From contig JBAZTA010000003.1 in assembly GCA_041662125.1 (NCBI GenBank), forward strand, positions 7,992 to 71,991: a DNA stretch of 64,000 bases, written 5' to 3'. The translations under genes and the position numbers were made by a program. The number at the start of each line of letters is the position of its first letter. Within the stretch, counting starts at the first letter, position 1. This DNA is from Candidatus Omnitrophota bacterium (lineage in GTDB: Bacteria > Omnitrophota > Gorgyraeia > Gygaellales > Profunditerraquicolaceae). Below are positions 1 through 64,000 of the stretch, one piece after another. The notes beneath the pieces are model-generated. The model saw nothing but the letters and a program-made list of their open reading frames with translations. It did no database searches and was not told the origin of the DNA.

Positions 1-60
1 ATCGTGTCAAAGATATTTCCCGGGATAGAGTTGTTCTGGAATCAGAAGGAAAAATATTAG
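1..60 (+). CDS. 3' end of an upstream gene (partial, ...IVSKIFPGIELFWNQKEKY*)
   Basis: Open frame running off the left edge and ending in TAG at 58-60, directly upstream of the secretin gene. Could be a pilus/T2SS inner-membrane component, but this cannot be shown from 19 residues. Confidence 0.2.
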   Translation: MVSKIFPGIELFWNQKEKY

Positions 61-70
61 AAATAACACG

Positions 71-1603
71 ATGAAGAAATTCCCTGTATTACTTATATGT
101 TTTGTTCTTATGTTCCCGTTACTTGCGCCTGCTCAAGGGGTAACGGGAAAAGTCATAACGTTAGATGTTAAAGATATCGATATTGCTGATGTTATCCGTA
201 TGATCGCTGATCAGAGCGGGATGAATATCGTTGCTTCGAAAAATGTGCAGGGGGCGGTATCGATCAGTTTAAACAATGTCCCGGTAGAGGTCGCGCTTGA
301 ATCCATATTAAAAGTAAATAATTGCGCCTATATTAAGGAAGGCGATGTTTTGGAGGTTTATACCCTCGCTGAACTAAAGCAGAAAGAGCAGTTTGCCCGT
401 CAGACGACGCGTATTTTTACCTTGCAAAATGTGAAGGCTGTTGATCTTAAGCCGATGTTGCTGTCGCTTAAATCCCCGTTAGGAAGGGTTGAAGTCGAAC
501 CGAAATCCAATCGTGTCATTGTCAGCGATATTGAAGAAAATATGAACACCTTTGATGAGGCGATACGCGAAATCGACCGAAAGATGGAGACGAAAGTTTA
601 CCGCCTTAATTATGCTAGGCCTATTGATCTGCAGAAAAATATCCTGGGGATCATTCCTGCTACTGAAGGGGATGTCCTCGTTGATGACCGCACGAATAGC
701 CTTGTGGTTACTGCTTCGCCGCTTTTATTGAATAAGCTTGATGTATTAATACGCAGCTGGGATAAGCAGGTCCCGCAGGTGTTGATAGAAGCTAAAATCA
801 TGCAGGTCACGTTGGAAAAAGGAAAATTTGTCGGATTGGATTGGAAGTATCAAAATCCCGAATCTTATTCCGTTACTGTGGGCGCAAAAGATTTGCCTAT
901 ACCGACAGGCGCGACCTACGTTGAAGCTTTTAAGATCGGTGTCCTTGATCAGGATGATTATCAGGTTACCTTACGGACCCTGGAGAAATCAAGTGACGCG
1001 AACTTGATCTCAAGCCCCAGTATCGTCGCACTTGAAAACCAGGAGGCGCGGATCCTGATAGGATCGAGTGAGCCTTATGAGGTGTTTCATTACGACGCTG
1101 AAGGCCATGTAACGGGTAAGGAGCTTAAGTTTGTGGAAGTCGGTATAAAGTTGACGGTAATTCCTAAAATTTCCGATGACGGCTATATTACGATGACTAT
1201 TCATCCGGAAGTAAGTACTCCCCGGATAGGGACGGCAACTAACGCTTTAGCTATTGATACCACCGAAGCAACGACTGTGATGACTGTTAAAAACGGCAAT
1301 ACCGTGGCCTTAGGAGGCCTCATAAAGGATGAAAAAGAAAAGCATATTGCGCGCGTTCCGATACTGGGTGAGATCCCGCTTATTAAGTACTTGTTTCAAA
1401 ACAGTTTTACAAAAATCGTAAAAAAAGAGATCATTATTTTTATCACTCCGCACATTATAGGTGGGGACCGAAAAACCATCCCCTTTACCGAATCCGGGTT
1501 TTCAGCAATGAGGGATGACGCAATGGTAAAAGCTATAGGTATATTCGCGCCTCAGGCGACCGCCGATATCAGAAATAAACGTGAGAAAAAAAATAAAAAA
1601 TAA
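71..1603 (+). CDS. Secretin (PilQ/GspD family) outer-membrane channel
   Basis: N-terminal signal peptide (MKKFPVLLICFVLMFPLLAPAQG). Secretin_N-like repeats and a C-terminal secretin domain (VTASPLLLNKLDVLIRSWD, ISSPSIVALENQEARILIGSSEPY, VPILGEIPLIKYLF). Confidence 0.85.
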   Translation: MKKFPVLLICFVLMFPLLAPAQGVTGKVITLDVKDIDIADVIRMIADQSGMNIVASKNVQGAVSISLNNVPVEVALESILKVNNCAYIKEGDVLEVYTLAELKQKEQFARQTTRIFTLQNVKAVDLKPMLLSLKSPLGRVEVEPKSNRVIVSDIEENMNTFDEAIREIDRKMETKVYRLNYARPIDLQKNILGIIPATEGDVLVDDRTNSLVVTASPLLLNKLDVLIRSWDKQVPQVLIEAKIMQVTLEKGKFVGLDWKYQNPESYSVTVGAKDLPIPTGATYVEAFKIGVLDQDDYQVTLRTLEKSSDANLISSPSIVALENQEARILIGSSEPYEVFHYDAEGHVTGKELKFVEVGIKLTVIPKISDDGYITMTIHPEVSTPRIGTATNALAIDTTEATTVMTVKNGNTVALGGLIKDEKEKHIARVPILGEIPLIKYLFQNSFTKIVKKEIIIFITPHIIGGDRKTIPFTESGFSAMRDDAMVKAIGIFAPQATADIRNKREKKNKK

Positions 1604-2360
1604 CCTTTGGGTAATTATTTCTTTTTTAGTAATTATCTTTTTGACCAGCGTTAGCCTCCAAAATAAGAAGTTCCTATCTTTGAGTTTTTCCAAAAGCCGC
1701 GATATCCCATTATTAAGCCAGGTTGACAAGAACCAAAGCCTTAATAAAAGCGTATTAAAAATCGGGGCAAAAAATAATGCGCGTTTTGATCCGCGCCTAA
1801 AATTGTTAGGCACTATAGTGGGTAATCCTTCGCTTGCGTATGTTTTTAATCTTGCAAGCAATAAAAATGAGTTTTATCGAGTTGATGATATGATCAATGA
1901 TGTCCAACTTGTCGGTATTGGATCAGGGAAGATCCTTTTGAGTAAGTTGGGTGTCACTCAAGAATTAGCATTGGGCCGAGAGGGGGCAAGGTTTGAGAAT
2001 CCGTATATTGCCGAAGAGAAGAGTAGGGATAATGAAATCGTGATCAGTAAGTCTTTTGTGTTTGAAGAGGTTAAAAGAGCAAATGAAATATTAAGGACGG
2101 TCAAGATCCTTCCTATACCGGATGAGGGTCCTACTAATCGATTAAAAGGATTCAGGATCGATAATGTGCCTGGAGGAAGTATTTTTGATAAGGCTGGATT
2201 AAAAAGTGGAGATGTGATCTGTTTTATTCAGGGGCAGAGGCTGGAAAGCGCTTTAGAAGCTGTCCGCATATTCCATACGGTTCAGAATCAGCCTGAGGTT
2301 AAGGTTGATTTGATGAGGAATAATGAAATGTTGACATTGCGATATAAAATCAGAAACTAG
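1581..2360 (+). CDS. GspC/PilP-like secretin-associated protein with C-terminal PDZ domain
   Basis: N-terminal TM helix, a central region similar to a GspC homology-region beta domain, and a PDZ-like C-terminus (GGSIFDKAGLKSGDVICFIQGQRL). Its position between the secretin and GspE supports the assignment. Confidence 0.45.
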   Translation: MRKKIKNNLWVIISFLVIIFLTSVSLQNKKFLSLSFSKSRDIPLLSQVDKNQSLNKSVLKIGAKNNARFDPRLKLLGTIVGNPSLAYVFNLASNKNEFYRVDDMINDVQLVGIGSGKILLSKLGVTQELALGREGARFENPYIAEEKSRDNEIVISKSFVFEEVKRANEILRTVKILPIPDEGPTNRLKGFRIDNVPGGSIFDKAGLKSGDVICFIQGQRLESALEAVRIFHTVQNQPEVKVDLMRNNEMLTLRYKIRN

Positions 2361-2371
2361 CCAGGGTAGAA

Positions 2372-4072
2372 GTGAAGATGAATAAAAAAATCGATCTAGA
2401 AAAAGAATTAAAGGAAAATCTTAAAATAAAAGATAATCTCTGGAAGGAATGCCTGCAAGAACAGGAAAATTCAGGTGATCTTTTAAGTAGGATCATGATC
2501 AGTAAAGGATTAGCGAGTGAAGATGACCTGCTTTTCTTGTTTTCTCGCCTGTTGAAGATCCCCTATATAAGAATTAAAGAACTGGATATCGATATTGAAT
2601 GTATTAAGAAAATCCCCGCGAAATTAGTAAAACATTATAATTTCTTCCCCCTTAAACAAGTTAACGGAAAGTTAAAGGTCGCGATCAGTGACCCCAGCGA
2701 TATCGTGCTGCTTGATGAGATCAGGCTTTTTTTAGGTGAGAATATTGAGTTTGTTATCGCTAGTTCTAAGAATATTTTAGAGTCAATTCAAGAGTTCTAT
2801 GGCTTAGGCGCGGAAACGTTAGAAAAGATGGTTACGGATGCGTCTATTGACCTGGAAATATTAAAGACGAAAAGCGATGAAGATATAAAAGATGCCACTC
2901 TTGATCCTACGGTTATTAAATTCCTCAATGAAGTTCTTGTTGAGGCAATAAAAAAACGGGCGACCGATATCCATCTTGAACCCTTTGAAGAAGAGTTGAG
3001 GATCCGCTATAGGATAGATGGCGTTTTGTATGAAGTGCCGTGTCCGGCTTCAATCAAACATTTTCAATCTTCGATCGCATCCAGGATTAAGGTTATGGCA
3101 AGCCTTGATATTACGGAAAAGCGCAGGCCCCAGGACGGCAGGATCAAGGTCCGTATGGGAAATGAAGTTTTTGATCTGCGTGTTTCGGTGTTACCGACTC
3201 CTTTTGGGGAAAGTATCGGGATAAGGATACTTTCACGGGGGACTCCGTTAATTGGGCTCGAACAATTAGGAATGCCTGTGGAAACGTTGAATATTATTGA
3301 AGAGGCGATTGTTAGGCCGTATGGGATAATTTTAGCTACCGGGCCAACGGGGAGCGGTAAAACAACCACGCTTTATTCTTGTTTAAGTAAAATAAATTCC
3401 GCACAACGAAAAATAATTACCGTTGAAGACCCCATAGAGTATCAATTAAAGGGTATTACTCAGATGCAGGTGGAGCCGAAGATCGGCTTTACCTTTGCCA
3501 CTGCGCTGCGTTCAATGTTGCGCCATGACCCTAATGTCATGATGGTTGGCGAGATCCGCGATACCGAAACTGCGGAATTGGCGGTAAGGACTTCTTTGAC
3601 CGGGCATTTGGTTTTTAGTACCCTGCATACAAATGACGCTGCCGGGGCAATCGCGCGGCTTTCAGATATGGGAGTTGATACATTTTTGGTTTCTTCTTCG
3701 ATCAATCTGATCATCGCGCAGAGATTGGTAAGGCTTATTTGCCCTGATTGTAAAGATGAAGTTTCTCCTCAGCAAGAATTTTTGCAGAAATTTGATGCTA
3801 ACGATAAACTTAATATACAGTTTTACCATGGCAGCGGATGTGAAAAGTGTCGTTTTACCGGATATCAAGGCAGAAGTGGTATTTTTGAAGTGCTGGTTGT
3901 AAATGATGATATAAAGGCAATGATCCTTAATAATGTCGCCCCGAATAAGCTGAAACAAAAAGCCATTTCTTTAGGGATGAAGACATTACGTGATGCTGGT
4001 TTGGAAAAGGTAAAAAAAGGGTTGACTACGTTAGAAGAAGTAGTCAGGGTGACGCAAGAAGAAGAGGGGTAG
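2372..4072 (+). CDS. gspE: Type II secretion / type IV pilus assembly ATPase (GspE/PilB family)
   Basis: T2SSE N-domain and Walker A GPTGSGKTTT. Asp and His boxes (VMMVGEIRDTETAELAVRTSLTGHLVFSTLHTND). Tetracysteine Zn motif CPDC...CEKC. Confidence 0.9.
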   Translation: MKMNKKIDLEKELKENLKIKDNLWKECLQEQENSGDLLSRIMISKGLASEDDLLFLFSRLLKIPYIRIKELDIDIECIKKIPAKLVKHYNFFPLKQVNGKLKVAISDPSDIVLLDEIRLFLGENIEFVIASSKNILESIQEFYGLGAETLEKMVTDASIDLEILKTKSDEDIKDATLDPTVIKFLNEVLVEAIKKRATDIHLEPFEEELRIRYRIDGVLYEVPCPASIKHFQSSIASRIKVMASLDITEKRRPQDGRIKVRMGNEVFDLRVSVLPTPFGESIGIRILSRGTPLIGLEQLGMPVETLNIIEEAIVRPYGIILATGPTGSGKTTTLYSCLSKINSAQRKIITVEDPIEYQLKGITQMQVEPKIGFTFATALRSMLRHDPNVMMVGEIRDTETAELAVRTSLTGHLVFSTLHTNDAAGAIARLSDMGVDTFLVSSSINLIIAQRLVRLICPDCKDEVSPQQEFLQKFDANDKLNIQFYHGSGCEKCRFTGYQGRSGIFEVLVVNDDIKAMILNNVAPNKLKQKAISLGMKTLRDAGLEKVKKGLTTLEEVVRVTQEEEG

Positions 4073-4083
4073 TTGTTGGTCGT

Positions 4084-4896
4084 ATGAAGAATAAAGATCA
4101 CATGAAACTCATAATTCTGGCAGTATTAACGCTGGTAACTTATATTCCGACATTTATCTGGATGGTTCAGCGATGGAGCGCTGCTGATACTTACTATAGC
4201 CATGGATTCCTTATTCCTTTGATAAGTTGTTTCATTGTTTGGCGTAAGAGGGAGATTTTATGTAAATTACTTAAAGAATCTTCTGGTTGGGGGTGGTTGT
4301 TTTTTATTGTTGGGGTAGTTATCCATAGTATCAGTGCTCTTTGGCAAGTGTCTTTTTCTTCCGGGTTTTCTTTAATTCTTGTTTTGATCGGTTTAATCCT
4401 GTTGTTTTATGGAAAAGATTTTTTAAAGCATCTAATGTTTCCTGTGTTGTTTTTAGTTTTTATGATCCCCTTGCCCATGGTTGCAATTGCGAATTTAAGC
4501 TTTCGCTTAAAGATCTTCGCTTCGCAGATAGCAACGATAATTGTTAATAAGCTGGGCATTTTGGCAATACGGGAGGGAAGTGTCATAAAAACAGCGCACT
4601 CTTATGTTGTGGTGGAAGATCCGTGTTCCGGAATACGTTCACTGATCGCTTTGATCGCTTTGGGTGTTTTGATGGCATATCTAAGCAATGTGTCTCGCAC
4701 AAAAAAGATGATCCTGTTTTTATCTTCAATCCCAATCGCATTATGCGCAAACATAATAAGAATAACTGTTTTAGCGTTAATCAGTGAAATCTACGGTTCG
4801 GCGGTTGCCACAGGAAAGGTCCATGATGTTATGGGAGTCCTGGTTTTTGTTTTTGCTTTTGCTGGGCTTGCGATGGTCAGAAAGATATTAGAATAA
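4084..4896 (+). CDS. Exosortase (EpsH/Xrt family transpeptidase)
   Basis: Polytopic membrane protein with the hallmark YSHGFLIPLI motif and the active-site-like DPCSGIRSL (Cys-x-G-x-R-S-L). It is followed by an EpsI-like gene and PEP-CTERM substrates. Confidence 0.78.
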   Translation: MKNKDHMKLIILAVLTLVTYIPTFIWMVQRWSAADTYYSHGFLIPLISCFIVWRKREILCKLLKESSGWGWLFFIVGVVIHSISALWQVSFSSGFSLILVLIGLILLFYGKDFLKHLMFPVLFLVFMIPLPMVAIANLSFRLKIFASQIATIIVNKLGILAIREGSVIKTAHSYVVVEDPCSGIRSLIALIALGVLMAYLSNVSRTKKMILFLSSIPIALCANIIRITVLALISEIYGSAVATGKVHDVMGVLVFVFAFAGLAMVRKILE

Positions 4897-4897
4897 G

Positions 4898-5518
4898 ATG
4901 AATAATAAAATTTATTCAATTGTTGTGGTAATCTTAGTTTTTGCGGCATTAATTAGTTATGCCGCTTATTTTCCCACCAAACTTGCTTCTCAGACAGAAA
5001 GGATGATCTCTGATTTTCCTTTAGTAATCGGCGAGTGGACTGGTGAGGATATGGTTTTAAGTGACAGGGTGTATGAGTTATTAGAAACCAGGAATTTGAT
5101 CATGCGTAACTACCATAATAAAAAGGGCGAAATCATCAATCTTTATATCGTTTATTCTCAAGATAACCGAAAGGTCAGTCATCCTCCGGAAATTTGTTTG
5201 CAAGGAGATGGCGCAGCTATTGTTGATAAATCTACTCTTCAAGTAACAGATTCGATAGTAGCAAATAAATTAGTTATAGAGAAAGAGTTATCCCGGGAAT
5301 TAGGCGTTTATTGGTATAAAGCGGGAAAAGTGTATTCAAATAATTATATATTACAGCAATTGAGGTCATCTTTAGGGGGGATGTTTGGAAAGCGGGTATC
5401 TTCCGCGTTAATCAGGGTATTAACTTCGGTTGAAGGTGGAAAAGATGATCTGGCGTTAACTAGAATTAAGGAGTTTTGTAGGCTTATTGAGCCTTTGTTG
5501 CCGCAGTATGTGCCGTAA
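4898..5518 (+). CDS. Exosortase-associated EpsI-family protein
   Basis: About 200 aa with one N-terminal TM helix, immediately downstream of the exosortase with a 1-nt gap. This is the typical EpsH-EpsI arrangement. Confidence 0.55.
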   Translation: MNNKIYSIVVVILVFAALISYAAYFPTKLASQTERMISDFPLVIGEWTGEDMVLSDRVYELLETRNLIMRNYHNKKGEIINLYIVYSQDNRKVSHPPEICLQGDGAAIVDKSTLQVTDSIVANKLVIEKELSRELGVYWYKAGKVYSNNYILQQLRSSLGGMFGKRVSSALIRVLTSVEGGKDDLALTRIKEFCRLIEPLLPQYVP

Positions 5519-5528
5519 TTTGTAATTT

Positions 5529-5582
5529 AAGACCCGGTCTTATCTGTAACTAAGTGTTACATGCCAAGACCGGGTCTTTTTA
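5529..5582 (+). terminator. Hairpin plus T-run terminator; also copy A of the REP-like palindromic repeat family
   Basis: AAGACCCGGTCTT ... AAGACCGGGTCTT inverted repeat with about a 24-nt loop, followed by TTTTT, just after the EpsI stop. Confidence 0.6.
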
Positions 5583-5621
5583 TGTTGTTGCTACCCGTAT
5601 AATTTGTTTATAATAGTAAAG

Positions 5622-5650
5622 AGTAGTTATCTTATTTATTTATAACTACT
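5622..5650. promoter_or_regulatory. Perfect 9-bp inverted repeat AGTAGTTAT-N11-ATAACTACT (candidate enhancer/UAS)
   Basis: Lies about 180 bp upstream of a sigma-54-like -24/-12 element, in a 300-bp AT-rich leader. Confidence 0.3.
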
Positions 5651-5818
5651 TATGATAATATCACCTGAAAACGCTTTCAATGATGTTGAAATTAGTGAAC
5701 AACCGCATTCTATAGTATTTCCCCTTTTCTAATTAATTATTTTTTAACAAGAAAAACAATAGAAGTATCTGCAGTATATATACTTAAAAACTTAATAAAA
5801 TTATTTATAAATATAGGG

Positions 5819-5835
5819 TTGGCATGGATAATGCT
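5819..5835 (+). promoter_or_regulatory. Candidate sigma-54 (-24/-12) promoter TTGGCATGGATAATGCT
   Basis: GG and GC dinucleotides spaced exactly as in TGGCAC-N5-TTGC. Sits about 45 bp upstream of the sugar-transferase start. rpoN and a sigma-54 activator are encoded nearby. Confidence 0.45.
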
Positions 5836-5880
5836 CTTAAGAAGATGATGGATTCATAGAAAATGAATTAAAAGGAAAAG

Positions 5881-6753
5881 ATGGGTAAAAAGACTATAAA
5901 AAAGAGAAAGTTTGAACGAACAATGAAAAGAATCAGTGTTGGCATATTATTAGTAATGTTGCTTTTTGTTTTAGAGCCTGTTTTGAGGGGTAAAGATATC
6001 TTTGCTATCACTTATTTGGGAAATCCGATTTCCTATGAACAAAACAATCAAATGAGCGTAGAATTTACTCAAACTCCGATTAAGAAGACTTTTGCCCCGG
6101 AACCGAGCTCATTTTTACTCATTTTGGGCGGTATTGGCGGGATCATTATTAGTTTTGTCCGCAGAAGCTTTGATAAGATTAAAAGAGGTTTGGACCTTAT
6201 TTTGGCTATTATTGGTTTGATCATTGGTTCTCCATTACTTATTCTAGCTGCAATCTTTATTAAGATCGATTCCCGAGGGCCTATTGTATATCAACAGAAC
6301 AGAGTTGGCAGGCGCGGGAAGATCTTTAAGATATATAAGCTTAGGACAATGAGGTTGGATGCAGAAAAAGGGACCGGTGCTGTTTGGGCAAAAAGAAACG
6401 ATCCTCGTATTACCGAAATTGGCAAGTTCTTAAGAAAAACGAGAATTGATGAAATTCCTCAATTAATTAATGTTTTAAAGGGTGAAATGAGTATTGTTGG
6501 CCCTCGTCCGGAAAGGCCTGAAATGGTTGTGGATTTTAAGAAGCTTATTTGTGACTATGAGAAAAGGCTTATTGTTAAACCTGGTATAACCGGACTTTCC
6601 CAAATATATAATAGGTACGATGAAACAATAGCTGATGTTAGGAAAAAGGTTAAGTATGATCTTTTATATATAAGGAAAATGTGCTTGTGGGTAGAGATGC
6701 GGATTTTAGCTCAGACTGTCTTTGTTGTTTTTACAGGAAAAGGCGCTAATTAG
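5881..6753 (+). CDS. Bacterial sugar transferase (polyprenyl glycosylphosphotransferase, EpsB/WbaP-C family) with an N-terminal signal peptide and an internal PEP-CTERM-like segment
   Basis: The C-terminal 200 aa carry sugar-transferase motifs (KRGLDLILAIIGL..., DEIPQLINVLKGEMSIVGPRPE). Residues ~72-96 read APEPSSFLLILGGIGGIIISFVRRS, which is a PEP-CTERM signature: PEP, a TM stretch, then Arg-Arg. Confidence 0.8.
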   Translation: MGKKTIKKRKFERTMKRISVGILLVMLLFVLEPVLRGKDIFAITYLGNPISYEQNNQMSVEFTQTPIKKTFAPEPSSFLLILGGIGGIIISFVRRSFDKIKRGLDLILAIIGLIIGSPLLILAAIFIKIDSRGPIVYQQNRVGRRGKIFKIYKLRTMRLDAEKGTGAVWAKRNDPRITEIGKFLRKTRIDEIPQLINVLKGEMSIVGPRPERPEMVVDFKKLICDYEKRLIVKPGITGLSQIYNRYDETIADVRKKVKYDLLYIRKMCLWVEMRILAQTVFVVFTGKGAN

Positions 6754-6768
6754 AAAGGGAATGAAAAT

Positions 6769-7293
6769 ATGAAGAAATTATTAATAGCGTTATTGTTAGT
6801 TGTAGGAGTATTTGCTCTTTCCAAGTCTGCGTTCGCAATACCGTACGCTGATGTCATTAACTACAATTCTCTTATGACAATTGGAATGAGCCACACGTAT
6901 AATTTTAATCTCAATACTGATACTTTGCTCGATGGGGATATTAATGCTGAAGACCAAATTAATTCAGCTGCACTGGCAATTAGCTTTTTTGATGATGAGA
7001 CTGATACGTGGAGACCATCTACTTGGGAACTATCATTGATTGATGTCGATAGTGACCTATACTTATGGGATACTGGTACTTTTCAGGCTAATGTTTACAA
7101 TAGAGTGGTCAATGATCATCAGTTGGAAGTTACCGTTACTAGCTTGTGGGGTGATTTTAATTTAGGTAATGCTTCGTTATCTGGTGATTATACGAATTTG
7201 CCTACTACAGCTCCGGTTCCTGAACCGGCTTCATTGTCTCTTTTAGGTATTGGTTTGTTGGGTTTATTGGGTGGTTTACGAAGGATTAACTAG
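6769..7293 (+). CDS. PEP-CTERM sorting-domain secreted protein
   Basis: Signal peptide. C-terminus reads TTAPVPEPASLSLLGIGLLGLLGGLRRIN followed by stop. Confidence 0.88.
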   Translation: MKKLLIALLLVVGVFALSKSAFAIPYADVINYNSLMTIGMSHTYNFNLNTDTLLDGDINAEDQINSAALAISFFDDETDTWRPSTWELSLIDVDSDLYLWDTGTFQANVYNRVVNDHQLEVTVTSLWGDFNLGNASLSGDYTNLPTTAPVPEPASLSLLGIGLLGLLGGLRRIN

Positions 7294-7356
7294 TTAAGGA
7301 AGATTCTTAGAGCTTAACTAATTGAAAATAGAGAAAAAGAGAGGGGGTGAGAAATA

Positions 7357-7986
7357 GTGAAAAAAGTTATTTTTTTCTTAATTGCGGTTTCGTTTGTTTT
7401 AGGGCTAAACGCAAGTGCTTTTGCTCTTCCGTTTAGTTCTTTAGGTTGGGTTGATCCTAATTATAGCAATTCATGGGATCCTACTACGTCAACTGGTACT
7501 GCAAGGTACCATTTTGATTGGAGTGATCCAGATGTTAGCGTCACATCATTAGAGTTACAATTCGAAGGAGACATTTTTAATTTAAGTCTTCTCGATGCGA
7601 GTGATTTTAATGTAGTAGCGCCTCCATCATGGACTACGACAATGTGGATAGATAATGGAGTGTCTCATTGGGGAATTTCGAGTGGATTAGGAGTTGATTT
7701 TACTCAGTCACCAATAGTAGTTGATGTGAACTATACACTTCTTTCTTCTAGTCGTTATTCATTTGGAGATAGTACTTATGCTGGAGATCTTAATCAATGG
7801 GGATGGGATGAAGCTCAGGGGGCCAATAATGCTTGGTCGCAGAAATATGATTTAGTGGGTACTAGTATTTCGAGCGGCAGGTTGTATACAAGCCCTGGTT
7901 CAACAGCTCCAGTTCCAGAGCCAGCTACAATGTCGTTATTAGGGATAGGTATTTTGGGATTATTTGGTTTACGAAGAAAGTCCTAG
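7357..7986 (+). CDS. PEP-CTERM sorting-domain secreted protein
   Basis: Signal peptide. C-terminus reads STAPVPEPATMSLLGIGILGLFGLRRKS followed by stop. Confidence 0.88.
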   Translation: MKKVIFFLIAVSFVLGLNASAFALPFSSLGWVDPNYSNSWDPTTSTGTARYHFDWSDPDVSVTSLELQFEGDIFNLSLLDASDFNVVAPPSWTTTMWIDNGVSHWGISSGLGVDFTQSPIVVDVNYTLLSSSRYSFGDSTYAGDLNQWGWDEAQGANNAWSQKYDLVGTSISSGRLYTSPGSTAPVPEPATMSLLGIGILGLFGLRRKS

Positions 7987-8053
7987 GCTTTCTTTCGGTG
8001 AAATGATTCTAAAATGCCACCCTCAGAAGTGCATTTTCGAAACTGCAAATAAG

Positions 8054-8090
8054 AGGGGGCAAATCAATATGGTTTGCCCCTTTTTTTTTC
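8054..8090 (+). terminator. Rho-independent terminator
   Basis: GGGGGCAAA-loop-TTTGCCCC followed by a T9 run. Confidence 0.65.
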
Positions 8091-8128
8091 GAAATATGTA
8101 ATATGCTGTGAATTATAAGGTTGCAAGC

Positions 8129-8157
8129 TTGACAAATAAACTTGGTAATGGTATACT
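8129..8157 (+). promoter_or_regulatory. Sigma-70-like promoter TTGACA-N17-TATACT
   Basis: Consensus -35, a 17-nt spacer and a near-consensus -10, about 50 bp upstream of the 8206 gene. Confidence 0.45.
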
Positions 8158-8205
8158 TAAACAAGTTGTTTCAAATTATCAACATTATGATCAATAAGAG
8201 GTTTA

Positions 8206-9129
8206 ATGAATCCTCAGACCACTAAATTCCCTTCACTAAAGAAAGTATACAATAATACTTTTAGCTTCTTAAAACACAATAAGTTACTATTTATTCCCTT
8301 TATTATCTTTTCAATCCTTGAACTGCTCGCGTTGATTTTTATCTACATTTCTCCCCGTATGCCGTTTGTTATTGTTTTAGGACCGCCTATCAAAGCATTT
8401 TTTGGAGCGCAATTCTTGCATTATCCCATGAATTTTGTTTTAATTCCAAAATTAGCGGGTATCTCGCGAAGTGTTTTGTCGATATTAGTGGGGGCACTTT
8501 TAAGCGCGGTGGCAGTGCAAGTCATTTTTAATCTTTATGAGAAGAAAACGGTAAGGATGATCAATGTCTTTAAAGCGTTACTGAAGAAATATGCTTCTTT
8601 GTTTCTTGTCGTATTGGTCATAACTATAGTATTTCATGGAGCTTTACAATTACCCGCATTAGGTTTAAAGTCATATTTTCTCACCGGCCACAAAACACTC
8701 TTATTTTTAAAACCAGCCATGTGGTTTGGTTCGATTTTAGCAGGTATTAGTTTTATAATTTCAATCTTTGTTCAGGGTTGTTTTGCTTACGTGATCCCGG
8801 TTTTGGTGATTGAAAAAGTAAATCCCTTCAAAGCGCTCTTGAGATCATGCGGTTTATTCTTTAAGTCTTTCTTTCCAACCATTATGTTAGTCGGTATCCC
8901 CATGTTGGCGTATGTGCCAATTATTATTTTGCAGTATAATACGCTTTTCATCATAAATAAGTTTTACCCGGAATTAGTGTTGTTTGTTGCTTTGCTAAAT
9001 GTGTTGGTTACTTCTTTGTTTGTCGATGTATTGATCACTGTTTCTACAACTTTGTTTTACCTTACCTATAAAGATAACTTAACACAAGGTAAGAAAACGT
9101 TGAATATAGCTCAAGAGACGCAAAAATGA
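8206..9129 (+). CDS. Polytopic integral membrane protein, function unknown
   Basis: Roughly 8 predicted hydrophobic helices. No recognisable catalytic motif. Confidence 0.5.
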   Translation: MNPQTTKFPSLKKVYNNTFSFLKHNKLLFIPFIIFSILELLALIFIYISPRMPFVIVLGPPIKAFFGAQFLHYPMNFVLIPKLAGISRSVLSILVGALLSAVAVQVIFNLYEKKTVRMINVFKALLKKYASLFLVVLVITIVFHGALQLPALGLKSYFLTGHKTLLFLKPAMWFGSILAGISFIISIFVQGCFAYVIPVLVIEKVNPFKALLRSCGLFFKSFFPTIMLVGIPMLAYVPIIILQYNTLFIINKFYPELVLFVALLNVLVTSLFVDVLITVSTTLFYLTYKDNLTQGKKTLNIAQETQK

Positions 9130-9974
9130 AAAAAACATTGTTTTCTAAAATTGTTTTTATTTTTATGGTTGTCTTCCTGGTTGGATGTTCATCGAATGAT
9201 CAATATTCTGTTGAGAGAAAATACTGGAAGATCAAAAAGCTGGCGGAGAAAGTTTTTAAAAATCCGGTAGCAACTCCTCCAAACGAATTAGAGCGTGTTG
9301 TCAGCCGTTCTGAAGAATTCATTAAGGAATATGCGGCCAATCCCTTATCAATAGAAGCCTCTTTTAATATTGCTCGTTTATATATTGTAAAAGAAGAATA
9401 TGAATCGGCCCGTAAGCAATTGCAGAAGATACTTCAGGCAAATAAGAAGTCGCCGGTCATTTGTTCTGAAGCTCTGTTTTTAATCGGTAACGCCTATCAG
9501 TTGCAGGATAAATGGAGCTTGGCTTTAGAGCAGTATAAGAAGATCACCCGGGAATATCCGACTACGGTCAAGGCCCTTGATATACCTATATTTATTGCCC
9601 AGAATTATAAGGTTAAAAATCAACCTGAAAAAATGATCGTGGCGTATCAGGATGCAATAGGGCAATATAGGACGCTCATTGAAACGTATCCAAATTCTTT
9701 GTTAGCATTTAATGCCTATTTGTTAGTAGCTCAATGTCATATAGCTTTAAAAGATTGGCAAATGGCCGTTAAAACTTTTGAAACGGTCATTGAAAAGTTT
9801 AACGGTAAGGCAAAAATGGACGGGGCGATGTTTGAGATGGCGATTATATATGCCAAGCAATTAAAAGATACAGGGAAAGCTAAAGAAATACTTGATAGAT
9901 TGAACAAAGAGTATCCAAAGAGCAGGTATAGTAAAGTATCGTTGCTTTTAATTAAGGAGTTGGATAAACAATGA
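9126..9974 (+). CDS. TPR-repeat lipoprotein
   Basis: Lipobox FLVGCSS. Several TPR-like helical repeats. Overlaps its neighbours by 4 nt, so it is co-translated with the two-component system. Confidence 0.6.
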   Translation: MKKTLFSKIVFIFMVVFLVGCSSNDQYSVERKYWKIKKLAEKVFKNPVATPPNELERVVSRSEEFIKEYAANPLSIEASFNIARLYIVKEEYESARKQLQKILQANKKSPVICSEALFLIGNAYQLQDKWSLALEQYKKITREYPTTVKALDIPIFIAQNYKVKNQPEKMIVAYQDAIGQYRTLIETYPNSLLAFNAYLLVAQCHIALKDWQMAVKTFETVIEKFNGKAKMDGAMFEMAIIYAKQLKDTGKAKEILDRLNKEYPKSRYSKVSLLLIKELDKQ

Positions 9975-11179
9975 CAGAACTTCGGATATTAGAGAATAAA
10001 GATTCCGGCGGGATACTTAAGCATTTCTTAAGCAGGACGCTTAAAGAGATAATGTCAGTGGTGCACGCGGAACGCGGGTCTTTGTTTTTGTTTGATTGCG
10101 AGCATAAGGAACTTGTTTTAAACACTTTTTATGTGCCTGAAAATACTGCTTTAAAAGAACTTCGCCAGAGGCTAGGGGAAGGTATTGCCGGGAAAGTTGC
10201 TGATATTAAAATCCCTATTTTAGTAAAAGATATAAAATGCGATTCTCGTTTTAAGCAGAATGGGTTCAGCCATTATCAGACGAATTCATTTATGTCGATA
10301 CCAATTTTTACCTCTGAGCGGCTCTTGGGATTGATCAATTTAGCGGATAAATCAACGGGTGGGCATTTTTCAGAAGAAGACCTGAATTTAGCGGTGACGA
10401 TCTCAAAATACGCCTGCCTTGCCCTTGAAAGCTTGAATAGTTATACCGGATTGAAACAGGAAAAAGAGGCTTTAGACAAGCAGAAAGCGTTATTAGAAAA
10501 GTATGCTTCAGTAGGAAAGCTTGCCGCCGGTATCGTTCATCAGATCAATAATCCTCTTGACGGGGTTATCCGATACGCCAATATTCTGCTCGATCAGATG
10601 GAAGATAATTCCGCGACGAGGGAGTATCTTTTAGAAATTACCAAAGGGCTCAACCGTATTGCTAAGATCACTCGCTCGCTTTTGGAGTTTTCACGCCAGA
10701 TCAATTTAAGTACCTCACATCATAAACACTATGTTGATATCCATACTTTGATAGAGGAATCTTTAGATGTCTTTGGAGAAGTTATTGACGGTACTATTAA
10801 GATCGAGAAGAATTTTGTTGCTGATCTGCCGAAAATCCTGGATTTTGGGTTGTCCCATGTGATAATTAATATAATTGAAAACGCCTTGGATGTTATGCCT
10901 AAAGGAGGCGTTTTATCGATAGAAACCGCGCTTAAAGAGTCCTGGGTTGCTATTACGATCATGGATACAGGTTGCGGTATCCCTGAAGAGGTCTTAAAAC
11001 GGATCTTTGAGCCGTTTTTTACGACCAAAAGTATGGATAAAGGCACGGGGTTAGGCTTGGCGATCAGCCAGGAGATCATTAATAAGTACGGCGGGTCAAT
11101 TAAAGTGCAGAGCGTTGTTAAAAAGGGGAGTTCTTTTACCATTTTAATTCCGAAAACATTCTTAAAAAATGCTGAATAA
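9971..11179 (+). CDS. Cytoplasmic sensor histidine kinase (GAF-HisKA-HATPase_c)
   Basis: N-terminal GAF domain. H-box IVHQINNPLDG. N, G1 and G2 boxes (DTGCGIPEE, GTGLGLAI). Confidence 0.85.
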   Translation: MTELRILENKDSGGILKHFLSRTLKEIMSVVHAERGSLFLFDCEHKELVLNTFYVPENTALKELRQRLGEGIAGKVADIKIPILVKDIKCDSRFKQNGFSHYQTNSFMSIPIFTSERLLGLINLADKSTGGHFSEEDLNLAVTISKYACLALESLNSYTGLKQEKEALDKQKALLEKYASVGKLAAGIVHQINNPLDGVIRYANILLDQMEDNSATREYLLEITKGLNRIAKITRSLLEFSRQINLSTSHHKHYVDIHTLIEESLDVFGEVIDGTIKIEKNFVADLPKILDFGLSHVIINIIENALDVMPKGGVLSIETALKESWVAITIMDTGCGIPEEVLKRIFEPFFTTKSMDKGTGLGLAISQEIINKYGGSIKVQSVVKKGSSFTILIPKTFLKNAE

Positions 11180-12569
11180 CACAAATTTAAATAAAAACGG
11201 GCATATACTTGTTGTTGATGATGAGCCTTTAGTGCGCGGTTCTCTTACGGAACTCTTGACGCTTTCCGGTTATACTGTCAGCGCCGCAAATAACGGTAAA
11301 GAAGCGATCGATTTCTTGAAGAATTATACCGTTGATCTTGTGATAAGCGATATTAAAATGCCGGAAATAGATGGGACACAATTATTAAAACAAATTAAGA
11401 AAGATCATGCGGATACTCCGGTCATTATGATCACCGGGTATGGAAGTATTGAAAATGCGGTCGAAGCGGTAAAAGAAGGGGCGTATGATTATATCACCAA
11501 GCCTATCGTAGACAGCGAAATAAAGCTTGTTATTGAACGATTGTTGAAAGACCGCCAGCTTCATGAAGAAAACATTAAGCTTAAAGAACAATTGTCTATT
11601 TCACAAAGGACGCGTTTTCATAATATTGTCGGTAAAGATGAAAAAATGCAGAAAATTTATTCGTTGATCGAGGCTATTGCCAAAACGAGAGCGACTATTC
11701 TGATACAGGGAGAAAGCGGGACCGGCAAGCGTATGATCGCGCATGCGATACATAAATATAACGAAGTTGAGCGGGAAAAGCCTTTTGTTGAAGTAAGCTG
11801 TGGGGCTTTGACTGAAACTTTGCTTGAGGGCGAGCTTTTTGGCCATGTTAAAGGAGCTTTTACCGGAGCCATTAGAGACAGGATCGGGCGGTTTGAATTA
11901 GCCGATGGGGGGACGATATTCTTAGACGAAATCGACGCTTTTTCGCCGGCGTTACAGGTAAAATTATTACGGGTCCTGCAGGAAGGGGAGTTTGAGCGCG
12001 TTGGCGATACTAAGACTTTAAAGGTTGATGTGCGGGTGATTGCCGCGACAAATCAGAATCTCCAGGATTTGATCAGTAAAGGAACGTTTCGTATGGATTT
12101 ATACTACCGGTTAAATATTATTGCAATTGACCTTCCTCCCTTGCGGGAGCGAAGAAATGATATCCCGCTTTTGGCTGAAGATTTTATTCTGAAACACTCC
12201 CAGCATATCAACAAGAAAATTGAAGGGTTATCTGATGAGGCGTTGTCAATATTAAAAAGTTATCAGTGGCCCGGTAATGTCAGGGAATTAGAAAATGTCA
12301 TAGAGCGGGCGATCATTTTATCCCAGGGGCCGGTGATTACGCGTGAAGATCTGCCGGAATATTTGCATAAGCTCGGGAATACAAACCTGTTGACTTCTGA
12401 AGAAAACTATCTAAAATTAAGAGAAGCTTTAAAATCACCTGAGAAGGATTTAATAGTAAAAGCTCTTGAGTCGGTGAATTGGAGCCGTAATGATGCCGCC
12501 TCGGTGTTGGGGATCAATAGGACGACCTTATATAAAAAGATGTGTAAATATGGACTCTTAAAGAAATAA
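11169..12569 (+). CDS. Sigma-54-dependent response regulator (REC-AAA+-HTH, NtrC/PrsR-like)
   Basis: REC domain with phospho-Asp DIKMPEIDG. Walker A GESGTGKR. GAFTGA motif. C-terminal Fis-type HTH. Confidence 0.9.
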   Translation: MLNNTNLNKNGHILVVDDEPLVRGSLTELLTLSGYTVSAANNGKEAIDFLKNYTVDLVISDIKMPEIDGTQLLKQIKKDHADTPVIMITGYGSIENAVEAVKEGAYDYITKPIVDSEIKLVIERLLKDRQLHEENIKLKEQLSISQRTRFHNIVGKDEKMQKIYSLIEAIAKTRATILIQGESGTGKRMIAHAIHKYNEVEREKPFVEVSCGALTETLLEGELFGHVKGAFTGAIRDRIGRFELADGGTIFLDEIDAFSPALQVKLLRVLQEGEFERVGDTKTLKVDVRVIAATNQNLQDLISKGTFRMDLYYRLNIIAIDLPPLRERRNDIPLLAEDFILKHSQHINKKIEGLSDEALSILKSYQWPGNVRELENVIERAIILSQGPVITREDLPEYLHKLGNTNLLTSEENYLKLREALKSPEKDLIVKALESVNWSRNDAASVLGINRTTLYKKMCKYGLLKK

Positions 12570-12582
12570 CCTTGAGAAAAGC

Positions 12583-13569
12583 ATGAATACAGATGAATTA
12601 GATATAAGAAGTATTATCGATATTAAGAAGTGGCAGCAAATTCAGGATAGTTTTTCCGCTATTACTGAATTGGGGTTACGTGTTGTCGATTCTAAAGGTA
12701 ACGCGCTTACTTTTTCCAGCGGTGAGCCCAGGCTTTGCAGGGAACTTTTGGATGACCCTGCCATTAAAAACCGGGTGTGCGGCAGGTGTTTGCCGACTTT
12801 CCTGGGGGGGAAAGGCGTTGTGGACAGAAATTTGAATTTTGTTACCTGCGCGGGCATGCATAATTGCATAGCCCCGTTGAAAGTAGATAATAAAGTGTTT
12901 GCGTATTTGGTGATGGGCCCGGTTATTTTGGTGAGGCGTAATGCAAAAGAACAATACAAATCGGCTGCTGAAGAATTGGGTTTAGACCTGGATGATCTCT
13001 GGAATGCTTTATTGGAAATAAAGGTTGTTTCTTTTAATTGGGCGCAGTCATTGGTAGAATTTATCAGGGATATTTATGAATATGTCCTTAAACTGGCATA
13101 TCAGGCAAGGTTTAAGAGTAAAGATGTAGTTTCAGTTGATATATTGAAACTCAACCGTATATTAGAGGTTTTACTTGACGCTGCTTTTCAGATCAGCGGC
13201 GCTGATATTGGATCGGTGATGTTTCTTGATGAAAGTAAGAATAAGCTTACTATCCGCGCCTCAAAAGGGCTTTCTGATGAGGTGGTCAGGACTACCAATA
13301 TCGGGTTAGAAGAGGGGGTTTCCGGCATTGCGTTAAAAGAGAAAGCGTCTCTGTTAATCGATGATAACCTCAAAGATAATAGGGTGAAACGGTATCTGCA
13401 CCGTCCGTATATCAGTTCTTCGATGATCATTCCGATCAAGATCAAAAGTGAGATGCAGGGGGTTATTAATTTAGGGACTTTAGCGAGTTCGTCAGTCAAG
13501 TTTAATCTGAGTAGTATGAATTTGATCAATAGGATCGTTGATTTGGCAAGTGTGGCATTGCATTCGTAG
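12583..13569 (+). CDS. Sensory protein with PocR-like N-terminal domain and C-terminal GAF domain
   Basis: N-terminal Cys/His-rich PocR-like segment (CRELL..CGRC..CAGMHNCIAP). C-terminal GAF-like region. No output domain. Confidence 0.45.
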   Translation: MNTDELDIRSIIDIKKWQQIQDSFSAITELGLRVVDSKGNALTFSSGEPRLCRELLDDPAIKNRVCGRCLPTFLGGKGVVDRNLNFVTCAGMHNCIAPLKVDNKVFAYLVMGPVILVRRNAKEQYKSAAEELGLDLDDLWNALLEIKVVSFNWAQSLVEFIRDIYEYVLKLAYQARFKSKDVVSVDILKLNRILEVLLDAAFQISGADIGSVMFLDESKNKLTIRASKGLSDEVVRTTNIGLEEGVSGIALKEKASLLIDDNLKDNRVKRYLHRPYISSSMIIPIKIKSEMQGVINLGTLASSSVKFNLSSMNLINRIVDLASVALHS

Positions 13570-13593
13570 ATTGTAAGTATAGTTTAGCTGTTA

Positions 13594-13727
13594 AAGACCC
13601 GGTCTTGGCTGTAATTTAAAAATACCAGTTAAGACCGGGTCTTTTTGCGTATAAGACCGGGACTTGAATTGTAGTATTTTATCATTGATAAGTCCCGGTC
13701 TTGAAATGTGATTCAGACCGGGTCTTA
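13594..13727. repeat. REP-like palindromic repeat cluster, copy B (three hairpins)
   Basis: AAGACCCGGTCTT...AAGACCGGGTCTT, AAGACCGGGACTT...AAGTCCCGGTCTT, CAGACCGGGTCTTAG. Sits between convergent genes and abuts the rpoN stop. Confidence 0.7.
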
Positions 13728-15065
13728 GCGTTCTTTTCGGAAAGTTGAAGAGAGGATCTTAAGTTCTTCGCGGTATTTTGCGACAGTGCGCCTGGCGAGG
13801 TTTAAGTTATCTTCACTAGAGAGGATCTTTACTATATCCTGGTCGCTTAATGGTTGTTTTTTGTTTTCTTTGTCGATTAATTCTTTAATGCGGCTTTTAA
13901 CTACGGTTGAAGAGATAGATTCGCCGTTTTTATGATGGATGTGGCTTGAGAAGAAATTCTTAAGCGCGATAACCCCGCAGGGAGTTTTCGCGTATTTGTT
14001 CATTACTACCCGGCAAACGGTAGATTCGTGTAAGTCAAGTTTGTCGGCGATCTCTTTGAAGGTGAGCGGCTTCATTTGAGAGAGGTCTTCCCGTATTGCT
14101 TCTCCTTGGATCTCGGTGATCGTATTGACTACCCTGCGTAACGTGCTTTTCCTTTTTTCAATGGCTTTTATCAGTTCAAGGGCTTTACGTAATTTATTGG
14201 TGATGAATTCTCTGGTTTTCGGGTCAAGATCCTCTTTTTTAAGCAGATCTTTGTATAGTTTACTGACAGTCAGGCGAGGGATATATTCATGGTTTATAAT
14301 TATTTCGAATCCATCGCTTTTTTCTTCGATGAGGATGTCGGGGACGATTCTGTGAGCTTCATCAAGGGAATAATTCCGTCCCGGTTTCGGGTTTAATTTC
14401 ATGATCTTTTTAATTGATACTTCGATCTTCTCCAGCGGTTCTTTTAATACTTTCGAAATATGGTTATAGTTTTTTTTGGCAATGTCGTCAAGATGGTGCA
14501 GGCAGATCGCTTTTGTGAGAGGATCGAGTTCATTCAATAATTTTAATTGTATGAGTAAACATTCAGAAATGGTCCTGGCGCCCACGCCTGAGGGCTCAAA
14601 TTGTTGTATTAAGGAAAGCACTTTTTCGATCTTTGCCTCTGAAGCGTGTATTTGAACAGCCATTCCTTCCGTCGAAGATTGTAAATATCCATTTTCGTCT
14701 ATATTCCCGATAATTTCCTGGCCTATTTTAAGCTCTTCGTCTGAATTGGTAAACATGCCTAATTGCCGCAATAAGACATCTTGAAGAGATACTTTGTTCA
14801 TCAAAAGAGACGTGTTGGTTTCGTTATCTTGAGTTTGGGTATTATTGGGTAATGAAGGAGGAGAGTTTAATCTTGCAAGATCTTCCGGTGAAAGAGGGGA
14901 GGTGATCTCTTCTTGAGAAGAAAATTCCTCCAGAACAGGGTTAGTAAGAAGTTCTTCTTCTACCACTTGGTTTAGGTCTAGCAGATGCAGCGTTAAGATG
15001 TTTAACGATTGCCGCATTTCGGGAGCTAAAACCCGCCTGAATTCGAACCTTTGTCTTAATTCCAT
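13725..15065 (-). CDS. rpoN: RNA polymerase sigma-54 factor
   Basis: Acidic/Gln-rich region, core-binding domain, and the C-terminal RpoN box ARRTVAKYRE. Confidence 0.9.
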   Translation of the reverse strand: MELRQRFEFRRVLAPEMRQSLNILTLHLLDLNQVVEEELLTNPVLEEFSSQEEITSPLSPEDLARLNSPPSLPNNTQTQDNETNTSLLMNKVSLQDVLLRQLGMFTNSDEELKIGQEIIGNIDENGYLQSSTEGMAVQIHASEAKIEKVLSLIQQFEPSGVGARTISECLLIQLKLLNELDPLTKAICLHHLDDIAKKNYNHISKVLKEPLEKIEVSIKKIMKLNPKPGRNYSLDEAHRIVPDILIEEKSDGFEIIINHEYIPRLTVSKLYKDLLKKEDLDPKTREFITNKLRKALELIKAIEKRKSTLRRVVNTITEIQGEAIREDLSQMKPLTFKEIADKLDLHESTVCRVVMNKYAKTPCGVIALKNFFSSHIHHKNGESISSTVVKSRIKELIDKENKKQPLSDQDIVKILSSEDNLNLARRTVAKYREELKILSSTFRKER

Positions 15066-15148
15066 TTAATAAGTATAGCATAAAATGTGCCAATTTGCCT
15101 GTTTTGGGGGTATTTTTATAGGAAAGGCGGGTGTGCGGCTTACTGCGT

Positions 15149-15282
15149 CAAGACCCGGTCTTGGCTGTAAATAAGCATACCTGTCAGTGTCATTGCGAGG
15201 AGCCGAAGGCGACGAAGCAATCTTTTTAAAGATTGCTTCGCCCCTACGGGGCTCGCAATGACACGAGCAAGACCGGGTCTTA
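15149..15282. repeat. REP-like repeat copy C with a nested 74-nt compound hairpin
   Basis: Outer arms are CAAGACCCGGTCTT / AAGACCGGGTCTT. The inner unit GTCATTGCGAG...CTCGCAATGAC encloses GAAGCAATCTTtttaAAGATTGCTTC. Confidence 0.65.
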
Positions 15283-15311
15283 TTGACAGTCGTAGTAATC
15301 CATGTTAGTAT
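15283..15311 (+). promoter_or_regulatory. Sigma-70-like promoter TTGACA-N17-TAGTAT
   Basis: Consensus -35 with a 17-nt spacer, about 25 bp upstream of the GTG start at 15334. An AAGGAG RBS lies at ~15323. Confidence 0.4.
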
Positions 15312-15333
15312 AAACACTAATAAGGAGTTATGA

Positions 15334-16068
15334 GTGCATAAAGAAACCATAGGACATAGTGAATTTACCTTTAAGTTTGTTGAAGAACCTGTTTTAATGG
15401 ATCAGGTCTACCGCCTGCGTTTTCAGGTATATTGCGAAGAATGCAAGTTTATTAGAGAAGAAGAATACCCTGATAACCGCGAACAGGATAAATATGACCA
15501 GTACGCGCTTCATTTTGTCGTGGAAGACAACTTTGAAGTAATCGGCACTATGCGGCTGATCCTTGATTCTTCTGTAGGCTTTCCGATCGAAGAGCGCTGT
15601 GGTGCTGACTTAAAATTCGATAAAAAAAGTGTAGCCCGCAATAAGATAGCGGAGATCTCCCGCCTTGTTATCAGTAAAGATTATCGGCGTAGAAAAGACG
15701 ATGGGTTGTATTATACTCCTGAATTTGATGAGAAATCTCTCCTGGGGAATTCGAATAATCCTTTTCGCCGGATCAGGACTATGACCTTTGGGATGTATCG
15801 CGAACTATATCATGAAAGCAAACGTCGGGGCCTGACGCATTGGTACGCGCTCATGGAGAAATCATTGTGGAAATTATTGGACTTGAATGGGTTTACTTTT
15901 AAGCCTATCGGCCAAGAAATTGATTATTATGGTGTGGTGACCCCGTATATTGGAGTTATTGAAGAAATCGAGCGGGAATTTTATAAGAAGTATCCGCAGT
16001 TCTTTACTAAGTTTTTTCTTGATGGTTTAGAAACCCAATTTCATCCGGAATTCCTTTCTTCTGCATAA
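15334..16068 (+). CDS. GNAT-fold N-acyl amino acid synthase-like acyltransferase (FeeM / autoinducer-synthase-like; exosortase-system-associated type)
   Basis: About 240 aa. Sequence pattern FTFKFVEEP...YRLRFQVYCEEC...GTMRLILD...EISRLVISKDYRR is typical of long-chain N-acyl amino acid synthases. It sits directly upstream of an acyl-activating enzyme. Confidence 0.5.
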   Translation: MHKETIGHSEFTFKFVEEPVLMDQVYRLRFQVYCEECKFIREEEYPDNREQDKYDQYALHFVVEDNFEVIGTMRLILDSSVGFPIEERCGADLKFDKKSVARNKIAEISRLVISKDYRRRKDDGLYYTPEFDEKSLLGNSNNPFRRIRTMTFGMYRELYHESKRRGLTHWYALMEKSLWKLLDLNGFTFKPIGQEIDYYGVVTPYIGVIEEIEREFYKKYPQFFTKFFLDGLETQFHPEFLSSA

Positions 16069-16073
16069 AAAAT

Positions 16074-18767
16074 ATGGCTCAAAACCGCCTCAGTATATTT
16101 GAGGAATTTGCTCAAGTAGCCAAAACGTATCCTTCCAAAACAGCTGTTTTCTTTAAAAATAATAATGATTATTCTGAAGTATCGTACCTTGAGATCTATC
16201 AAAAAGCGCTAAAGCTAGGTAATTTCCTGATCCATTGGGGTGTGCAGAAATCCGATAGGATCGCCATTTTAATTGGTAACCAGCTTGAGTGGCCGGTATC
16301 TTTTTTTGCGGTACAGTTTGCGGGTGCGGTTGCGGTGCCTATTGATGTTCGCCTGCCAGCTCCTGACATTACCCAGTTGGTAATACATTCTTCTTCGAAA
16401 ATAATTCTCTGCGCAGAGAAAGTCTACGCTCAAAATACCGCGTTCCTGGACGGTTTAAAAAGTGTCAAAATACTGCTCATTGATTCGGTTTCTTTTCAGG
16501 AACAGTTTGTCAATTATTCTCTCAAGATGCAGGAAGCGCCGGTTTTCAGGGCTCTGGATACTGTTGCAGCTATGTTTTATACCTCCGGTACAACAGCCCT
16601 TCCTAAAGCAGTCATGCTCTCGCAGGTTAATCTTTTAGCCAATGTAGAATCGATACGAAAAATAAAAATAGTGACTCATCAGGATTGTTTAATTTCATTT
16701 CTGCCGCTTCATCATACCTATTCATGCATGGTCACCTGTTTGGTGCCGCTTCTTTTAGGCGCGCAGATCAGTTATCCGGCAAGTTTAAATTCTGATGATC
16801 TGCTGAATTGTATGCAAGAGACAAAAGTGAGTATTTTAGTCGGGGTGCCGCAATTCTTCTCAATTTTCCATAAAGCTATAAAACAAAAGTTTAAGAAGAT
16901 CCCTTTGCTTCTCAGGGCCGGAATAAATGTTTTGATCTGGATATTGTGGGTTTTTCGTAAATTAACAGGTGTTAATTTGAATAAATACCTGCTGCACAAA
17001 ATGCATTCCGTGTTCGGGAATAAATTGCGTTTTATGACTACAGGCGGTGCTAAGATTGAAACAACGATAATAGTTGATTTTTTCAAATGGGGATTTACGA
17101 TCTTAGAAGGGTACGGGTTGACGGAAACGTCTCCCGTGGTTACGTTTAATCCTCCTCTTAAGCCAAAAATCGGCACTGTCGGTAAGCCAATACCCGGAGT
17201 ACAGGTAAAGATATTAAATCCCGATGAGCAGGGGGTAGGTAAAGTTGCTATTCGTGGTGAGAATGTCATGTTGGGGTATTATCAGTTGCCTCAAGAGAAT
17301 GCGCGGGTGCTTAAAGATGGATGGTTTTTGACAGAAGATCTCGGGTATTTTGATAAAAGCGGCTACCTTTGTATTAAGGGCAGGAAAGATGAAATTATTG
17401 TCTTAAGCTCAGGAAAGAAGATAAACCCGGAAGAGATCGAACGGGAGTACCTTTTAAGCCCCTATATTAAAGAAATATGTGTTTTTGTTGCTTCGCGGGT
17501 AGGTTTTATTGGTGAGGCAAAGCAGTTGATGGCAGTAATTGTCCCTCATGAAGAATATTTCACCGCCCGGGGAGTACTCAATATTGAAGAAAAAATACGC
17601 TGGGAATTAGATAATTTATCCCATCAGATAAGTCATTATAAGCGTGTTACCGGTATTATTATCAGTAAAGAAAAGCTTCCGCGCACCGCATTAGGCAAGA
17701 TCATGCGCCATAAAATAGAAGAAAAATATGTTCAAGAGGGAGGTGGGGTTTTTCAGAATGGGAAGGGGGGGAGACTCAGTGAAGATGTGAGCTCATTCTC
17801 TTCGGAAATTTCCAAGAAAATACTTGAACAGATATCAAAGCGGCTTAATCGAAATGTTAAGTTGGATGATCATTTAGAGTTGGATCTAGGGCTTGATTCT
17901 TTGGGCAGGATCGAATTGCTTTTGGAGCTTTTCAAGTTTCTGAATATCCAGGCTTCAGAGTCAATACAGTCAGAATTCTTTTTCGCTCATACTATAAGAG
18001 ATTTACTGCTTAAACTGGAGCCTTTTATACCGCAGGATGTCAAATATGGCAATCAGGATGAGTTTTTATGGTCAGAAACTCTTCATGAGCGGCCATCTTC
18101 GAAAACTTTGAATATGGTAAGGTTTAAGCCGTTTTTTATTGATAAAATTGCGGCGTTACTTGTTATTACTATTGTGCGGTATGTCTTACGGGTATTTTTT
18201 CTTCTTTCAATTAAAGGCCGGGGAAATCTTCCCAAAAACGGGCCGTATATAGTTTTCGCGAATCATTCCAGTTATTTGGATGGTTTTGTTATAGCCGCAC
18301 TATTGCCGTTTCATGTGCTGCTTAAAACATATTTTGTAGGGTTAAAACGGATTTTCTTGAAGCCTTTTATCAGGGATTCGATTAAATTAGCGAGGTTAAT
18401 TCCTATAGATGTGACTTTGGACCTGGTTGAGGCAATGCGCATATGCGCCTATTTATTGGCTCAAAAGAAAATAGTCAGCTTTTTCCCTGAGGGCCAGCGT
18501 AACCCGGAAGGAGGAGTGATCAGGTTTAAGAAAGGTATAGGGATCTTAGCTAAGGAGCTCAATATTCCGCTGGTACCAGTTTATATTGATGGTACATTTC
18601 AAGCCTGGCCGAGGCACGCGAAATTGCCGCGTTTTCACGCGATAAAAGTTACAATTGGGAAACCCCTGAGTTATGCTGAATTAGTAAGTCAAAAGGTACT
18701 TAAAAGCGATGATTATGACGCGGTTGCCGAAGCTTTGCGGCAGGAGTTGCTTGCGTTGAAGAAATAG
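16074..18767 (+). CDS. Tri-domain fusion: AMP-dependent acyl-CoA/acyl-ACP ligase + acyl-carrier (phosphopantetheine) domain + PlsC-type lysophospholipid acyltransferase
   Basis: AMP-binding motifs (YTSGTTALPKAVMLSQ, TEDLGYFDKSGYLCIKGRKDE). ACP Ser motif LDLGLDSLGRIELL at ~17890. PlsC HX4D motif NHSSYLDG at ~18257 and FPEGQRN. Confidence 0.8.
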   Translation: MAQNRLSIFEEFAQVAKTYPSKTAVFFKNNNDYSEVSYLEIYQKALKLGNFLIHWGVQKSDRIAILIGNQLEWPVSFFAVQFAGAVAVPIDVRLPAPDITQLVIHSSSKIILCAEKVYAQNTAFLDGLKSVKILLIDSVSFQEQFVNYSLKMQEAPVFRALDTVAAMFYTSGTTALPKAVMLSQVNLLANVESIRKIKIVTHQDCLISFLPLHHTYSCMVTCLVPLLLGAQISYPASLNSDDLLNCMQETKVSILVGVPQFFSIFHKAIKQKFKKIPLLLRAGINVLIWILWVFRKLTGVNLNKYLLHKMHSVFGNKLRFMTTGGAKIETTIIVDFFKWGFTILEGYGLTETSPVVTFNPPLKPKIGTVGKPIPGVQVKILNPDEQGVGKVAIRGENVMLGYYQLPQENARVLKDGWFLTEDLGYFDKSGYLCIKGRKDEIIVLSSGKKINPEEIEREYLLSPYIKEICVFVASRVGFIGEAKQLMAVIVPHEEYFTARGVLNIEEKIRWELDNLSHQISHYKRVTGIIISKEKLPRTALGKIMRHKIEEKYVQEGGGVFQNGKGGRLSEDVSSFSSEISKKILEQISKRLNRNVKLDDHLELDLGLDSLGRIELLLELFKFLNIQASESIQSEFFFAHTIRDLLLKLEPFIPQDVKYGNQDEFLWSETLHERPSSKTLNMVRFKPFFIDKIAALLVITIVRYVLRVFFLLSIKGRGNLPKNGPYIVFANHSSYLDGFVIAALLPFHVLLKTYFVGLKRIFLKPFIRDSIKLARLIPIDVTLDLVEAMRICAYLLAQKKIVSFFPEGQRNPEGGVIRFKKGIGILAKELNIPLVPVYIDGTFQAWPRHAKLPRFHAIKVTIGKPLSYAELVSQKVLKSDDYDAVAEALRQELLALKK

Positions 18768-18775
18768 ATAGTTTT

Positions 18776-18845
18776 AAGACCCGGTCTTGGCTGTAATTAA
18801 AAACTACCTGTTAAGACCGGGTCTTGTTAGTAAGACCGGGACTTA
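18776..18845. repeat. REP-like repeat copy D
   Basis: AAGACCCGGTCTTGGCTGTAATTAAAAACTACCTGTTAAGACCGGGTCTT followed by TAAGACCGGGACTT. Confidence 0.7.
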
Positions 18846-18857
18846 ACAAAGAAGCTC

Positions 18858-19700
18858 ATGCAAAAATTATCTGACTTAACTAAAGATATATTAATAGGGT
18901 TATATATAAACTCAAGGAGTTCTCTTGCTGACATAGCAGCAATTTATGGGGTTTCTCGGACAGCCATTTACAAAAAACTTAAAGAATACGGCATTAAATT
19001 GCGTTCGAAATCAGAGGCAAGGATTGAAGCGCAAAAACAAGACAAATTGCCACAAAAGTTCTTTGATATAAATGATGATTTCTTTTCGAAATGGGCACCA
19101 GAGATGGCATATGTCTTAGGTTTGATTATAACGGATGGATGTGTGTCTATGGCTGGTACAGTTTCTTTATGTATTAATGATAAAGAATTACTTGAAAAAG
19201 TTAAGAAAGTTATGGGGTCTGAGCATAAAATTGAGCTGTCGAAACACCAAAAAGGCTTATATTATTTTCGCTTTTCAAGAGAAAAATTAGTCAAGGATTT
19301 GGAGAAATTATGTGTTGTGCCTAGAAAAAGTCTTATTGTTAAATTTCCTGATGTGCCAAAAGAACACTTACCTGATTTTATTAGAGGAGTGTTTGATGGT
19401 GATGGCAGCGTATTTTTTGATAAACGACGGCCAAAATTTCCTTTAAGATCGAAGTTTGTGAGCAGTTCAGAGGTTTTTATAGTAGAATTACAAGTAGCAC
19501 TTGAAGGCTTAGGTATGCCTAAACGGACGATTTATAAACAAAAAACAAAGAATGGTTGGAGTTATATGATTATTTATGATCATAAAAATAGCATAGATTT
19601 ATTTAATTTACTATATAGTAATGTTAAAAATTGTCTATATTTAGAGCGAAAACATCAATGTTTCTTGGAGGGGTTAGATATGTCTAAAAGGATTTTATAA
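18858..19700 (+). CDS. Free-standing double-motif LAGLIDADG homing-endonuclease-like protein with N-terminal HTH
   Basis: Two LAGLIDADG motifs (AYVLGLIITDGCVS, FIRGVFDGDGSVFF). N-terminal sigma-70 region-4-like HTH (LADIAAIYGVSRTAIYKKLKEYGI). The gene is markedly AT-rich compared with its neighbours. Confidence 0.75.
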   Translation: MQKLSDLTKDILIGLYINSRSSLADIAAIYGVSRTAIYKKLKEYGIKLRSKSEARIEAQKQDKLPQKFFDINDDFFSKWAPEMAYVLGLIITDGCVSMAGTVSLCINDKELLEKVKKVMGSEHKIELSKHQKGLYYFRFSREKLVKDLEKLCVVPRKSLIVKFPDVPKEHLPDFIRGVFDGDGSVFFDKRRPKFPLRSKFVSSSEVFIVELQVALEGLGMPKRTIYKQKTKNGWSYMIIYDHKNSIDLFNLLYSNVKNCLYLERKHQCFLEGLDMSKRIL

Positions 19701-19907
19701 ATGGATAAAGAACTTGAAGATTGGTATATGTTACACAAATTTCATTTTTATGCCGGTAATTATGAAACTAAAGATTTAGCTGCTTTTTTAGGTATTAACT
19801 CGCGGACAATCCAGAGATGGATTAAAGAGACGACCAAGCCAACCAAAGACCAATTAGCCAAAATCAAAACGTATTTGGACCAAAAGAAGCAAAAAGATTC
19901 ATTATAA
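19701..19907 (+). CDS. Small HTH protein (68 aa)
   Basis: LAAFLGINSRTIQRWIKE helix-turn-helix. Its start abuts the stop of the LAGLIDADG gene. Confidence 0.4.
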   Translation: MDKELEDWYMLHKFHFYAGNYETKDLAAFLGINSRTIQRWIKETTKPTKDQLAKIKTYLDQKKQKDSL

Positions 19908-20153
19908 ACAAGGCTTTATTTTGTTTTTCTATATGTCGCACTAGTGCCTATAATATATCTTATGTTAACTTGAGAATATTGCTGAACTGTGTTCAACATG
20001 TTGTTGAATAAAGGTTTACAATCATTGTTATTTCCTTGTGGATAAGCCATGTTGGACTTACTTCTGTTTACTTAGATTTATGTGGTTTTCTTATGATTAA
20101 CATTGGTAAGCAGATTATACGGTGTTTTGTTCTTAGGTTGCTTTTGTAGGTTA

Positions 20154-21302
20154 TTATGCTATTTTTCTGGAAAGAGTAATTACTGCGGGAATAATGCTGC
20201 CTTCGCCAAGTTTGGTATTGATTTTATCCATGGCTTTGATCAATGCCTCCCTTCTTTTTTGTTCGGTAAATAGAGGGGGGTAATCTGGGGTATGTAATGA
20301 GCTGCAGGTTATCCCTAATGCCCGTACAAGGGCCGGTCTTGGGGCTATTTTGACCATTATTCTTAAAGTTCGGGCATATATTTCATACCCATCATTGGTT
20401 GCTTGTTCCTGGGTTCTTTGTGCCATAAGATTGCCGATTTCCGGGCCGTTTAACCATAGATGTGTGGTTTGGCTGGTGAGGTTTTTTTGCCGTAATCTTT
20501 CCGCTACCATTTCAGATAAAAGCCGTAACCAGGATTTTATAAACCGGGGGGTTTTTGATGCTCTTGGTAAGGTGTATGAATGGCCTATTGATTGCGGGGC
20601 CTCTTCTTTGATCTCTTGGCTGAAATGTTCAGTTGCATGTAATGCGGCATAGAGATTAAGCCCGTTTTTTCCTGAAAAACGTTGCAAGAAATCAGGTGTT
20701 TTTTCGTATAGATCAAGGCAGGTTTGAATGCCTAAACTATTAAAGGATGTCTGTGATTTCTTACCGACACCGCAGAGCTTTTGAACTGGGGTTTGAGCCA
20801 GGGCCTGAGTCAGGTTTTTTTCGGTTAATATGGCTATACCGTTTGGTTTCTTAAGTTTTGAGGCTAATTTAGCTAAAATGCAATTCTTGGCTATGCCGAT
20901 CGATGCGGTAATGTGAAATCTGTCTTCTATTTGTTTTTGTATGGTTTTGGCTAAAATAAACGGCTGGGGTTCTTTGTCTATGTCCATGCGAAATTCGTCA
21001 ATCGATGCGTAGGATACTTCAAATCCGTAGGTTTTTACCATTTCAAAGATCTGTTCCGATGTCCAGATATATTTACTTTGTTCCGCGGGGACAAATTCTA
21101 GGTTTGGGCATAATTGATACGCGTCTTTTGAAGCCATGCCAGAGCTGATACCGTACGCTTTGGCTTCATAGCTTGCAGCGCAAACAACGGTGTACATTTT
21201 ATTGTTTCTTGAGCCGACAATTAATGGTTTGCCTTTTAGCCGGGGATTGATCGCTTGTTCTATGGATGCGAAAAACGCGTCCATGTCAATATGGAGAATC
21301 AT
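20154..21302 (-). CDS. dinB: Y-family translesion DNA polymerase (DinB/UmuC-like)
   Basis: MILHIDMDAFFASIEQ and SIDEFRMD catalytic acidic motifs. Little-finger region. Last gene of a lexA operon. Confidence 0.85.
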   Translation of the reverse strand: MILHIDMDAFFASIEQAINPRLKGKPLIVGSRNNKMYTVVCAASYEAKAYGISSGMASKDAYQLCPNLEFVPAEQSKYIWTSEQIFEMVKTYGFEVSYASIDEFRMDIDKEPQPFILAKTIQKQIEDRFHITASIGIAKNCILAKLASKLKKPNGIAILTEKNLTQALAQTPVQKLCGVGKKSQTSFNSLGIQTCLDLYEKTPDFLQRFSGKNGLNLYAALHATEHFSQEIKEEAPQSIGHSYTLPRASKTPRFIKSWLRLLSEMVAERLRQKNLTSQTTHLWLNGPEIGNLMAQRTQEQATNDGYEIYARTLRIMVKIAPRPALVRALGITCSSLHTPDYPPLFTEQKRREALIKAMDKINTKLGEGSIIPAVITLSRKIA

Positions 21303-21311
21303 GGGAAGAAG

Positions 21312-21626
21312 TTATGCGATTATTCTATCAAGTTGCCAGCTGAAACTGATGTTCGTAAAAGATATTTGGTAAAGATCAATGCCGGTGTTAACCGAAAAGT
21401 AAGTGATAAGCTCTTGGCCGCGGCGCTCCTGCCAGGTATAGGAAATGTTCTTGATCTTGTATTTCTTTTGCTTCCAGGTGAAGATGCGTGGAAGAATCTT
21501 CCCGTTTTTAAACCAGGCAAGAACATCGATTCTTTCATCGAGTAATCCGCTGGTTTCTTCCGGGTTGTTCTCTTGCTGCGGCATATTTCTATCCCAACGC
21601 GCTTTTGGATTAAAAGTCTGTTTCAT
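21312..21626 (-). CDS. Hypothetical 104-aa protein within the SOS operon (possible UmuD'-substitute / YolD-like accessory)
   Basis: Located between lexA and the polymerase, with short intergenic gaps. No motif recognised. Confidence 0.4.
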   Translation of the reverse strand: MKQTFNPKARWDRNMPQQENNPEETSGLLDERIDVLAWFKNGKILPRIFTWKQKKYKIKNISYTWQERRGQELITYFSVNTGIDLYQISFTNISFSWQLDRIIA

Positions 21627-21666
21627 AGGTATGGATTAGGGACGGTTCTCGTAGGTATCGTTTAAA

Positions 21667-22260
21667 TTAATACTTCCTGATTATCGTAAGCAGCTTACCG
21701 ATAATGCTGAATTCCGCGCGGATAGGTTGATAGTTTTGATTCGCCGGCTCAAGAAACGCGGTATTGCTTTTGGTTTTAAGCCGTTTCAGGGTGACTTCAT
21801 TATTATCTAAGAGCGCGGCAATGATATCGTTGTTATCAGCCACAGGCTGTTTCTTGATGACCGCGATATCCCCGGAAATGATACCTGCATCAACCATGCT
21901 GTCGCCTTTAACCCTTACGGCAAAGACGTCATTGAAGCTTAAGCGCCCAAGGAATAAGTCGTAGGTATCCACATAACCTTCAATGTCCTCATAGGCAAAG
22001 CTTGGCTTGCCGGCGGCAATGGTGCTTATGATCGGGATCTTGTTGAACGTATGCAATAATTCGATAGCCCGGGATTTATTACTGCCGCGTTTTACATAGC
22101 CTTTTTTCACCAGGGCGTTTAGATAATCCCTGACTGTGCCTGTTGAGGAAAATCCTAAGCCTTTGGCGATTTCGCGGATCGTGGGCGGAATGTTTTCGCG
22201 CACCTTTTCGCAAATAAACTCCAGTACTTTCTTTTGTTTCTCTGTTAATTCTCGAACCAT
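21667..22260 (-). CDS. lexA: LexA repressor
   Basis: N-terminal winged HTH. Ala-Gly cleavage region. S24 peptidase Ser (VKGDSM) and Lys (AVIKKQ). Confidence 0.85.
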   Translation of the reverse strand: MVRELTEKQKKVLEFICEKVRENIPPTIREIAKGLGFSSTGTVRDYLNALVKKGYVKRGSNKSRAIELLHTFNKIPIISTIAAGKPSFAYEDIEGYVDTYDLFLGRLSFNDVFAVRVKGDSMVDAGIISGDIAVIKKQPVADNNDIIAALLDNNEVTLKRLKTKSNTAFLEPANQNYQPIRAEFSIIGKLLTIIRKY

Positions 22261-22263
22261 GCG

Positions 22264-22316
22264 GCACCTCCTGTAATTTTACTATATACCACACATTTGT
22301 GTGGATGTCAAGGGTA
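22264..22316 (-). promoter_or_regulatory. lexA promoter (TTGACA-N17-TATATA) with the palindrome CCACACA-AA-TGTGTGG filling the spacer; candidate LexA operator
   Basis: Read in gene orientation: cccTTGACAtccacacaaatgtgtggTATATAgtaaaattacAGGAGGtgccgcATG. The palindrome core is at 22289-22304. Confidence 0.5.
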
Positions 22317-22396
22317 TTTTACCCCCTCTTCTCTTTAAAAGCCTCTTCCCTGCTTGGTTTTTAAGGGGTTTTTTGTGTTTTTGGGGGATGTATGTA

Positions 22397-22981
22397 TTAC
22401 CTTTGGAAGTTTGTTAAATGGAGCCACCAGTCTTTTGACTCCATAGCGAGGATCTGTTTAAACAGCTGTTGCGCGGATCTTGTTTTGAGGAACTTCCCTA
22501 TTTTAAGAAAACTTTTTGCCTGTTTAAAGCCGAATTCCAGGTATTCTTTTGCCTGAAGCGCGCATTCAAGGATATCGGCGTCCCTGGCAATGATCGATTC
22601 TTTTGAACTCTGAGTGTAATATTTTTCCAGGATCACGGTTAATTCCCGGGCTATTGTTTCGGGAAGCAGCTTTAATTGTTCCTTGGAAACTTTTGGGTCT
22701 ATTTTTTTAAAGTCAATATAGCGGCTGCTTACTTTATGAGAATCATTGATACGCGCTTCATGCATGTCATGAAAAAGTGTCGCCAGCAATACTTCAGAAG
22801 AATCTGCTTTTTCCATTTTAGCGAGCATATAGCCGATGACGCAGCAGCGGAAAGAATGTTCCGCAACACTTTCAGGGTCTTTGATACCAACGACCCACCA
22901 GCCGCTTCTTTTTACCCGCTTAAGCTGGCCGGCTTCAGCAAGAAAGCAAATAATGTTCTGGGTAGGTTTATTTTTGCGCAT
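22397..22981 (-). CDS. HD-domain phosphohydrolase (YfbR-like 5'-nucleotidase family)
   Basis: H...HD...H...D metal ligands (HSFRCCVIG, LFHDMHEARINDSHK). Confidence 0.6.
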   Translation of the reverse strand: MRKNKPTQNIICFLAEAGQLKRVKRSGWWVVGIKDPESVAEHSFRCCVIGYMLAKMEKADSSEVLLATLFHDMHEARINDSHKVSSRYIDFKKIDPKVSKEQLKLLPETIARELTVILEKYYTQSSKESIIARDADILECALQAKEYLEFGFKQAKSFLKIGKFLKTRSAQQLFKQILAMESKDWWLHLTNFQR

Positions 22982-23690
22982 TATTGTATCTTTGACAGGT
23001 TATTTCGTAGCAGAATATACCAACTGCCATAGCGACATTAAATGAAAGGCCTGCCCCATGCATGGGCAGGGTTAATGAATAATCGATATGTTTGATCAAT
23101 CCGGTACGTATCCCTTCTCCTTCTGAACCGAATACAAGGCACAGGGGGAAATTTAAATTGACTTGCCTGGGGTTTTCTCCTCCTTTAACAAGGGTTGCTC
23201 CTACCCAGTAACCTGCTTCTTTTGCTTTCTGAATCACCATACTCAGCGTATTGACTTGAACCACCGGGACGTAATTCTCAGCTCCGCAGGCGACTTTCAG
23301 GACAGCTTCGGTGATCTCGACAGTTTCCCGTTTGGGTAATACAATGCAAAAGTTGCCAAAACAGGCGCAGTTGCGCAGTATGACACCTAAGTTTTGCGGG
23401 TCATTGATCCGGTCAAGGCAAATTAATGTTGGTTTTGTTTCTTGAGTAATAATATCATCAAGGTCAGCATAGGGAAAATCATCGATCTCCGCCATGACCC
23501 CTTGAGCGTTGACTTTTTGGGCAAGCTGGAGAAACCTTTTTTCGGGAAGCATCTCAACGAAAATATGGTGTTTGCGTGCCATGCCTATTACTTCAGGGCG
23601 AGATATTTTTTCCTGCAGATAGATGCGTTTTATTGTCTTGGGGTTTGTATGCATTCTTTCAGTGACTGACCTTTTTCCGTAAAGTCTCAT
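22968..23690 (-). CDS. rlmB: SpoU/TrmH-family RNA 2'-O-methyltransferase (RlmB-like)
   Basis: SPOUT motifs NLGVILRNCACFG, LVFGSEGEGIR and SLNVAMAVGIFCYE. Confidence 0.8.
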   Translation of the reverse strand: MRLYGKRSVTERMHTNPKTIKRIYLQEKISRPEVIGMARKHHIFVEMLPEKRFLQLAQKVNAQGVMAEIDDFPYADLDDIITQETKPTLICLDRINDPQNLGVILRNCACFGNFCIVLPKRETVEITEAVLKVACGAENYVPVVQVNTLSMVIQKAKEAGYWVGATLVKGGENPRQVNLNFPLCLVFGSEGEGIRTGLIKHIDYSLTLPMHGAGLSFNVAMAVGIFCYEITCQRYNNAQK

Positions 23691-23706
23691 ATTTTTACCT
23701 CTCGTT

Positions 23707-24195
23707 TTATGTTCTTGATTTAATTTTTTTTCTACTCAAGATAAGCAGTATCGCGCAATAAACCATAAGTGCCAGTATAAACGCAATTGAAATATAACCG
23801 ATGAGCACGGGGAGAATGATTTTAAGGGCCGTTAATTGCAACAGGTTTTGCCAATGGAAATATTTGAGTATCTCTATCCACTGTTGTTGGATTTCTTGCC
23901 ACGGTACGCCGATTAAAAAAGATCCTATTTTGATTGATAAGAGGAATGTTATCAGGCTTAACCAGGTGTTGCTCAAGAAGCTGCCTAAAAGAGCGCTGGC
24001 GCGGTTTACGCGGAAAATGATTGCTAAGGTTAAAGCCGCAAGAGGGCCGATACCGGGCATGATCCCGGTAAAAACGCCTAAGCCGAACCCTAATGCTATT
24101 TTCTGGGGTGTATCATTGATCCTGAAAATCTTTAAATAGATTAATTTCAGGAATCGCAAGAGTTTATTGTTGCCGTTTTTTGCAGGCACTTTCAT
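23707..24195 (-). CDS. DUF2062-like small membrane protein
   Basis: GFGLGVFTGIMPGIGPL...IFRVNRASALLGSFLSNTWL pattern with three TM helices. Confidence 0.45.
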   Translation of the reverse strand: MKVPAKNGNNKLLRFLKLIYLKIFRINDTPQKIALGFGLGVFTGIMPGIGPLAALTLAIIFRVNRASALLGSFLSNTWLSLITFLLSIKIGSFLIGVPWQEIQQQWIEILKYFHWQNLLQLTALKIILPVLIGYISIAFILALMVYCAILLILSRKKIKSRT

Positions 24196-24197
24196 CC

Positions 24198-25175
24198 TTA
24201 TATTTTTGGCTTGTCTTCTTCCATTGCCGGCTTAATATTGACACCGGCAAACCGTTCTAAACCAAATGATTCCTGCATCCAGCCATTTTCTAAGTCATGG
24301 CGCTGCATGATCTCTTGGGCTTTATTATATTCTTCCTGCCTGAGACGGCGTGAGATTTCTTTGAATTCTGCTGCTTTATAATACGGGTGGTATTGGCTCA
24401 TCAGGCTTATATAAGTTTGCGGCGATATTTCTTGAGCGATAAATTTCATGATCGTTTCAGTCCCTGAGATATTACCCGGTAAGACCAGATGCCGGATGAT
24501 GAGCCCGTGTTTAATGATCCCGTGTTCATCAAAACGTGCCGTCCCTGTTTGGTCCTGCATTTCTTTGACCGCAGCCTGATTGTATTTTGGATAATCGGGG
24601 GCGTTTGAATATTTCTTTGAATTCCTGGTGTCGGCATAACGCATATCAGGGAGATAAATATCAACGATCCCCGCCAGCATTTTTATGATCTCCGGCCGTT
24701 CATATCCGCTGGTATTATACACCAGCGGTATGTTGAGCCCTTGGGGAATTGCCAGCAACAGCGCTTTTAATATCTGTGGCAATACATGGGTAGGTGTTAC
24801 GAGATTAATATTGTGAGTCCCCCTGTGCTGAAGATCGATCATTATTTTAGCAAGTTCATCGTAACTGACCGGTTTTCCTTTGCCTTCCTGGCTAAATTCA
24901 AAATTCTGGCAGTAAACACAGCTCATCGTGCAGCGTGAAAAGAAGATCGTCCCGGAGCCGCGTTCACCTGAGATGGGGGGCTCTTCTCCGTGATGCGCTA
25001 AAAAGTTGTAAATCTGCGGCAGGAACCCTGTTTTACAGGCTCCCGTTTTTCCTTTTAAACGGTTTACCCCGCATTTACGCGGGCAGATGCTGCATGCTTC
25101 AAGCATCGTGAATGCCTCTTCTGTTATTTTCTGCAAGGAACCGTTATGATAAGCATTTAAATATGATGGGTACAT
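24198..25175 (-). CDS. Radical SAM enzyme (PflX / AmmeMemoRadiSam-type)
   Basis: CxxxCxxC cluster CTMSCVYC plus extra N-terminal Cys pairs. The ORF track start at 25262 overlaps the upstream gene; the internal Met at 25175 avoids that overlap. Confidence 0.75.
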   Translation of the reverse strand: MYPSYLNAYHNGSLQKITEEAFTMLEACSICPRKCGVNRLKGKTGACKTGFLPQIYNFLAHHGEEPPISGERGSGTIFFSRCTMSCVYCQNFEFSQEGKGKPVSYDELAKIMIDLQHRGTHNINLVTPTHVLPQILKALLLAIPQGLNIPLVYNTSGYERPEIIKMLAGIVDIYLPDMRYADTRNSKKYSNAPDYPKYNQAAVKEMQDQTGTARFDEHGIIKHGLIIRHLVLPGNISGTETIMKFIAQEISPQTYISLMSQYHPYYKAAEFKEISRRLRQEEYNKAQEIMQRHDLENGWMQESFGLERFAGVNIKPAMEEDKPKI

Positions 25176-25708
25176 GATGGTTTTATTTGTCCGGCATAGA
25201 GTTCTCTTATCGTATTGAAAATGGATATGTATTCTCCTGTTGCATAGTCCCGGTAGGTCCATTCCCAGCTTTTAAACGAGTTTTTCTGGTAATAAAGCGT
25301 TATTTCCGCGTATATGCCGCAGTCTAGGTAGATGCGGTGTTTATAATCTTTGGTCGAAGCAAGGACTAGCTTTGCCATGTCCAGGTATCCGGGATCGATA
25401 TTAATACGGCGTTTTTTATCGTGAGATGATCTTTCTTCAAGGCGGTTAGTTATATTTTTTATTCTTGCGATCCTTGAAGGTAAGACAAGTTTCTTAAAAC
25501 TGATGAATTTTCGTTTTAAGTCTCCTCCAAACTCTTTCTGATAATAATCTGTTTGGGTAAAGGGCAGAATTTGGCTTTCAAAATCGGTCTGGCCAAAGTA
25601 TTTTGTAAGGGTTTTTTGAGCCTGCGCAAGAATAGTTTCGTCTTGGAAAATAAACCCGATAATAAGTTTTACAGCTTGCGGTTTCTTTATGAGCCCCATG
25701 GTTATCAA
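25157..25708 (-). CDS. Conserved hypothetical protein (DUF4416-like)
   Basis: 183 aa, with no TM helix or catalytic motif. Co-directional with and abutting the radical SAM gene. Confidence 0.4.
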   Translation of the reverse strand: MITMGLIKKPQAVKLIIGFIFQDETILAQAQKTLTKYFGQTDFESQILPFTQTDYYQKEFGGDLKRKFISFKKLVLPSRIARIKNITNRLEERSSHDKKRRINIDPGYLDMAKLVLASTKDYKHRIYLDCGIYAEITLYYQKNSFKSWEWTYRDYATGEYISIFNTIRELYAGQIKPSCTHHI

Positions 25709-25753
25709 GTAGTAATAACTGACCAGGTGAGAATAACGGTATCAGTTAAGGTT

Positions 25754-26125
25754 TTAAGAGGGAGTGTTTTCAGGCAAGGTCTGGTTTATATATTCTGTTA
25801 TTTTCTTGTGTGAGGTTTCTTGAATACCGTTAAAGAATATCGCAATGTTGTATCCGCCTTTTGCCTCATCTTCAGTTCTGACAATAACACCTTTACATTC
25901 GACCGTATTAGTTTTATTCTTGCTGTTTCTTGCGGCAGGAAGGCTGACCGTGATCATGACTTTCGTAAAAGGCGGAACATACTTATTAATATGGCAGTAT
26001 GCCCCGACACAACTGATGTTTTGAGTCTGTGTCGCGAAATCATAGCCGTTGGCGATTACTTTAAGCGGAAGCTCTTGCTGGAGCCTGGGATAAAGCCTAC
26101 GTTCGCTTTTTGAAGATTTCATCAT
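25754..26125 (-). CDS. PilZ-domain c-di-GMP binding protein
   Basis: RxxxR (ERRLYPR) and D/NxSxGG-like (QNISCVGA) motifs. Confidence 0.55.
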   Translation of the reverse strand: MMKSSKSERRLYPRLQQELPLKVIANGYDFATQTQNISCVGAYCHINKYVPPFTKVMITVSLPAARNSKNKTNTVECKGVIVRTEDEAKGGYNIAIFFNGIQETSHKKITEYINQTLPENTPS

Positions 26126-26319
26126 TTTGCCTCTTCAGTTGCTTTCTTGGTTGCGTTTATCCAGCAGCGTTTGCTGCAGTAATACTTATTGTTTCGATAA
26201 TACTGTTTTATTTTCTTGAGCTGTTTGTTGCATGCCAGACAATTTGTTTGTTTTTCTTCTACCGGTTTAGTTTCTGCGCTTGCGGTTGCGCCTTCATTTT
26301 TGGTTTCTTGAGCAGACAT
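26122..26319 (-). CDS. Small zinc-ribbon protein (65 aa)
   Basis: CLACNKQ...CSKRC double CxxC. Sits between two PilZ genes and overlaps both by 4 nt. Confidence 0.35.
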   Translation of the reverse strand: MSAQETKNEGATASAETKPVEEKQTNCLACNKQLKKIKQYYRNNKYYCSKRCWINATKKATEEAK

Positions 26320-26328
26320 TTTTATTTA

Positions 26329-26679
26329 TTACCCTCCATGCGCTTGCATAATCATTTTTAAATATTTATCAAGATAGTCTTTTTGGATCGGGTCTATCTC
26401 AATAAATTCTATTCCTAATTGGTATCGGTCAGAGTACGGCAATGATGTTGACCTGATGATCTTTCCTACCGGTTTGATTATCTGCGATAACACATTAAAT
26501 TCCAGCATTACCGTTGATAAACGAGGAACCCCCGCGTCGGTTATAAAAGCCATTCCGCCCAGGCTGACATTATCTCCTATCGCATTATTAACAACAGAAT
26601 TTCCTCTGATTTGATAACGCAAAGGGCTAGAAAACTTTATCCGTGCGGATTGCCTTTTTTCCTGCGAAAATAATGCCAT
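26329..26679 (-). CDS. PilZ-domain c-di-GMP binding protein
   Basis: RxxxR (QSARIKF) and DxSxGG (DNVSLGGMAF) motifs. Confidence 0.6.
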   Translation of the reverse strand: MALFSQEKRQSARIKFSSPLRYQIRGNSVVNNAIGDNVSLGGMAFITDAGVPRLSTVMLEFNVLSQIIKPVGKIIRSTSLPYSDRYQLGIEFIEIDPIQKDYLDKYLKMIMQAHGG

Positions 26680-26860
26680 ACTTACCTTTTCTTTGCGAGT
26701 AAGCCGTGGCTTCTTCCTCTTATTTGTAAATTATAACACATAAATTCTATTTGTCAATAGCGATGCTGCAGAAAGTAGCAAAAAATTGTTCTATCTTTAC
26801 AAACCAGATAAATTTGTTATAATACAGCTATGAAGTGTAAAATTTTAAGGACGTAAACCT

Positions 26861-27328
26861 ATGAGTAATATACCTGAAACAGGTTCACCTGTTCCTCTGA
26901 AACCAAAACGTGATCCGATCATTTATCTTATCTGTGGTGTTGTCGGTTGTGTGGGGTTTTTGACGGCAAAAACAGCGTATACCTTCATTAATTCCTATTT
27001 TTCAGCCCAGTTTCGTCAAGGAAAGACGCTGGAGAAAAACATACGTTTGCCTGCTCCTCTTCCTCTGAGCCCTCAAGCTCAGGGCAAAGAAACAAAGAAA
27101 GCTGTTTTGCAAACGGCTCCCGCAACGCCTCCCGCAACGCCTGATGCGTCAGGTTTTGTCTTAAGCGGTGTTTTTTTCTCCGACAATGAAGGTTTTGCGC
27201 TGATCAATAATCATATTGTGAAAGAAGGCGATTTTATTGAAGGGGCAATAATTCAGCGGATTACCATTGATGAGGTCGTCTTGATCAGTAATGGCCAGGC
27301 AATCAAAATATATACCTACTCGAAATAA
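26861..27328 (+). CDS. Membrane-anchored hypothetical protein with a C-terminal beta-domain resembling GspC-HR / PilP
   Basis: N-terminal TM helix, a Pro/Ala-rich linker, and a C-terminal FALINNHIVKEGDFIEGAIIQRITIDEVVLISNGQAIKIYT. An upstream sigma-70 promoter reads TTTACA-N16-TATAAT. Confidence 0.35.
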   Translation: MSNIPETGSPVPLKPKRDPIIYLICGVVGCVGFLTAKTAYTFINSYFSAQFRQGKTLEKNIRLPAPLPLSPQAQGKETKKAVLQTAPATPPATPDASGFVLSGVFFSDNEGFALINNHIVKEGDFIEGAIIQRITIDEVVLISNGQAIKIYTYSK

Positions 27329-27330
27329 CG

Positions 27331-28416
27331 CTACGATCTTTTCTGCAGCGCCTGTTTTATCACTTCCAAAGGAATATCCTGTTTAATGACTGTTTTTCCT
27401 ATCGCTTTTATAAGGACGAATTTGTTCCTGGAACCGGTGAATTTTTTGTCGCGGTAGTGAGTTTTGAGGATATCGCCTATCGCAATATTTTTAATTCTTG
27501 TCGGTAAACCGGCTGCGCCAATCAGCCTCTCGATCTTTTTTACGGGATCAGCAGCAAGTAATCCTAATGCGTTGCTTATTTCACAAGCAACAAGCATCCC
27601 CAGCGCTATGGCTTCTCCGTGATTGTACCCGCTAAAATGCGCAGCTGCTTCAATTGCGTGGCCAATGGTGTGGCCGAAGTTGAGGATCGTGCGGATACCT
27701 TTTGTTTCAAATTCATCCCTTTCGATAATGCGGGCTTTAATAGAACTGCATTGTTTGATGATGAATTCCAGGCTGGATTTATCCCGCGCGAGAATTTTGA
27801 GGCAATTTCTTTCCAGATAGTGAAACAATCCCAAATCACCGATAATAGCGTATTTTACTACCTCAGCCAGGCCCGCGCTGATTTGTCTTTTATCGAGTGA
27901 GGAAAGAAAACGTATATCACTCCAGACTAATCGGGGCTGATAAAAAGAACCAACCAGATTTTTTCCTGACTCCAGGTCAACTGCGGTTTTACCTCCAATA
28001 CTTGAATCTACCTGCGCTAAAAGTGTGGTAGGGATGTTGATATAGGGAACCCCTCGTTTGTAAATTGAAGCGATAAACCCGGATAAATCGCCAATAACCC
28101 CTCCCCCTAACGCAGTAATAAATACCGATCTTTTTTTATCATAAAAAGCCAGGTCATTTAGAATGCGCGCGGCTATCTCAAGTGATTTGCTTTTTTCCGT
28201 GTCTGATACGCAGGTAAACTTTACCGTGAAATTTTCTTTGCGCAAGGTTTCTGCTATCAAAGGCCCGTATTTATTCTTGATCAGCGTGTTGGTGATAATA
28301 TAGGCGTCATTGCCAATCTGTAATTTTCGTAAGAATTTTCCAAGGTGGGAGATGATATCTGTCCCAATAATGACGGGATAGCTTTTGCAAGGCAAATTGA
28401 CTGTGATAGTTTTCAA
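27331..28416 (-). CDS. aroB: 3-dehydroquinate synthase
   Basis: GGGVIGDLSGFIAS NAD-binding motif and the metal-binding HxxxH region. Confidence 0.9.
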   Translation of the reverse strand: MKTITVNLPCKSYPVIIGTDIISHLGKFLRKLQIGNDAYIITNTLIKNKYGPLIAETLRKENFTVKFTCVSDTEKSKSLEIAARILNDLAFYDKKRSVFITALGGGVIGDLSGFIASIYKRGVPYINIPTTLLAQVDSSIGGKTAVDLESGKNLVGSFYQPRLVWSDIRFLSSLDKRQISAGLAEVVKYAIIGDLGLFHYLERNCLKILARDKSSLEFIIKQCSSIKARIIERDEFETKGIRTILNFGHTIGHAIEAAAHFSGYNHGEAIALGMLVACEISNALGLLAADPVKKIERLIGAAGLPTRIKNIAIGDILKTHYRDKKFTGSRNKFVLIKAIGKTVIKQDIPLEVIKQALQKRS

Positions 28417-29207
28417 TCTAACGCCTCTATTTTGTCGATCTGGATGAGTGGAGTTGATTCTTTTTCTGAAGGGATGATTTTACCGACAATTCTGGTCTTG
28501 TGGTTATTAAGCGCGTTTAATGTTTTCTTATCGCCTTTTAATAAATATACCGTATCGTTTTTATCAATGAGTTTGTGAGTGGCAATTCTGCGAAAAACTC
28601 TCCCGTAAGGTTTAATAATGCCTTCTAAGGTGACGTATTTTTCTGTTTTCGCATCAGCAACAGGTTTGTTGATCACTACTTGAGTCCCTGCGCTGGTCAT
28701 AACAGAGGTGGTATTTGCCGGTGGAGGGGTATAGGTAGCTTTTTTGACAAATCTTTTATTAACCCATCCAAAACTGTTGTCAATTGGTTCGATCTTATAC
28801 CATTGGCCATCTTGCGATTCAAGGATCGTGATTATTTCATCTTGATAGGCTTTGCCGACGATAGGCGAAGCTTCGTTTGGTGAAAGCCGTATATTGACGC
28901 TGTTTTTGGTGACTTTCGCAGCGCGGTTGCTGATAAGCGCGATGAGGTCTTTTTTTATGTAGGATGGGGCGGTTTTTGGAAGTTTAATCCTGTACCAATC
29001 ATATAATTCCCGCGTGACGTTTATATAATCTCCTTTGTTGAGTGTATAGATGATGGGCGCGGTAACCGTTGAATCAGAGCGGATATTGATATTAGCTGAA
29101 GTGATTTCACCTAAAAAAGCCTTAAAATCTTCAGCCCTGCCGTAACCGGATTGTATTGCCAGGCAGGCGCATATAATCAGAAATAATTTGATGGTTTTTC
29201 CAAGCAT
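28413..29207 (-). CDS. Secreted protein with two bacterial SH3 (SH3b) domains
   Basis: Signal peptide and two SH3b-like repeats (NINIRSDSTVTAPIIYTLNKGDYINV, VNIRLSPNEASPIVGKAYQDEIITI). Confidence 0.5.
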   Translation of the reverse strand: MLGKTIKLFLIICACLAIQSGYGRAEDFKAFLGEITSANINIRSDSTVTAPIIYTLNKGDYINVTRELYDWYRIKLPKTAPSYIKKDLIALISNRAAKVTKNSVNIRLSPNEASPIVGKAYQDEIITILESQDGQWYKIEPIDNSFGWVNKRFVKKATYTPPPANTTSVMTSAGTQVVINKPVADAKTEKYVTLEGIIKPYGRVFRRIATHKLIDKNDTVYLLKGDKKTLNALNNHKTRIVGKIIPSEKESTPLIQIDKIEALD

Positions 29208-29290
29208 AGAAAAGGTAGCAATAATTTCGGGAACGGCTTAATCTGATCTTTCAAGCCATTCCCGAAATGTAAGTTTTTGCTTAATTCGGT

Positions 29291-29590
29291 TTATTTCTTT
29301 TCAGGAGCTTTTGCAGCAGCCCCTTTAGCAGCTGGAGCGGCTCCTTTAGCAGCTGGAGCAGCGGCTTTTGCATCGCCGGCAGCAGGTGTGCCAGCAGCCG
29401 TTTCAGCCTTCTCTACTTTTTCTTTCTTTATCTTAATACGTACTGTTTTTATTTTAGGAAGGCCGAATACGTCTTCTCCCTCTTTCCAGCTATTCTTTTC
29501 AGCCATGAGCTTCAGGCGTTCGATCCGCTTTAACACTGAACGTTGTTTATTATTTTTATCCGATAATTTTAAAGATGGGTGTATTGACAT
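29291..29590 (-). CDS. Small basic protein with an Ala/Lys/Pro-rich histone-H1-like tail
   Basis: C-terminus reads AAGTPAAGDAKAAAPAAKGAAPAAKGAAAKAPEKK. The N-terminal 60 aa are not recognisably repetitive. Confidence 0.4.
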   Translation of the reverse strand: MSIHPSLKLSDKNNKQRSVLKRIERLKLMAEKNSWKEGEDVFGLPKIKTVRIKIKKEKVEKAETAAGTPAAGDAKAAAPAAKGAAPAAKGAAAKAPEKK

Positions 29591-29594
29591 GCCT

Positions 29595-30191
29595 TTATAA
29601 CCTCCTTATGAAACAATCTCGATATTGTTTTCTTATTTCAGTTAATAATGATTTTGCTTTTTCCTTATTAGAAAAACTGCCTACGCAAATGACACTGTAG
29701 CCATTGAGAGGGATGACCGTTGTCGTAAAGCCCTTTTTCTTTAATTGTGTCGCTTCTTTTTGAGCAGACAATTTTTGCTTGTAGGAAGCTATTTGAATCG
29801 TGAATTTGCTGTTTGAGTTCTTAGGTGCCGTAGTGATATTCATAGCCAATTCATTTGTTACAGAAGGCGGACGTTTTTTTGACGCAAGAGTTGCATCTGC
29901 CTGTACTTCAACCGTACGGGGGGGTATGTTTTCTTGTAGTATTGGCTCATCTTTTAGAGGAACAGCGAGTTCAACGGGAGTCCCTATATTAAAACGGGCG
30001 ATTTTTTTACCCCGCTCTACTCCCAGGCAATAACAGACCAGGCCGCTGACAATGAATCCAATAATTAGAAAGATCAGTTTTTCGTAATTCCATAGCGAAG
30101 TTAATAATGATCCAGAGGCAGAGGCTTTGAGCGCCTGTGTGCCTTTTTCTTTTGAAAATAACTCTAATTGGTTCGTTTCCTCTTGTGCCAT
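29595..30191 (-). CDS. SPOR-domain protein (septal peptidoglycan binding, DedD/FtsN-like)
   Basis: TM helix and a C-terminal SPOR domain (FTIQIASYKQKLSAQKEATQLKKKGF...VICVGSFSNKEKAKSL). Confidence 0.65.
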   Translation of the reverse strand: MAQEETNQLELFSKEKGTQALKASASGSLLTSLWNYEKLIFLIIGFIVSGLVCYCLGVERGKKIARFNIGTPVELAVPLKDEPILQENIPPRTVEVQADATLASKKRPPSVTNELAMNITTAPKNSNSKFTIQIASYKQKLSAQKEATQLKKKGFTTTVIPLNGYSVICVGSFSNKEKAKSLLTEIRKQYRDCFIRRL

Positions 30192-30240
30192 TTTTTATCC
30201 TCAAGCTTCAGGAATAATTCAACTCTATATTATAACGCGA

Positions 30241-31302
30241 TTATTTACTAAGTTGCAAGTATTTTTTAGACATTTTCTTAATAATACGCAAAAATGCTTC
30301 TACGACTTTTGGGTCGAATTGAGTGCCGCTTTTCTTCTTTATTTCTTTGACCGCTAAATCGATACATATCCTTTCTTTATACGGCCTTCCGTATACCATT
30401 GCTTCAAAAGCGTCGGCAACTGCCATGATCCGCGCGCCAATGGGGATCTGTCCTTTTTTTAACCGTGATGGATAGCCTGTCCCGTTATATTTTTCATGGT
30501 GGTGCATGATGATCGATATAACCGGCCGCAATGACTGTATCGGCCGCAAGATCTGAGCGCTTTTGAGCGGGATGCCTTTAATGATCTTAAATTCTTTCGG
30601 CGTTAGCTTGGTAGTTTTAGAGAGGATTTCAATGGGTATATCAGCTTTGCCCGCGTCATGCAAAAGGCTGGCATATTGAATGCATTCAATTTGTTTTTCG
30701 TCAAGCTGCATTTGATGCGCGATTGCTTTAACTAAACGTATAAAATAAGGCGAGTGTGTTTCTTCTCGCGGGATACGGGCGTCAAGAATGGTAACCAGTG
30801 ATTTGATCGACCCGAAAATGATCTTCTGCTGTTCTTCATACAATTGGAGGTTTTTTATCCCTGTCATAGCTTGTTCAAGCACGGTAGTTAATATCTCCTG
30901 TTCACAGCGGTCAAAAGCGGCATCGTTTTTCCCTCGTTTAACGATCATCAGCCCCATGATATCTTCAGATACCAGTGGCAATGCCAGCATGTTATTCCGG
31001 CGGATCGTGGCGAACGATTTGATGATCTTGCGTTCAAGGCGGGCCATAATTTTAACTTTGCGGTCAATGACATGCTTTTTCTTGTCAGCGACCATGCATT
31101 TTATCGTTGAATATTGCTTTGATGGATCAAGGATGACGATATAGCATGAACGCGCGTTGAATATTTGGCAAATAAGCCGGGCGAGGCGGCAGACCAGTTC
31201 TTTAAGCTCAAAAGTTGAATTGACCAGCCGATAGATACTGTGGATGGCGGAAATGAGTGTCTTATACTTTTTCGTAGGGGTCAAAAAGCTTTTTGTATTC
31301 AT
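30241..31302 (-). CDS. HD-GYP domain c-di-GMP phosphodiesterase with N-terminal GAF-like sensor
   Basis: HD (LLHDAGK) and HHHEKYNGTGYP motifs. Confidence 0.8.
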   Translation of the reverse strand: MNTKSFLTPTKKYKTLISAIHSIYRLVNSTFELKELVCRLARLICQIFNARSCYIVILDPSKQYSTIKCMVADKKKHVIDRKVKIMARLERKIIKSFATIRRNNMLALPLVSEDIMGLMIVKRGKNDAAFDRCEQEILTTVLEQAMTGIKNLQLYEEQQKIIFGSIKSLVTILDARIPREETHSPYFIRLVKAIAHQMQLDEKQIECIQYASLLHDAGKADIPIEILSKTTKLTPKEFKIIKGIPLKSAQILRPIQSLRPVISIIMHHHEKYNGTGYPSRLKKGQIPIGARIMAVADAFEAMVYGRPYKERICIDLAVKEIKKKSGTQFDPKVVEAFLRIIKKMSKKYLQLSK

Positions 31303-32416
31303 CTAACGCGTACCGATCGGTCATTCCCGCGATATAATCAGATACTACGCTTTTTACTCCGTAAGAGCTGATCCTTTTCTGGATCTGGGGCGGTAATGCG
31401 TTCGGTTTATCAATATAAAAGTTAAACAATTCTTGTATGAAACGTTTCGCTTTGTTGCTCATCCTCATCACGCGATAGTGATGATATAATTTCTCAACCA
31501 GGAGCGCGCGTAAGGGCGAGCGTAATTCCTGCATTTGCTTGCTGAAAGAAACGATCTTTTTGTCTGTCCTTTTAACATCAAGGTGCGTCTTTAATTTACG
31601 TTTGGCGATCTGTTTCTCTGTTTCCTTGATCAGGTCAGTTACCTGAATATCGATCAATGAGCGAATGATCATGTATTTACGTATCTGACTATCTATTGTA
31701 TCATATTTTCTTGAGATTTCTTTACAAATATTATCCCAAAGCGGTAATTTTTCTAAATCCGATTCTTTTAATAACCCTGAGGTCAATCCATCGTCAACAT
31801 CGTGGTTGTCATATGCTATTTCATCGGCAATATCAGTGACTTGGGTCTCCAGGGTAGGCAGCTCATCAGGTGCCAGCTCGCTTATTTCGACTGATGTATC
31901 AAATTGCGACGAGTGTTTTACTATCCCTTCCCTTACTTCCCATGTTAAGTTAAGCCCCGGGAAATCAGGATAGCGTTCTTCGAGGAGATCAACGACGCGC
32001 AGCCCCTGCAGGTTATGGTTGAAGCCTCCGCTGTCTGCCATGAGTTCGTTGAGCGCGTCTTCTCCGGAGTGCCCAAACGGAGTATGCCCTAAATCATGAG
32101 CAAGTGAAATAGCCTCCGTGAGGTCAACGTTGAGGCGAAGCGCGCTGGCAATGGTCCTGCCGATTTGAGAAACTTCCAAGGTGTGGGTCAAGCGTGTCCG
32201 GTAATAATCGCCTTCGTGATTTACAAAGACTTGAGTTTTATATTCCAGCCTGCGAAACGCCGCCGAATGAATTATGCGGTCGCGGTCCCTTTGATATGCC
32301 GAGCGGTAAGGATGGGTTTTTTCGCTATGCACGCGCCCCCGGGAAAGCGAGCTTTTCATCGCATAGGGCGCTAAAAATGTGTCTTCGAGTTTTTTAATTT
32401 GTTTTTGCGTAAGCAT
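31262..32416 (-). CDS. dgt: dGTP triphosphohydrolase-like HD protein
   Basis: FRRLEYKTQVF, RLTHTLEV and AHDLGHTPFGH motifs. Confidence 0.85.
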   Translation of the reverse strand: MLTQKQIKKLEDTFLAPYAMKSSLSRGRVHSEKTHPYRSAYQRDRDRIIHSAAFRRLEYKTQVFVNHEGDYYRTRLTHTLEVSQIGRTIASALRLNVDLTEAISLAHDLGHTPFGHSGEDALNELMADSGGFNHNLQGLRVVDLLEERYPDFPGLNLTWEVREGIVKHSSQFDTSVEISELAPDELPTLETQVTDIADEIAYDNHDVDDGLTSGLLKESDLEKLPLWDNICKEISRKYDTIDSQIRKYMIIRSLIDIQVTDLIKETEKQIAKRKLKTHLDVKRTDKKIVSFSKQMQELRSPLRALLVEKLYHHYRVMRMSNKAKRFIQELFNFYIDKPNALPPQIQKRISSYGVKSVVSDYIAGMTDRYALDEYKKLFDPYEKV

Positions 32417-32873
32417 TTTTAAGAAGGGTAAATAATTCTTTTAACGATTGTGAAATTATCTTGGTATTGGCAATAACCGGCATAAAGTTCGTGTCGCCTT
32501 TCCATCGAGGGACAATATGAATATGCAGGTGCCCCGGGATGCCTGCTCCTGCAAATTCTGAAAGATTGATCCCTATATTGTATCCATCCGGTTGTAATAT
32601 CGTATCGAGCAATTTGGTGGCGCTGGCAACTGTTTTAAAGACTTCAAGTGTTTCTGTGTCGGTTAAGTCCGAGAGTTCCCCCACATGCCGAAGTGGGGAA
32701 ACCATGATGTGCCCGTTATTATACGGGAAAATATTCAAGAGGCACAGGCAATTCTTTTTTTTAAAAATTACGGTATTCTTCTTTTTTCCGCGCGCCGCTT
32801 CGCAAAAAATGCACGTCGTGCTTTTTTTAGCCTTCAGGTAATTGATCCTCCATGGCGCCCAAAGTTTATCCAT
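32394..32873 (-). CDS. HIT-family (histidine triad) nucleotide hydrolase/transferase
   Basis: HLHIHIVPR histidine triad. Confidence 0.8.
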   Translation of the reverse strand: MDKLWAPWRINYLKAKKSTTCIFCEAARGKKKNTVIFKKKNCLCLLNIFPYNNGHIMVSPLRHVGELSDLTDTETLEVFKTVASATKLLDTILQPDGYNIGINLSEFAGAGIPGHLHIHIVPRWKGDTNFMPVIANTKIISQSLKELFTLLKNAYAKTN

Positions 32874-32881
32874 ATCTTGCC

Positions 32882-33373
32882 TTAGAATTTTATTATCCGC
32901 GCTTTGATCTTGTCGTCGATCTCGATGATGCCGTATGAATTGTATGCGGAAAATATTTTATCAGTCGCGCTTCCCGGATTAAAATAAAGGACGTTGCCTT
33001 TTTTTTCATTGAAGCCTTCATGGGAATGGCCGAAAATAACCATGTCGACAGCATCGTTTTTAAATATTTTCGCTAGAACATCAAGAAGTTTATTGGGATG
33101 CCCGTAACCATGGGTGACCCCTATTTTAAAATCATTGACCGATATAACTTCTTTCTCCGGCAATTTCCTTTTTACTTCATCTTGGTCCATGTTCCCGGAA
33201 ACCGCTTTTACATTCTTGCAAACCGTACGCAATTGGTCTAATACCGAAAGGGATACCAGGTCTCCGGCATGAATGATCATATCAACGTCTTTAAGGCCGG
33301 CGAGTACTTCTTTTGGGACGCTACCAGCTCTGTCCGGTATATGGGTATCTGCCAAAACTCCGATCTTTACCAT
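32882..33373 (-). CDS. Metallophosphoesterase (YfcE/MJ0936 family)
   Basis: DTHIP, HAGD and GHSHE metal-binding motifs. Confidence 0.8.
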   Translation of the reverse strand: MVKIGVLADTHIPDRAGSVPKEVLAGLKDVDMIIHAGDLVSLSVLDQLRTVCKNVKAVSGNMDQDEVKRKLPEKEVISVNDFKIGVTHGYGHPNKLLDVLAKIFKNDAVDMVIFGHSHEGFNEKKGNVLYFNPGSATDKIFSAYNSYGIIEIDDKIKARIIKF

Positions 33374-33374
33374 A

Positions 33375-34970
33375 TTAAGCTACCGTAATCCTTTGTTTCG
33401 AGAATAAATCAAGGACATGGTTAACGTTATTGATGTCCCACGTCCAGATCTTTTCCTGGAGAGCTTTCAAGCGGCTGTTTGCGTCAACATCTTGAAAGGT
33501 TATAATTATCTTTTGTTGTAGTTTATGCCGGAACTTCTTGCATTCTTTCGCGAATTCTCCTATATCTTCTTCGGTGAGCGCGTCGTATTTAAAGGCGATG
33601 ACCCAGATACAATCTTCCGAACGGCATAAGAGCCCCTGGTTGAGGCTACTATTCTTAAACTCAACGAATTTGATCTCCCTGAAATGGTTTAACCGTAATT
33701 TCTTGCGTTCGATCTGTATCTGGTCGTCTTGGAACAAATGGAGCAGTTCCATCATTCGTTCGCTTACCGGTTTTTGCGTAGTTGCGATAAATTCCTGGAT
33801 CATGGAATTTATTTTAAGACGGAAAAGATTCTTCTGGTTTTTAGCGTCAACGGTAAGCGAGTTAAGCCTTTCAGAATATACAAATTTAAGCCAAAAGCTT
33901 AATACCCGGTCATTGATCTTTAAGAAATCCCCGCTTTGGGTTATCGTATCTAATTCCAGGAGTGTAGCAATTGAATTACTGAGTTCTTTCTTGGTCTTGC
34001 GTAAAAGGTGCGCTATCTCTTTTATTTTATTATGGCCGTCAGCGATCATGAAAAGGATAGCCTGTTGCTCGTTTTTGGCTGTGCTGCCCTGAAAACGGTT
34101 TACATAATTAGAGAAATTCTGGAATAAAAGCCCTGCAGGGTCAAAAAGCAATTCTTCGAGTATGCTCACTAAATCGTCCTGGGGGGATTTAGTGAGCATT
34201 TCAGATATGACCTTAAGATATAACGGGCAGCCTCCCGTAAAATTGACGATAAAATTCTTAAGCGCATCATGGAGTGATATTGAGCGCAGTGCGTGCGCTA
34301 AATAATCGTGAGCCGTTTTTATATCGAACGGTTCTATCGTGATGACCTCAAAGTTGCCGAAAAGGAGGCTTAAGTCTTTCGATAAAATGGCGCGCGATCT
34401 ATGTTTTAAGGAACTGATGATAATGTAGAGTGTTGCTTTCTGTAAAATCAAAATTTTTGCCCATTCAGCAAAGATCTTTTTTACTCCTATATTCTCAAGT
34501 TTATGGAACTCATCAAAGATGATAACGCAATGCTTTCCTGTTTCCTCATGTATGATCTCGGTAAGCGATAAGAGTTCGGTAAATACGGAATCTTTCTTTT
34601 TTTTGGAAAGGCCGTGCAAGAGCGCTTTTACTTTCTCTATTGTCTTGGGGATATAGAAACTTGATTTCGCGATTAGGAATTCGAGGTCTTCTTTGAGCGG
34701 CATCTCGCTGTTTAGCAGGAAATTATAGAGTAAGACTGCGATAAAACGTTTACACAGGCAGTCCAGCGGCTCTTGCCTTACTTCAATATAGATAGGTATG
34801 ATGCGATTATCGCAGAATTTATGTAAGAACTTAAAAATAATTGATGTTTTTCCAACATGCTCGTCTCCGATAATAGCAAGGTTTTGACGGTATCCGTCTT
34901 TAAGGTCACGGATCCGTTTTTCTAAAATAGAAAGCTGTTGTGTCCGGGCAAAAAACATGTTTTCGTCCAT
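33375..34970 (-). CDS. AAA+ ATPase of the Arch_ATPase (PF01637-like) family
   Basis: Walker A GDEHVGKTS and Walker B VIIFDEFH. Long helical C-terminal region. Confidence 0.5.
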   Translation of the reverse strand: MDENMFFARTQQLSILEKRIRDLKDGYRQNLAIIGDEHVGKTSIIFKFLHKFCDNRIIPIYIEVRQEPLDCLCKRFIAVLLYNFLLNSEMPLKEDLEFLIAKSSFYIPKTIEKVKALLHGLSKKKKDSVFTELLSLTEIIHEETGKHCVIIFDEFHKLENIGVKKIFAEWAKILILQKATLYIIISSLKHRSRAILSKDLSLLFGNFEVITIEPFDIKTAHDYLAHALRSISLHDALKNFIVNFTGGCPLYLKVISEMLTKSPQDDLVSILEELLFDPAGLLFQNFSNYVNRFQGSTAKNEQQAILFMIADGHNKIKEIAHLLRKTKKELSNSIATLLELDTITQSGDFLKINDRVLSFWLKFVYSERLNSLTVDAKNQKNLFRLKINSMIQEFIATTQKPVSERMMELLHLFQDDQIQIERKKLRLNHFREIKFVEFKNSSLNQGLLCRSEDCIWVIAFKYDALTEEDIGEFAKECKKFRHKLQQKIIITFQDVDANSRLKALQEKIWTWDINNVNHVLDLFSKQRITVA

Positions 34971-35007
34971 AGTGCGTATTGTTTGCAGTTTTACCGATTA
35001 ATACGGT

Positions 35008-35715
35008 TTAACTATATCGAGGCAGATAAAAAACAGGATTTCTGGGCACATGCCCTTTTCGTATCTCAAAATGCAGGTAGATTTTTTTATCCCTGCCTGC
35101 CTGTCCGGCTTTTGCGATCATCGCCCCTCTATTTACATAGTCGCCCGTTTTTACCAGTATTTCAGCATTCCGGGCGTAAACCGTTGAAAATCCATCTGCG
35201 TGGTCTATGATGATTGTTTTTCCAAAACTCAGGAAATTATCGTTGCAATACACCACTTTACCGCTTCGGGAGGCGATAACTTCCTGATTTCTTAAAGGCG
35301 CTATATTAATGCCTTTATTGACCATGTTATTGAAACTTTGACCGAATAAGGTGATTGTTTTTCCTTGCAGGGGCCAGATGAAGTCATCAGTGCTGAATGT
35401 CTTTTTTTGTGTCGGCAGCGCTTCTGCCGGCCGTGCCGGTATAAAAATCAATTGTCCTATTTCAATAGTAGTCACATCGGTTATTTTATTGATCTTTACT
35501 ATTTCATCGAGATCAACGTTGTACATCTTTGAAAGTTTCCAGAGCGTTTCGCTTTTTTCGATACGATGGTATTTTCCTGGTATGTTTGGCGGTATTGATT
35601 GAGCATTCGGTTTCAGAGAAGGAACAGTTGCGCAACCAATAAAAGCACACATTAAAAAGCATAAAGATAGAAGTACAAACAGGTATTTATGTGATAAGTT
35701 TTTTATCACTTTCAT
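35008..35715 (-). CDS. LysM + M23 peptidoglycan metalloendopeptidase lipoprotein
   Basis: Lipobox FIGC. LysM (YHRIEKSETLWKLSKMY) and M23 (HADGFSTVYARN...GQAGRDK...LHFEIR). The ORF track start at 35772 reads through the tRNA-Gly; the true start is the internal Met at 35715. Confidence 0.8.
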   Translation of the reverse strand: MKVIKNLSHKYLFVLLSLCFLMCAFIGCATVPSLKPNAQSIPPNIPGKYHRIEKSETLWKLSKMYNVDLDEIVKINKITDVTTIEIGQLIFIPARPAEALPTQKKTFSTDDFIWPLQGKTITLFGQSFNNMVNKGINIAPLRNQEVIASRSGKVVYCNDNFLSFGKTIIIDHADGFSTVYARNAEILVKTGDYVNRGAMIAKAGQAGRDKKIYLHFEIRKGHVPRNPVFYLPRYS

Positions 35716-35723
35716 ATTTACAA

Positions 35724-35794
35724 AGCGGGTGAGCGGAATCGAACCGCCATATACAGCTTGGGAAGCTGTCATTCTACCACTGAATTACACCCGC
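35724..35794 (-). tRNA. tRNA-Gly (anticodon CCC)
   Basis: Cloverleaf GCGGGTG/CACCCGC acceptor, D-arm ATTCAGTGGTAGAAT, anticodon arm ACAGC-TTCCCAA-GCTGT, T-arm GGCGG-TTCGATT-CCGCT, discriminator U. The loop sequence was confirmed from the ORF-track translation MTASQAVYGG, which spuriously reads through it. Coordinates are +/-1. Confidence 0.75.
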
Positions 35795-37095
35795 GTTTTT
35801 TTGTCATGGTTACACTGCTCCATTAATTTAATGGAACAGTAATTCCCGCACATCGTGCAGACATCGGATAGTAGCGGTTTTGATGAAGCGCGATACTCGT
35901 AAGCTTTATCAGGATCTATCGATAAGGCGATCTGTCTTTTCCAGTCACGTTTTTGGCGCGCCAGAGACATAAGCGTGTCTTTACGTATTGCCTGGGGTAT
36001 GCCTTTGGCGATGTCGGCGGCGTGCGCTGCGATTTTCGAGGCAATAACACCAACGCGCACATCTTCAAGCGAAGGCAGCCGTAAATGTTCAGCTGGCGTC
36101 ACGTAGCATAAAAAATCAGCTCCATGACTGGCTGCGATGGCTCCTCCGATAGCAGCCGTGATATGGTCATAGCCGGCGGCAATATCAGTAACCAGAGGCC
36201 CTAAAACGTAAAAGGGCGCCCCGTGGCAGAGTTTTTTTTCTAAGAGTATATTTTCTTTGATCTGTTGGAGCGGGACGTGCCCGGGCCCTTCAATCATTAC
36301 TTGGACGAACTTCTTTTTCGCGCGCACAGCGAGTTTTCCTAAAATTGCCAGTTCACTGATCTGCGCTTGGTCTGTCGCATCCAAGATCGAGCCGGGACGA
36401 AGCCCATCTCCCAGGCTTAAGGTTACATCGTGTTTATACGCGATATCCAGAATTTCATCAAAATACTCATAAAAAGGGTTTTCTTTTTTGTGCCGAGACA
36501 TCCAGCTGGCAATGATCGCTCCACCGCGTGAAACTATTCCCATGATCCTTTTTTTAGTTTTAAGCTTAGATAAACTTTCTTGCGTGACACCGCTATGGAT
36601 AGTAAAAAAATCAACCCCCTCTTTTGCTTGCTTTTCTAAAACCTCAAGCATGTCGCTGCCGCTAAATTCCAGGAAATCGCCTTTTTTTCTCTGGGCGTTG
36701 ACAGCAATTTCATATACGGGAACGGTACCAAGCGGGACCGGCGAAGCTGCCCGTATTTTGTTCCTGATTTGAGCGATGTTGCCTGCGACACTCAAATCCA
36801 TTACTGCATCAGCGCCGTATTTCAGTGAAACCGCCAGTTTTTTTAATTCAAGTTTAAGATCCGTTTTGTCAGGAGAGGTCCCGATATTAGCGTTGATCTT
36901 GGTGGTGAGTTTATAGCCGATACCGCAGGGTTTTTTGAGCGTGTGGTTTTTGTTGCAGGGAATAACGATCTTTCCGCAAGCGATAAGTTCTGATATTTCC
37001 TTAGCTTGTATGCCTTCAAGAGCCGCAATTTGTTTTACAAGCGGCGTAATGGTTTTTTTAACCGCTGATTCTAGTTGAGTCATAGAGAGTATCAA
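35785..37095 (-). CDS. thiC: Phosphomethylpyrimidine synthase
   Basis: ThiC family with the C-terminal CTMCGNYCS Fe-S motif. The last 3 codons overlap the tRNA-Gly 5' end. Confidence 0.9.
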   Translation of the reverse strand: MILSMTQLESAVKKTITPLVKQIAALEGIQAKEISELIACGKIVIPCNKNHTLKKPCGIGYKLTTKINANIGTSPDKTDLKLELKKLAVSLKYGADAVMDLSVAGNIAQIRNKIRAASPVPLGTVPVYEIAVNAQRKKGDFLEFSGSDMLEVLEKQAKEGVDFFTIHSGVTQESLSKLKTKKRIMGIVSRGGAIIASWMSRHKKENPFYEYFDEILDIAYKHDVTLSLGDGLRPGSILDATDQAQISELAILGKLAVRAKKKFVQVMIEGPGHVPLQQIKENILLEKKLCHGAPFYVLGPLVTDIAAGYDHITAAIGGAIAASHGADFLCYVTPAEHLRLPSLEDVRVGVIASKIAAHAADIAKGIPQAIRKDTLMSLARQKRDWKRQIALSIDPDKAYEYRASSKPLLSDVCTMCGNYCSIKLMEQCNHDKKTRV

Positions 37096-37116
37096 TTGAA
37101 AGCCAGTAAACTGCTT

Positions 37117-37746
37117 TCAAAATTGGTTTAATGAGGTAACTATTTTTAAAGTGTCACTTTTGTTATATGCTGCCCTGCAAAGAGCGGCTCTGGTTGCTCC
37201 GTATGCGATACAATCGCTGATAGTCAAAGGATTTATCCCGCCGATAGCAAAAAAAGGTATTTTAATTTTTTTCGCGCATGTTGCAAGTAATGATAAACCA
37301 ACGGCTTTATAGTCGGGCTTTGTCGGTGTCGCGTAAATCGGGCCGATACTGATATAATCAGCTCCCTCTTCTTGAGCCTTTAACGCCTGCCGGAGGCTAT
37401 GACAGGAAATCCCGATGATCTTTGATCTTCCTGTTAATTTCCTGACAGCCTCAAGCGGCAAATCATCCTGCCCGAGATGAATGCCGTCGCAGTCAACAAG
37501 CAGCGCGATATCGACATGATCATTGATGATAAAGAGCTTATTGCTTTTTGAGAATACTTTCTGAAAGATCTTTGCATCCTGGAATACTTCTTTTTTGCAG
37601 GATACTTTGTCCCGTAATTGAACAATATCGAGCCCGGAACTTTTGATGCGTACAAGATGCTTTAATAAAGACGCGCTGCCTAAAACTTCTTTATCAAGTA
37701 CGGCGTAAGCACGGCAGTTTAGTAATAACTTTTTTCTCGAGTTCAT
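37117..37746 (-). CDS. thiE: Thiamine-phosphate synthase
   Basis: HLGQDDLP, IGISCH and FAIGGI motifs. Confidence 0.85.
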   Translation of the reverse strand: MNSRKKLLLNCRAYAVLDKEVLGSASLLKHLVRIKSSGLDIVQLRDKVSCKKEVFQDAKIFQKVFSKSNKLFIINDHVDIALLVDCDGIHLGQDDLPLEAVRKLTGRSKIIGISCHSLRQALKAQEEGADYISIGPIYATPTKPDYKAVGLSLLATCAKKIKIPFFAIGGINPLTISDCIAYGATRAALCRAAYNKSDTLKIVTSLNQF

Positions 37747-38128
37747 AGATTTCGTAGCGTATCTTCTTAAATCCTAGTGCTTCAGAGCTTCTTTTAAGTT
37801 TCGCGAATTCTTCTAAGACGCGTGTGGATTCTTTGACGCGCTGAATATTAGCATAAAAAATATCAGCTAAATCGTTTCTTTTGAGTTCTGTTTCAAGGTG
37901 GACGTTTTTACCTACGTCTTTGAGGCTTTTTCTCCCCCTGAGGCGTTGCGCAATCGGCGCAAGCCGGCAAGCCAGGCTGTCGAGTGAGTGCCTGGTTTTC
38001 TTAAATTGAACGGTCAACTTCCTGTCATTCATGATGAAGCGGCTTATTTCTTCACAGACCCTTAGTCCTTCTTTGAGCCGGTTAATATTAGCGTCAATAA
38101 TTCTGTTTATACCGTTTGATTTAAGCAC
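37694..38128 (-). CDS. Hypothetical protein in the thi operon
   Basis: 144 aa, overlapping thiE by about 50 nt and rfaE by about 20 nt. No motif recognised. Confidence 0.3.
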   Translation of the reverse strand: MLKSNGINRIIDANINRLKEGLRVCEEISRFIMNDRKLTVQFKKTRHSLDSLACRLAPIAQRLRGRKSLKDVGKNVHLETELKRNDLADIFYANIQRVKESTRVLEEFAKLKRSSEALGFKKIRYEIYELEKKVITKLPCLRRT

Positions 38129-38625
38129 GCCTGCGCAATTTTTTTGATTAAATTTGTCGTCGAAAGGCCTTTGACAAATTGAATAGTTATAACTTTCCCT
38201 GCGTATGATTCTACAAAATCTTTCCCGACAATCGCATTGGGGTTCCAGTCCGCGCCTTTAACTAATATATCCGGCTTTAAAGCTTTTATGACCGCCAAAG
38301 GAGTGTCTTGATTGAAAACGACCACAAAATCGACACTGGCAAGGCCGGCAATGACCTTTACTCTGTCTTTAACTGCCACGATCGGCCGGCTATCTCCTTT
38401 GAGTTTTCTTACTGATGCGTCGCTATTGACGGCGACCACAAGGGCGTCCCCTTTATTCCTGGCATCTTGTAAATATTTTACATGCCCGTAATGCAACAAA
38501 TCAAAGCAGCCGTTGGTAAATACAATTCTTTTGCCGCGTGATTTCAATGAGCGAATGATTTTCTGCAGTTGCCGAAGGTTCTTTATTTTTACTTCTAATC
38601 GAATTCCTGTTCTACCAGTTCGCAT
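38107..38625 (-). CDS. rfaE: D-glycero-beta-D-manno-heptose-1-phosphate adenylyltransferase (RfaE domain II / HldE C-terminus)
   Basis: Cytidylyltransferase fold with FTNGCFDLLHYGHVKYL (HxGH). Confidence 0.8.
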   Translation of the reverse strand: MRTGRTGIRLEVKIKNLRQLQKIIRSLKSRGKRIVFTNGCFDLLHYGHVKYLQDARNKGDALVVAVNSDASVRKLKGDSRPIVAVKDRVKVIAGLASVDFVVVFNQDTPLAVIKALKPDILVKGADWNPNAIVGKDFVESYAGKVITIQFVKGLSTTNLIKKIAQACLNQTV

Positions 38626-39161
38626 ATAATGTGTCCTAAAGTAATATGAGCTTCTTGAATCCGCGCGGTAACCAGTGATGGGACGATGAGCGATATATCA
38701 GCTAATTTTGCCAGTTCTCCTCCGTCTCCTCCGGTTAACGCAACGGTTTTAATGCCCATTTTTTTGGCTTGTTTTATCCCCGCGGCAACATTTTTTGCTT
38801 TTCCGCTGGTAGAAATACCTATGGCAATATCGTTTTTTTGCCCGAGCGCCTCAATTTGCCTCGCAAAGACTATATCATAGCTGTAATCGTTTGACAGGGA
38901 AGTTAAGATCGAGGTGTTGGTGGTAAGGGCGATGGCCGCTAAAGCGCTTCTTTCTTTTCTGAATCTGCCGACTAATTCAGCGGCGATGTGCTGGCTGTCG
39001 CTGGCTGAGCCGCCATTTCCAAAGAGCATCACTTTCCCTCCTTTTTTGATCGATTCGATCATAAGGGTGGTGATGTCAATGATCTGCCCAATGCTTGAAT
39101 GAAGCAGGTCTTCTTTTACTTGTATACTTTCTAAAAATAGATCTTTGATTTTGTCACGCAT
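38595..39161 (-). CDS. gmhA: Phosphoheptose isomerase (SIS domain)
   Basis: GNGGSASDSQHIAAEL and surrounding SIS motifs. Confidence 0.85.
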   Translation of the reverse strand: MRDKIKDLFLESIQVKEDLLHSSIGQIIDITTLMIESIKKGGKVMLFGNGGSASDSQHIAAELVGRFRKERSALAAIALTTNTSILTSLSNDYSYDIVFARQIEALGQKNDIAIGISTSGKAKNVAAGIKQAKKMGIKTVALTGGDGGELAKLADISLIVPSLVTARIQEAHITLGHIICELVEQEFD

Positions 39162-39208
39162 AGTAGCTTAATCCTCCGCAGTTATCATAGAGATATTCTG
39201 TACAAATC

Positions 39209-40240
39209 TTAACCGAAAAACACTTTCGCGATCTCATAGAGTTCCATGTCGACCGTTTTTAAGGATTTGACTGCGTCTTCTAACGCAACAGCAATGATTT
39301 TATCTCCTTTTAATGCTACCATTTTACCGAAGTTTTTGTTTTTAACTAATTCTACGGCTTTGACGCCGAATCTGGTCCCCAGTACCCTGTCAAATGCAGT
39401 GGGAGACCCTCCTCTTTGAATGTGTCCCAATACGGTCACCCTGGTTTCATACCCGGTGCGTTTTTCAATTTCTTTGGCGAGCCGGTCTCCGATGCCTCCG
39501 AGGCGCACATGGCCGAATTCGTCTAATTTTTCTTCCTGGGTGATCAATGATGTATCTTTAAACTGAGCGCCTTCTGCTACGACCACAATGCTGAAGGTTT
39601 TTCCTCGGGAATGCCTTTTTTTGATGAGGGAACAAACCTCTTCAATATCGATCGGCAGTTCCGGTATCAGGACGACGTCTGCGCCTCCGGCAATCCCTGC
39701 TTCAATGGCGATCCAGCCTGCGTGGCGGCCCATGACTTCGGCGACCATGATACGATGATGGCTTTCGGCTGTCGTGTGCAGACGGTCGATACATTCGGTG
39801 GCTATATTTAAAGCTGTGTCAAACCCAAAGGTATAATCAGTAGAAGATAAGTCGTTATCAATAGTTTTGGGGACGCCGACAATATTCGTTATTCCGTCTT
39901 TTGGTAATTTTGACGCTACTCCTAAAGTATCTTCTCCTCCAACAGCGATCAAAGCGTCGAGCCCGAGTTTTTTGTATGTCTCGATGACTTTCTCAACCCC
40001 TTTTTCTTTCTTATACGGATTAGTGCGGCTTGTCCCTAAGATCGTTCCCCCTTTGGGTAAAATACCTGAGATCGTATCGAGATTTAATTCCATAGTATCA
40101 TTTTCAATGAGGCCTTTCCATCCATTTTTGATCCCGATGACTTGATATCCTTCATTGTATGCTTTTCTCACAACTGCTCTGATAACGGGGTTTAATCCGG
40201 GGCAATCTCCTCCGCCGGTAAGAATTCCAATCTTTGCCAT
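39209..40240 (-). CDS. pfkA: 6-phosphofructokinase
   Basis: GILTGGGDCPGLN, GGEDTL, and the MGR substrate loop. Confidence 0.9.
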   Translation of the reverse strand: MAKIGILTGGGDCPGLNPVIRAVVRKAYNEGYQVIGIKNGWKGLIENDTMELNLDTISGILPKGGTILGTSRTNPYKKEKGVEKVIETYKKLGLDALIAVGGEDTLGVASKLPKDGITNIVGVPKTIDNDLSSTDYTFGFDTALNIATECIDRLHTTAESHHRIMVAEVMGRHAGWIAIEAGIAGGADVVLIPELPIDIEEVCSLIKKRHSRGKTFSIVVVAEGAQFKDTSLITQEEKLDEFGHVRLGGIGDRLAKEIEKRTGYETRVTVLGHIQRGGSPTAFDRVLGTRFGVKAVELVKNKNFGKMVALKGDKIIAVALEDAVKSLKTVDMELYEIAKVFFG

Positions 40241-40268
40241 GGTGCCAGTTCCTCCTTAATCATGTTTG

Positions 40269-40874
40269 TTATACTCTGCCGTAGCCGCCAAACGGTATCG
40301 CAGATTCGTTTTTATCGATGTCTTTTCTTTTTTTCTCTTTTTCTTCTTTTGCAATGATCTTGGTTATATGTATTTTAATGATAATTTCTTCTTCAAGCCC
40401 GAGTACCTCTTGTATCTTTGCCTTGGTGATATCCTGGAGGCGGGCAGTTAATTCTGGAAGGTTAGCCTCTGATTTTAAAACGACATTTAATTCTACTTTG
40501 ATCCCTTTTTTATCGGCGATCACATCCGGGCGCAACTCTTTTATTTCCGGGATCACCGATGAAAGCTGTTTGATCAAGTCTTCAACGACGTTGAGGGCTA
40601 TGGTGACTTCTCCGGAAGATGTGGTGAATGCGATAGTTTTCTGCCTTTGGTATCCGCCGAGTATTAAGCGGGCAAAAGAAATGCTGACCAATATGAGTAA
40701 GAGGCCGGAAAGGCCGACAATGATCCGCGAATTTAAACTGTTTTGGAGATAGACAAAGAGCTGATTAATGTCTTGGGGCTGCAATATATTAAATGAGGAG
40801 ACGATCAGGGCTGCTCCTATTAAAATGAGGATACTCGCGTAAAAAATAATTCCCAGGACCGTAAATATTCTCAT
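40269..40874 (-). CDS. Asp23-anchoring membrane protein (AmaP-like)
   Basis: Two N-terminal TM helices with a soluble C-terminus. Sits immediately downstream of Asp23. Confidence 0.45.
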   Translation of the reverse strand: MRIFTVLGIIFYASILILIGAALIVSSFNILQPQDINQLFVYLQNSLNSRIIVGLSGLLLILVSISFARLILGGYQRQKTIAFTTSSGEVTIALNVVEDLIKQLSSVIPEIKELRPDVIADKKGIKVELNVVLKSEANLPELTARLQDITKAKIQEVLGLEEEIIIKIHITKIIAKEEKEKKRKDIDKNESAIPFGGYGRV

Positions 40875-40910
40875 CAGTATTGCCTCCCTCTTGGTAGCTA
40901 AAAGAACGTA

Positions 40911-41264
40911 TTAACTTTTTTCGATTCCTTGGACGGTTATATTTATGTTTTTTATCGATAAATTAGTCATTTTCTCCAGGGCAAGCCGGACGTTTTCCTG
41001 GACTTTGTTAGAAATTTCCGGAATATTGCAGCCATATTTAATGACCAAAGGGATCTCTACCGATACATACCCTGCGGCATCAATATCAACTTTTATGGAA
41101 GAAATTTTCTTTCCAAGAAGTTCCCATAATCTGCTTTTCAGGCCAGAGCCTATGTTTTTGACTCCCTCAATTTCAGTGGCAGCGGCTGAGGCAATAGAGG
41201 CTATGACATTATTATGTATGCTGATAGTTCCATAATGAGACTGGGATTCTTCTCTATGCATCAT
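40911..41264 (-). CDS. Asp23/Gls24 family alkaline-shock protein
   Basis: [25 protein letters not shown] pattern over the family length of about 115 aa. Confidence 0.7.
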
Positions 41265-42628
41265 GTTTTAGTGTTCTCCGTTTCTTCGGTATTCAACATT
41301 TCCGGTACGAAATGGGTAGATATATTACCTTTGATAAATAACGGGTTACCGAGCAATTGTATGTGAAAGGGGATCGTTGTTTTGATCGGGGAGATCTCAA
41401 ATTCATGCAGTGCTCGCTGCATGATCGTGATCGCTTCTTCCCGGGTATTGCCGTGTACGATCAGCTTTGCCACCAATGAATCATAGAACGGCGGGATCAC
41501 ATACCCGGGGTAGATGTGGGTGTCGATACGCACCCCGGGTCCTCCGGGAAGGTTTAAAACTTCGATTTTTCCCGGACACGGCATAAAATTGTTCTCGTGA
41601 TCTTCGGCGTTAATGCGGCATTCGATCGCAACACCCTTCATTCTAATATCTTCTTGTTTAAAGCGCAGCCGTTCTCCTGCGGCAACAGCGATCTGTTCTT
41701 TTATCAGGTCAATTCCGGTTACCATTTCTGTTACCGGATGTTCAACCTGGATACGGGTATTCATTTCCATGAAATAAAAATTCTTTTGCGCGTCTACTAA
41801 GAATTCAATGGTGCCGGTACTGACGTAATTGACTGCTTTTGCGGCTTTTATGGCGGCTTCCCCCAAACGTTTGCGTAATTTATTATCAACGATACATGAA
41901 GGGGATTCTTCCAGCAGTTTTTGGTGGCGCCTTTGAATGCTGCAGTCCCTTTCTCCTAAATGGACAATATGGCCGTATTTATCCGCTAAAATCTGTATTT
42001 CTATGTGCCGTGGTTTTTCAATATATTTTTCAATATAGACATTGGAATTCCCGAAATTTGCTTCCGCTTCTGACTGGGCGGTCATGATGCTTGAAACTAA
42101 ACGTATTTCATTATGGCATATTCTCATGCCTTTCCCGCCGCCACCCGCTGCCGCTTTGATTATGACGGGGTACCCGATTTTCTTGGCGGTTTTGATGGCA
42201 TCTTCCTTGTTCTTGATCGCGGTCATGCTTCCGGGTATGATAGGAACCCCGATTTTCTGCATATTTGCCCGGGCAGCCATTTTATCACCCATGAGTTTGA
42301 TATTTTCCGGTGTCGGGCCTATGAATTTTATGTGACAGGATTCGCAAATTTCGGCAAAATGCGCGTTTTCTGCGAGAAATCCGTAACCGGGATGGATCGC
42401 TTCAACATCGGTGATCTCAGCCGCGCTGATAATTGCAGGGATATTGAGGTAACTTTTACTGCTGGCTGCTTGTCCGATACAGATGGCTTCATCAGCAAAG
42501 CGGACATGCAGGCTGCTCCTGTCAGCTTCAGAATAGACAGCAACTGTGCGTATACCGAGTTCTCTGCACGCTCTGATGACCCGCAGCGCTATTTCTCCTC
42601 TATTAGCGATTAAGATTTTGGAAAACAA
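41261..42628 (-). CDS. accC: Acetyl-CoA carboxylase biotin carboxylase subunit
   Basis: [19 protein letters not shown]-grasp motifs, and [14 protein letters not shown]. Confidence 0.9.
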
Positions 42629-42689
42629 TATATTTTCTTAGGTTATGAGCTGGTACTTTTTTAATAAAAGCCACACGCTTATATTCTCA

Positions 42690-43145
42690 TTAAAGCGGTT
42701 CTATGATCAACATCGATTGTCCGAATTCAACGGGTTCAGAATTATCAACAAGGATCTCTACGATCTTCCCCCTGACTTCCGATTTGATCTCATTCATCAG
42801 TTTCATTGCTTCAATGATACAGAAAACCTGTCCGGGTTCGATTGTTTGTCCGACTTCGACATAGGGAGGCGCTTCTGGTGAAGGCGCTCGGTAAAATGTC
42901 CCTACCATCGGCGCTTTAATTTCTACTGTTTTTACCGGAGGTTTTTCTATTGTTTGCGGGATTTCCTGCGGCCGGGCCTGGGGCAGTTTTTCTCGTTCAA
43001 TGACCATCGGACCGTTATATACGCCTGTTTCTCCTGTTGCCGTTTTTTTGAGCCTGATACGCATGCCATCTTTTTCAACCTCTAATTCAACGAGGCTGTT
43101 TTCGTTCATCAGGTTGATCATTTCTTTTATTTCTTTAATATTCAC
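42690..43145 (-). CDS. accB: Biotin carboxyl carrier protein
   Basis: Biotinyl-lysine motif EAMKLMNEI. Confidence 0.85.
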   Translation of the reverse strand: MNIKEIKEMINLMNENSLVELEVEKDGMRIRLKKTATGETGVYNGPMVIEREKLPQARPQEIPQTIEKPPVKTVEIKAPMVGTFYRAPSPEAPPYVEVGQTIEPGQVFCIIEAMKLMNEIKSEVRGKIVEILVDNSEPVEFGQSMLIIEPL

Positions 43146-43231
43146 GCGTGAGCCTCCTTGTACCTGTTCGCAGTTGCCTTGGACATAAGGATCTTGATCT
43201 CTTTGTATCTAACAGGGGTGATTTTAGACGC

Positions 43232-43795
43232 TTAGTTGATCCTTTCAACGTATGACGAGCTTCTGGTATCTACCTTTATCCTATCATCCATACCCACAAA
43301 CAAAGGGACTTGAATAATAGCTCCTGTTTCAATTTCCGCAGGTTTGGTCCCGCTTTTGGCAGTATCTCCTTTTATACCAGGCTCAGTAAAGACAATTTTG
43401 ACTTCAATAAAATTGGGCAAATTAACGTTTAAGATCTCTTCTTTATAGGAATAGGACGTTACTTCCATGTTATCTTTTAAGAATTTAATTTTGTCTCCCA
43501 GTGAGTTTTTGGGAATTGCGACTTCTTCATAATTATCCTGCGCCATAAAATGGTACATATCTCCTGAGGTATAGAGATATTGCAATTTTCTTTCTTCTAT
43601 GAAGGCTTCTTCTATTTTTTCATCGCCTCTAAAGGTCTTTTCCAAGACATTTGATGTCCGTAAATTCCTCAATTTTACGCGGACAAATGCCGCGCCTTTA
43701 CCTGGCTTGACATGATTAAATTCAATGATAGCATAGATTTCGCCGTCAACTAATATTGTTAAACCTGATTTTACTTCATTGATTGAGAGTGACAC
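43232..43795 (-). CDS. efp: Elongation factor P
   Basis: KPGKGAAFVRVKLRNL loop in a 187-aa protein. Confidence 0.9.
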   Translation of the reverse strand: MSLSINEVKSGLTILVDGEIYAIIEFNHVKPGKGAAFVRVKLRNLRTSNVLEKTFRGDEKIEEAFIEERKLQYLYTSGDMYHFMAQDNYEEVAIPKNSLGDKIKFLKDNMEVTSYSYKEEILNVNLPNFIEVKIVFTEPGIKGDTAKSGTKPAEIETGAIIQVPLFVGMDDRIKVDTRSSSYVERIN

Positions 43796-44834
43796 TGAGT
43801 ACCTCTACCCCTTTCTCGGTAACTAAAACCATATCTTCGATCCTGATTCCACATGTGTTCGGGACATATATACCCGGTTCTACGGTAAATACCATCCCGC
43901 AGGCAAGTTTGTTTGTATCTTTTGCTGATATTGATGGTGCTTCGTGTGTTTCTAAACCGACCCCATGGCCGGTACTATGGCTAAAAAAACTGCCATATCC
44001 TGCCTGTTCAATATGCATACGGGCAGCATTATCAATATCCCGTGTTCCAATTCCCGGTTTTATCTTCTGTATTGCTTGTTTTTGAGCTTCTCGAACGATG
44101 GCATATATCTTTTGTTCGAAGGTATTAATTTTACCTGAAAAGAAAACCCTTGTCAAGTCAGATTTGTAGCCCAGGTAGTCTGTTCCTATATCGATCAAAA
44201 CAGCTTCATTTTTCCTGATTTTTCGTGTTGAAGTCAAATGATGGGGGAACCCTGAGTTTGGCCCAGATGCAACGATGATATCAAAAGCGCTTGCGTATGC
44301 CCCATGGTAGCGTATAAAACGCTCTAATTCTGCGGCAACTTCGATCTCTCTTATGCCGTTTTTGATGATTTTACGTACAAAGTTAAGCGCGGCTATGGTT
44401 ATTTTGGTTGATTTTCTGATCTTTTCAATCTCATCTGGGCTTTTTACCTGGCGTGATCGCTCAATCAGGTTATCAGTTGGGATTAACGCGGTTTGTTTCG
44501 TGCATGATTGCCGTAGTTTTTGGTAGTGCGCATAGGGCAGCTTTGCTGCTTCAAATCCAATCCTTTTGAGCTTAAGGGCAGCGCAGGTATCCGTGATTGC
44601 CTTAAAAACAGGCCCTTTGACCTCTTGCAGTTTGAAACTTTTTAGGTGTTGTTTTATTTCTTCGCTGTAGCGGGCATCGGTGAAGTATATATTGCCTTGT
44701 TTTGATATGATCGCGCAGGCATCACGGCTTGAAAATTCAGTCAGGTATGAGATATTCGCGGCTGAGGAGACCAGCAAAGCGTCTAAATTCGTTTTTTCTA
44801 ATTGAGTATAGGTTTTTCTTATTCGGGGGGTCAT
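43776..44834 (-). CDS. pepP: Xaa-Pro aminopeptidase (M24B)
   Basis: HGVGLETHEAP and other M24 metal ligands. Confidence 0.85.
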   Translation of the reverse strand: MTPRIRKTYTQLEKTNLDALLVSSAANISYLTEFSSRDACAIISKQGNIYFTDARYSEEIKQHLKSFKLQEVKGPVFKAITDTCAALKLKRIGFEAAKLPYAHYQKLRQSCTKQTALIPTDNLIERSRQVKSPDEIEKIRKSTKITIAALNFVRKIIKNGIREIEVAAELERFIRYHGAYASAFDIIVASGPNSGFPHHLTSTRKIRKNEAVLIDIGTDYLGYKSDLTRVFFSGKINTFEQKIYAIVREAQKQAIQKIKPGIGTRDIDNAARMHIEQAGYGSFFSHSTGHGVGLETHEAPSISAKDTNKLACGMVFTVEPGIYVPNTCGIRIEDMVLVTEKGVEVLSVTLNQ

Positions 44835-44865
44835 GAGTTACGTTCTTTTAGCTTTTGACTTATTT

Positions 44866-45297
44866 CTAAATTAGATCTAACAGGGCTTCTAATCCTAAGC
44901 TGTAGCTCTGCGGGCCAAATCCTAAAATGGTGCCTTTAACCACAGGGGTGATCAAGGATGTATGCCTGAATTCTTCCCGTGAATAAATATTTGAAAGATG
45001 CACTTCTATTGTTATGATCCCCGCGGCAGCTAACGCATCTCTTATGGCGACACTGGTATGGGTGTAGGCTGCCGGATTGATCAATATCCCTTGATAGGCG
45101 CGTTTATTTTTTCCGATCAAGTCTACGATCTGACCTTCGTGGTTTGATTGGACAATAGTCAGGCTCGCCTTCCTGTTTTTAGCGATTTTTCTTAACGCGT
45201 CGTTTATTTGTTTAAGGGTGACTTTCCCGTAAATGCCAGGTTCTCGTGAGCCTAATAAATTTAAGTTCGGTCCGTGAATAACCAGTATTTTTTTCAT
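44866..45297 (-). CDS. aroQ: 3-dehydroquinate dehydratase type II
   Basis: ILVIHGPNLNLLGSREPGIYG motif. The likely start is the internal Met MKKILVIH; the ORF track extends to 45342. Confidence 0.85.
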   Translation of the reverse strand: MKKILVIHGPNLNLLGSREPGIYGKVTLKQINDALRKIAKNRKASLTIVQSNHEGQIVDLIGKNKRAYQGILINPAAYTHTSVAIRDALAAAGIITIEVHLSNIYSREEFRHTSLITPVVKGTILGFGPQSYSLGLEALLDLI

Positions 45298-45322
45298 CTT
45301 TAAAAGAGGGTTACCAGCGTTA

Positions 45323-45478
45323 TTAATTTTGGGCTTCGTCAATCAACATGATCGGGATGCCGTCTCGAATAGGGTATTTCTTACCGCATTTCTTGCAGAC
45401 AATTTGTTCTTCTTTTAGTTCAACGTCAGCCTTACAGGCCGGGCAGGCGAGAATATTGAGCAGTTCTTTATCGATCAT
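45323..45478 (-). CDS. Trm112/YcaR-like (UPF0434) small zinc-ribbon protein (51 aa). Not in the ORF track
   Basis: Hand translation gives MIDKELLNILACPACKADVELKEEQIVCKKCGKKYPIRDGIPIMLIDEAQN, which matches the YcaR pattern ...ILACPxCKG...YPIRDGIPVLL. Confidence 0.6.
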   Translation of the reverse strand: MIDKELLNILACPACKADVELKEEQIVCKKCGKKYPIRDGIPIMLIDEAQN

Positions 45479-45515
45479 GGATCCTCCTCACGTATGATCC
45501 TTTTGAGAATTTTTT

Positions 45516-45866
45516 CTATGGTTTCTTTTTGCTTTCAGAAACTGTTATATATTGCATGCGCAATTCATACAGCACATTTTCCGATAGGTCTTCTTCTTCG
45601 CTGGTTAAGTTCCCTTTCGTCTTATCTTTGAGCATGGCGATGGTATCAATAAGAAATTTAGCCTGAGTAAGATTCTCTTCTTTTTTATTGGTTGCGGGGT
45701 TAGGAATGAGCCCTAAGAAAATAGTTGCCTGCAGGGAAAGCGTAGAAACAAAGAAATTAAAATCAGGCTCAGGAGGGATCAGGTCTTCCTGTCCTTTGAG
45801 GGTTTCTTTTTCTTGTTTAGCTTTTTCTTTCCAAGTCTCGTCAATGTTCTTTTTTTGTTCTTCCAT
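45516..45866 (-). CDS. DUF1844-like hypothetical protein
   Basis: PPEPDFNFFVSTLSLQATIFLGL core. Confidence 0.4.
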   Translation of the reverse strand: MEEQKKNIDETWKEKAKQEKETLKGQEDLIPPEPDFNFFVSTLSLQATIFLGLIPNPATNKKEENLTQAKFLIDTIAMLKDKTKGNLTSEEEDLSENVLYELRMQYITVSESKKKP

Positions 45867-45888
45867 GGTTCTCCTTATTTAAAGAAAA

Positions 45889-46710
45889 CTAATATATGAT
45901 CACTCCCGCGTAGCCAACCACACTGCTCGTGTCTTTACTGGCTTTTGCGCTGGTTTGGTAACCGGTTACTTGAGCATGTTCTGCCCCCAATATTTTAGCT
46001 GCGACAATGGTGGTTATGACAGGAGCTTTTCCGCACATTGAAATATCATATTGGTTGATTTTTTCAAATAACGCGTTTTCATCCAGTGCTTTGATGGCAG
46101 TCAGGGCTTCATGGTCTTTTTTGCTGGCTTGTTCTTGTGATTCATAGTGTGTCATATCAGAACTTGCGATAATGAGCGTTGAGTCAGCAAGCTTTAATTC
46201 TTTGATGATCGAGCCGATTTCCTGCCCCAGGTTTTTGAGGTCTTTGAAGTTTTCAGACAGGATAGTAATCGGGATTATTTCAAATTTTTCTTTGCAAAAC
46301 TGCAAAAATGGCAATTCAACTTCCAAGGAATGCTCATCAATGTGGGCAAGAGGGTCGTCTTTGAGATAATGAGATTTGTTTAATATTTGCGTGGCAAGCT
46401 CAGTGTTGATTGTAACATCACCCAGGGGGGTCTGCCAGCTGCCTTCGGTCATTATACTAAATGGAGCCCCACGGCCGGTATGATTAGGCCCGATCAGGAT
46501 GATCGTATTTTTTATTTTAAGGCGTGAAACAGTCATGCCTGCGACTTCCCCGGAATATATATATCCGGCGTGAGGAAGCATACAGGCGATGGCATTGATT
46601 TTATCAGCTTTTTTATTGATAAAACTGCCTAATTGATGTTCAAGTTGCTGCCGGTTTGAAGGATAAAATTGGCCGGCGACCACAGGTTTACGTACGTTAG
46701 ATTTTCCCAT
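45889..46710 (-). CDS. MEMO1-family protein (AmmeMemoRadiSam system protein B type)
   Basis: AGQFYP N-terminal motif. MLPHAGYIYSG. His/Asp metal ligands. Confidence 0.75.
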   Translation of the reverse strand: MGKSNVRKPVVAGQFYPSNRQQLEHQLGSFINKKADKINAIACMLPHAGYIYSGEVAGMTVSRLKIKNTIILIGPNHTGRGAPFSIMTEGSWQTPLGDVTINTELATQILNKSHYLKDDPLAHIDEHSLEVELPFLQFCKEKFEIIPITILSENFKDLKNLGQEIGSIIKELKLADSTLIIASSDMTHYESQEQASKKDHEALTAIKALDENALFEKINQYDISMCGKAPVITTIVAAKILGAEHAQVTGYQTSAKASKDTSSVVGYAGVIIY

Positions 46711-47620
46711 TGAAGAGTTTTTCTAATAATTTCTTGCTTTTTTTTAAATCGCCAGGAGCTGCGGGATAATGAGCTTCGATAACTTTAATTGTTTCTTTGG
46801 ATATATACGGCAGCAGGGTTTTGAAATCAAAGTTTCCTTTTCCCGGAGCCTTGTGATCGTGATAGCCGCTGATATCATGGAGATGAATTCCCAACAGCCT
46901 TTTCCCATATAAGTCTAAGAATGCCTTATGGTTAACAAAACCAAAGTTTTCCAGTACTTGGGCATGGCCGACATCATGCCAATAGAAAATATTGCTCTTG
47001 TTAAACTTGTTTAAGATAATGCCGATTTCTTCAAAGGTAGGTATTTCTCTGTAGTAATATCGTGTTTCAATGCCTAATTGAACGTTACAAAAGATAGCGT
47101 GTTGGTTTAGTTCTTCCAGGCTTTTGAGCGATTTTTCAAAGAACGCAGTAGCGGCATTGCGCCGTTCCCGTATGATTTCCTGCCGTAATACTTCAAATGC
47201 AGGGGTATCTTTAAGATCTCGGACATAGAGATCGATCAATTCTGTGGTCCTGTCAGGAATTTCAACTCTGCCACAATGGAGAATGACTGCTTTGGCGTTT
47301 AGGCGCTGGGCTGTCTCGATAGTCCGTTTTGTAAAATCAACTGCCGTCTTACGCTTCTCTTCGTCCAGAGAAGCCATGTTATAACAATCAGGCAATGCTG
47401 CTTCCCGCCGTAAGCCATCGGGAATCGGGCAGAAATTATGAAGGCTGCTCACGGATACTTCACCAGCTTTAACCAGCTGAGCTATTTCTTCTACGATTTC
47501 GCCTGTAAGATTAAAACTTAGTTCAATCTCTTTAAAACCGATCTTCTTTACTTCTGCAATTATGTCCCGGCCGCGATCTTTACGAAATGCATTCCAAGAG
47601 GTTGAAATGACTAATCCCAT
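46697..47620 (-). CDS. Sugar phosphate isomerase/epimerase (xylose-isomerase-like TIM barrel)
   Basis: GIHLHDISGYHDHKAPGKGNFDF and the upstream ILHCG / HD metal-site pattern. Confidence 0.65.
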   Translation of the reverse strand: MGLVISTSWNAFRKDRGRDIIAEVKKIGFKEIELSFNLTGEIVEEIAQLVKAGEVSVSSLHNFCPIPDGLRREAALPDCYNMASLDEEKRKTAVDFTKRTIETAQRLNAKAVILHCGRVEIPDRTTELIDLYVRDLKDTPAFEVLRQEIIRERRNAATAFFEKSLKSLEELNQHAIFCNVQLGIETRYYYREIPTFEEIGIILNKFNKSNIFYWHDVGHAQVLENFGFVNHKAFLDLYGKRLLGIHLHDISGYHDHKAPGKGNFDFKTLLPYISKETIKVIEAHYPAAPGDLKKSKKLLEKLFNGKI

Positions 47621-47622
47621 CG

Positions 47623-47784
47623 TTATATTCTTTGTTTTGCTTTCCTTCTTTTTTTCTCACTGGGTTTTTCGTAATGTTTACGGTTTCTTACCTCACGCAA
47701 AATCCCTTCTTGTTCGATCTTCCGTTTAAAACGGCGCATAGCCGATTCAAAGGACTCTCCTTTTCTAATCTCAATTTCTGGCAA
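47623..47784 (-). CDS. rpsU: 30S ribosomal protein S21. Not in the ORF track
   Basis: Hand translation from a TTG start, with an AAGGAG RBS 9 nt upstream: MPEIEIRKGESFESAMRRFKRKIEQEGILREVRNRKHYEKPSEKKRRKAKQRI. Confidence 0.75.
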   Translation of the reverse strand: MPEIEIRKGESFESAMRRFKRKIEQEGILREVRNRKHYEKPSEKKRRKAKQRI

Positions 47785-47910
47785 TCTGATCATCTCCTTT
47801 CGGTTTGGATTTTAGTCATAAATTTAATTTTTCAGCTTTTTAATATAACATTAATTTCTGGCTGTGTCAATCATATCTTATGAGGAGGAGTAAGTACAGC
47901 TTTTTTATTT

Positions 47911-48117
47911 AAGACCGGGACTTGCGGCAGAAAGCCGCACACCCGGCATTCCGATAAGCCGGGTGTAAGTTAATCAATCTCTCAAGTCCCGGTCTTATTG
48001 GATAGGCCGGGTGTAAGTGACAATCGTTCAAGACCCGGTCTTGAGTTGTTACCTTAGTTACAGATAAGACCGGGTCTTAGCTTACACCCCGCGCTTATTG
48101 GAATTGCGCGGGTGTGT
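47911..48117. repeat. REP-like repeat cluster, copy E (several hairpins)
   Basis: Core arms AAGACCGGGACTT...AAGTCCCGGTCTT and AAGACCCGGTCTT...AAGACCGGGTCTT. Additional hairpins ACACCCGGC...GCCGGGTGT and ACACCCGCGC...GCGCGGGTGT. One loop is the reverse complement of the copy A loop. Confidence 0.7.
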
Positions 48118-48205
48118 TGCTTTCTGCAACAAATTAGTGGACAAATACGCTATTACAGGTAGAATATTTCATTAGTGTACTATATAAAAAAAGGAGTTTA
48201 TTTCA

Positions 48206-51200
48206 ATGAGTATTGCAAAGCCAAAATATTATCTTAATGCCGCCAATGAATTTGTCATAGAAAACTATAATCTTGCTAAGCCGTTTGCTAATTTTTTTCC
48301 CGGTATTGCGGGCAAATATGGTATACCGATGTGGGCTTTTTATGTCAACCGGGGCCAGGCGATCGCCAGTTTTGGCATAAAAGATAAAGATAACGCGATA
48401 CTTGAATTTCAGCCTGCAAATAAAGCCTGGGAATCGGTTTTTTCTCATGGTTTTCGTACGTTCTTGAAAGTTATGACTAAACAAAGCTTTAGGATCTATG
48501 AGCCATTTCGCTGTGGGTTCGTCAATGAGTCATATGTGGTGTCTAATAAAATGGTTATGACTTCATATGGTTTGAGGCTGGAAGAAATTAATCGGACCTT
48601 GGGATTACGCATTACGGTAGAATATTTTACGGTCCCTCAGGATTCTTACGCAGGGCTTGTCAGGAATGTGACTATTTCTAACTTGTCAAAATCAGCGAAG
48701 TCAATCGAACTTATCGATGGCCTGCCTCAAATCGTTCCCTTTGGCGTCAATAATTTTTTCTTAAAGAAAATGAGCCGGACGATCGAAGCCTGGATGGTTG
48801 TGGAAAACTTAAAATCCGGAGTCCCTTTTTATAAATTAAGCGTTGATCCTGCCGATAAGCCTGAAGTGGTCCATATTGAGCAAGGAAATTTCTATTTGGG
48901 TTTCCACTATGAAAATGGATCGCCTCAGATCATTACTCCTTTGGTTGATCCGGAGTCTGTTTTCGGACCCGGTAATGATTTTTCATATCCTCGAGCTTTT
49001 ATCGCTGCCCGGAAATTTACCTCCTCAGGCACGATGAGCTTTCGCAATAAGACTCCCTCTGCGTTTATCCCGTTATCCTTCCAGCTGCCCGGGGGAGGGC
49101 ATAAGGATTTCCACTGTGTAGCCGGAAATATGCGTAATCTCGGTACCCTGAACGCTTCGATCAAACGGATAACTGCGTCAGGATATCTGGAAAAGAAGAA
49201 AATAGAGAATAAAAGCACGATCGAAGAATTAGAGGTGAATATCAATACCAAAAGCGCAAAGAGGGAATTTGACCTTTACGCGCGTCAGACCTATCTTGAT
49301 AATATTATGCGCGGCGGTTATCCGATCATTTTTGTTTCTCCTCAGTTTGCCCGTAAACCTTTGAAAGCGGAATATCACGCCGCAGTTTTCTACCTGTATT
49401 CCCGTAAACACGGAGATTTAGAACGGGATTATAACCGGTTCTTGATCCAACCGAGTTGTTTCTCTCAAGGCAACGGTAATTACCGCGATGTAAATCAAAA
49501 CAGGCGTTGTGATGTATGGTTTAACCCAAATATTAAAGAAGAGAACATTGTTTCTTTTTTTAATTTACTTCAGTCAGACGGGTATAATCCTTTAATGGTT
49601 AAAGGCGATAGGTTTGTATTAAAAGATCCGGATATGTTCAAAGATGTATTGCTCAGCGTTATGTCAGAGCAGGATACCGTGCTTTTACTTTCCTTTTTGC
49701 GCCACCCTTTCAACCCGGGAGAATTGATCTTTTTCCTTGAAGAGCATGGCATTAAGTTGAGCGTTTCCCAGGACCAGTTCCTTAATATCATTTTGTCTCA
49801 CTCCAGCAAAAACCAGGAAGCAGAGCATGCTGAGGGGTTTTGGACCGATCATTGGACGTATAATCTTGATTTGCTTGAAAGTTATCTTGGAGTCTATCCT
49901 GAGAAGCTAAAAGAAATCGTATTTGAAAACAGGAAATTCACATTTTTTGATAACGCTGAAGTCGTTAATCCCCGAGATAGGAAATATGTCCTCTCTGGTG
50001 ATTCTGTGCGTCAATTCCACGCGGTTTCTCTTGACCATGACAAGAAAAATATGATAGCTCAAAGGGTAACTGATGCGCATCTCCTCCGTGCTTCTTATGG
50101 GACAGGTGAAATCTATAGGACGACGTTGATCAATAAGTTGGTTTGTCTTGTGTTTAATAAGATGTCTTGCCTTGACCCGTTTGGGGTAGGTGTTTCGATG
50201 GAAGCAAATAAGCCTAACTGGTTTGACGCGTTAAACGGCCTGCCTGCCCTCTTTGGCTCTTCGTTGTGTGAGACATTCGAATTAAAACGGTTAGTGCAGT
50301 TTATTCGGGATACGCTGGTGAGCTTGAGCGTACAAACGATAGGTTTGGAAGAAGATATTTGCGCTTTTCTTGTCAAACTGGGAGCATTGATAGAAGCGTC
50401 TCTATCCGGCGGCAGCGATGCTGATTTTCTTTATTGGGATGCCAGTAATACTCTTAAAGAGGAATATCGTCAGAAAACAAAGCTGGGTTTGAGCGGGAAA
50501 GAATCAGAAATAAACGCTCAAGAATTGCTCTCTATTCTTTCGCACGCATTGGTGAAACTTGATCAGGGCATCGCGAAAGCCTTTGATAAAAAATCACAGA
50601 CATATTCTTCATATTTTATTAATGAAGTTGTAGCGTATGAGCCTTTAGAAAAACCGTATGTTCGAGCGACCAAGTTTCAACAAAAGCCTCTGCCCCTCTT
50701 TTTGGAAGGACATATGCATGCGTTACGTTTAACCCGGGATAAAGAAAGCGCCCAGGCGTTATACCAGGCAACCAAAAAAAGCCCGCTTTACGACAAAAAA
50801 CTGAAAATGTATAAAGTTACTGCCTCTCTTAAGACTATGCCTGAAGAGATCGGCAGGTGCCGTATTTTTACTCCCGGGTGGCTTGAAAATGAATCTATAT
50901 GGCTGCATATGGAATATAAATATATATTAGAGCTTTTGAAACGCGGATTGTATAAAGAATATTTTGCGGAATTTAAGTCGGTACTTATTCCCTTTCAGAA
51001 CCCCGAGCGTTACGGACGCAGTATCCTGGAAAATTCATCCTTTCTTGTCAGCAGTGCTTTCCCTGACAAGAAACTGCATGGAAACGGTTTTGTCGCCAGG
51101 CTTTCCGGTTCTACGATCGAATTTATCAATATGTGGTTGATTATGAACCTGGGGCATACTCCCTTTTGCTTAGATCAAACAGGACAGTTGCAATTGCGGA

Positions 51201-51457
51201 TCAATCCTATTTTACCGGGATGGTTATTTGACGTGAAAGGCTCGTATATGTTCCATTTCTTAAGTTCCGTTGTGATAACCTATCATAATCCGAAAAAGAA
51301 AGATACCTTTGGGAACGCTGGCGTATCAGTTAAACGGATCAGTTTTAAAGATGAATCTGGTTATCAGGTCATCCTTGATTCTGATATAATTCCTGCGCCC
51401 TACGCCCTTGGCGTGCGTAACCGCCAGATAACCGCTCTTGATATATACTTGGAATAA
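48206..51457 (+). CDS. Large cytoplasmic protein (1083 aa), function unknown; possible glycoside hydrolase/phosphorylase-like fold
   Basis: Long uninterrupted ORF preceded by an AAGGAG RBS. No signal peptide or TM helix. Only weak, unverifiable resemblance to the N-terminal region of GH94-type phosphorylases. Confidence 0.55.
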   Translation: MSIAKPKYYLNAANEFVIENYNLAKPFANFFPGIAGKYGIPMWAFYVNRGQAIASFGIKDKDNAILEFQPANKAWESVFSHGFRTFLKVMTKQSFRIYEPFRCGFVNESYVVSNKMVMTSYGLRLEEINRTLGLRITVEYFTVPQDSYAGLVRNVTISNLSKSAKSIELIDGLPQIVPFGVNNFFLKKMSRTIEAWMVVENLKSGVPFYKLSVDPADKPEVVHIEQGNFYLGFHYENGSPQIITPLVDPESVFGPGNDFSYPRAFIAARKFTSSGTMSFRNKTPSAFIPLSFQLPGGGHKDFHCVAGNMRNLGTLNASIKRITASGYLEKKKIENKSTIEELEVNINTKSAKREFDLYARQTYLDNIMRGGYPIIFVSPQFARKPLKAEYHAAVFYLYSRKHGDLERDYNRFLIQPSCFSQGNGNYRDVNQNRRCDVWFNPNIKEENIVSFFNLLQSDGYNPLMVKGDRFVLKDPDMFKDVLLSVMSEQDTVLLLSFLRHPFNPGELIFFLEEHGIKLSVSQDQFLNIILSHSSKNQEAEHAEGFWTDHWTYNLDLLESYLGVYPEKLKEIVFENRKFTFFDNAEVVNPRDRKYVLSGDSVRQFHAVSLDHDKKNMIAQRVTDAHLLRASYGTGEIYRTTLINKLVCLVFNKMSCLDPFGVGVSMEANKPNWFDALNGLPALFGSSLCETFELKRLVQFIRDTLVSLSVQTIGLEEDICAFLVKLGALIEASLSGGSDADFLYWDASNTLKEEYRQKTKLGLSGKESEINAQELLSILSHALVKLDQGIAKAFDKKSQTYSSYFINEVVAYEPLEKPYVRATKFQQKPLPLFLEGHMHALRLTRDKESAQALYQATKKSPLYDKKLKMYKVTASLKTMPEEIGRCRIFTPGWLENESIWLHMEYKYILELLKRGLYKEYFAEFKSVLIPFQNPERYGRSILENSSFLVSSAFPDKKLHGNGFVARLSGSTIEFINMWLIMNLGHTPFCLDQTGQLQLRINPILPGWLFDVKGSYMFHFLSSVVITYHNPKKKDTFGNAGVSVKRISFKDESGYQVILDSDIIPAPYALGVRNRQITALDIYLE

Positions 51458-51683
51458 TGTGTTTAGGGTAAAATGATACAGGTTGACTTTGGTAAAATAA
51501 TACTTTCGAAAAAGTGGCAATTTGTGTAAATATGTGTTATATTTAAATTGGAGATAGGAACAAGGGCGTTTGGCCCAAGTTTGGTTTGACAATTTCGAGT
51601 ACTGTAAAAGGCAAACTAGCAGTAATGCTAGGGCGCAAAGCGACAGCCCCGATTAAGTAATCGGGGGGCTGCGTTGCCAGAAG

Positions 51684-51716
51684 GAAACCCTAAAGAATTC
51701 CTTTAGGGTTTTTTGT
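51684..51716 (+). terminator. Rho-independent terminator GAAACCCTAAAG-AATT-CTTTAGGGTTTTTT
   Basis: Perfect 11-bp stem, tetraloop, and a T-run. Confidence 0.65.
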
Positions 51717-51721
51717 TTTAT

Positions 51722-51761
51722 GCCCTGGCCCTGTTTGCCTAAACAAGACCAGGGTTTTTTA
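51722..51761 (+). terminator. Second hairpin plus T-run (CCCTGG...CCAGGGTTTTTT) immediately upstream of a small ORF
   Basis: 6-bp GC stem with an inner TGTTT/AAACA pairing, followed by T6. Confidence 0.4.
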
Positions 51762-51774
51762 TTTGGGGGGTTGT

Positions 51775-52035
51775 ATGAAAAATAACTTTTATCAGGATAA
51801 AAGTCAAAGGGTGGTTACCTTCTTAAACAGGGATGAAGTTGATTTCCTGGATAAATTAGGCAAAGATGCCCTTTTTTCTTCAGGATTAAAACTTTCCCGG
51901 GCAAAATTGATCGCCTGGTTGATAGATTTTACCAAAAAACTGAATATTGACGGTCAAAACTTAAGGTCAGAAGAAGATTTTGAAAACAGGATCCTGGAGG
52001 TTTTGGGCTATACTAAATCCCACCAGCCACGGTAA
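51775..52035 (+). CDS. Small hypothetical protein (about 86 aa)
   Basis: ATG at 51775 (MKNNFYQDK...). The ORF track begins at an upstream in-frame TTG at 51763. Confidence 0.35.
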   Translation: MKNNFYQDKSQRVVTFLNRDEVDFLDKLGKDALFSSGLKLSRAKLIAWLIDFTKKLNIDGQNLRSEEDFENRILEVLGYTKSHQPR

Positions 52036-52096
52036 GGGATTAACTCATTTGGACGATGGGTCAGCCAAATGAGTTTAATGTTAGAGGAGGCACCAG

Positions 52097-52429
52097 ATGA
52101 AAAGAGATCTTATGATCGCAGCGATTATATCCTTAATGGTGATGGGTAGTGTGTATGCAGAAGGCGCATCTTTTTCAATGAGCTGTACCATCCCTTCTAT
52201 TCCTGGAGTAAATGCGCCGATGATCGCCACTGATACGCAAAAGGTTCAAAATGACTCTGCTCAAAGCCAGAGCGGACAAGAGACTTCAAGTGACATGCCT
52301 CATATACAGAAGGATGGCTCAAGTGTTCAGGGCCAGGCAACAGACATAATCCAGCAGGAGAACAAAAAAGAACAGGAATTAAATACTACAGGTGTTATTG
52401 TTATGGTAAAGACATTATACAGCCGTTAG
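52097..52429 (+). CDS. Small secreted Ser/Gln-rich protein
   Basis: Signal peptide MKRDLMIAAIISLMVMGSVYA followed by a low-complexity mature region. Confidence 0.4.
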   Translation: MKRDLMIAAIISLMVMGSVYAEGASFSMSCTIPSIPGVNAPMIATDTQKVQNDSAQSQSGQETSSDMPHIQKDGSSVQGQATDIIQQENKKEQELNTTGVIVMVKTLYSR

Positions 52430-52441
52430 AAAAAAACACTG

Positions 52442-55234
52442 TTATGATTGGATTTTTTTAAGCGGGATATTGTAGATGTATGTAGCGCCTTCAAAGAGTT
52501 GAAATTCGTGGGTAATCGCTGACTTTGGCAGGTAGTAGATAGGCAGGCTGTTGAGGTCCAGGTTAATGGTATGCTTGCCAACGCTGACGTTGGGATAATA
52601 AAATTTACCTGTGCTGTCCGTAGTTATTTGTTTGCCGTTTTCTAATGTAATTACTGCTCCTGATACAGTTTTATCCTTAGCAAGAGTGTACTTGCCGTCA
52701 TTGTCGGTATCTTCAAAAACCGTGCCGGATACTTCCGCGCGTGAAATAATGCCGAAATCCACTCGAGCGATACGATGCTGTGAAAGAAGCACCTCTTGGC
52801 TTACCGGGACGGTTAATACAAAGCCCGGTAATAAGCTTGAAGTATCAAAGCTTACGTATGCTTTATGAGCTTTGATCTTCCTGAAGCTATAATAACCAAA
52901 GACATCGGTTGTCATATAATCATCATTTCCTAACCAGATCTTTGCTTGATATACGGGAGCTTCATTTTTCTGCATTAACCCATCGGAATTCTCATCTTTA
53001 AATACGTATCCTTCAATATTGCCTACGGTTTCCCAGCGATAGTTGCTATCCCACATGCAGCGCATGCCGACGTTAAAGTTTGCTTCAATACGTTTATCTA
53101 CCGTTTCTTTATCAGCCCAGATGTTCCTGATCGTCGTTGCAGCGTAAATTTCATTATAGTCAGTTGCCCTGTAGGTTAATTCAAGGTGGCCTTCTATTGA
53201 ATCTTCTCCAGAAAGAAACCCTAACGTGGAATCAGCGCTTTCTTCGTCACGGTAATAAAATCGCATGTTCCCATAAAAAGGAGTGGCGCCGATTTGACTG
53301 TAGTAGTCAACTCCGGTTTCAGTCGCATGCGGGTGATAGTGCACACCCGAGGCATCTTCTTTCAGCAAATTAAGTTCTTTATTGGCGTAAAAGTAAAGCG
53401 CGTCAATTAAATTAAAACGAATTCCCGCGAAGAACCTGTCATTTACGTAGTCAGAAGCAGGGGAAGAAAAATTATTGCTGATCTGATGGTAATAATTAGC
53501 AAAACCATACATATCTTTCATGAAATACATTTTCTGCGTGATGCCTAAGCCGGTTGTAATGTAACGGCTTTGCGCTAGTTTACCTAGATCATTCTGTAAA
53601 GAATAGTTAAAATTAAGGTTAGTATCGGGGGTAGACTGATAAGAAGTGTTCCAGTTGAAGTCTTCATTCAGGCGGTTGGGCTTCTCTTCTGCGGGGTAAA
53701 GCCGCTCTTTATAAATATCAAGGCTGCCATAGGTATTCCATAATTCATCGGGTTGATAATTGACGCTCAATATCCCGCCTATTTGTCCTTGTGCCCAACC
53801 GTTTCCGGTAATGCTTTGAAAAGCAGTATCCACATTCCTGAATGAGATGCTTGAGTTAGCCAGCGGCCATTTTTGATGAGTTTCAAAAACATGGGCAAAA
53901 GTTTCTGAATCATTGGCAATTTCATAATGTGCTCCCCATTTGTCAAAATTCCAGGTATTATAGAGGTCATATCCATAGGGGTTCAAGTCTTCTCCCCGGT
54001 CTCTTCCGTGTCCGTGTACAACGGTAAATTTATAGTTTTGGTGTTGTGTGGGTGTAAGGCTGACATTGGCACCTTCAAGGAAGGAGTTCTTAGTTTTACC
54101 TAAACTGGGTGATAAATTGCCATAACGCCCGCCGCCTTCTCTTCCCCAAAATAGAGTGTAATCGAGTTTTTTGTTAAATACAGGAGTGTTGAAGCTGATG
54201 CCGCGTAATTGTGAGCCGGAAAAAGCTAAATTGGAAAATGGCAATGAATAATCAAATCCGCGCAGGGAAAAATCTTTAAAGAATTTAAATCTGCCATTGG
54301 TCAAGCCTATGGTATAGTACGTAAGATCCGTGCTCGTAGCTACAGATCTTACGGTTGCCGCTGAGTCAAAATCTCCGTATGGTGTTTGTCCGGTTACTCT
54401 CAGGCCGTGGATCCATGAGTATGCAGTCCTGCGTAACGTGTTTTTTCTTAACCTCCTGCCTGTTTCAAAGGAAGACCAGTCAATAGAATAATACCATTTG
54501 AAGCTGCGGGCTAATTCTTCCTCTTGCTTGCGTAATTCTTCAAAGGTAGGCGCTTCAGGTTTAGGAAATATACCTAAGAAATCAACTGTCCAGCGGTCTT
54601 GAGCATCCCATACATGCACATAGGAATAACCGATCTCTTTGCAGGTTACTAAAACTTCATTATCATTTCTTCTGGTGACCGTAACGATATCAGGCTGGGT
54701 GGCTAAGAATCTTTGAATATTGCTCCCTCTGATAATTATGCTCCGGTCTTGTTCCAGTTCAATGGGTTTCGGGATATCTTTAAAGGTTTCATCCAAAACC
54801 ACGAGGCCAGGCACAGAGGTTTTTTCTATACTTACTTTGGCAGTGTCAAATTCCGGTATATATGATTGCCGGGTTTCTTGCGGGATAGCTTTATATCCAG
54901 GGCTTACTTTTGAATAATCAGCATCTGGTATTAGATCAGAAGCTTCTTGAAGGCCGGAACTTTCTGTTTGGATAGGATAAATGGAATCTGGTGTTTGTGG
55001 TTGCTCTCCTTGTTCTTCTTGAATGATGGCGATGTATTTTAAAGCGAGTTTATTATCGGGTTGCGCTAAAAGAGCATTTTTAAATTCATAGAGCGCGTCA
55101 TCGTATCTTCCTTCGAGGTAAAATTGCAGCCCGAGCTGGCAGAGGTATTCCGGTACACAGGTATATGCGTATACAGGTAAAATAGCTGCGTGTAAAAAGA
55201 CAGATATAAGAATAAGAGCAAAAAATTTACGCAT
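52442..55234 (-). CDS. Large outer-membrane protein: signal peptide, TPR region, central aromatic/Gly-rich predicted beta-barrel, two C-terminal CarboxypepD_reg/Cna-B-like beta-sandwich domains
   Basis: Signal peptide MRKFFALILISVFLHAAILPVYA. TPR region (YLCQLGLQFYLEGRYDDALYEF). About 550 aa rich in Y/W/G/N alternating strands. C-terminal domains VSGTVFEDTDNDGKYT and GYVFKDENSDGL. Confidence 0.6.
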   Translation of the reverse strand: MRKFFALILISVFLHAAILPVYAYTCVPEYLCQLGLQFYLEGRYDDALYEFKNALLAQPDNKLALKYIAIIQEEQGEQPQTPDSIYPIQTESSGLQEASDLIPDADYSKVSPGYKAIPQETRQSYIPEFDTAKVSIEKTSVPGLVVLDETFKDIPKPIELEQDRSIIIRGSNIQRFLATQPDIVTVTRRNDNEVLVTCKEIGYSYVHVWDAQDRWTVDFLGIFPKPEAPTFEELRKQEEELARSFKWYYSIDWSSFETGRRLRKNTLRRTAYSWIHGLRVTGQTPYGDFDSAATVRSVATSTDLTYYTIGLTNGRFKFFKDFSLRGFDYSLPFSNLAFSGSQLRGISFNTPVFNKKLDYTLFWGREGGGRYGNLSPSLGKTKNSFLEGANVSLTPTQHQNYKFTVVHGHGRDRGEDLNPYGYDLYNTWNFDKWGAHYEIANDSETFAHVFETHQKWPLANSSISFRNVDTAFQSITGNGWAQGQIGGILSVNYQPDELWNTYGSLDIYKERLYPAEEKPNRLNEDFNWNTSYQSTPDTNLNFNYSLQNDLGKLAQSRYITTGLGITQKMYFMKDMYGFANYYHQISNNFSSPASDYVNDRFFAGIRFNLIDALYFYANKELNLLKEDASGVHYHPHATETGVDYYSQIGATPFYGNMRFYYRDEESADSTLGFLSGEDSIEGHLELTYRATDYNEIYAATTIRNIWADKETVDKRIEANFNVGMRCMWDSNYRWETVGNIEGYVFKDENSDGLMQKNEAPVYQAKIWLGNDDYMTTDVFGYYSFRKIKAHKAYVSFDTSSLLPGFVLTVPVSQEVLLSQHRIARVDFGIISRAEVSGTVFEDTDNDGKYTLAKDKTVSGAVITLENGKQITTDSTGKFYYPNVSVGKHTINLDLNSLPIYYLPKSAITHEFQLFEGATYIYNIPLKKIQS

Positions 55235-55251
55235 ATGCTTATGATTGCTGT

Positions 55252-56169
55252 CTATTTGAGCGCTCCGATCTTTGTTACTTCCCCGTTTTGGTTAATTTCG
55301 ATCTCTGTTTCTTTAAGCATGATAGGCCCGCGGCCTAAACTTGCTTCCTCCACTGCTTTTCCCAGATTAATGGTTAAGACGACATTATAGACTCCTGCGG
55401 GGATGGAATCTTTCCAGGTAGAAGATATTTCCGCTGTATCGCCGGGCAGTGTATAGACAGGGTTAAATTCTCCGCGCGCGTAAATCATGCCTTTTCTATC
55501 CGTGATATGATAGGTGCTTGCGGTCGTAATATCAGCATCTCCGGTATTCTTTAGATCAGCAGAAATGATGAAATACTTATTTTTTGAATCTTTAGTGATA
55601 GAGAGTTTTTGCAGTTCCGCGCTGCGGTTTATCGCTCCTTTTACATCAACATAAAACAATGAGCCCAGCCGGATATCAAGGCCAACTCCTGATTTTATTG
55701 TTTCTTGCGATTGACCGATCTCAAAGCCTCTGCTATCCGCAGTACTGGTTTCAAAAAACATAACTCCTACATGGCTGCCTTTTGCGTTAGCCGGCACGGT
55801 AATCACATAGTTGATCGCTTGAACGCCGTAAGGAGAAAGCGTGAATTCTGCGGGGCTGAATTGTATCCAGCTGGCACAGGTGAACGCGGAAGTATTGGCA
55901 GGCATAAATTCTTTAGAGCCATCTTGTATTTTTTCATAGATCCAATCTTCAAAATAAACCTTAAATCTTAAGGTTTCGTTGGTCTGGCTGTACGCTTTTA
56001 CGATCCCTGATTGTGAGCCGCCCGGCGCCAGGAGCGCGCGGACTTTAGATTTATCGAGCCTATAAGAAATACCCTGGGCATTAACCGTTGTTATGAAACA
56101 ACAGGCAAGAATCGACATAAAACTATTGCATACTATCCGCTTTAACACTCTATCAACTCCTTTAAGCAA
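55252..56169 (-). CDS. Secreted two-domain beta-sandwich protein; candidate periplasmic chaperone-like component
   Basis: Signal peptide (the true start is probably MSILACCFITTVNAQG at ~56118). N-domain pattern R..L.......G.V.......L.F.V.FEDW is reminiscent of PapD-like chaperones. Confidence 0.4.
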   Translation of the reverse strand: MLKGVDRVLKRIVCNSFMSILACCFITTVNAQGISYRLDKSKVRALLAPGGSQSGIVKAYSQTNETLRFKVYFEDWIYEKIQDGSKEFMPANTSAFTCASWIQFSPAEFTLSPYGVQAINYVITVPANAKGSHVGVMFFETSTADSRGFEIGQSQETIKSGVGLDIRLGSLFYVDVKGAINRSAELQKLSITKDSKNKYFIISADLKNTGDADITTASTYHITDRKGMIYARGEFNPVYTLPGDTAEISSTWKDSIPAGVYNVVLTINLGKAVEEASLGRGPIMLKETEIEINQNGEVTKIGALK

Positions 56170-56278
56170 AAATTAAAAAACCTCAGGATACTAAAGAATT
56201 AAATCCTTTAGTATCCTGAAGTTATGTTATTTCTATACTGTTAGCCTGTAGTGTTCCATTAGGCAATAGTATAAAATA

Positions 56279-56980
56279 TTATTGCCATTCTGTCAATGTA
56301 ATTCTAACACTGCCAGAATAGGTTCCTGCTAAGGTTCCTTTGTCTATGGCAGTCCAACCAGTAGGCCTGGTTTCACCTGTTTTCGCAAACGGAGGAATTC
56401 CGTATTCAGCGCGAACAATCCTTGCCCTCTTGGCTTTTAAAATGCGGTTATGGCCGGTAGTTATATCTTTTGCAAGATACGTAACACCTAATTGAGGATT
56501 CAAGGTTATTTCCGCTGCGGTCAAAGCGCCTTGTTCTGGCCCGGTTGTAGAGTATTTGTCTTCTTTGGCATATACGGCAGTCCTTACAACTGCATCATCA
56601 ATTGCACTTGGAAAAGTTTGCGTGGTCTGCTGAAGGTCATATCCTTTTCCGCCCCAGCAATCAGGGAACATATAGATGATGAAAAAATCTTCAGCGTAGA
56701 AACAACCTGCGTCTCCTGTTTCAACGCCTGCAGTGTCTTTGAGTGAATGTGTTAAGGTGCCGAAATTCATGGTTGTTACTGAGCCAAGATTGGTGCATTG
56801 TGTCCAGGGGTTACCGGTTGCAACATAACTATACCCCTTGCATTTGAGCACTGCGTGGTCTCCAAAGCTGCTGCCAGAGTCAGCTACGGCATTGACACTT
56901 AAAGTAATGTCGGCAAACGCCAAAGTTGCGACTCCCAGCGCGCAGAGTACTATGAGCATTATTCCTAGTGTTTTCTTCAT
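56279..56980 (-). CDS. Secreted subunit-like protein with C-terminal AGTYSGSVRITLTEWQ strand
   Basis: Signal peptide MKKTLGIMLIVLCALGVATLAFA. C-terminal G-x-Y-x-G-x-(V/L)-x-(I/V)-T-L motif like the SCPU/DUF4402 family. Confidence 0.5.
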   Translation of the reverse strand: MKKTLGIMLIVLCALGVATLAFADITLSVNAVADSGSSFGDHAVLKCKGYSYVATGNPWTQCTNLGSVTTMNFGTLTHSLKDTAGVETGDAGCFYAEDFFIIYMFPDCWGGKGYDLQQTTQTFPSAIDDAVVRTAVYAKEDKYSTTGPEQGALTAAEITLNPQLGVTYLAKDITTGHNRILKAKRARIVRAEYGIPPFAKTGETRPTGWTAIDKGTLAGTYSGSVRITLTEWQ

Positions 56981-57053
56981 GTTTACTGCCCTCCTTTTAG
57001 GGTTGTGAATAGTTAGTTTTTTGAAATTTAAAGCTTAAATCAAACCACCTCCT

Positions 57054-58466
57054 TTATATTTCCGACAAGGAATATGTGATTCTGGTTGAATAGTTTCCAG
57101 CTTTGAGCTCTTTAGGAAAATTTAATTCGTAAATTATTTTAAATGAATCAGGGGATCCTTCTGCGTCTGAGAGAAGCAGGGTCATTTCTCCTTCTTTTAT
57201 CGCTTGAGGTTGCAGGTAACGTAAGCTCCCCTTTGTTGAAAGGCTTTCAGTTTTTAAGGTAAAGTTTGCTTCAGGGACAATTTGCCCTTCTCTGCTGGTC
57301 AGAAGCGTGAACAGCTTTTGATTGACTTGATAGCGCTTTCCTATATTTGATTTTATTGTTAAGGTAACTTCTCTTGGTTTTGCGGGTTGATTGGGTTTAA
57401 GATTACGAAACTCCAGCGAACCGAGTTGATCCTCGGGAGCTATGGTTAAGTCAAAGGCGCGTTCATTTTCCAACTCTAGGGTAAAAGTGTCAAGATTTGT
57501 CAGGTTACCCATTTCTTCCAGGGAGAATTGGATCTTAGTAGTATAATTACCCGCGGTTTGTTTAGTCAGGTCATTGAGCGAGTAGGTAATGATAAACGTC
57601 TTGTCAGCTTTTCCGTCAGGCAGTGAACTATAGAGAATTTGTCTACCGGAAGATAAATTTTTCTCTAAACTTTCCGCTGTTCCCATAGTGGCTTCTTTTA
57701 TTGCGAATTTAACGGCTTCATAACCAAGACTGTTGCCTTCTTTTGATTCCAATGGCTGCAGGATTGTCTGCACTATCTTGAATTGTTGAGAGAACGTGCC
57801 GCTTATGGTAACCAAAATATCGCCTGATTGGGTCTCGGTTTTCTTGGGATTTAAGGCGATCCTTTTGTTCCCTGAAACTGTCGAGAATTGGATGCTTTTG
57901 TTCTCATCTTTTGTTTGAGCTTGCGGGACAGTTGCCGATATATCAATGTATTTAACTACGTACGGCCTGGATGAACCGATCGGTTTAAGGGTTACACTGA
58001 GCTGGCCTGTATAGTATCCCGCTTGCAAGGTGGTAATATCGTTTACACTCAGAACCAAGGTTATGCTGTCGGCGCTGCCTGTTGTGTTGGAAACATATAT
58101 GGCCTGAGAAGTTCTTACTGGTGCATCGTTTGAAGGTAAGCGAAAGTCTCCGAATTGGTTGGTTCCCCGGATCCCTCTGACGACAAAGTTGTCTCTTATG
58201 GTGACATTGGGTTTATCCCTGTTTTCTAAGGGCCTGACAAGCGCTAATTCAATCTCATAGCGCGTAGCTACGTTTGAAGTAACGTTGATTTTGATACCTT
58301 TAGCTGGATTGACCTGGTTAAACTCTACTCGAAAACCGCCTTCAGTAAGGCTGTAGGATATGTCAAAAATATCCGCAGCTGATGCAGTTATAACAGAGCA
58401 GAAAAGCATTACGCTGCACAGTATTAGTATGTTCTTTAAGGTTGTTTTTTCTGATGTTTTAATCAT
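57054..58466 (-). CDS. Secreted protein with three tandem subunit-like domains, each ending in a G-x-Y-T-x-x-(I/L)-x-(V/F/Y)-(T/S)-L motif
   Basis: Signal peptide. Internal repeats AGYYTGQLSVTLKPI, AGNYTTKIQFSLEEM and AGNYSTRITYSLSEI. A sigma-70 promoter TTGACA-N18-TATAAT lies upstream at ~58475-58505 on the minus strand. Confidence 0.5.
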   Translation of the reverse strand: MIKTSEKTTLKNILILCSVMLFCSVITASAADIFDISYSLTEGGFRVEFNQVNPAKGIKINVTSNVATRYEIELALVRPLENRDKPNVTIRDNFVVRGIRGTNQFGDFRLPSNDAPVRTSQAIYVSNTTGSADSITLVLSVNDITTLQAGYYTGQLSVTLKPIGSSRPYVVKYIDISATVPQAQTKDENKSIQFSTVSGNKRIALNPKKTETQSGDILVTISGTFSQQFKIVQTILQPLESKEGNSLGYEAVKFAIKEATMGTAESLEKNLSSGRQILYSSLPDGKADKTFIITYSLNDLTKQTAGNYTTKIQFSLEEMGNLTNLDTFTLELENERAFDLTIAPEDQLGSLEFRNLKPNQPAKPREVTLTIKSNIGKRYQVNQKLFTLLTSREGQIVPEANFTLKTESLSTKGSLRYLQPQAIKEGEMTLLLSDAEGSPDSFKIIYELNFPKELKAGNYSTRITYSLSEI

Positions 58467-58740
58467 TGTCTCACCCAGGCTTATTATAGTACTATTTGCC
58501 TTAAAATGTCAATAACTTTATTAAACTTTTTACGTTCGTTCTGGTATAAAAAACAAAAAGCCGGATTGACCCTTTTCGTCAATCCGGCTTGAATTTCCGT
58601 GGCATTTCCCGATTACCTCCATAATCGAGAACACCGGACCCAAAAGATTTTAAAACATTTTTTAAAGTTTACAACTTCTTTACTATTTTGTCAAGCTGTT
58701 TCTTCCTTTTTTTTTGTAATAGGCTGTGGCAAATATCCTA

Positions 58741-59073
58741 TTAACAATGAGTTGTTTTATTTATGGCGCTCAGGTTTATTTTTAGTGAATGAGTGAAAAG
58801 TACAAGTGCCGGAGTGCCATTGTTAATAATATAAAAACCGCCTTTTATCTTGCAAAAGAACTTCTCCATCTGTCTTTTTTGGTTCTTTTCTTTTAAGACG
58901 TAAAGATATGGTTTTGGTTTAGCCGGTATTTTCCCATTTATTCTTTTGACAATATATATGAAATGCCGTTGAATTACAGTCCTGATCCCTTCTTTGTCTG
59001 CGGTTTCGGAACTGGTAATTATCCTTCGGTTTTTGTTTGGTGACGTTAAGTTCCGGTATAATAGGTCTCGCAT
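58741..59073 (-). CDS. Hypothetical 110-aa protein
   Basis: Open frame bracketed by two related hairpins. No motif recognised. Confidence 0.25.
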   Translation of the reverse strand: MRDLLYRNLTSPNKNRRIITSSETADKEGIRTVIQRHFIYIVKRINGKIPAKPKPYLYVLKEKNQKRQMEKFFCKIKGGFYIINNGTPALVLFTHSLKINLSAINKTTHC

Positions 59074-59461
59074 AGTAACCTCGTTTTGAGCCTGTGGACC
59101 TTTAATGAAGCCGGGTTGTCACCTTGTCAAGTTTTATTCAACCCGGCTATCCCCTCGATCTTCCTAGCTGGTGGGGATCTTTAAATAATACTTTATTAAA
59201 GTGTTTATTAAGATGTTAAAAAAAATCACTTTGCAAGTTGTTTAATATTTTCTTATTGCTTAGTTAGAGTATAACACCTTAATTTACATGTTTTCAAGGA
59301 GTTTCAGTGTTTTATAGAAAGCGTTTTCAAAGTATCGTTAATCCCGTTATTACCGTTAGTTTCGTCAAATTCGTTGATCGATAAATGTAATATTAACGAA
59401 CAAAATGAGCGAAACGCGTTAACAGTCTATGCTTTACTAAACCTTACTATTTGAAAGTGAT

Positions 59462-60100
59462 CTACTGCTTCTTGAAGGACATGCGGGGTTCTTTTTTTTG
59501 CAGGATGCGTTTAATGTTGGGAATATGGCGCACAATGATAAAAATGGATAGGATAAAACTTGATAGAATGAGTGTTGGTGAACGGTGCTTGAGAACCATG
59601 TACGCGGGAAAAGATATCGCTGCTAAAAGTGATGCCAGGGAAATTATTCTGGTTGCCAGGAAGCTTACAATCCAGGTAAGGATCACCAGAACTAATACAA
59701 GGCTGATCCCGGGGATCACCCAAGCGGATCCAAGTAAGACGCCTAAGGTAGTGGCTACTCCTTTACCTCCTTTGAAATTCAGGAATATTGTCCAATTATG
59801 GCCGGCGATACACCCTAATCCTATGATGATCCGCAGCAGCGCGGGGTCTAAAAGATGGGGTGATTTTGTAAGCGCTAGATCACCCAAAAGAATTACGGTA
59901 ACCAGGCCTTTGAGAATGTCCAGGATTAAAACAATAATGCCTGTTTTCTTACCGAGCAGGCGTGAGGCGTTTGTTGCTCCAACATTTCCTGACCCGAATG
60001 TACGTATATCAATGCCTTTTAAACATCTGCCAAAAATATACGCGGTAGGTATTGATCCGATAAGATAACTAATGGCTATTGCGAGTAGTATCCAAAGCAT
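59462..60100 (-). CDS. plsY: Glycerol-3-phosphate acyltransferase
   Basis: GSGNVGATNASR and other PlsY motifs, with 5-6 TM helices. Confidence 0.9.
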   Translation of the reverse strand: MLWILLAIAISYLIGSIPTAYIFGRCLKGIDIRTFGSGNVGATNASRLLGKKTGIIVLILDILKGLVTVILLGDLALTKSPHLLDPALLRIIIGLGCIAGHNWTIFLNFKGGKGVATTLGVLLGSAWVIPGISLVLVLVILTWIVSFLATRIISLASLLAAISFPAYMVLKHRSPTLILSSFILSIFIIVRHIPNIKRILQKKEPRMSFKKQ

Positions 60101-60620
60101 ATAATATCTTAAACCCCCTCATGATGTAGTCGATCCCTGATATAAGAGTAAAGAAAACGGCGATAGTCCAGAAAACATTCGAGATCTTTAATTGTAACAG
60201 TACGCTAACCACTGATGCCATTTGAAAGGTGGTTGTTAATTTGCCCCAGCGTGTCGGGGCAACATTGAGGTCTTTCTTGACAATAAAAATAACGATCGCT
60301 CCTAAGAGTATAATAATGTCCCTGCTGACGACGATAAGGGTGACCCAGAGGGGAAGGTGCAGGAATAAATACAGGCAAATAAAAGCGCTGGTTAAGAGCA
60401 GTTTATCTCCTAAGGGGTCGAGTATGAGCCCGGCTTTTGATATTTGCTTGGATTTCCTGGCAATGTAGCCGTCTATCGCATCGGATAAAACCCCGAGCAA
60501 AAAAATAGCCAGGGCGACAAAACGTAAAAAATCTTTTCCGGCAGAATAATAAATGAGGCTGGAAACAAAGAACGGAACAGTTAGAATACGGAATGTTGAG
60601 ATCTTATTAGCGAAGTTCAT
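60069..60620 (-). CDS. pgsA: CDP-alcohol phosphatidyltransferase (phosphatidylglycerophosphate synthase-like)
   Basis: DAIDGYIARK ... GLILDPLGDKLL, i.e. the Dx2DGx2AR...G...D...D pattern. Confidence 0.85.
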   Translation of the reverse strand: MNFANKISTFRILTVPFFVSSLIYYSAGKDFLRFVALAIFLLGVLSDAIDGYIARKSKQISKAGLILDPLGDKLLLTSAFICLYLFLHLPLWVTLIVVSRDIIILLGAIVIFIVKKDLNVAPTRWGKLTTTFQMASVVSVLLQLKISNVFWTIAVFFTLISGIDYIMRGFKILYALDTTRNSH

Positions 60621-61244
60621 TTATTGGATTAATCTTATCCGGTTAAGCGGCCAGTATATGATAAAAGCTTTTCCGATGACATTTTTTTCGGGGACAAATC
60701 CCCAATACCTGCTGTCTTGAGATGATTGCGAATTATCACCGAGTACATAATAACAGTTCTTTGGCACGACGATCTTCTGCCCTTCTTGTCCGTAGTCACC
60801 GCGGTTATAGTAATATTTTTTGCTAAAGACCGGGTCTAACAGGGGCCTGTCGTTTATATAAATGGTCCCATCTTTTATTTCGATACTTTCGCCTTCTGTG
60901 GCGATGAGCCGTTTGATAAAGTCTTTTTTCGGGTTTTCAGGATAAATAAAAACAATCACATCGCCCCGCTGCGGTTTTCTTACTGCCGGCAATCGGATAT
61001 CGGCTAAAGGCAGTTTAGCGCCGTATAAGAATTTGTTTACCAAAATAATATCCCCTTCGACCAAGGTCAGCCGCATGGATCCCGTCGGTATCTTAAAAGC
61101 TTGCACCACAAAAATACGGATGATCATCGCCAGAATAAAGGCAGTTATGATCGATTCAGACCATTCTTTGATGACTAATTTGATCTTTTGTTTCCGTGGT
61201 TCTTTTACATTGCCGGTACGTGAAGTTGGTTTGTCTATGCTCAT
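60621..61244 (-). CDS. lepB: Signal peptidase I
   Basis: Ser box (GSM), Lys box (RGDVIVF), and GDNSQSSQDSRYWGFV. The likely start is Met MSIDKPTS at 61244, overlapping the lepA stop by 4 nt; the ORF track extends to 61370. Confidence 0.85.
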   Translation of the reverse strand: MSIDKPTSRTGNVKEPRKQKIKLVIKEWSESIITAFILAMIIRIFVVQAFKIPTGSMRLTLVEGDIILVNKFLYGAKLPLADIRLPAVRKPQRGDVIVFIYPENPKKDFIKRLIATEGESIEIKDGTIYINDRPLLDPVFSKKYYYNRGDYGQEGQKIVVPKNCYYVLGDNSQSSQDSRYWGFVPEKNVIGKAFIIYWPLNRIRLIQ

Positions 61245-63031
61245 AATTTTAATACCTCCAAAAATGCTTCTTGCGGGATCTCTATTTTTCCCACTTGTTT
61301 GAGGCGTTTTCTCCCTTTTTTCTGATTTTCCCAGAGTTTGCGTTTTCGGGTGATGTCTCCCCCTGAACATCTGCTCGTTACATTCTTGCCCATGGGGCGG
61401 ATCTTTTCAGATGCCAGTATCTGGCTGCCGACTGTTGCCTGGATTGAGATTTCATAGAGTTGCCGGGGGATCAATTCTTTGAGTTTCTTGACCAGCGCGT
61501 GTGCCTTGGCATAAGCTTTTTCTTTGCAGATCAGCATGGAGAATGCGTCACAGACCACCGAGTTCAACATAATATCGAGTTTAACCAGTTGCGTTGCGCA
61601 ATAGTCTTTAAATTCATAATCAAGAGAGCCGTATCCTTTGGTCAAGGATTTAATCCTGTCATAAAAATCAACGATTATCTCAGAAAGCGGGATATTAAAA
61701 ACGAGTTTAACTCTATCGATACCCAGATATTCGGTTGAGTGAAATGTTCCCCTGCGTGATTTTACAAATTCACATACCACTTCAATGGATTCTACCGGTA
61801 TAATGGTTAAGAGGCTTACATAGGGTTCAAAGGATTCCGCGATATCTCCAGCGATAAATTTTGCCGGCGTATCGATATCAAGGATCTGCCCGTCTTTATT
61901 CTTGATCCGGTAAACGACATTAGGAACGGTAAGGATCAGATTTAAGTCGTATTCGCGTTCCAGCCGCTCCTGGACGATCTCCATATGGAGAAGCCCCAGA
62001 AATCCGCAGCGAAATCCTGAACCGAATGATTGGCTGTTTTCCGGTTCGAACTGGAATGACGCGTCTGAGAGTTTGAGTTTATCCATTGCTTCCCGTAAAC
62101 TGGTGAAATCTCCCGGGTTTACCGGGTAAATCCCGCAAAAAACGAGCGGTTTCAAGGTGCGGTATCCGGGTAACGGCGCGTCACAGGGATTTTTTATGTC
62201 AGTGATGGTATCGCCAATGATAATTTCACGAGGGTCTCGTATATTTGCGATAAAATAACCTACTTCCCCGCAGGTTAACTCATCGACTTTGGAATATTTA
62301 AGGTTAAAGGTTCCGATCTCTTCTAATTTGTAGATCTTCCCTGAGTGCATCATAATGATCTGTGAGCCGGCAGTGATTTTTCCGTCAACAACCCTGACAA
62401 AGACAACTACCCCGCGGTAGGGGTCAAAACGACAGTCAAAGATCAGCGCTTTTAAAGGATTGCTGATGACCCCCGGCGGAGCAGGGATGACTTTGATCAC
62501 TTCCTCAAAGATCTCTTTGATGCCGATCCCCTCTTTTGCCGAAGCCAAGAGTATTTCTTCGTCTTTATACCCTAAAACCGAAATGATCTGGTTTTTCGTG
62601 CGAGGGATATCTACGGTGTTAAGATCAATCTTGTTTATCAGAGGTATTACCGCCAGGTTTTTATCCATCGCTAAATAGTAATTAGCCACGGTTTGCGCTT
62701 CTATTCCCTGACCGGCGTCAACGACCAAAATAGCGCCTTCGCATGCCGCAAGTGATTTTGATACTTCATAGGTGAAATCGACATGGCCGGGAGTATCAAT
62801 AAGGTTAAAAATATACTCTTTTCCGTCTTTGGCAGTATAGGGGAGCCGGACAGTTGAGGCTTTGATCGTGATCCCCCGCTCTCTTTCCAGGTCCATATCG
62901 TCTAACATCTGGTCGTGAGAGTTGCGTTTATCAATGACTCCGGTGATCTCCAGCATCCGGTCAGCCAGGGTTGATTTTCCGTGGTCAATGTGAGCGATGA
63001 TACTGAAATTGCGAATACGTGATTGGTCCAT
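61241..63031 (-). CDS. lepA: Elongation factor 4
   Basis: NFSIIAHIDHGKSTLADR G-domain and the LepA-specific C-terminal domain. Confidence 0.95.
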   Translation of the reverse strand: MDQSRIRNFSIIAHIDHGKSTLADRMLEITGVIDKRNSHDQMLDDMDLERERGITIKASTVRLPYTAKDGKEYIFNLIDTPGHVDFTYEVSKSLAACEGAILVVDAGQGIEAQTVANYYLAMDKNLAVIPLINKIDLNTVDIPRTKNQIISVLGYKDEEILLASAKEGIGIKEIFEEVIKVIPAPPGVISNPLKALIFDCRFDPYRGVVVFVRVVDGKITAGSQIIMMHSGKIYKLEEIGTFNLKYSKVDELTCGEVGYFIANIRDPREIIIGDTITDIKNPCDAPLPGYRTLKPLVFCGIYPVNPGDFTSLREAMDKLKLSDASFQFEPENSQSFGSGFRCGFLGLLHMEIVQERLEREYDLNLILTVPNVVYRIKNKDGQILDIDTPAKFIAGDIAESFEPYVSLLTIIPVESIEVVCEFVKSRRGTFHSTEYLGIDRVKLVFNIPLSEIIVDFYDRIKSLTKGYGSLDYEFKDYCATQLVKLDIMLNSVVCDAFSMLICKEKAYAKAHALVKKLKELIPRQLYEISIQATVGSQILASEKIRPMGKNVTSRCSGGDITRKRKLWENQKKGRKRLKQVGKIEIPQEAFLEVLKL

Positions 63032-63037
63032 AAATAT

Positions 63038-63724
63038 CTATGAGTGGCTTTGCGAAGGAGCGGCTTTGGCCGTTATCTTTTTTAATAATTTCTCTACTAC
63101 TTTTTCGATGCTCATATGTGTTGTGTCTATGTAGATGGCGTCAAAAGCTCTTTTAAGCGGAGCGCATTTTCTCGTCGAATCAATAGTGTCGCGGTTACTC
63201 AGGTCAGAGGCGACATCGGTGACTGTTACCCCTTTTATTTTTAAGTCTTTCATGTCTTTATACCGGCGTTGTACCCGTTCATCAAATTGCGCGTCGATAA
63301 AAAACTTAATATCGGCATCAGGGAATACCACGGTGCCGATATCCCTTCCTTCGAGGATACAGTTATGTTTTTTTCCGACCTGCCGCTGGAGCTGGAGCAT
63401 GATCTTGCGCACGCCGGGAATTTTGGCGATATCCGAAACATGCTGCGTGATCTGCGGCTGGCGTATTTCCCGGGAAACATCCCGCTCGTCAAGGTAAACT
63501 TTTAACGGCCCGTTTGCCGCTTCCCGCAGGTCTATTTTTGTTTTCCGCGCTAAAGCGGCAACAGAGCGGCTTTTCTTAATATCGGTTTTTGTCTCCAGTG
63601 CTTTAAGCGTAAGGGCGCGGTACATTGCCCCTGTATCTATATGCAAAAAACCCAATTTTTTCGCTAATGATTTTGTTACGGTACTTTTTCCTGAACCGGC
63701 AGGCCCGTCAATAGCGATGATCAT
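63038..63724 (-). CDS. cmk: Cytidylate kinase
   Basis: IIAIDGPAGSGKSTV P-loop and the Cmk family pattern. Confidence 0.9.
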   Translation of the reverse strand: MIIAIDGPAGSGKSTVTKSLAKKLGFLHIDTGAMYRALTLKALETKTDIKKSRSVAALARKTKIDLREAANGPLKVYLDERDVSREIRQPQITQHVSDIAKIPGVRKIMLQLQRQVGKKHNCILEGRDIGTVVFPDADIKFFIDAQFDERVQRRYKDMKDLKIKGVTVTDVASDLSNRDTIDSTRKCAPLKRAFDAIYIDTTHMSIEKVVEKLLKKITAKAAPSQSHS

Positions 63725-64000
63725 TTCAGGATGCCTCGTTTGTTTTTTGCTTTTTCAAGCAGGGCGATGAGCTTTCTCTTGTCGTTTCTGCGTATTGCTG
63801 ACTGAAAAAGCGCAAGGTTTTCTTGAAATATTTTTATCGTCTTCTCGAGGTTAACGCGATTAGTTAAAAATATATCAGCCCAAAGCTCGGGCTCTGAAGA
63901 GGCAACGCGCGTTGTATCACGCAGGCTGTTAGGCGCGATTGGCAGATATTGAGAGGGGACGGCATTTATTAATGCAAAAGCGATAATATGGGGAAAATGG
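63721..64000 (-). CDS. tyrA: Prephenate/arogenate dehydrogenase, C-terminal part (truncated by window edge). Not in the ORF track
   Basis: Hand translation gives ...HFPHIIAFALINAVPSQYLPIAPNSLRDTTRVASSEPELWADIFLTNRVNLEK...KRGILK*. It carries the TyrA HxPHxxAFAL and ELWxDIF motifs. The stop overlaps the cmk ATG (ATGA). Confidence 0.6.
   Translation of the reverse strand, partial: HFPHIIAFALINAVPSQYLPIAPNSLRDTTRVASSEPELWADIFLTNRVNLEKTIKIFQENLALFQSAIRRNDKRKLIALLEKAKNKRGILK

Follow-up and report, generated by a model that had tools for sequence, protein, structure and literature searches.

A free-standing LAGLIDADG endonuclease cassette at the dif site of an Omnitrophota chromosome, a probable homing element

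What is the role of a gene for a homing-type endonuclease in a bacterial chromosome when it resides neither in an intron nor in an intein? This question was raised by an AT-rich island in the window, i.e. the whole stretch of 64,000 nucleotides of Candidatus Omnitrophota DNA analyzed here. The original prediction had described it as a horizontally acquired selfish or regulatory cassette lying between EPS and SOS genes. This neighborhood proved to be incidental, as the position that counts is at the replication terminus, in the XerC arm of dif. Dif is the short sequence by which bacteria separate joined chromosomes at the end of replication.

The first gene of the island (18858–19700, forward strand) encodes a 280-residue protein, which was analyzed using Pfam, PHROG, AF2 and Foldseek. 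It is composed of a helix-turn-helix (HTH, residues 9–43), an invariant linker helix (residues 49–66) and two LAGLIDADG domains (residues 81–279). The protein matched Pfam LAGLIDADG_3 in two stretches (E 3e-14) and, over its full length, the PHROG family phrog_4645 annotated as "endonuclease" (E 1.4e-47), and 560 homologs were found. Both LAGLIDADG motifs that had been recognized earlier are present on the forward strand: AYVLGLIITDGC (LGLIITD93G) at 19107–19142, with the codon of Asp93 at 19134–19136, and FIRGVFDGDGSV (VFDGD182G) at 19377–19412, with the codon of Asp182 at 19401–19403. Asp93 and Asp182 were invariant among 55 homologs in alignments A1 and A2, in which D180, G181, D182 and G183 were likewise all invariant. 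The AF2 model (pLDDT 90.5) displayed the expected tandem alpha-beta-beta-alpha-beta-beta-alpha order of secondary structure, and the top Foldseek matches were all LAGLIDADG enzymes, the best PDB entries being I-Tsp061I, PI-PfuI and I-DmoI, while WhiA (3hyj) was also found among the fold matches. Furthermore, no intron was detected at the locus with Rfam and no host gene is split, which is in line with the earlier claim of a gene outside any intron or intein. We thus assign the ORF to a free-standing monomeric double-LAGLIDADG endonuclease, with DNA cleavage as its predicted activity. As for the N-terminal HTH, the fold itself is real, but its designation as a sigma-70 region-4 type was a weak call, since all matches were sub-threshold (YlxM/UPF0122, HTH_7). 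Its similarity to DUF134 or to the small HTH protein encoded downstream (HTH68) was not significant, so derivation from the former and paralogy with the latter were both rejected.

The 28-bp sequence at 19943–19970 (forward strand), single-copy within the window, consists of a XerC arm AGTGCCTATAA, a central region TATATC and a XerD arm TTATGTTAACT. It follows the 11 + 6 + 11 nt layout of the dif consensus and is identical at 22 of 28 positions to Escherichia coli dif, GGTGCGCATAATGTATATTATGTTAAAT (PMC2731167), and the arms of empty alleles, ACGTCCTATAA, match those of deltaproteobacterial dif (PMC2731167). Sequence logos indicated a better conservation of the XerD than of the XerC arm, and the core was kept in more than 140 loci. 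Gene orientation in the window switches exactly at this site, from 16 forward and 2 reverse genes to 5 forward and 43 reverse ones, which places the replication terminus there; the GC skew of the window also falls at this point, and the genes of another locus (L033) are likewise convergent. A motif scan revealed no xer gene within the window. Taken by its sequence and position, 19943–19970 is identified as the dif site of this chromosome.

On the XerD side, dif is followed by a conserved block (19971–20100) that has the same spacing whether a locus is empty or occupied and comprises ..GAATATTG.., GTTTAC, CTTGTGGATAAG (20034–20045) and ACTTACTTCTGTTTACTT. It is 86% identical to that of the empty relative, and no consensus RNA structure was detected in it. 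We attribute this block to the host terminus, outside the island. Other interpretations of this region were rejected. A small-RNA promoter, suggested by TATAAT downstream of HTH68, was dismissed because this hexamer is made up of the inner XerC arm and the beginning of the central region of dif; the absence of any Rfam match and of a consensus structure in the conserved downstream block also spoke against a small RNA. An origin of replication (oriC), suggested by a perfect DnaA box TTATCCACA at 20037–20045, was rejected since the genes around the site are convergent and not divergent, and since the window contained no more DnaA-box-like matches than expected by chance (15 found vs. 15.5 expected). 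The spacing of a presumed sigma-54 promoter was wrong.

The borders of the island were set by comparison with an empty allele, a check that the original prediction had proposed. Such an allele was found in the closest relative (L183), which carries a DUF134 gene, 130 nt and a canonical dif (..CCCTAATCTCAACTTCCTATAATATATCTTATGTTAACTTG..; ..GCCCTAATCTCAACTTCCTATAATATATCTTATGTTAACTTGCC..). The populations of the window and of this relative occur together in the JGI samples 3300009146, 3300009081 and 3300009009. In a blastn alignment of the window with the reverse complement of this locus, homology stopped at window position 18764 and restarted at 19947, within the XerC arm at CCT|ATAAT, with 86 to 91% nucleotide identity in the flanks. 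The foreign segment on the forward strand therefore spans 18765–19946 and replaces about 785 nt, i.e. intergenic DNA, the DUF134 gene, the 130-nt spacer and the outer XerC arm. The earlier delimitation had included a 250-bp AT-rich tail with palindromes. The tail is indeed present, as are the palindromes GCACTAGTGC (19938–19947) and TTCAACATGTTGTTGAA (19992–20008), but the tail holds dif and the XerD-side block, and 19947–20153 is native terminus DNA by comparison with L183. Moreover, GCACTAGTGC is the junction of an element-borne 9-mer with a substitute XerC arm and is not palindromic in other loci. At the left edge, the predicted REP copy corresponds to three copies of a REP-like palindrome TAAGACCGGGTCTT (18775–18845), but the foreign segment begins before them. 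This family, with 31 matches in the window vs. 0.4 expected, was absent from every other fetched locus and is thus genome-specific. The left end of the window copy has no recognizable host outer arm, and with DUF134 replaced, the copy does not represent a clean insertion.

The departure in composition that had been pointed out was borne out by the numbers. The GC content is 32% in the island vs. 42% in the host, the GC profile is 0.29 to 0.36 over 18800–20150 vs. 0.40 to 0.45 in the flanks, and GC3 of the LAGLIDADG gene is 0.256 vs. 0.429 ± 0.047 for 39 ORFs of the window. The cassette was AT-rich relative to every host examined, including a sharp 37% GC island inside a 60% GC genome, and its genes, which occur at the same place in relatives, never had host-like composition there. 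The foreign composition, the absence from the closest relative and an intact nuclease with an HTH partner led us to conclude that this is probably a horizontally acquired, selfish cassette. Neither of its two genes has a replication, transfer or packaging function. The ORF list and Pfam indicated no recombinase or integrase gene and Pfam no transposase domain, while junction comparisons gave only weak, unconvincing matches for terminal inverted repeats or target-site duplications; the ends of one subtype, read by eye, showed a weak 13/19 similarity to each other. An anti-phage defense system was rejected, since no PADLOC match rose above noise.

The second gene (19701–19907, forward strand) encodes the expected 68-residue HTH protein, HTH68, which gave sub-threshold matches to HTH_17 and HTH_3. 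It has 142 homologs, accompanies the element in 20 of 24 close loci, and in some homologs is fused to the C-terminus of the nuclease (P0081, P0095), which points to a joint function of both proteins. The element also carries a motif ATGTCGCAC(T) (19933–19942, forward strand), a candidate HTH68 site located 7 nt outside the inner XerC arm. Across 26 HTH68-type loci, the 9-mer showed almost no variation, and no empty dif locus contained it (0/87); it is invariant though the outer XerC arm beside it is relaxed, the outer 4 nt of this arm (19943–19946) being element-derived and variable among loci. Three allelic states were distinguished among related genomes: (i) empty, (ii) HTH68 with the 9-mer and (iii) nuclease, HTH68 and the 9-mer. 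In the alleles with HTH68 but without the nuclease (L107, L147, L188–L192), the motif is kept and HTH68 has a host-like GC content. In DUF134-containing loci, the nuclease ORF is found exactly between DUF134 and HTH68, so it is conceivable that the nuclease might have invaded an older HTH68 module and not dif itself. DUF134, in turn, was rejected as a part of the mobile cassette because it adjoins dif in 41 empty loci and its GC content is host-like or higher.

In other pairs of occupied and empty alleles (L141/L019 vs. L090/L052; L014/L015 vs. L086), the left junction carries the outer arm of the host (AACGTCCT / AACGTCTT), and homology restarts at |ATAAT. In some relatives, the element separates the outer 7 nt of the XerC arm from the inner ATAA; the host outer arm stays on the left, whereas the right end of the element provides a substitute for it, and a 28-bp dif-like site is thereby kept. 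A protein-based search in which dif was not used revealed a LAGLIDADG gene followed by dif, in the same orientation, in about 30 loci, including those of Bacteroidota homologs (34–41% identity) and one complete Omnitrophota chromosome. In the chromosome CP070837.1, dif is located at about 894.6 kb of 1.553 Mb. The element is on the XerC side of dif, and its neighborhood is syntenic over many genomes. Its presence varies among close relatives, including the nearest one of the window, and it occupies about 6% of the sampled dif sites, most dif sites of the clade having no module. No dif-like site was found near phage relatives (0 of 22 loci) and no recognizable dif beside Planctomycetota relatives (L025, L028 and L031), while viral contigs contained no close family members, only relatives with 25–37% identity.

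In our view, 18765–19946 represents a homing-endonuclease element of the free-standing kind, whose home is dif at the terminus, a reading to which we assign a probability of about 0.6. Since relatives of the cassette take up this position in dozens of uncultivated bacteria, they seem to form a family of dif-targeting mobile elements that has apparently not been described before. The nuclease would cut unoccupied dif alleles at the junction of the outer and inner XerC arm, approximately at GCTCAACTTCCT^ATAATATATCTT, and the break would be repaired from an occupied chromosome arriving by gene transfer, with the conserved DUF134 gene as the left homology arm and the dif core with the conserved 120-nt XerD-side block as the right one. 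Occupied alleles would be immune to cutting through their altered outer arm. HTH68 would bind ATGTCGCAC and either help the nuclease to find its DNA or offset the altered XerC arm, and such a role would account for HTH68 and the 9-mer persisting longer than the nuclease. Pseudogenes and internal deletions of the nuclease (L029, L023, L039 and L092), together with the nuclease-less alleles and the occupancy of about 6%, are signs of a homing-endonuclease life cycle. Recent transfer between the sampled genomes was rejected, since no near-identical copies were present in divergent hosts and nucleotide identity was only about 4 points higher in the cassette (70–74%) than in its flanks (66–70%). 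Identity of the LAGLIDADG protein followed that of host DinB across 28 genome pairs, and a long vertical residence of the cassette is possible. This pattern, the untidy left end of the window copy, the nuclease ORF between DUF134 and HTH68 and the Planctomycetota relatives without a recognizable dif beside them weigh against the homing reading.

Known homing endonucleases occur in introns, inteins and intergenic regions of phages and exploit conserved protein or rRNA genes. The nearest annotated relatives of the cassette nuclease are intron-encoded homing endonucleases of phage polymerase and recombination genes. The phage enzymes of phrog_4645, such as gp054 of Brevibacillus phage Jenst (in the DNA polymerase gene) and the "intron-encoded endonuclease" of Staphylococcus Twortvirinae, share its full-length architecture at about 30% identity, and in both cases a selfish nuclease gene is tied to a specific conserved target. 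However, the introns that house the phage genes interrupt essential protein genes, whereas the cassette gene is free-standing, chromosomal and located at a non-coding recombination site, with an additional HTH gene and a substitute half-site in place of splicing. The structurally characterized I-Tsp061I, I-DmoI, PI-PfuI, I-AniI and I-SmaMI agree with the cassette nuclease in fold (Foldseek probability 1.0; TM to target 0.6–0.67) and in having two LAGLIDADG helices whose acidic residues are conserved, but they are only 14–22% identical and have neither its N-terminal HTH nor its invariant linker helix (RSKSEARIEAQKQ). A free-standing way of life is also known from the Seg and Mob enzymes of T-even phages, which reside in intergenic regions and cut nearby conserved sequences in genomes lacking them, with immunity through differences in the target sequence and co-conversion of flanking DNA. 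Those enzymes are, however, of the GIY-YIG or HNH type and belong to phage genomes, whereas the cassette encodes a LAGLIDADG enzyme in bacterial chromosomes, with a recombination site as its presumed target.

To our knowledge, no other non-coding site of bacterial chromosomes is as conserved as dif, and its known exploiters are phages (IMEXs), insertion sequences (IS1202 family) and pdif modules. No publication was found that connects LAGLIDADG enzymes to dif or describes its use by a homing endonuclease. If the present family homes to dif, it would form a fourth, mechanistically different class of dif-exploiting elements, in which an essential site is occupied without splicing by a selfish element that brings a replacement half-site. 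It would also be a source of natural meganucleases whose target at dif, about 22 bp long, can be predicted, and a practical marker of dif and the terminus for uncultivated phyla, e.g. Omnitrophota and Bacteroidota. A testable question would then be whether the change of the XerC arm affects dimer resolution and HTH68 compensates for it.

One rival to homing is an IMEX-like element that enters and leaves dif by means of host XerC/XerD through its own dif-like site, with HTH68 directing or activating Xer, much like XafT of TLCphi, and with the nuclease as cargo or another aid to spread. The right junction has indeed the form expected of a Xer product (an element-type XerC arm, shared inner arm and center, and a host XerD arm). 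As in IMEXs (CTXphi, TLCphi with XafT, the gonococcal island), the cassette sits at dif without an integrase of its own and has a functional-looking dif on one side; a small HTH protein beside dif is a known IMEX feature (PMC6744903, PMC9226527). Left ends also contain an inverted, XerD-arm-like sequence of 8–9 nt (GTTAACAT in the L141 type, TTAACATAA in L029), and an inverted dif core (16/18) occurs at 18876–18893 of the window. However, unlike in IMEXs with their attL and attR, the left junction has no second complete dif-like site, each locus having one full dif, and it is off the Xer exchange point, as the sequence after the host arm diverges 3 nt before the strand-exchange position. Phage or plasmid functions, including replication and transfer genes, are absent, a nuclease is encoded instead, and Pfam revealed in HTH68 no DUF3653/XafT-type domain. 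The inverted 18-mer corresponds to nuclease codons 7–12, tracks the conserved peptide LTKDxL and is weaker in other loci, and the conservation of the catalytic residues is left unexplained, so we regard this mechanism as unlikely. The 18-mer, which is inside the nuclease ORF, may also recall the pdif modules of Acinetobacter, in which cargo lies between two inverted Xer sites. Insertion sequences of the IS1202 family (ISAjo2) target dif or pdif in one orientation, at the XerC side or a few bp from it (PMC10132070), a placement similar to that of the cassette; in contrast to the cassette, these 1.5-kb elements encode a DDE transposase and have terminal inverted repeats.

It is similarly doubtful that HTH68 and ATGTCGCAC, possibly together with the LAGLIDADG protein, which would bind or cut DNA specifically at the terminus, are a domesticated accessory module of dif, i.e. 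a lineage-specific and mainly vertical variant of dimer resolution or of the terminus. The nuclease is conserved more strongly than RpoN, DinB and LexA, so a host-beneficial role would fit as well, and its identity follows that of these housekeeping neighbors. The invariant 9-mer beside a relaxed outer arm, the persistence of HTH68 alleles with host-like GC in the absence of the nuclease, and the wide synteny could be read in the same way. Such a role is at odds with the patchy presence in close relatives, the absence from most dif sites of the clade, the nuclease pseudogenes and a composition that is AT-rich whatever the GC content of the host. A comparable protein is WhiA, a domesticated transcription factor with a double-LAGLIDADG scaffold and an HTH, but WhiA has lost its catalytic residues and is universal and single-copy in its lineages, whereas the cassette nuclease has kept both aspartates and is patchy and decaying in some genomes. 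A related and equally tentative idea is that the element may rewire dif, its substitute outer arm being poor for XerC and HTH68 bound to ATGTCGCAC being required for dimer resolution, or that the LAGLIDADG–HTH68 pair may act on dif as a terminus-specific nuclease. Dependence of the host on a rewired dif would explain the persistence of HTH68 and the 9-mer after nuclease decay, and in either case a selfish element would have captured an essential non-coding site in a new way, giving rise to a Xer accessory system of a new kind. Finally, a generic island acquired in a plastic terminus without a functional tie to dif, as the untidy left border of the window copy with its REP-like repeats and the tendency of terminus regions to gather foreign DNA might suggest, is very improbable and already disfavored by the phage relatives without a nearby dif-like site, by the constant order and orientation of gene and dif in those roughly 30 loci from at least two phyla, with homologs down to 34–41% identity, and by a junction placed with nucleotide precision within the XerC arm.

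The original prediction's two open reading frames, of 280 and 68 aa, were found at 18858-19700 and 19701-19907 (both plus strand), and the larger one indeed encodes a double-LAGLIDADG protein. Pfam LAGLIDADG_3 matched this nuclease in two stretches (E 3e-14), the phage 'endonuclease' family phrog_4645 covered its full length (E 1.4e-47), and D93 and D182, the acidic residues ending the LAGLIDADG motifs, were invariant across homologs in alignments of 20 and 55 sequences. Its AlphaFold2 model was confident (pLDDT 90.5), with the monomeric LAGLIDADG homing endonucleases I-Tsp061I, PI-PfuI, I-DmoI, bI3 maturase and I-AniI as top PDB matches and WhiA ranked below them; among annotated proteins, its nearest relatives are intron-encoded endonucleases of the classical type, which split two phage genes, one for DNA polymerase and one for recombination. 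The match P0001 (100% identical) places the source as a Candidatus Omnitrophota MAG. The proposed N-terminal HTH of the sigma-70 region-4 type was recovered only as sub-threshold matches (YlxM/UPF0122, HTH_7). Because the nuclease is fused to the 68-aa HTH protein (HTH68) in three homolog clusters from outside the window (P0081, P0095 and P0102; about 348 aa, the nuclease running into the HTH68 domain, at most 14 contigs), the sequences argue that the two work together.

The predicted departure in composition was likewise apparent, GC being 0.29-0.36 over 18800-20150 versus 0.40-0.45 in the flanks, and the nuclease gene having the lowest GC3 (0.256) of the 39 long open reading frames in the window (mean 0.429, sd 0.047). 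In every genome examined, the cassette was AT-richer than its host; in one genome of 60% GC it forms an island of 37% GC with sharp borders. A second, broader low-GC stretch (0.35-0.38) lies upstream at 4001-10000. The repeat noticed just before the nuclease gene comprises three copies of a dispersed palindromic family (TAAGACCGGGTCTT; 31 matches in the window versus 0.4 expected), clustered in intergenic regions (5528-5579, 13593-13727, 15149-15282, 18775-18845, 47910-48079 and 60825-60839); none of the related loci fetched contained it.

Alignment of the DNA 3' of the HTH68 gene across 20 related loci revealed a near-invariant non-coding stretch, ATGTCGCAC-N7-TATAATATATCTTATGTTAAC, whose right-hand end is a 28-nt dif site at 19943-19970 (XerC arm AGTGCCTATAA, central TATATC, XerD arm TTATGTTAACT), identical to E. 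coli dif (GGTGCGCATAATGTATATTATGTTAAAT) at 22 of 28 positions. As published for dif sites (PMC2731167), its XerD arm is well conserved and its outer XerC arm varies, and no other dif-like site exists in the window. Gene orientation flips exactly at this site (16 plus and 2 minus to the left, 5 plus and 43 minus to the right), where GC skew drops from about +0.16 to about 0; such convergence of genes on a single dif site marks the replication terminus. The AT-rich palindromic tail, originally counted as part of the island, holds dif, and its 19947-20153 portion is native DNA by comparison with L183, the window's closest relative. Two readings considered first for this tail, a small-RNA promoter and a DnaA-box-bearing origin, were dropped.

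A metagenome scan with the dif core yielded 120 loci, and the allele count used the 96 distinct ones whose upstream sequence extended to 450 nt or more. Forty-one were empty, with a DUF134 gene, about 130 nt and a canonical dif (..CAACTTCCT/ATAAT..), and 46 had other contexts lacking the cassette; the nuclease was present in six, and HTH68 with no nuclease detected in three. The 9-mer ATGTCGCAC occurred in 0/87 empty loci and in all HTH68-type loci, and both flanks were common to occupied and empty relatives. Loci of the L141/L019/L020/L053 subtype, and likewise L014/L015, keep the host outer XerC arm (AACGTCCT or AACGTCTT) at the element's left end, and homology to the empty allele restarts at ATAATATATC; therefore, the element splits the XerC arm and brings its own outer arm, which differs between loci. 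The empty site sought in related genomes was found in L183 (DinB 87% identical; nucleotide identity of the flanks 86-91%), which reads AMP-binding/acyltransferase stop codon, 310 nt, DUF134, 130 nt, CTCAACTTCCT/ATAATATATCTTATGTTAAC, dinB. Homology between the window and L183 stops at 18764 and restarts at 19947, so the foreign segment is 18765-19946, which replaced DUF134 and the spacer. This comparison provides the most direct evidence that the cassette is an insertion variant located inside the XerC arm.

The model with the best support, to which we assign a probability of roughly 60%, views the cassette as a free-standing homing endonuclease element with dif as its specialised target. The nuclease would cut an unoccupied dif across the junction of outer and inner XerC arm, and break repair would copy the cassette from an occupied chromosome, with homology supplied on one side by the conserved DUF134 gene and on the other by the dif core and the 120 conserved nt next to it on the XerD side. 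The substitute outer XerC arm would preserve a dif-like site and give immunity to further cutting. Known exploiters of dif include IS1202-family insertion sequences (PMC10132070), IMEXs and pdif modules; an IMEX-like, Xer-mediated element is an unlikely reading here, weakened because a second dif-like site is absent. Signs of a selfish life cycle may be seen in the AT-rich cassette, in decayed nuclease genes (multiple stop codons in L029, internal deletions in L023 and L039, frameshifts in L092) and in the common alleles with HTH68 and the 9-mer and no nuclease trace (L107, L147, L188-L192), whose HTH68 has host-like GC. Other results temper this conclusion. When the same pairs of genomes are compared, the nuclease is better conserved than the neighbouring RpoN, DinB and LexA, and its identity follows theirs. 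In nucleotide similarity the cassette exceeds its flanks by only about 4 points, and thus no recent transfer was found among the sampled genomes. Two histories fit this pattern: transfer limited to relatives, which is what homology-dependent homing predicts, or a long stay under selection. A domesticated dif accessory module is as unlikely as the IMEX-like reading.

A protein-based scan (one genome per species, 34 loci) made no use of dif. At 24 Omnitrophota loci, the nuclease gene was followed after 50-600 bp by a dif-like site whose XerC arm points toward the gene. The same nuclease-then-dif layout was seen in L026, a complete Omnitrophota chromosome (homolog 41% identical), and at five Bacteroidota loci (34-39% identical), whose homologs have an added N-terminal CxxC...CxxC zinc ribbon. 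No dif-like site was found in 22 viral contigs with 25-37%-identical relatives or at three Planctomycetota relatives. The link between cassette and dif is general, and a coincidental neighbour of dif is very improbable. A full-text literature search for LAGLIDADG or homing endonucleases with dif, Xer, dimer resolution or replication terminus returned no description of such an element; what would be new is the niche taken by this LAGLIDADG homing endonuclease, together with the unusual manner in which its target's function is preserved.

Several further observations concern the surroundings of dif. The XerD-side block (19971-20100, 120 nt) is conserved at fixed spacing in more than 40 loci, empty and occupied alike; its motifs (GCATATTGG, GTTAC, the DnaA-box-like 9-mer CCTGTGGATAA at 20037-20045, and ACTTAnnCTTACC) probably bind proteins in the terminus region, and no consensus RNA structure was found in the block. 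A lexA - DUF6504-like - Y-family polymerase operon (20154-22260, minus strand) abuts the XerD side here and in at least eight related genomes, with no dnaE2 after the polymerase gene. The DUF134 (PF02001) HTH gene, which may be a lineage-specific dif-associated factor, has host-like GC, reads toward dif and stops 100-130 nt short of the XerC arm in the 41 loci and in L183 (about 440-740, reverse complement), as in L043, L048, L060 and others; it is absent from the window, its place taken by the cassette. Between rpoN and the terminus lie genes for a FeeM-like N-acyl amino acid synthase (GNAT) and an 897-aa AMP-binding/carrier/acyltransferase protein (15334-18767, plus strand), for which the label 'EPS region' was unsupported; the pair looks like another local insertion, because rpoN directly adjoins DUF134 and dif in several relatives. 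The best-conserved part of the nuclease, above the catalytic core, is a linker helix that joins the HTH to the first LAGLIDADG domain (RSKSEARIEAQKQxKLPQ, residues 49-66, 19002-19055), near-invariant in 55 homologs and modelled at lower pLDDT (69-77), which could contact DNA or a partner. In two Bacteroidales loci (L033, 6997-7069; L034, 1782-1853), a second, inverted dif-like site (TATAATGATATTATGTTAAA when reverse-complemented) lies between the nuclease gene and the main dif, about 50 nt from the latter. Finally, nuclease codons 7-12 (18876-18893) contain a dif-core copy in inverted orientation that matches at 16 of 18 positions (TTAACTAAAGATATATTA); weaker copies occur at equal offset in L004, L007, L009 and, more distantly related, L026. 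The window's copy may represent a relic half-site, or it may simply result from the conserved peptide LTKDxL.

Follow-up and report, generated by a model that had tools for sequence, protein, structure and literature searches.

On the minus strand of the window, the 64,000-nucleotide stretch of DNA from an uncultured Candidatus Omnitrophota bacterium analyzed here, a four-gene operon occupies positions 52442-58466. The four open reading frames that an earlier note had delineated are all present: S470 (57054-58466, 470 aa), S233 (56279-56980, 233 aa), C305 (55252-56169, 305 aa when read from a TTG) and O930 (52442-55234, 930 aa). For C305 the GTG start at 56148 (298 aa) seems more likely than the TTG because it fits both the NCBI record MFA6217072.1 and the homologues. 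All four proteins appear to carry Sec signal peptides, as the note had proposed, the n-region being basic, the core hydrophobic and the site AxA-like, a judgment made from sequence only. Three of the four are annotated publicly as hypothetical, and no operon protein matched the Pfam families PapD_N, PapD_C, Usher, Fimbrial or SCPU. The order of subunit or subunits, chaperone and outer-membrane protein is kept across 77 genome loci, nearly all from Omnitrophota and one of them in the complete genome of Candidatus Velamenicoccus archaeovorus, and at least one small pilin gene was present at every locus examined.

The first gene, S470 (57054..58466, minus strand), encodes a secreted three-domain protein that we propose to be the tip or first subunit, with a signal peptide (aa 1-30) followed by domains D1 (31-165), D2 (186-320) and D3 (338-470). 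An AGxYxG...TL motif recurs in it as AGYYTGQLSVTLKPI (aa 149-163), AGNYTTKIQFSLEEM (aa 305-319) and AGNYSTRITYSLSEI (aa 456-470, the C-terminus), and with the single copy in S233 this accounts verbatim for all four quoted earlier. When the three S470-family segments were compared profile to profile, the E-values were 1e-32, 7e-29 and 5e-25; the repetition is therefore not a matter of chance, and the three tandem subunit-like domains described previously represent a true triplication. One additional strand follows the motif strand of D1 (linker strand 1, YVVKYIDISATV, 57927..57962, minus strand) and another that of D2 (linker strand 2, LDTFTLELENE, 57462..57494, minus strand), and each is proposed to complement its domain in cis as the G strand. 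The first linker aligns with the second in the D1-D2 profile alignment, and also with VEKNITVTASV, the donor strand of CfaB in 3f85, an engineered in-cis donor-strand-complemented CfaB trimer that the S470 family profile matches at E 4.8e-6. On the engineered CfaB fusions the motif strand falls on AGNYSGVVSLVM and the linker on that donor strand. The similarity between S470 and CfaB is motif-level, and a profile of D3 alone found nothing in the PDB. Another relative is suggested by the NCBIfam model CPR_Pam_pilin_C, which matches 33 of 54 S470 homologues (best E 2.6e-8).

No extra strand follows D3. Because S470 ends at its motif strand (57057..57101, minus strand), a C-terminus conserved in 54 of 54 homologues, without the strand found after D1 and D2, we propose that D3 presents an open acceptor groove. 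At the other end, the mature protein begins at the first strand of its first domain, and D1 starts exactly where D3 starts once the linker preceding D3 has been passed, so that S470 has no spare N-terminal donor strand. Single-domain S470-like proteins in other classes do carry one extra N-terminal strand.

Such a strand is also seen in the second gene product, S233 (56279..56980, minus strand), a small pilin-like protein that we propose to be the polymerizing major subunit. We propose that it donates the strand at its mature N-terminus, DITLSVNAVA (56882-56911); AGTYSGSVRITLTEWQ (56282-56329) at its C-terminus is the last strand. In some 60 homologues encoded at this position, a signal peptide is followed by an N-terminal xVxVxAxVP strand, a second strand, a variable middle and, at the very C-terminus, a GxYxGxVTxTLT motif; the small pilins have both a donor-like N-terminal strand and an open C-terminal end. 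The family matched S470 domains 1 and 3 in profile comparison (E 1.7e-10 and 1.6e-7), and by this evidence the small pilins and the S470 domains are homologous and form one domain family. Searched against the PDB, the small-pilin profile found nothing. The subunit sequences behave as those of donor-strand pilins would be expected to, which supports that assignment; the evidence for an incomplete Ig fold and for a part in donor-strand exchange consists of sequence patterns only, with no structural model behind it. Between the small pilin and chaperone genes lies a 20-bp hairpin followed by a T-run (56179..56223, minus strand, -27.7 kcal/mol), which is proposed to act as a partial terminator setting a high ratio of pilin to machinery. 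In a crude automated screen with a cut-off of -10 kcal/mol, a hairpin preceded a T-run after the last small pilin gene at 21 of 51 loci, with clear examples at L044 (Velamenicoccus), L043, L045, L049 and L050.

It is conceivable that the same machinery is at work with the roles reversed, S470 then forming the main repeat of the fiber or anchoring its base, with the variable small pilins as tip or adaptor. Conservation is higher in S470 than in the small pilins, the profile alignment puts the N-terminal strand of the latter, ambiguously, on the strand that opens S470 D1, and some loci encode several small pilins together with extra proteins of about 500 aa that contain a small-pilin-like domain. 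However, the matching starts of D1 and D3 leave S470 nothing to donate, the single-domain S470-like proteins with their extra N-terminal strand show what a polymerizing version looks like, and a hairpin behind the small pilin gene suits a highly expressed major subunit. We consider the reversal quite unlikely and retain S470 as tip and S233 as major subunit.

The third protein, C305 (55252..56148, minus strand, 298 aa from the GTG), is predicted to be a periplasmic, chaperone-like protein of two Ig-like domains. Its AlphaFold2 model (pLDDT 90.3) consists of two beta-sandwich domains, which upholds the two-domain Ig-like chaperone fold suggested for the 305-aa protein, another fold here being one of the two conditions that the note had named for refutation. 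The chaperone-like fold is shown at the level of this model, and chaperone function is inferred from it. The FEDW sequence to which attention had been drawn is found at aa 73-76, with D75 and W76 invariant among 52 homologues; K42, a basic residue of the first strand, is nearly invariant, as is R167, which follows the alternating V162/L164/I166 in a strand behind a long loop. In Foldseek searches the best matches were WxLIP structures (9i1y/9i25, E 5e-12), followed by the CFA/I chaperone CfaA (6k73/4y2o, E 6e-11, TM 0.62-0.65) and, further down, FimC, Caf1M, DraB and CupB2, all of them at probability 1.00. The family profile also matched the EcpB chaperone (E 8e-4), and three homologues have been named PapD by JGI.

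That the closest family of C305 is WxLIP counts against the pilus-chaperone reading, since WxLIP has been described as a surface-anchoring protein and not as a pilus chaperone (PMC10599100). The operon could instead encode a surface-display complex in which C305 stabilizes S233 and S470 by strand insertion and O930 exports or holds them, leaving monomers or small oligomers at the surface. A WxLIP bound to a WxL protein is among the top matches to C305, relatives of C305 by sequence score above the threshold of Pfam WxLIP_PGBD, a model to which 15 of 52 members of its family show weak matches, and WxLIP has been proposed to stabilize its partner by insertion of a beta-hairpin (PMC10599100). However, C305 shares the WxLIP fold without its C-terminal membrane helix, and no membrane anchor of that kind was found in the protein; nor was a WxL domain found in the subunits. 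The small pilins, with a donor-like N-terminal strand and an open C-terminal end, have what head-to-tail polymerization needs, and the usher-like outer-membrane barrel is never missing. Display without polymerization is thus unlikely, though it cannot be dismissed.

O930 (52442..55234, minus strand), the putative outer-membrane usher-like protein, comprises a signal peptide, a TPR region (aa 23-75), a disordered linker (77-139), a PF13629 beta domain (143-222), a barrel of about 26 strands as counted by DSSP (246-729), an SdrD_B-like domain (737-831) and a CarboxypepD_reg-like domain (834-927). The TPR and CarboxypepD_reg assignments made earlier are borne out by Pfam, which adds SdrD_B and gives no Usher signature. 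In the AlphaFold2 model (pLDDT 83.8) the TPR, beta N-domain, barrel and two C-terminal beta-sandwiches are all seen, and its top 11 Foldseek matches in the PDB are all FimD or PapC (E 6e-20 to 2e-13, about 800 aligned columns, 3rfz_B being the best). Against the FimD barrel alone (3ohn_A) the match is E 6e-11 with TM 0.49, and the best non-usher barrel gives E 5e-9. The order of N-domain, barrel and two C-terminal domains is co-linear with the usher layout, whereas the N-domain is of the PF13629 type found in Tad secretins, a short TPR on a long disordered tether stands at the N-terminus and no plug domain is inserted in the modeled barrel. The atypical features previously ascribed to this usher, an N-terminal TPR and the lack of an inserted plug, therefore stand, but its canonical C-terminal domains had been thought replaced, and the two beta-sandwiches in fact occupy the places of CTD1 and CTD2, which makes O930 more usher-like than was supposed. 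An usher-like architecture is shown by the model and a role as assembly pore is inferred. Given the strand count, the missing plug and modest TM-scores to ushers (0.3-0.4 at full length, 0.49 for the barrel), likeness by convergence instead of homology cannot be excluded.

A TPR followed by a barrel is also the plan of exopolysaccharide porins (PgaA/BcsC/AlgK-AlgE), and O930 might export some such other substrate, the Ig-like proteins being periplasmic or surface proteins that are merely co-located. AlgE is among its Foldseek matches (E about 2e-7), and c-di-GMP control, for which the locus gives evidence (see below), is typical of exopolysaccharide systems. The usher matches, however, are better by at least 11 orders of magnitude and co-linear over about 800 columns, the TPR amounts to only about 1.5 repeats on its disordered tether, no glycosyltransferase or polymerase gene lies within the conserved locus, and the genes with which O930 strictly co-occurs are those of the chaperone and pilins. 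This explanation is very improbable.

Taken as chaperone-usher-type fiber assembly with an atypical usher, the earlier note's central claim draws support from the fold of C305, the matches of O930 and the sequence patterns of the subunits. We think it probable that the product of the operon is a divergent chaperone-usher-like machine, which builds a thin surface fiber by donor-strand complementation and exchange. Its chaperone, subunits and outer-membrane pore are all highly divergent from their known chaperone-usher counterparts. The further attribution to the archaic, SCPU or Csu type is not specifically supported: there was no SCPU match, and DUF4402 was matched only weakly by 6 of 60 small pilins and 2 of 54 S470 homologues. 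The strongest links are to components of class-5 (CFA/I), WxLIP and CPR Pam systems. Type V pilins of the FimA/Mfa kind in Bacteroidota are likewise beta-sandwich proteins that polymerize by strand exchange, and do so as protease-cleaved lipoproteins without chaperone or usher; here the small pilins have no conserved lipobox cysteine, no FimA or Mfa family match was obtained and the operon has a dedicated chaperone-like protein and an usher-like barrel, so that a type V pilus is scarcely credible. No such fiber has been observed, and the Omnitrophota literature consulted mentions only type IV and Tad pili.

In the chaperone-usher-like machine that we favor, the four proteins would cross the inner membrane via Sec, as inferred from their N-termini, and C305, soluble in the periplasm, would cap the open groove of newly exported subunits. 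S470, with D1 and D2 each completed in cis by the following strand and D3 left without one, could only accept a strand and for that reason would enter first, as the distal tip. Small pilins of the S233 type would then polymerize head-to-tail below it through O930, whose periplasmic beta N-domain and two C-terminal beta-sandwiches would flank the barrel, with pilin probably held in excess by the hairpin behind its gene. Expression would be tied to c-di-GMP through riboswitches conserved at the locus, and also to the conserved leader RNA that precedes the subunit genes.

The sigma-70-type sequence reported before the first gene, TTGACA-18-TATAAT (58483..58512, minus strand), lies 16 nt upstream of the S470 ATG and agrees with the consensus at 12 of 12 positions, a consensus match only; similar sites occupy the equivalent position at L001, L019b, L073, L002 and L003. 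Regulation is more complex than one promoter, because further upstream than this perfect promoter lie another, conserved promoter and a structured leader RNA with a terminator (58548..58694, minus strand). The upstream promoter, TTGACA-17-TAAACT (58694..58666), precedes a leader of about 100 nt (core 58645..58548) in which a long hairpin, whose stem covaries and whose loop has GGAGG, is followed by an intrinsic terminator of conserved sequence (58590..58558). This structured RNA is conserved and new, and no Rfam match was found for it. Its covariance model recovered 21 copies on the forward strand across the window and 16 loci; of the copies checked, most precede an S470 or small pilin gene by about 30-150 nt. 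Pair counts gave 85% paired as against at most 49% when slid, and nine pairs were changed on both sides.

Beyond the other end of the operon, a c-di-GMP-I-GGC riboswitch (51601..51714, plus strand; aptamer 51601-51682, adjacent terminator-like hairpin 51682-51714) matches RF03167 with 62.3 bits (gathering score 59, E 3e-13), and of 16 related loci scanned, 13 have a riboswitch of the c-di-GMP-I clan. It precedes two small genes, o90 and o110. The former (51763..52035, plus strand, start probably ATG 51775) encodes a highly conserved cytoplasmic protein (QRVVTFLNRDEVDFLDKLGKDALFS), syntenic and adjoining O930 in 23 loci and without match in Pfam or NCBIfam; by inference only, it is possibly a ribbon-helix-helix-type regulator. 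The latter (52097..52429, plus strand), convergent on the 3' end of O930, encodes a small secreted protein that may be a c-di-GMP-controlled pilus accessory. Both ends of this protein are conserved, the mature N-terminus (SFSMSCTIPSIPGVNAP) being like a donor strand and the C-terminus reading VKTLYSR, and its acidic middle is variable. The small-pilin HMM matches 21 of 26 o110 homologues, but only one of 90 chaperones and none of 76 O930 proteins; without the signal peptide, most of that score is gone. The next gene upstream of the leader RNA, u110 (58741..59073, minus strand), encodes a small, basic, conserved protein that lacks a signal peptide; it had no match in Pfam or the PDB, is present in 14 loci at up to 63% identity and in L002 is itself preceded by a c-di-GMP-I riboswitch.

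The four minus-strand open reading frames described in the earlier note are all present: S470, a three-domain subunit (57054-58466), S233, a small pilin-like subunit (56279-56980), C305, a chaperone-like protein (55252-56169), and O930, an usher-like outer-membrane protein (52442-55234). All four C-terminal motifs quoted for them were recovered verbatim, and the promoter said to precede the first gene is also real: TTGACA-18-TATAAT occupies 58512..58483 (-), is separated from the S470 ATG by 16 nt and scores 12/12. NCBI names O930 a "pilus assembly protein N-terminal domain-containing protein" and each of the other three a "hypothetical protein". Judged by its proper basic n-region and by agreement with the NCBI call and with homologues, the most likely start of C305 is GTG 56148, which would give a protein of 298 aa. 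A perfect 20-bp hairpin with a T-run (56179-56223, minus strand) stands between the S233 and C305 genes, and its overlap with the TTG given as the start of the 305-aa frame supports the downstream GTG. Similar hairpins follow the last small pilin gene (S233-type family) in many loci. Differential expression has been reported for the pap and fim operons, and a hairpin after the major pilin gene resembles that arrangement.

We conclude that the locus encodes a chaperone-usher-like fibre system working like a class-5 chaperone-usher (CU) pilus, the fibre itself and donor-strand exchange at the usher being inferred. By sequence, the operon falls outside every CU family described. The best-supported parts of this conclusion are the chaperone-like fold and the usher-like architecture, both shown by modelling; the donor-strand roles of the subunits, inferred from patterns in their sequences, have weaker support.

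The AF2 model of C305, built with a 52-sequence alignment, has a pLDDT of 90.3 and contains two beta-sandwich domains and one disordered loop (aa 146-160); its N-terminus resembles a signal peptide, and it lacks a membrane helix. In Foldseek searches of the PDB the first rank was taken by WxLIP of Enterococcus faecium (9i1y, 9i25), including its complex with a WxL protein (E 5e-12), and the second by the CFA/I chaperone CfaA, the best-matching pilus chaperone (E 6e-11, target TM 0.62-0.65), followed by RbmA, FimC, Caf1M, DraB, CupB2 and FaeE. The Foldseek probability was 1.00 for CfaA, FimC, Caf1M, DraB, CupB2 and FaeE. PapD_N and PapD_C (PF00345/PF02753) matched neither C305 nor any of its 52 homologues at E <= 0.1, and the sole chaperone reached by the family sequence profile was EcpB (E 8e-4), the match covering the strands on either side of the long loop. 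EcpB is the chaperone of the E. coli common pilus, which we take to be grouped with the class 5 / alternate (alpha) chaperone-usher fimbriae.

The FEDW that had been read as the end of a PapD-like N-domain is indeed found in C305 (aa 73-76), with D75 and W76 invariant across the 52 homologues. Two residues show almost no variation, K42 on the first strand and R167, the latter following the alternating V162/L164/I166 on the strand after the long loop. These basic residues and the alternating strand resemble PapD R8/K112 and its G1-strand arrangement, with the cleft geometry unverified. Modelling shows C305 to have a predicted periplasmic two-domain Ig-like (PapD-like) chaperone fold, from which its function is inferred; unlike classical CU chaperones, it carries a long low-confidence loop before the putative donor strand.

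That the best structural match of C305 is to the WxL/WxLIP systems (DUF916-DUF3324, in clusters of Firmicutes) is accompanied by a remote sequence relationship. The C305 family profile reached 10,221 clusters at E <= 1e-3 among 1.84 billion representatives, and so belongs to a very large superfamily. Among the matches listed, which are the best 150 of those 10,221 clusters, some relatives pass the Pfam WxLIP_PGBD threshold, and this is the only Pfam family that the sequence relatives of C305 reach above threshold there; C305 of the window is itself under threshold for the WxLIP domains DUF916 and DUF3324 (PF06030 + PF11797). WxLIP has been proposed to complete its partner by beta-hairpin insertion, and it has a membrane anchor (PMC10599100). 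It belongs to monoderms, where the WxL proteins on which it acts are bound to peptidoglycan. C305, in contrast, is soluble, its partners lack a WxL domain (none was found in S470 or the small pilins), and its operon includes an outer-membrane barrel.

The suggestion of an atypical usher is borne out by O930. Its Pfam matches are TPR, PF13629 (the pilus-formation N-terminal region, above threshold), SdrD_B and CarboxypepD_reg, and Usher (PF00577) matches neither O930 nor its 53 homologues. The AF2 model (pLDDT 83.8) predicts TPR helices (aa 23-75), a disordered linker (aa 77-139), a beta N-domain (aa 143-222), a helix (aa 231-241), a barrel of 26 DSSP strand segments without an inserted domain (aa 246-729) and two beta-sandwiches (aa 737-831 and aa 834-927). 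O930 has neither the 24 barrel strands of an usher nor a plug inserted between strands 6 and 7; the sole irregular insert in its barrel is an 18-residue low-confidence loop (aa 367-384). Among structural matches in the PDB, FimD and PapC fill the first 11 places (E 6e-20 to 2e-13, ~770-810 aligned columns), ahead of the best non-usher barrels, the TonB-dependent receptors (~5e-9); the usher-like architecture rests on these matches and on the domain order. The FimD barrel alone matches at E 6e-11 with a TM of 0.49. The O930 family profile found only TPR, SdrD and Tad-secretin N-domain pieces among PDB sequences and no usher, and a search with the barrel alone returned only 16 members, all of its own family, with no bridge to Usher or to another outer-membrane protein family.

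The model of O930 is therefore usher-like in architecture while sequence membership and plug are absent, and its role is inferred. The classical CU systems (FimC/FimD, PapD/PapC) are alike in the co-linear order of N-domain, barrel and two C-terminal beta-sandwich domains, as well as in the matches of C305 to FimC and Caf1M, but no protein of the operon belongs by sequence to PF00345, PF02753 or PF00577, there is no plug, and TM-scores are modest. Given that O930 lacks a plug and has a different N-domain, it tests which usher features are essential.

The proposed donor-strand logic concerns the subunits. An alignment of 54 sequences of the S470 family was cut into three segments, which match one another at E 1e-32, 7e-29 and 5e-25 in profile comparison. 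Strand-like linkers of ~12-20 residues follow the first two of the tandem domains, D1 (YVVKYIDISATV, aa 169-180) and D2 (LDTFTLELENE, aa 325-335), and align with each other; D3 ends right after its AGNYSTRITYSLSEI strand in all homologues. D1 directly follows the signal peptide, and its start corresponds to that of D3 after linker 2 (IFDISYSLTEGGFRVEF vs AFDLTIAPEDQLGSLEF); S470 therefore has no spare N-terminal strand.

The small pilins are a single fast-evolving family with a common signal peptide, encoded by one or two genes (190-260 aa) between S470 and C305, or upstream of S470 in one clade. Their mature N-terminus comprises two strands in succession, of which the first is alternating, typically xVxVxAxVP and in S233 DITLSVNAVA; FGTL and RIIRAxY motifs are conserved, and the extreme C-terminus is (A/P)GxYxGxVTxTLT. 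An NCBIfam search of the small pilins gave nothing meaningful. The family is homologous to the S470 domains (hhalign E 1.7e-10 for D1 and 1.6e-7 for D3), and in other classes there are single-domain S470-like proteins of 174-199 aa that have the extra strand-P-strand N-terminus of the small pilins (e.g. TVQVTATILPRLELSVEP). D3 and all small pilins stop at the motif strand, D1 and D2 have a further strand, and the small pilins have an extra one at the N-terminus. These patterns agree with subunits that would have an incomplete Ig fold, missing its G strand, and an N-terminal donor strand, although no subunit structure was predicted. Profile alignment of the small pilin N-terminal strand with the S470 linkers picked linker 1 and was insignificant (E 0.088).

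The only PDB matches of the full-length S470 profile are engineered donor-strand-complemented CFA/I constructs, namely the CfaB trimer 3f85 (E 4.8e-6) the CfaE-CfaB fusion 3f83 (4e-5) and 3f84 (3.6e-3). In these matches the S470 motif strand falls on AGNYSGVVSLVM and the linker on the grafted donor strand VEKNITVTASV, so that the likeness to class 5 covers the last strand and donor strand of the CfaB fusions in addition to the chaperone CfaA. Neither the D3-only profile nor the small-pilin profile found a match in the PDB, and the CfaB link consequently rests on the strand-plus-linker junction only; it is a motif-level signal. Our proposal shares the logic of CfaE/CfaB, in which a multi-domain tip without a donor strand precedes a polymerising major pilin, and the three-domain S470, which we propose to be naturally complemented in cis, mirrors constructs that were built artificially for CfaB.

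As for differences from class 5, no class-5 Pfam family matches among the operon proteins, the gene order is tip-pilin-chaperone-usher rather than cfaA-B-C-E, and the tip is a triplicated pilin-like domain. O930 departs from the class 5 usher in having no Usher signature or inserted plug, ~26 instead of 24 strands, a PF13629 N-domain and TPR, and the host belongs to Omnitrophota and not to Proteobacteria.

A further relative is suggested by NF058581 CPR_Pam_pilin_C, the truncated Ig domain of CPR Pam pilins, which matches 33 of the 54 S470 homologues at E <= 1 (best 2.6e-8); S470 of the window scores 16.7 bits against it, far under the curated cut-off of 55. Pam pili of CPR are made of PamA/PamB pilins with PamC/PamD chaperones, the pilins being multi-domain with a linker strand for donor-strand exchange and the chaperones PapD/FimC-like (bioRxiv 10.64898/2026.03.03.709456). 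These chaperones are membrane-anchored, there is no envelope-spanning machinery, and the pilins are held by the authors to be exclusive to CPR (bioRxiv 10.64898/2026.03.03.709456). The window system differs in its soluble C305 and in possessing an outer-membrane protein, where Pam has no outer-membrane component. The links to WxLIP and Pam suggest that strand-complementing chaperones form one superfamily, found in the envelopes of monoderms, CPR and diderms alike.

The archaic (sigma) affiliation originally favoured for the subunits (Csu, CupE, spore coat protein U) has no specific support. SCPU (PF05229) has no match in the subunits or their homologues (60 small pilins, 54 S470 homologues), and DUF4402 (PF14352) never rises above threshold, its weak matches being to 6 of 60 small pilins (best E 7.8e-4) and to 2 of 54 S470 homologues. 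The C-terminal G-x-Y-x-(G/D)...T-V/L motif to which the earlier note likened that of the subunits is similar in style, but no archaic-type chaperone or usher is among the best structural matches, and this link is weaker than those to class 5, WxLIP and Pam. Readings of the locus as a type V pilus and as an exopolysaccharide porin were also considered and rejected.

Scanning genomes with the chaperone family gave 77 loci. Almost all carry the label Omnitrophota, and the complete genome of Candidatus Velamenicoccus archaeovorus is among them, with its locus on NZ_CP019384 at 1117294-1134091. The order S470, small pilin(s), C305, O930 is kept in essentially all loci with enough flank. Metagenome-assembled genome (MAG) labels of Elusimicrobia, Margulisiibacteriota and "Planctomycetales" among these loci may, in our judgement, be mislabelled or placeholder names. 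In a MAG labelled Acidobacteriota, an O930-type protein (PF13629, barrel, SdrD_B, CarboxypepD_reg) adjoins a C305-like gene (L076, 529-3570, plus strand), which means either that the system extends beyond Omnitrophota or that the bin carries a wrong label.

Many loci have two or three chaperone paralogues, and in some there are also additional proteins of ~500 aa, encoded upstream of S470, that contain a small-pilin-like domain (in one list with the extra-subunit loci: L004, L008, L013, L015, L019, L027, L055, L069, L071, L073; L007, L057, L062, L064, L066). The paralogues and the ~500-aa proteins suggest minor subunits with dedicated chaperones.

Chaperone-usher pili have been treated as largely a proteobacterial invention with a few outliers. 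A phylum-wide version in Omnitrophota that is invisible at the sequence level would carry the principle far into PVC-related candidate phyla, which are ultra-small, possibly host-dependent or predatory bacteria. No paper linking Omnitrophota to chaperone-usher systems was found in the literature searched, and the main survey of the phylum discusses only type IVa and Tad pili; the system would give Omnitrophota an attachment structure missed by current surveys, those searched listing type IV and Tad pili only.

Upstream of the subunit genes, at 58548-58694 (-), lies a structured leader RNA of ~100 nt with a conserved promoter, supported by covariation and itself upstream of the perfect promoter. 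Its elements run in the order promoter (TTGACA-17-TATACT-like), UCCGG(C/U)A, long hairpin, UGCCACGG and terminator; the hairpin has a covarying stem and a conserved (A/U)UGGAGG(U) loop, and the terminator sequence (AAGCCGGAUUGAC...GUCAAUCCGGCUU) is conserved across species. Since the 5' UCCGG is complementary to the 5' arm of the terminator, it may act as an antiterminator. The window plus 16 loci hold 21 forward copies, and copies are recorded in L001-L005, L007, L009, L011, L013-L017, L019, L021, L022, L034 and L073; most of those checked precede S470 or small pilin genes by ~30-150 nt. An Rfam search between plsY and S470 gave no match, leader RNA included, and the element is previously undescribed. 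Constantly placed between plsY and the leader RNA is u110 (58741-59073, minus strand), a K/R-rich frame of 110 aa that looks spurious yet is conserved in 14 loci, its identity reaching 63%. As a conjecture, it could act as a regulator or bind the leader RNA as a partner.

At the other end of the operon, beside its 3' end, a c-di-GMP-I-GGC riboswitch (RF03167, 51601-51682, plus strand) scores 62.3 bits against a gathering score of 59, the criterion being a covariance-model score >= the gathering threshold (Rfam clan CL00126). With an adjoining terminator-like hairpin it spans 51601-51714 (+), upstream of two convergent genes, o90 and o110. Riboswitches of the c-di-GMP-I clan were found at homologous positions in 13 of 16 related loci scanned, at 36.5-69.6 bits (L002, L009, L010, L011, L012, L014, L015, L017, L021, L022, L034, L036, L050). 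The riboswitch stands directly before o110 in L009 and directly upstream of a small pilin gene in L050 (7071-7155), and a second copy in L002 precedes u110. The gene under the riboswitch, o90 (51763-52035, plus strand), encodes a very highly conserved small protein (QRVVTFLNRDEVDFLDKLGKDALFS) whose strand-then-helix pattern suggests a ribbon-helix-helix DNA-binding protein, by resemblance only.

The second gene, o110 (52097-52429, plus strand), encodes a small secreted protein with a conserved N-terminus (SFxVSCTIPAIPGVNAP), a variable acidic middle and a conserved C-terminus (VKTLYSR). Its stop is only 12 nt from that of O930, and the convergent transcripts may therefore overlap. The mature N-terminus resembles the donor-like strand of the pilins, and the small-pilin HMM matches 21 of 26 o110 homologues and hardly any further secreted protein encoded in the loci; removing the signal peptide takes away the greater part of the score. 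That o110 is a donor-strand-only cap, terminator or anchor is speculative.

It is conceivable that all of this belongs to one picture, in which the system is an ancient, unrecognised donor-strand-complementation fibre branch linking monoderm WxL/WxLIP, CPR Pam and proteobacterial CU pili, with a pore unlike ushers (no plug, ~26 strands, a Tad-secretin-type N-domain and a TPR tether), a c-di-GMP riboswitch that drives a "donor-strand-only" o110 to cap, terminate or anchor the fibre, and a GGAGG-loop leader RNA, undescribed before, that gates transcription of the subunit genes. We consider this joint reading rather unlikely. Two regulatory elements associated with the locus, the c-di-GMP riboswitches and the new leader RNA, lend themselves to direct testing.

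Pfam and PDB searches found nothing for u110, o90 or a 1083-aa protein (48206-51457, plus strand), the last having no Pfam match at E <= 0.001. In 16 related loci the 1083-aa protein shows synteny with the pilus locus, with E = 0 where it is full-length.
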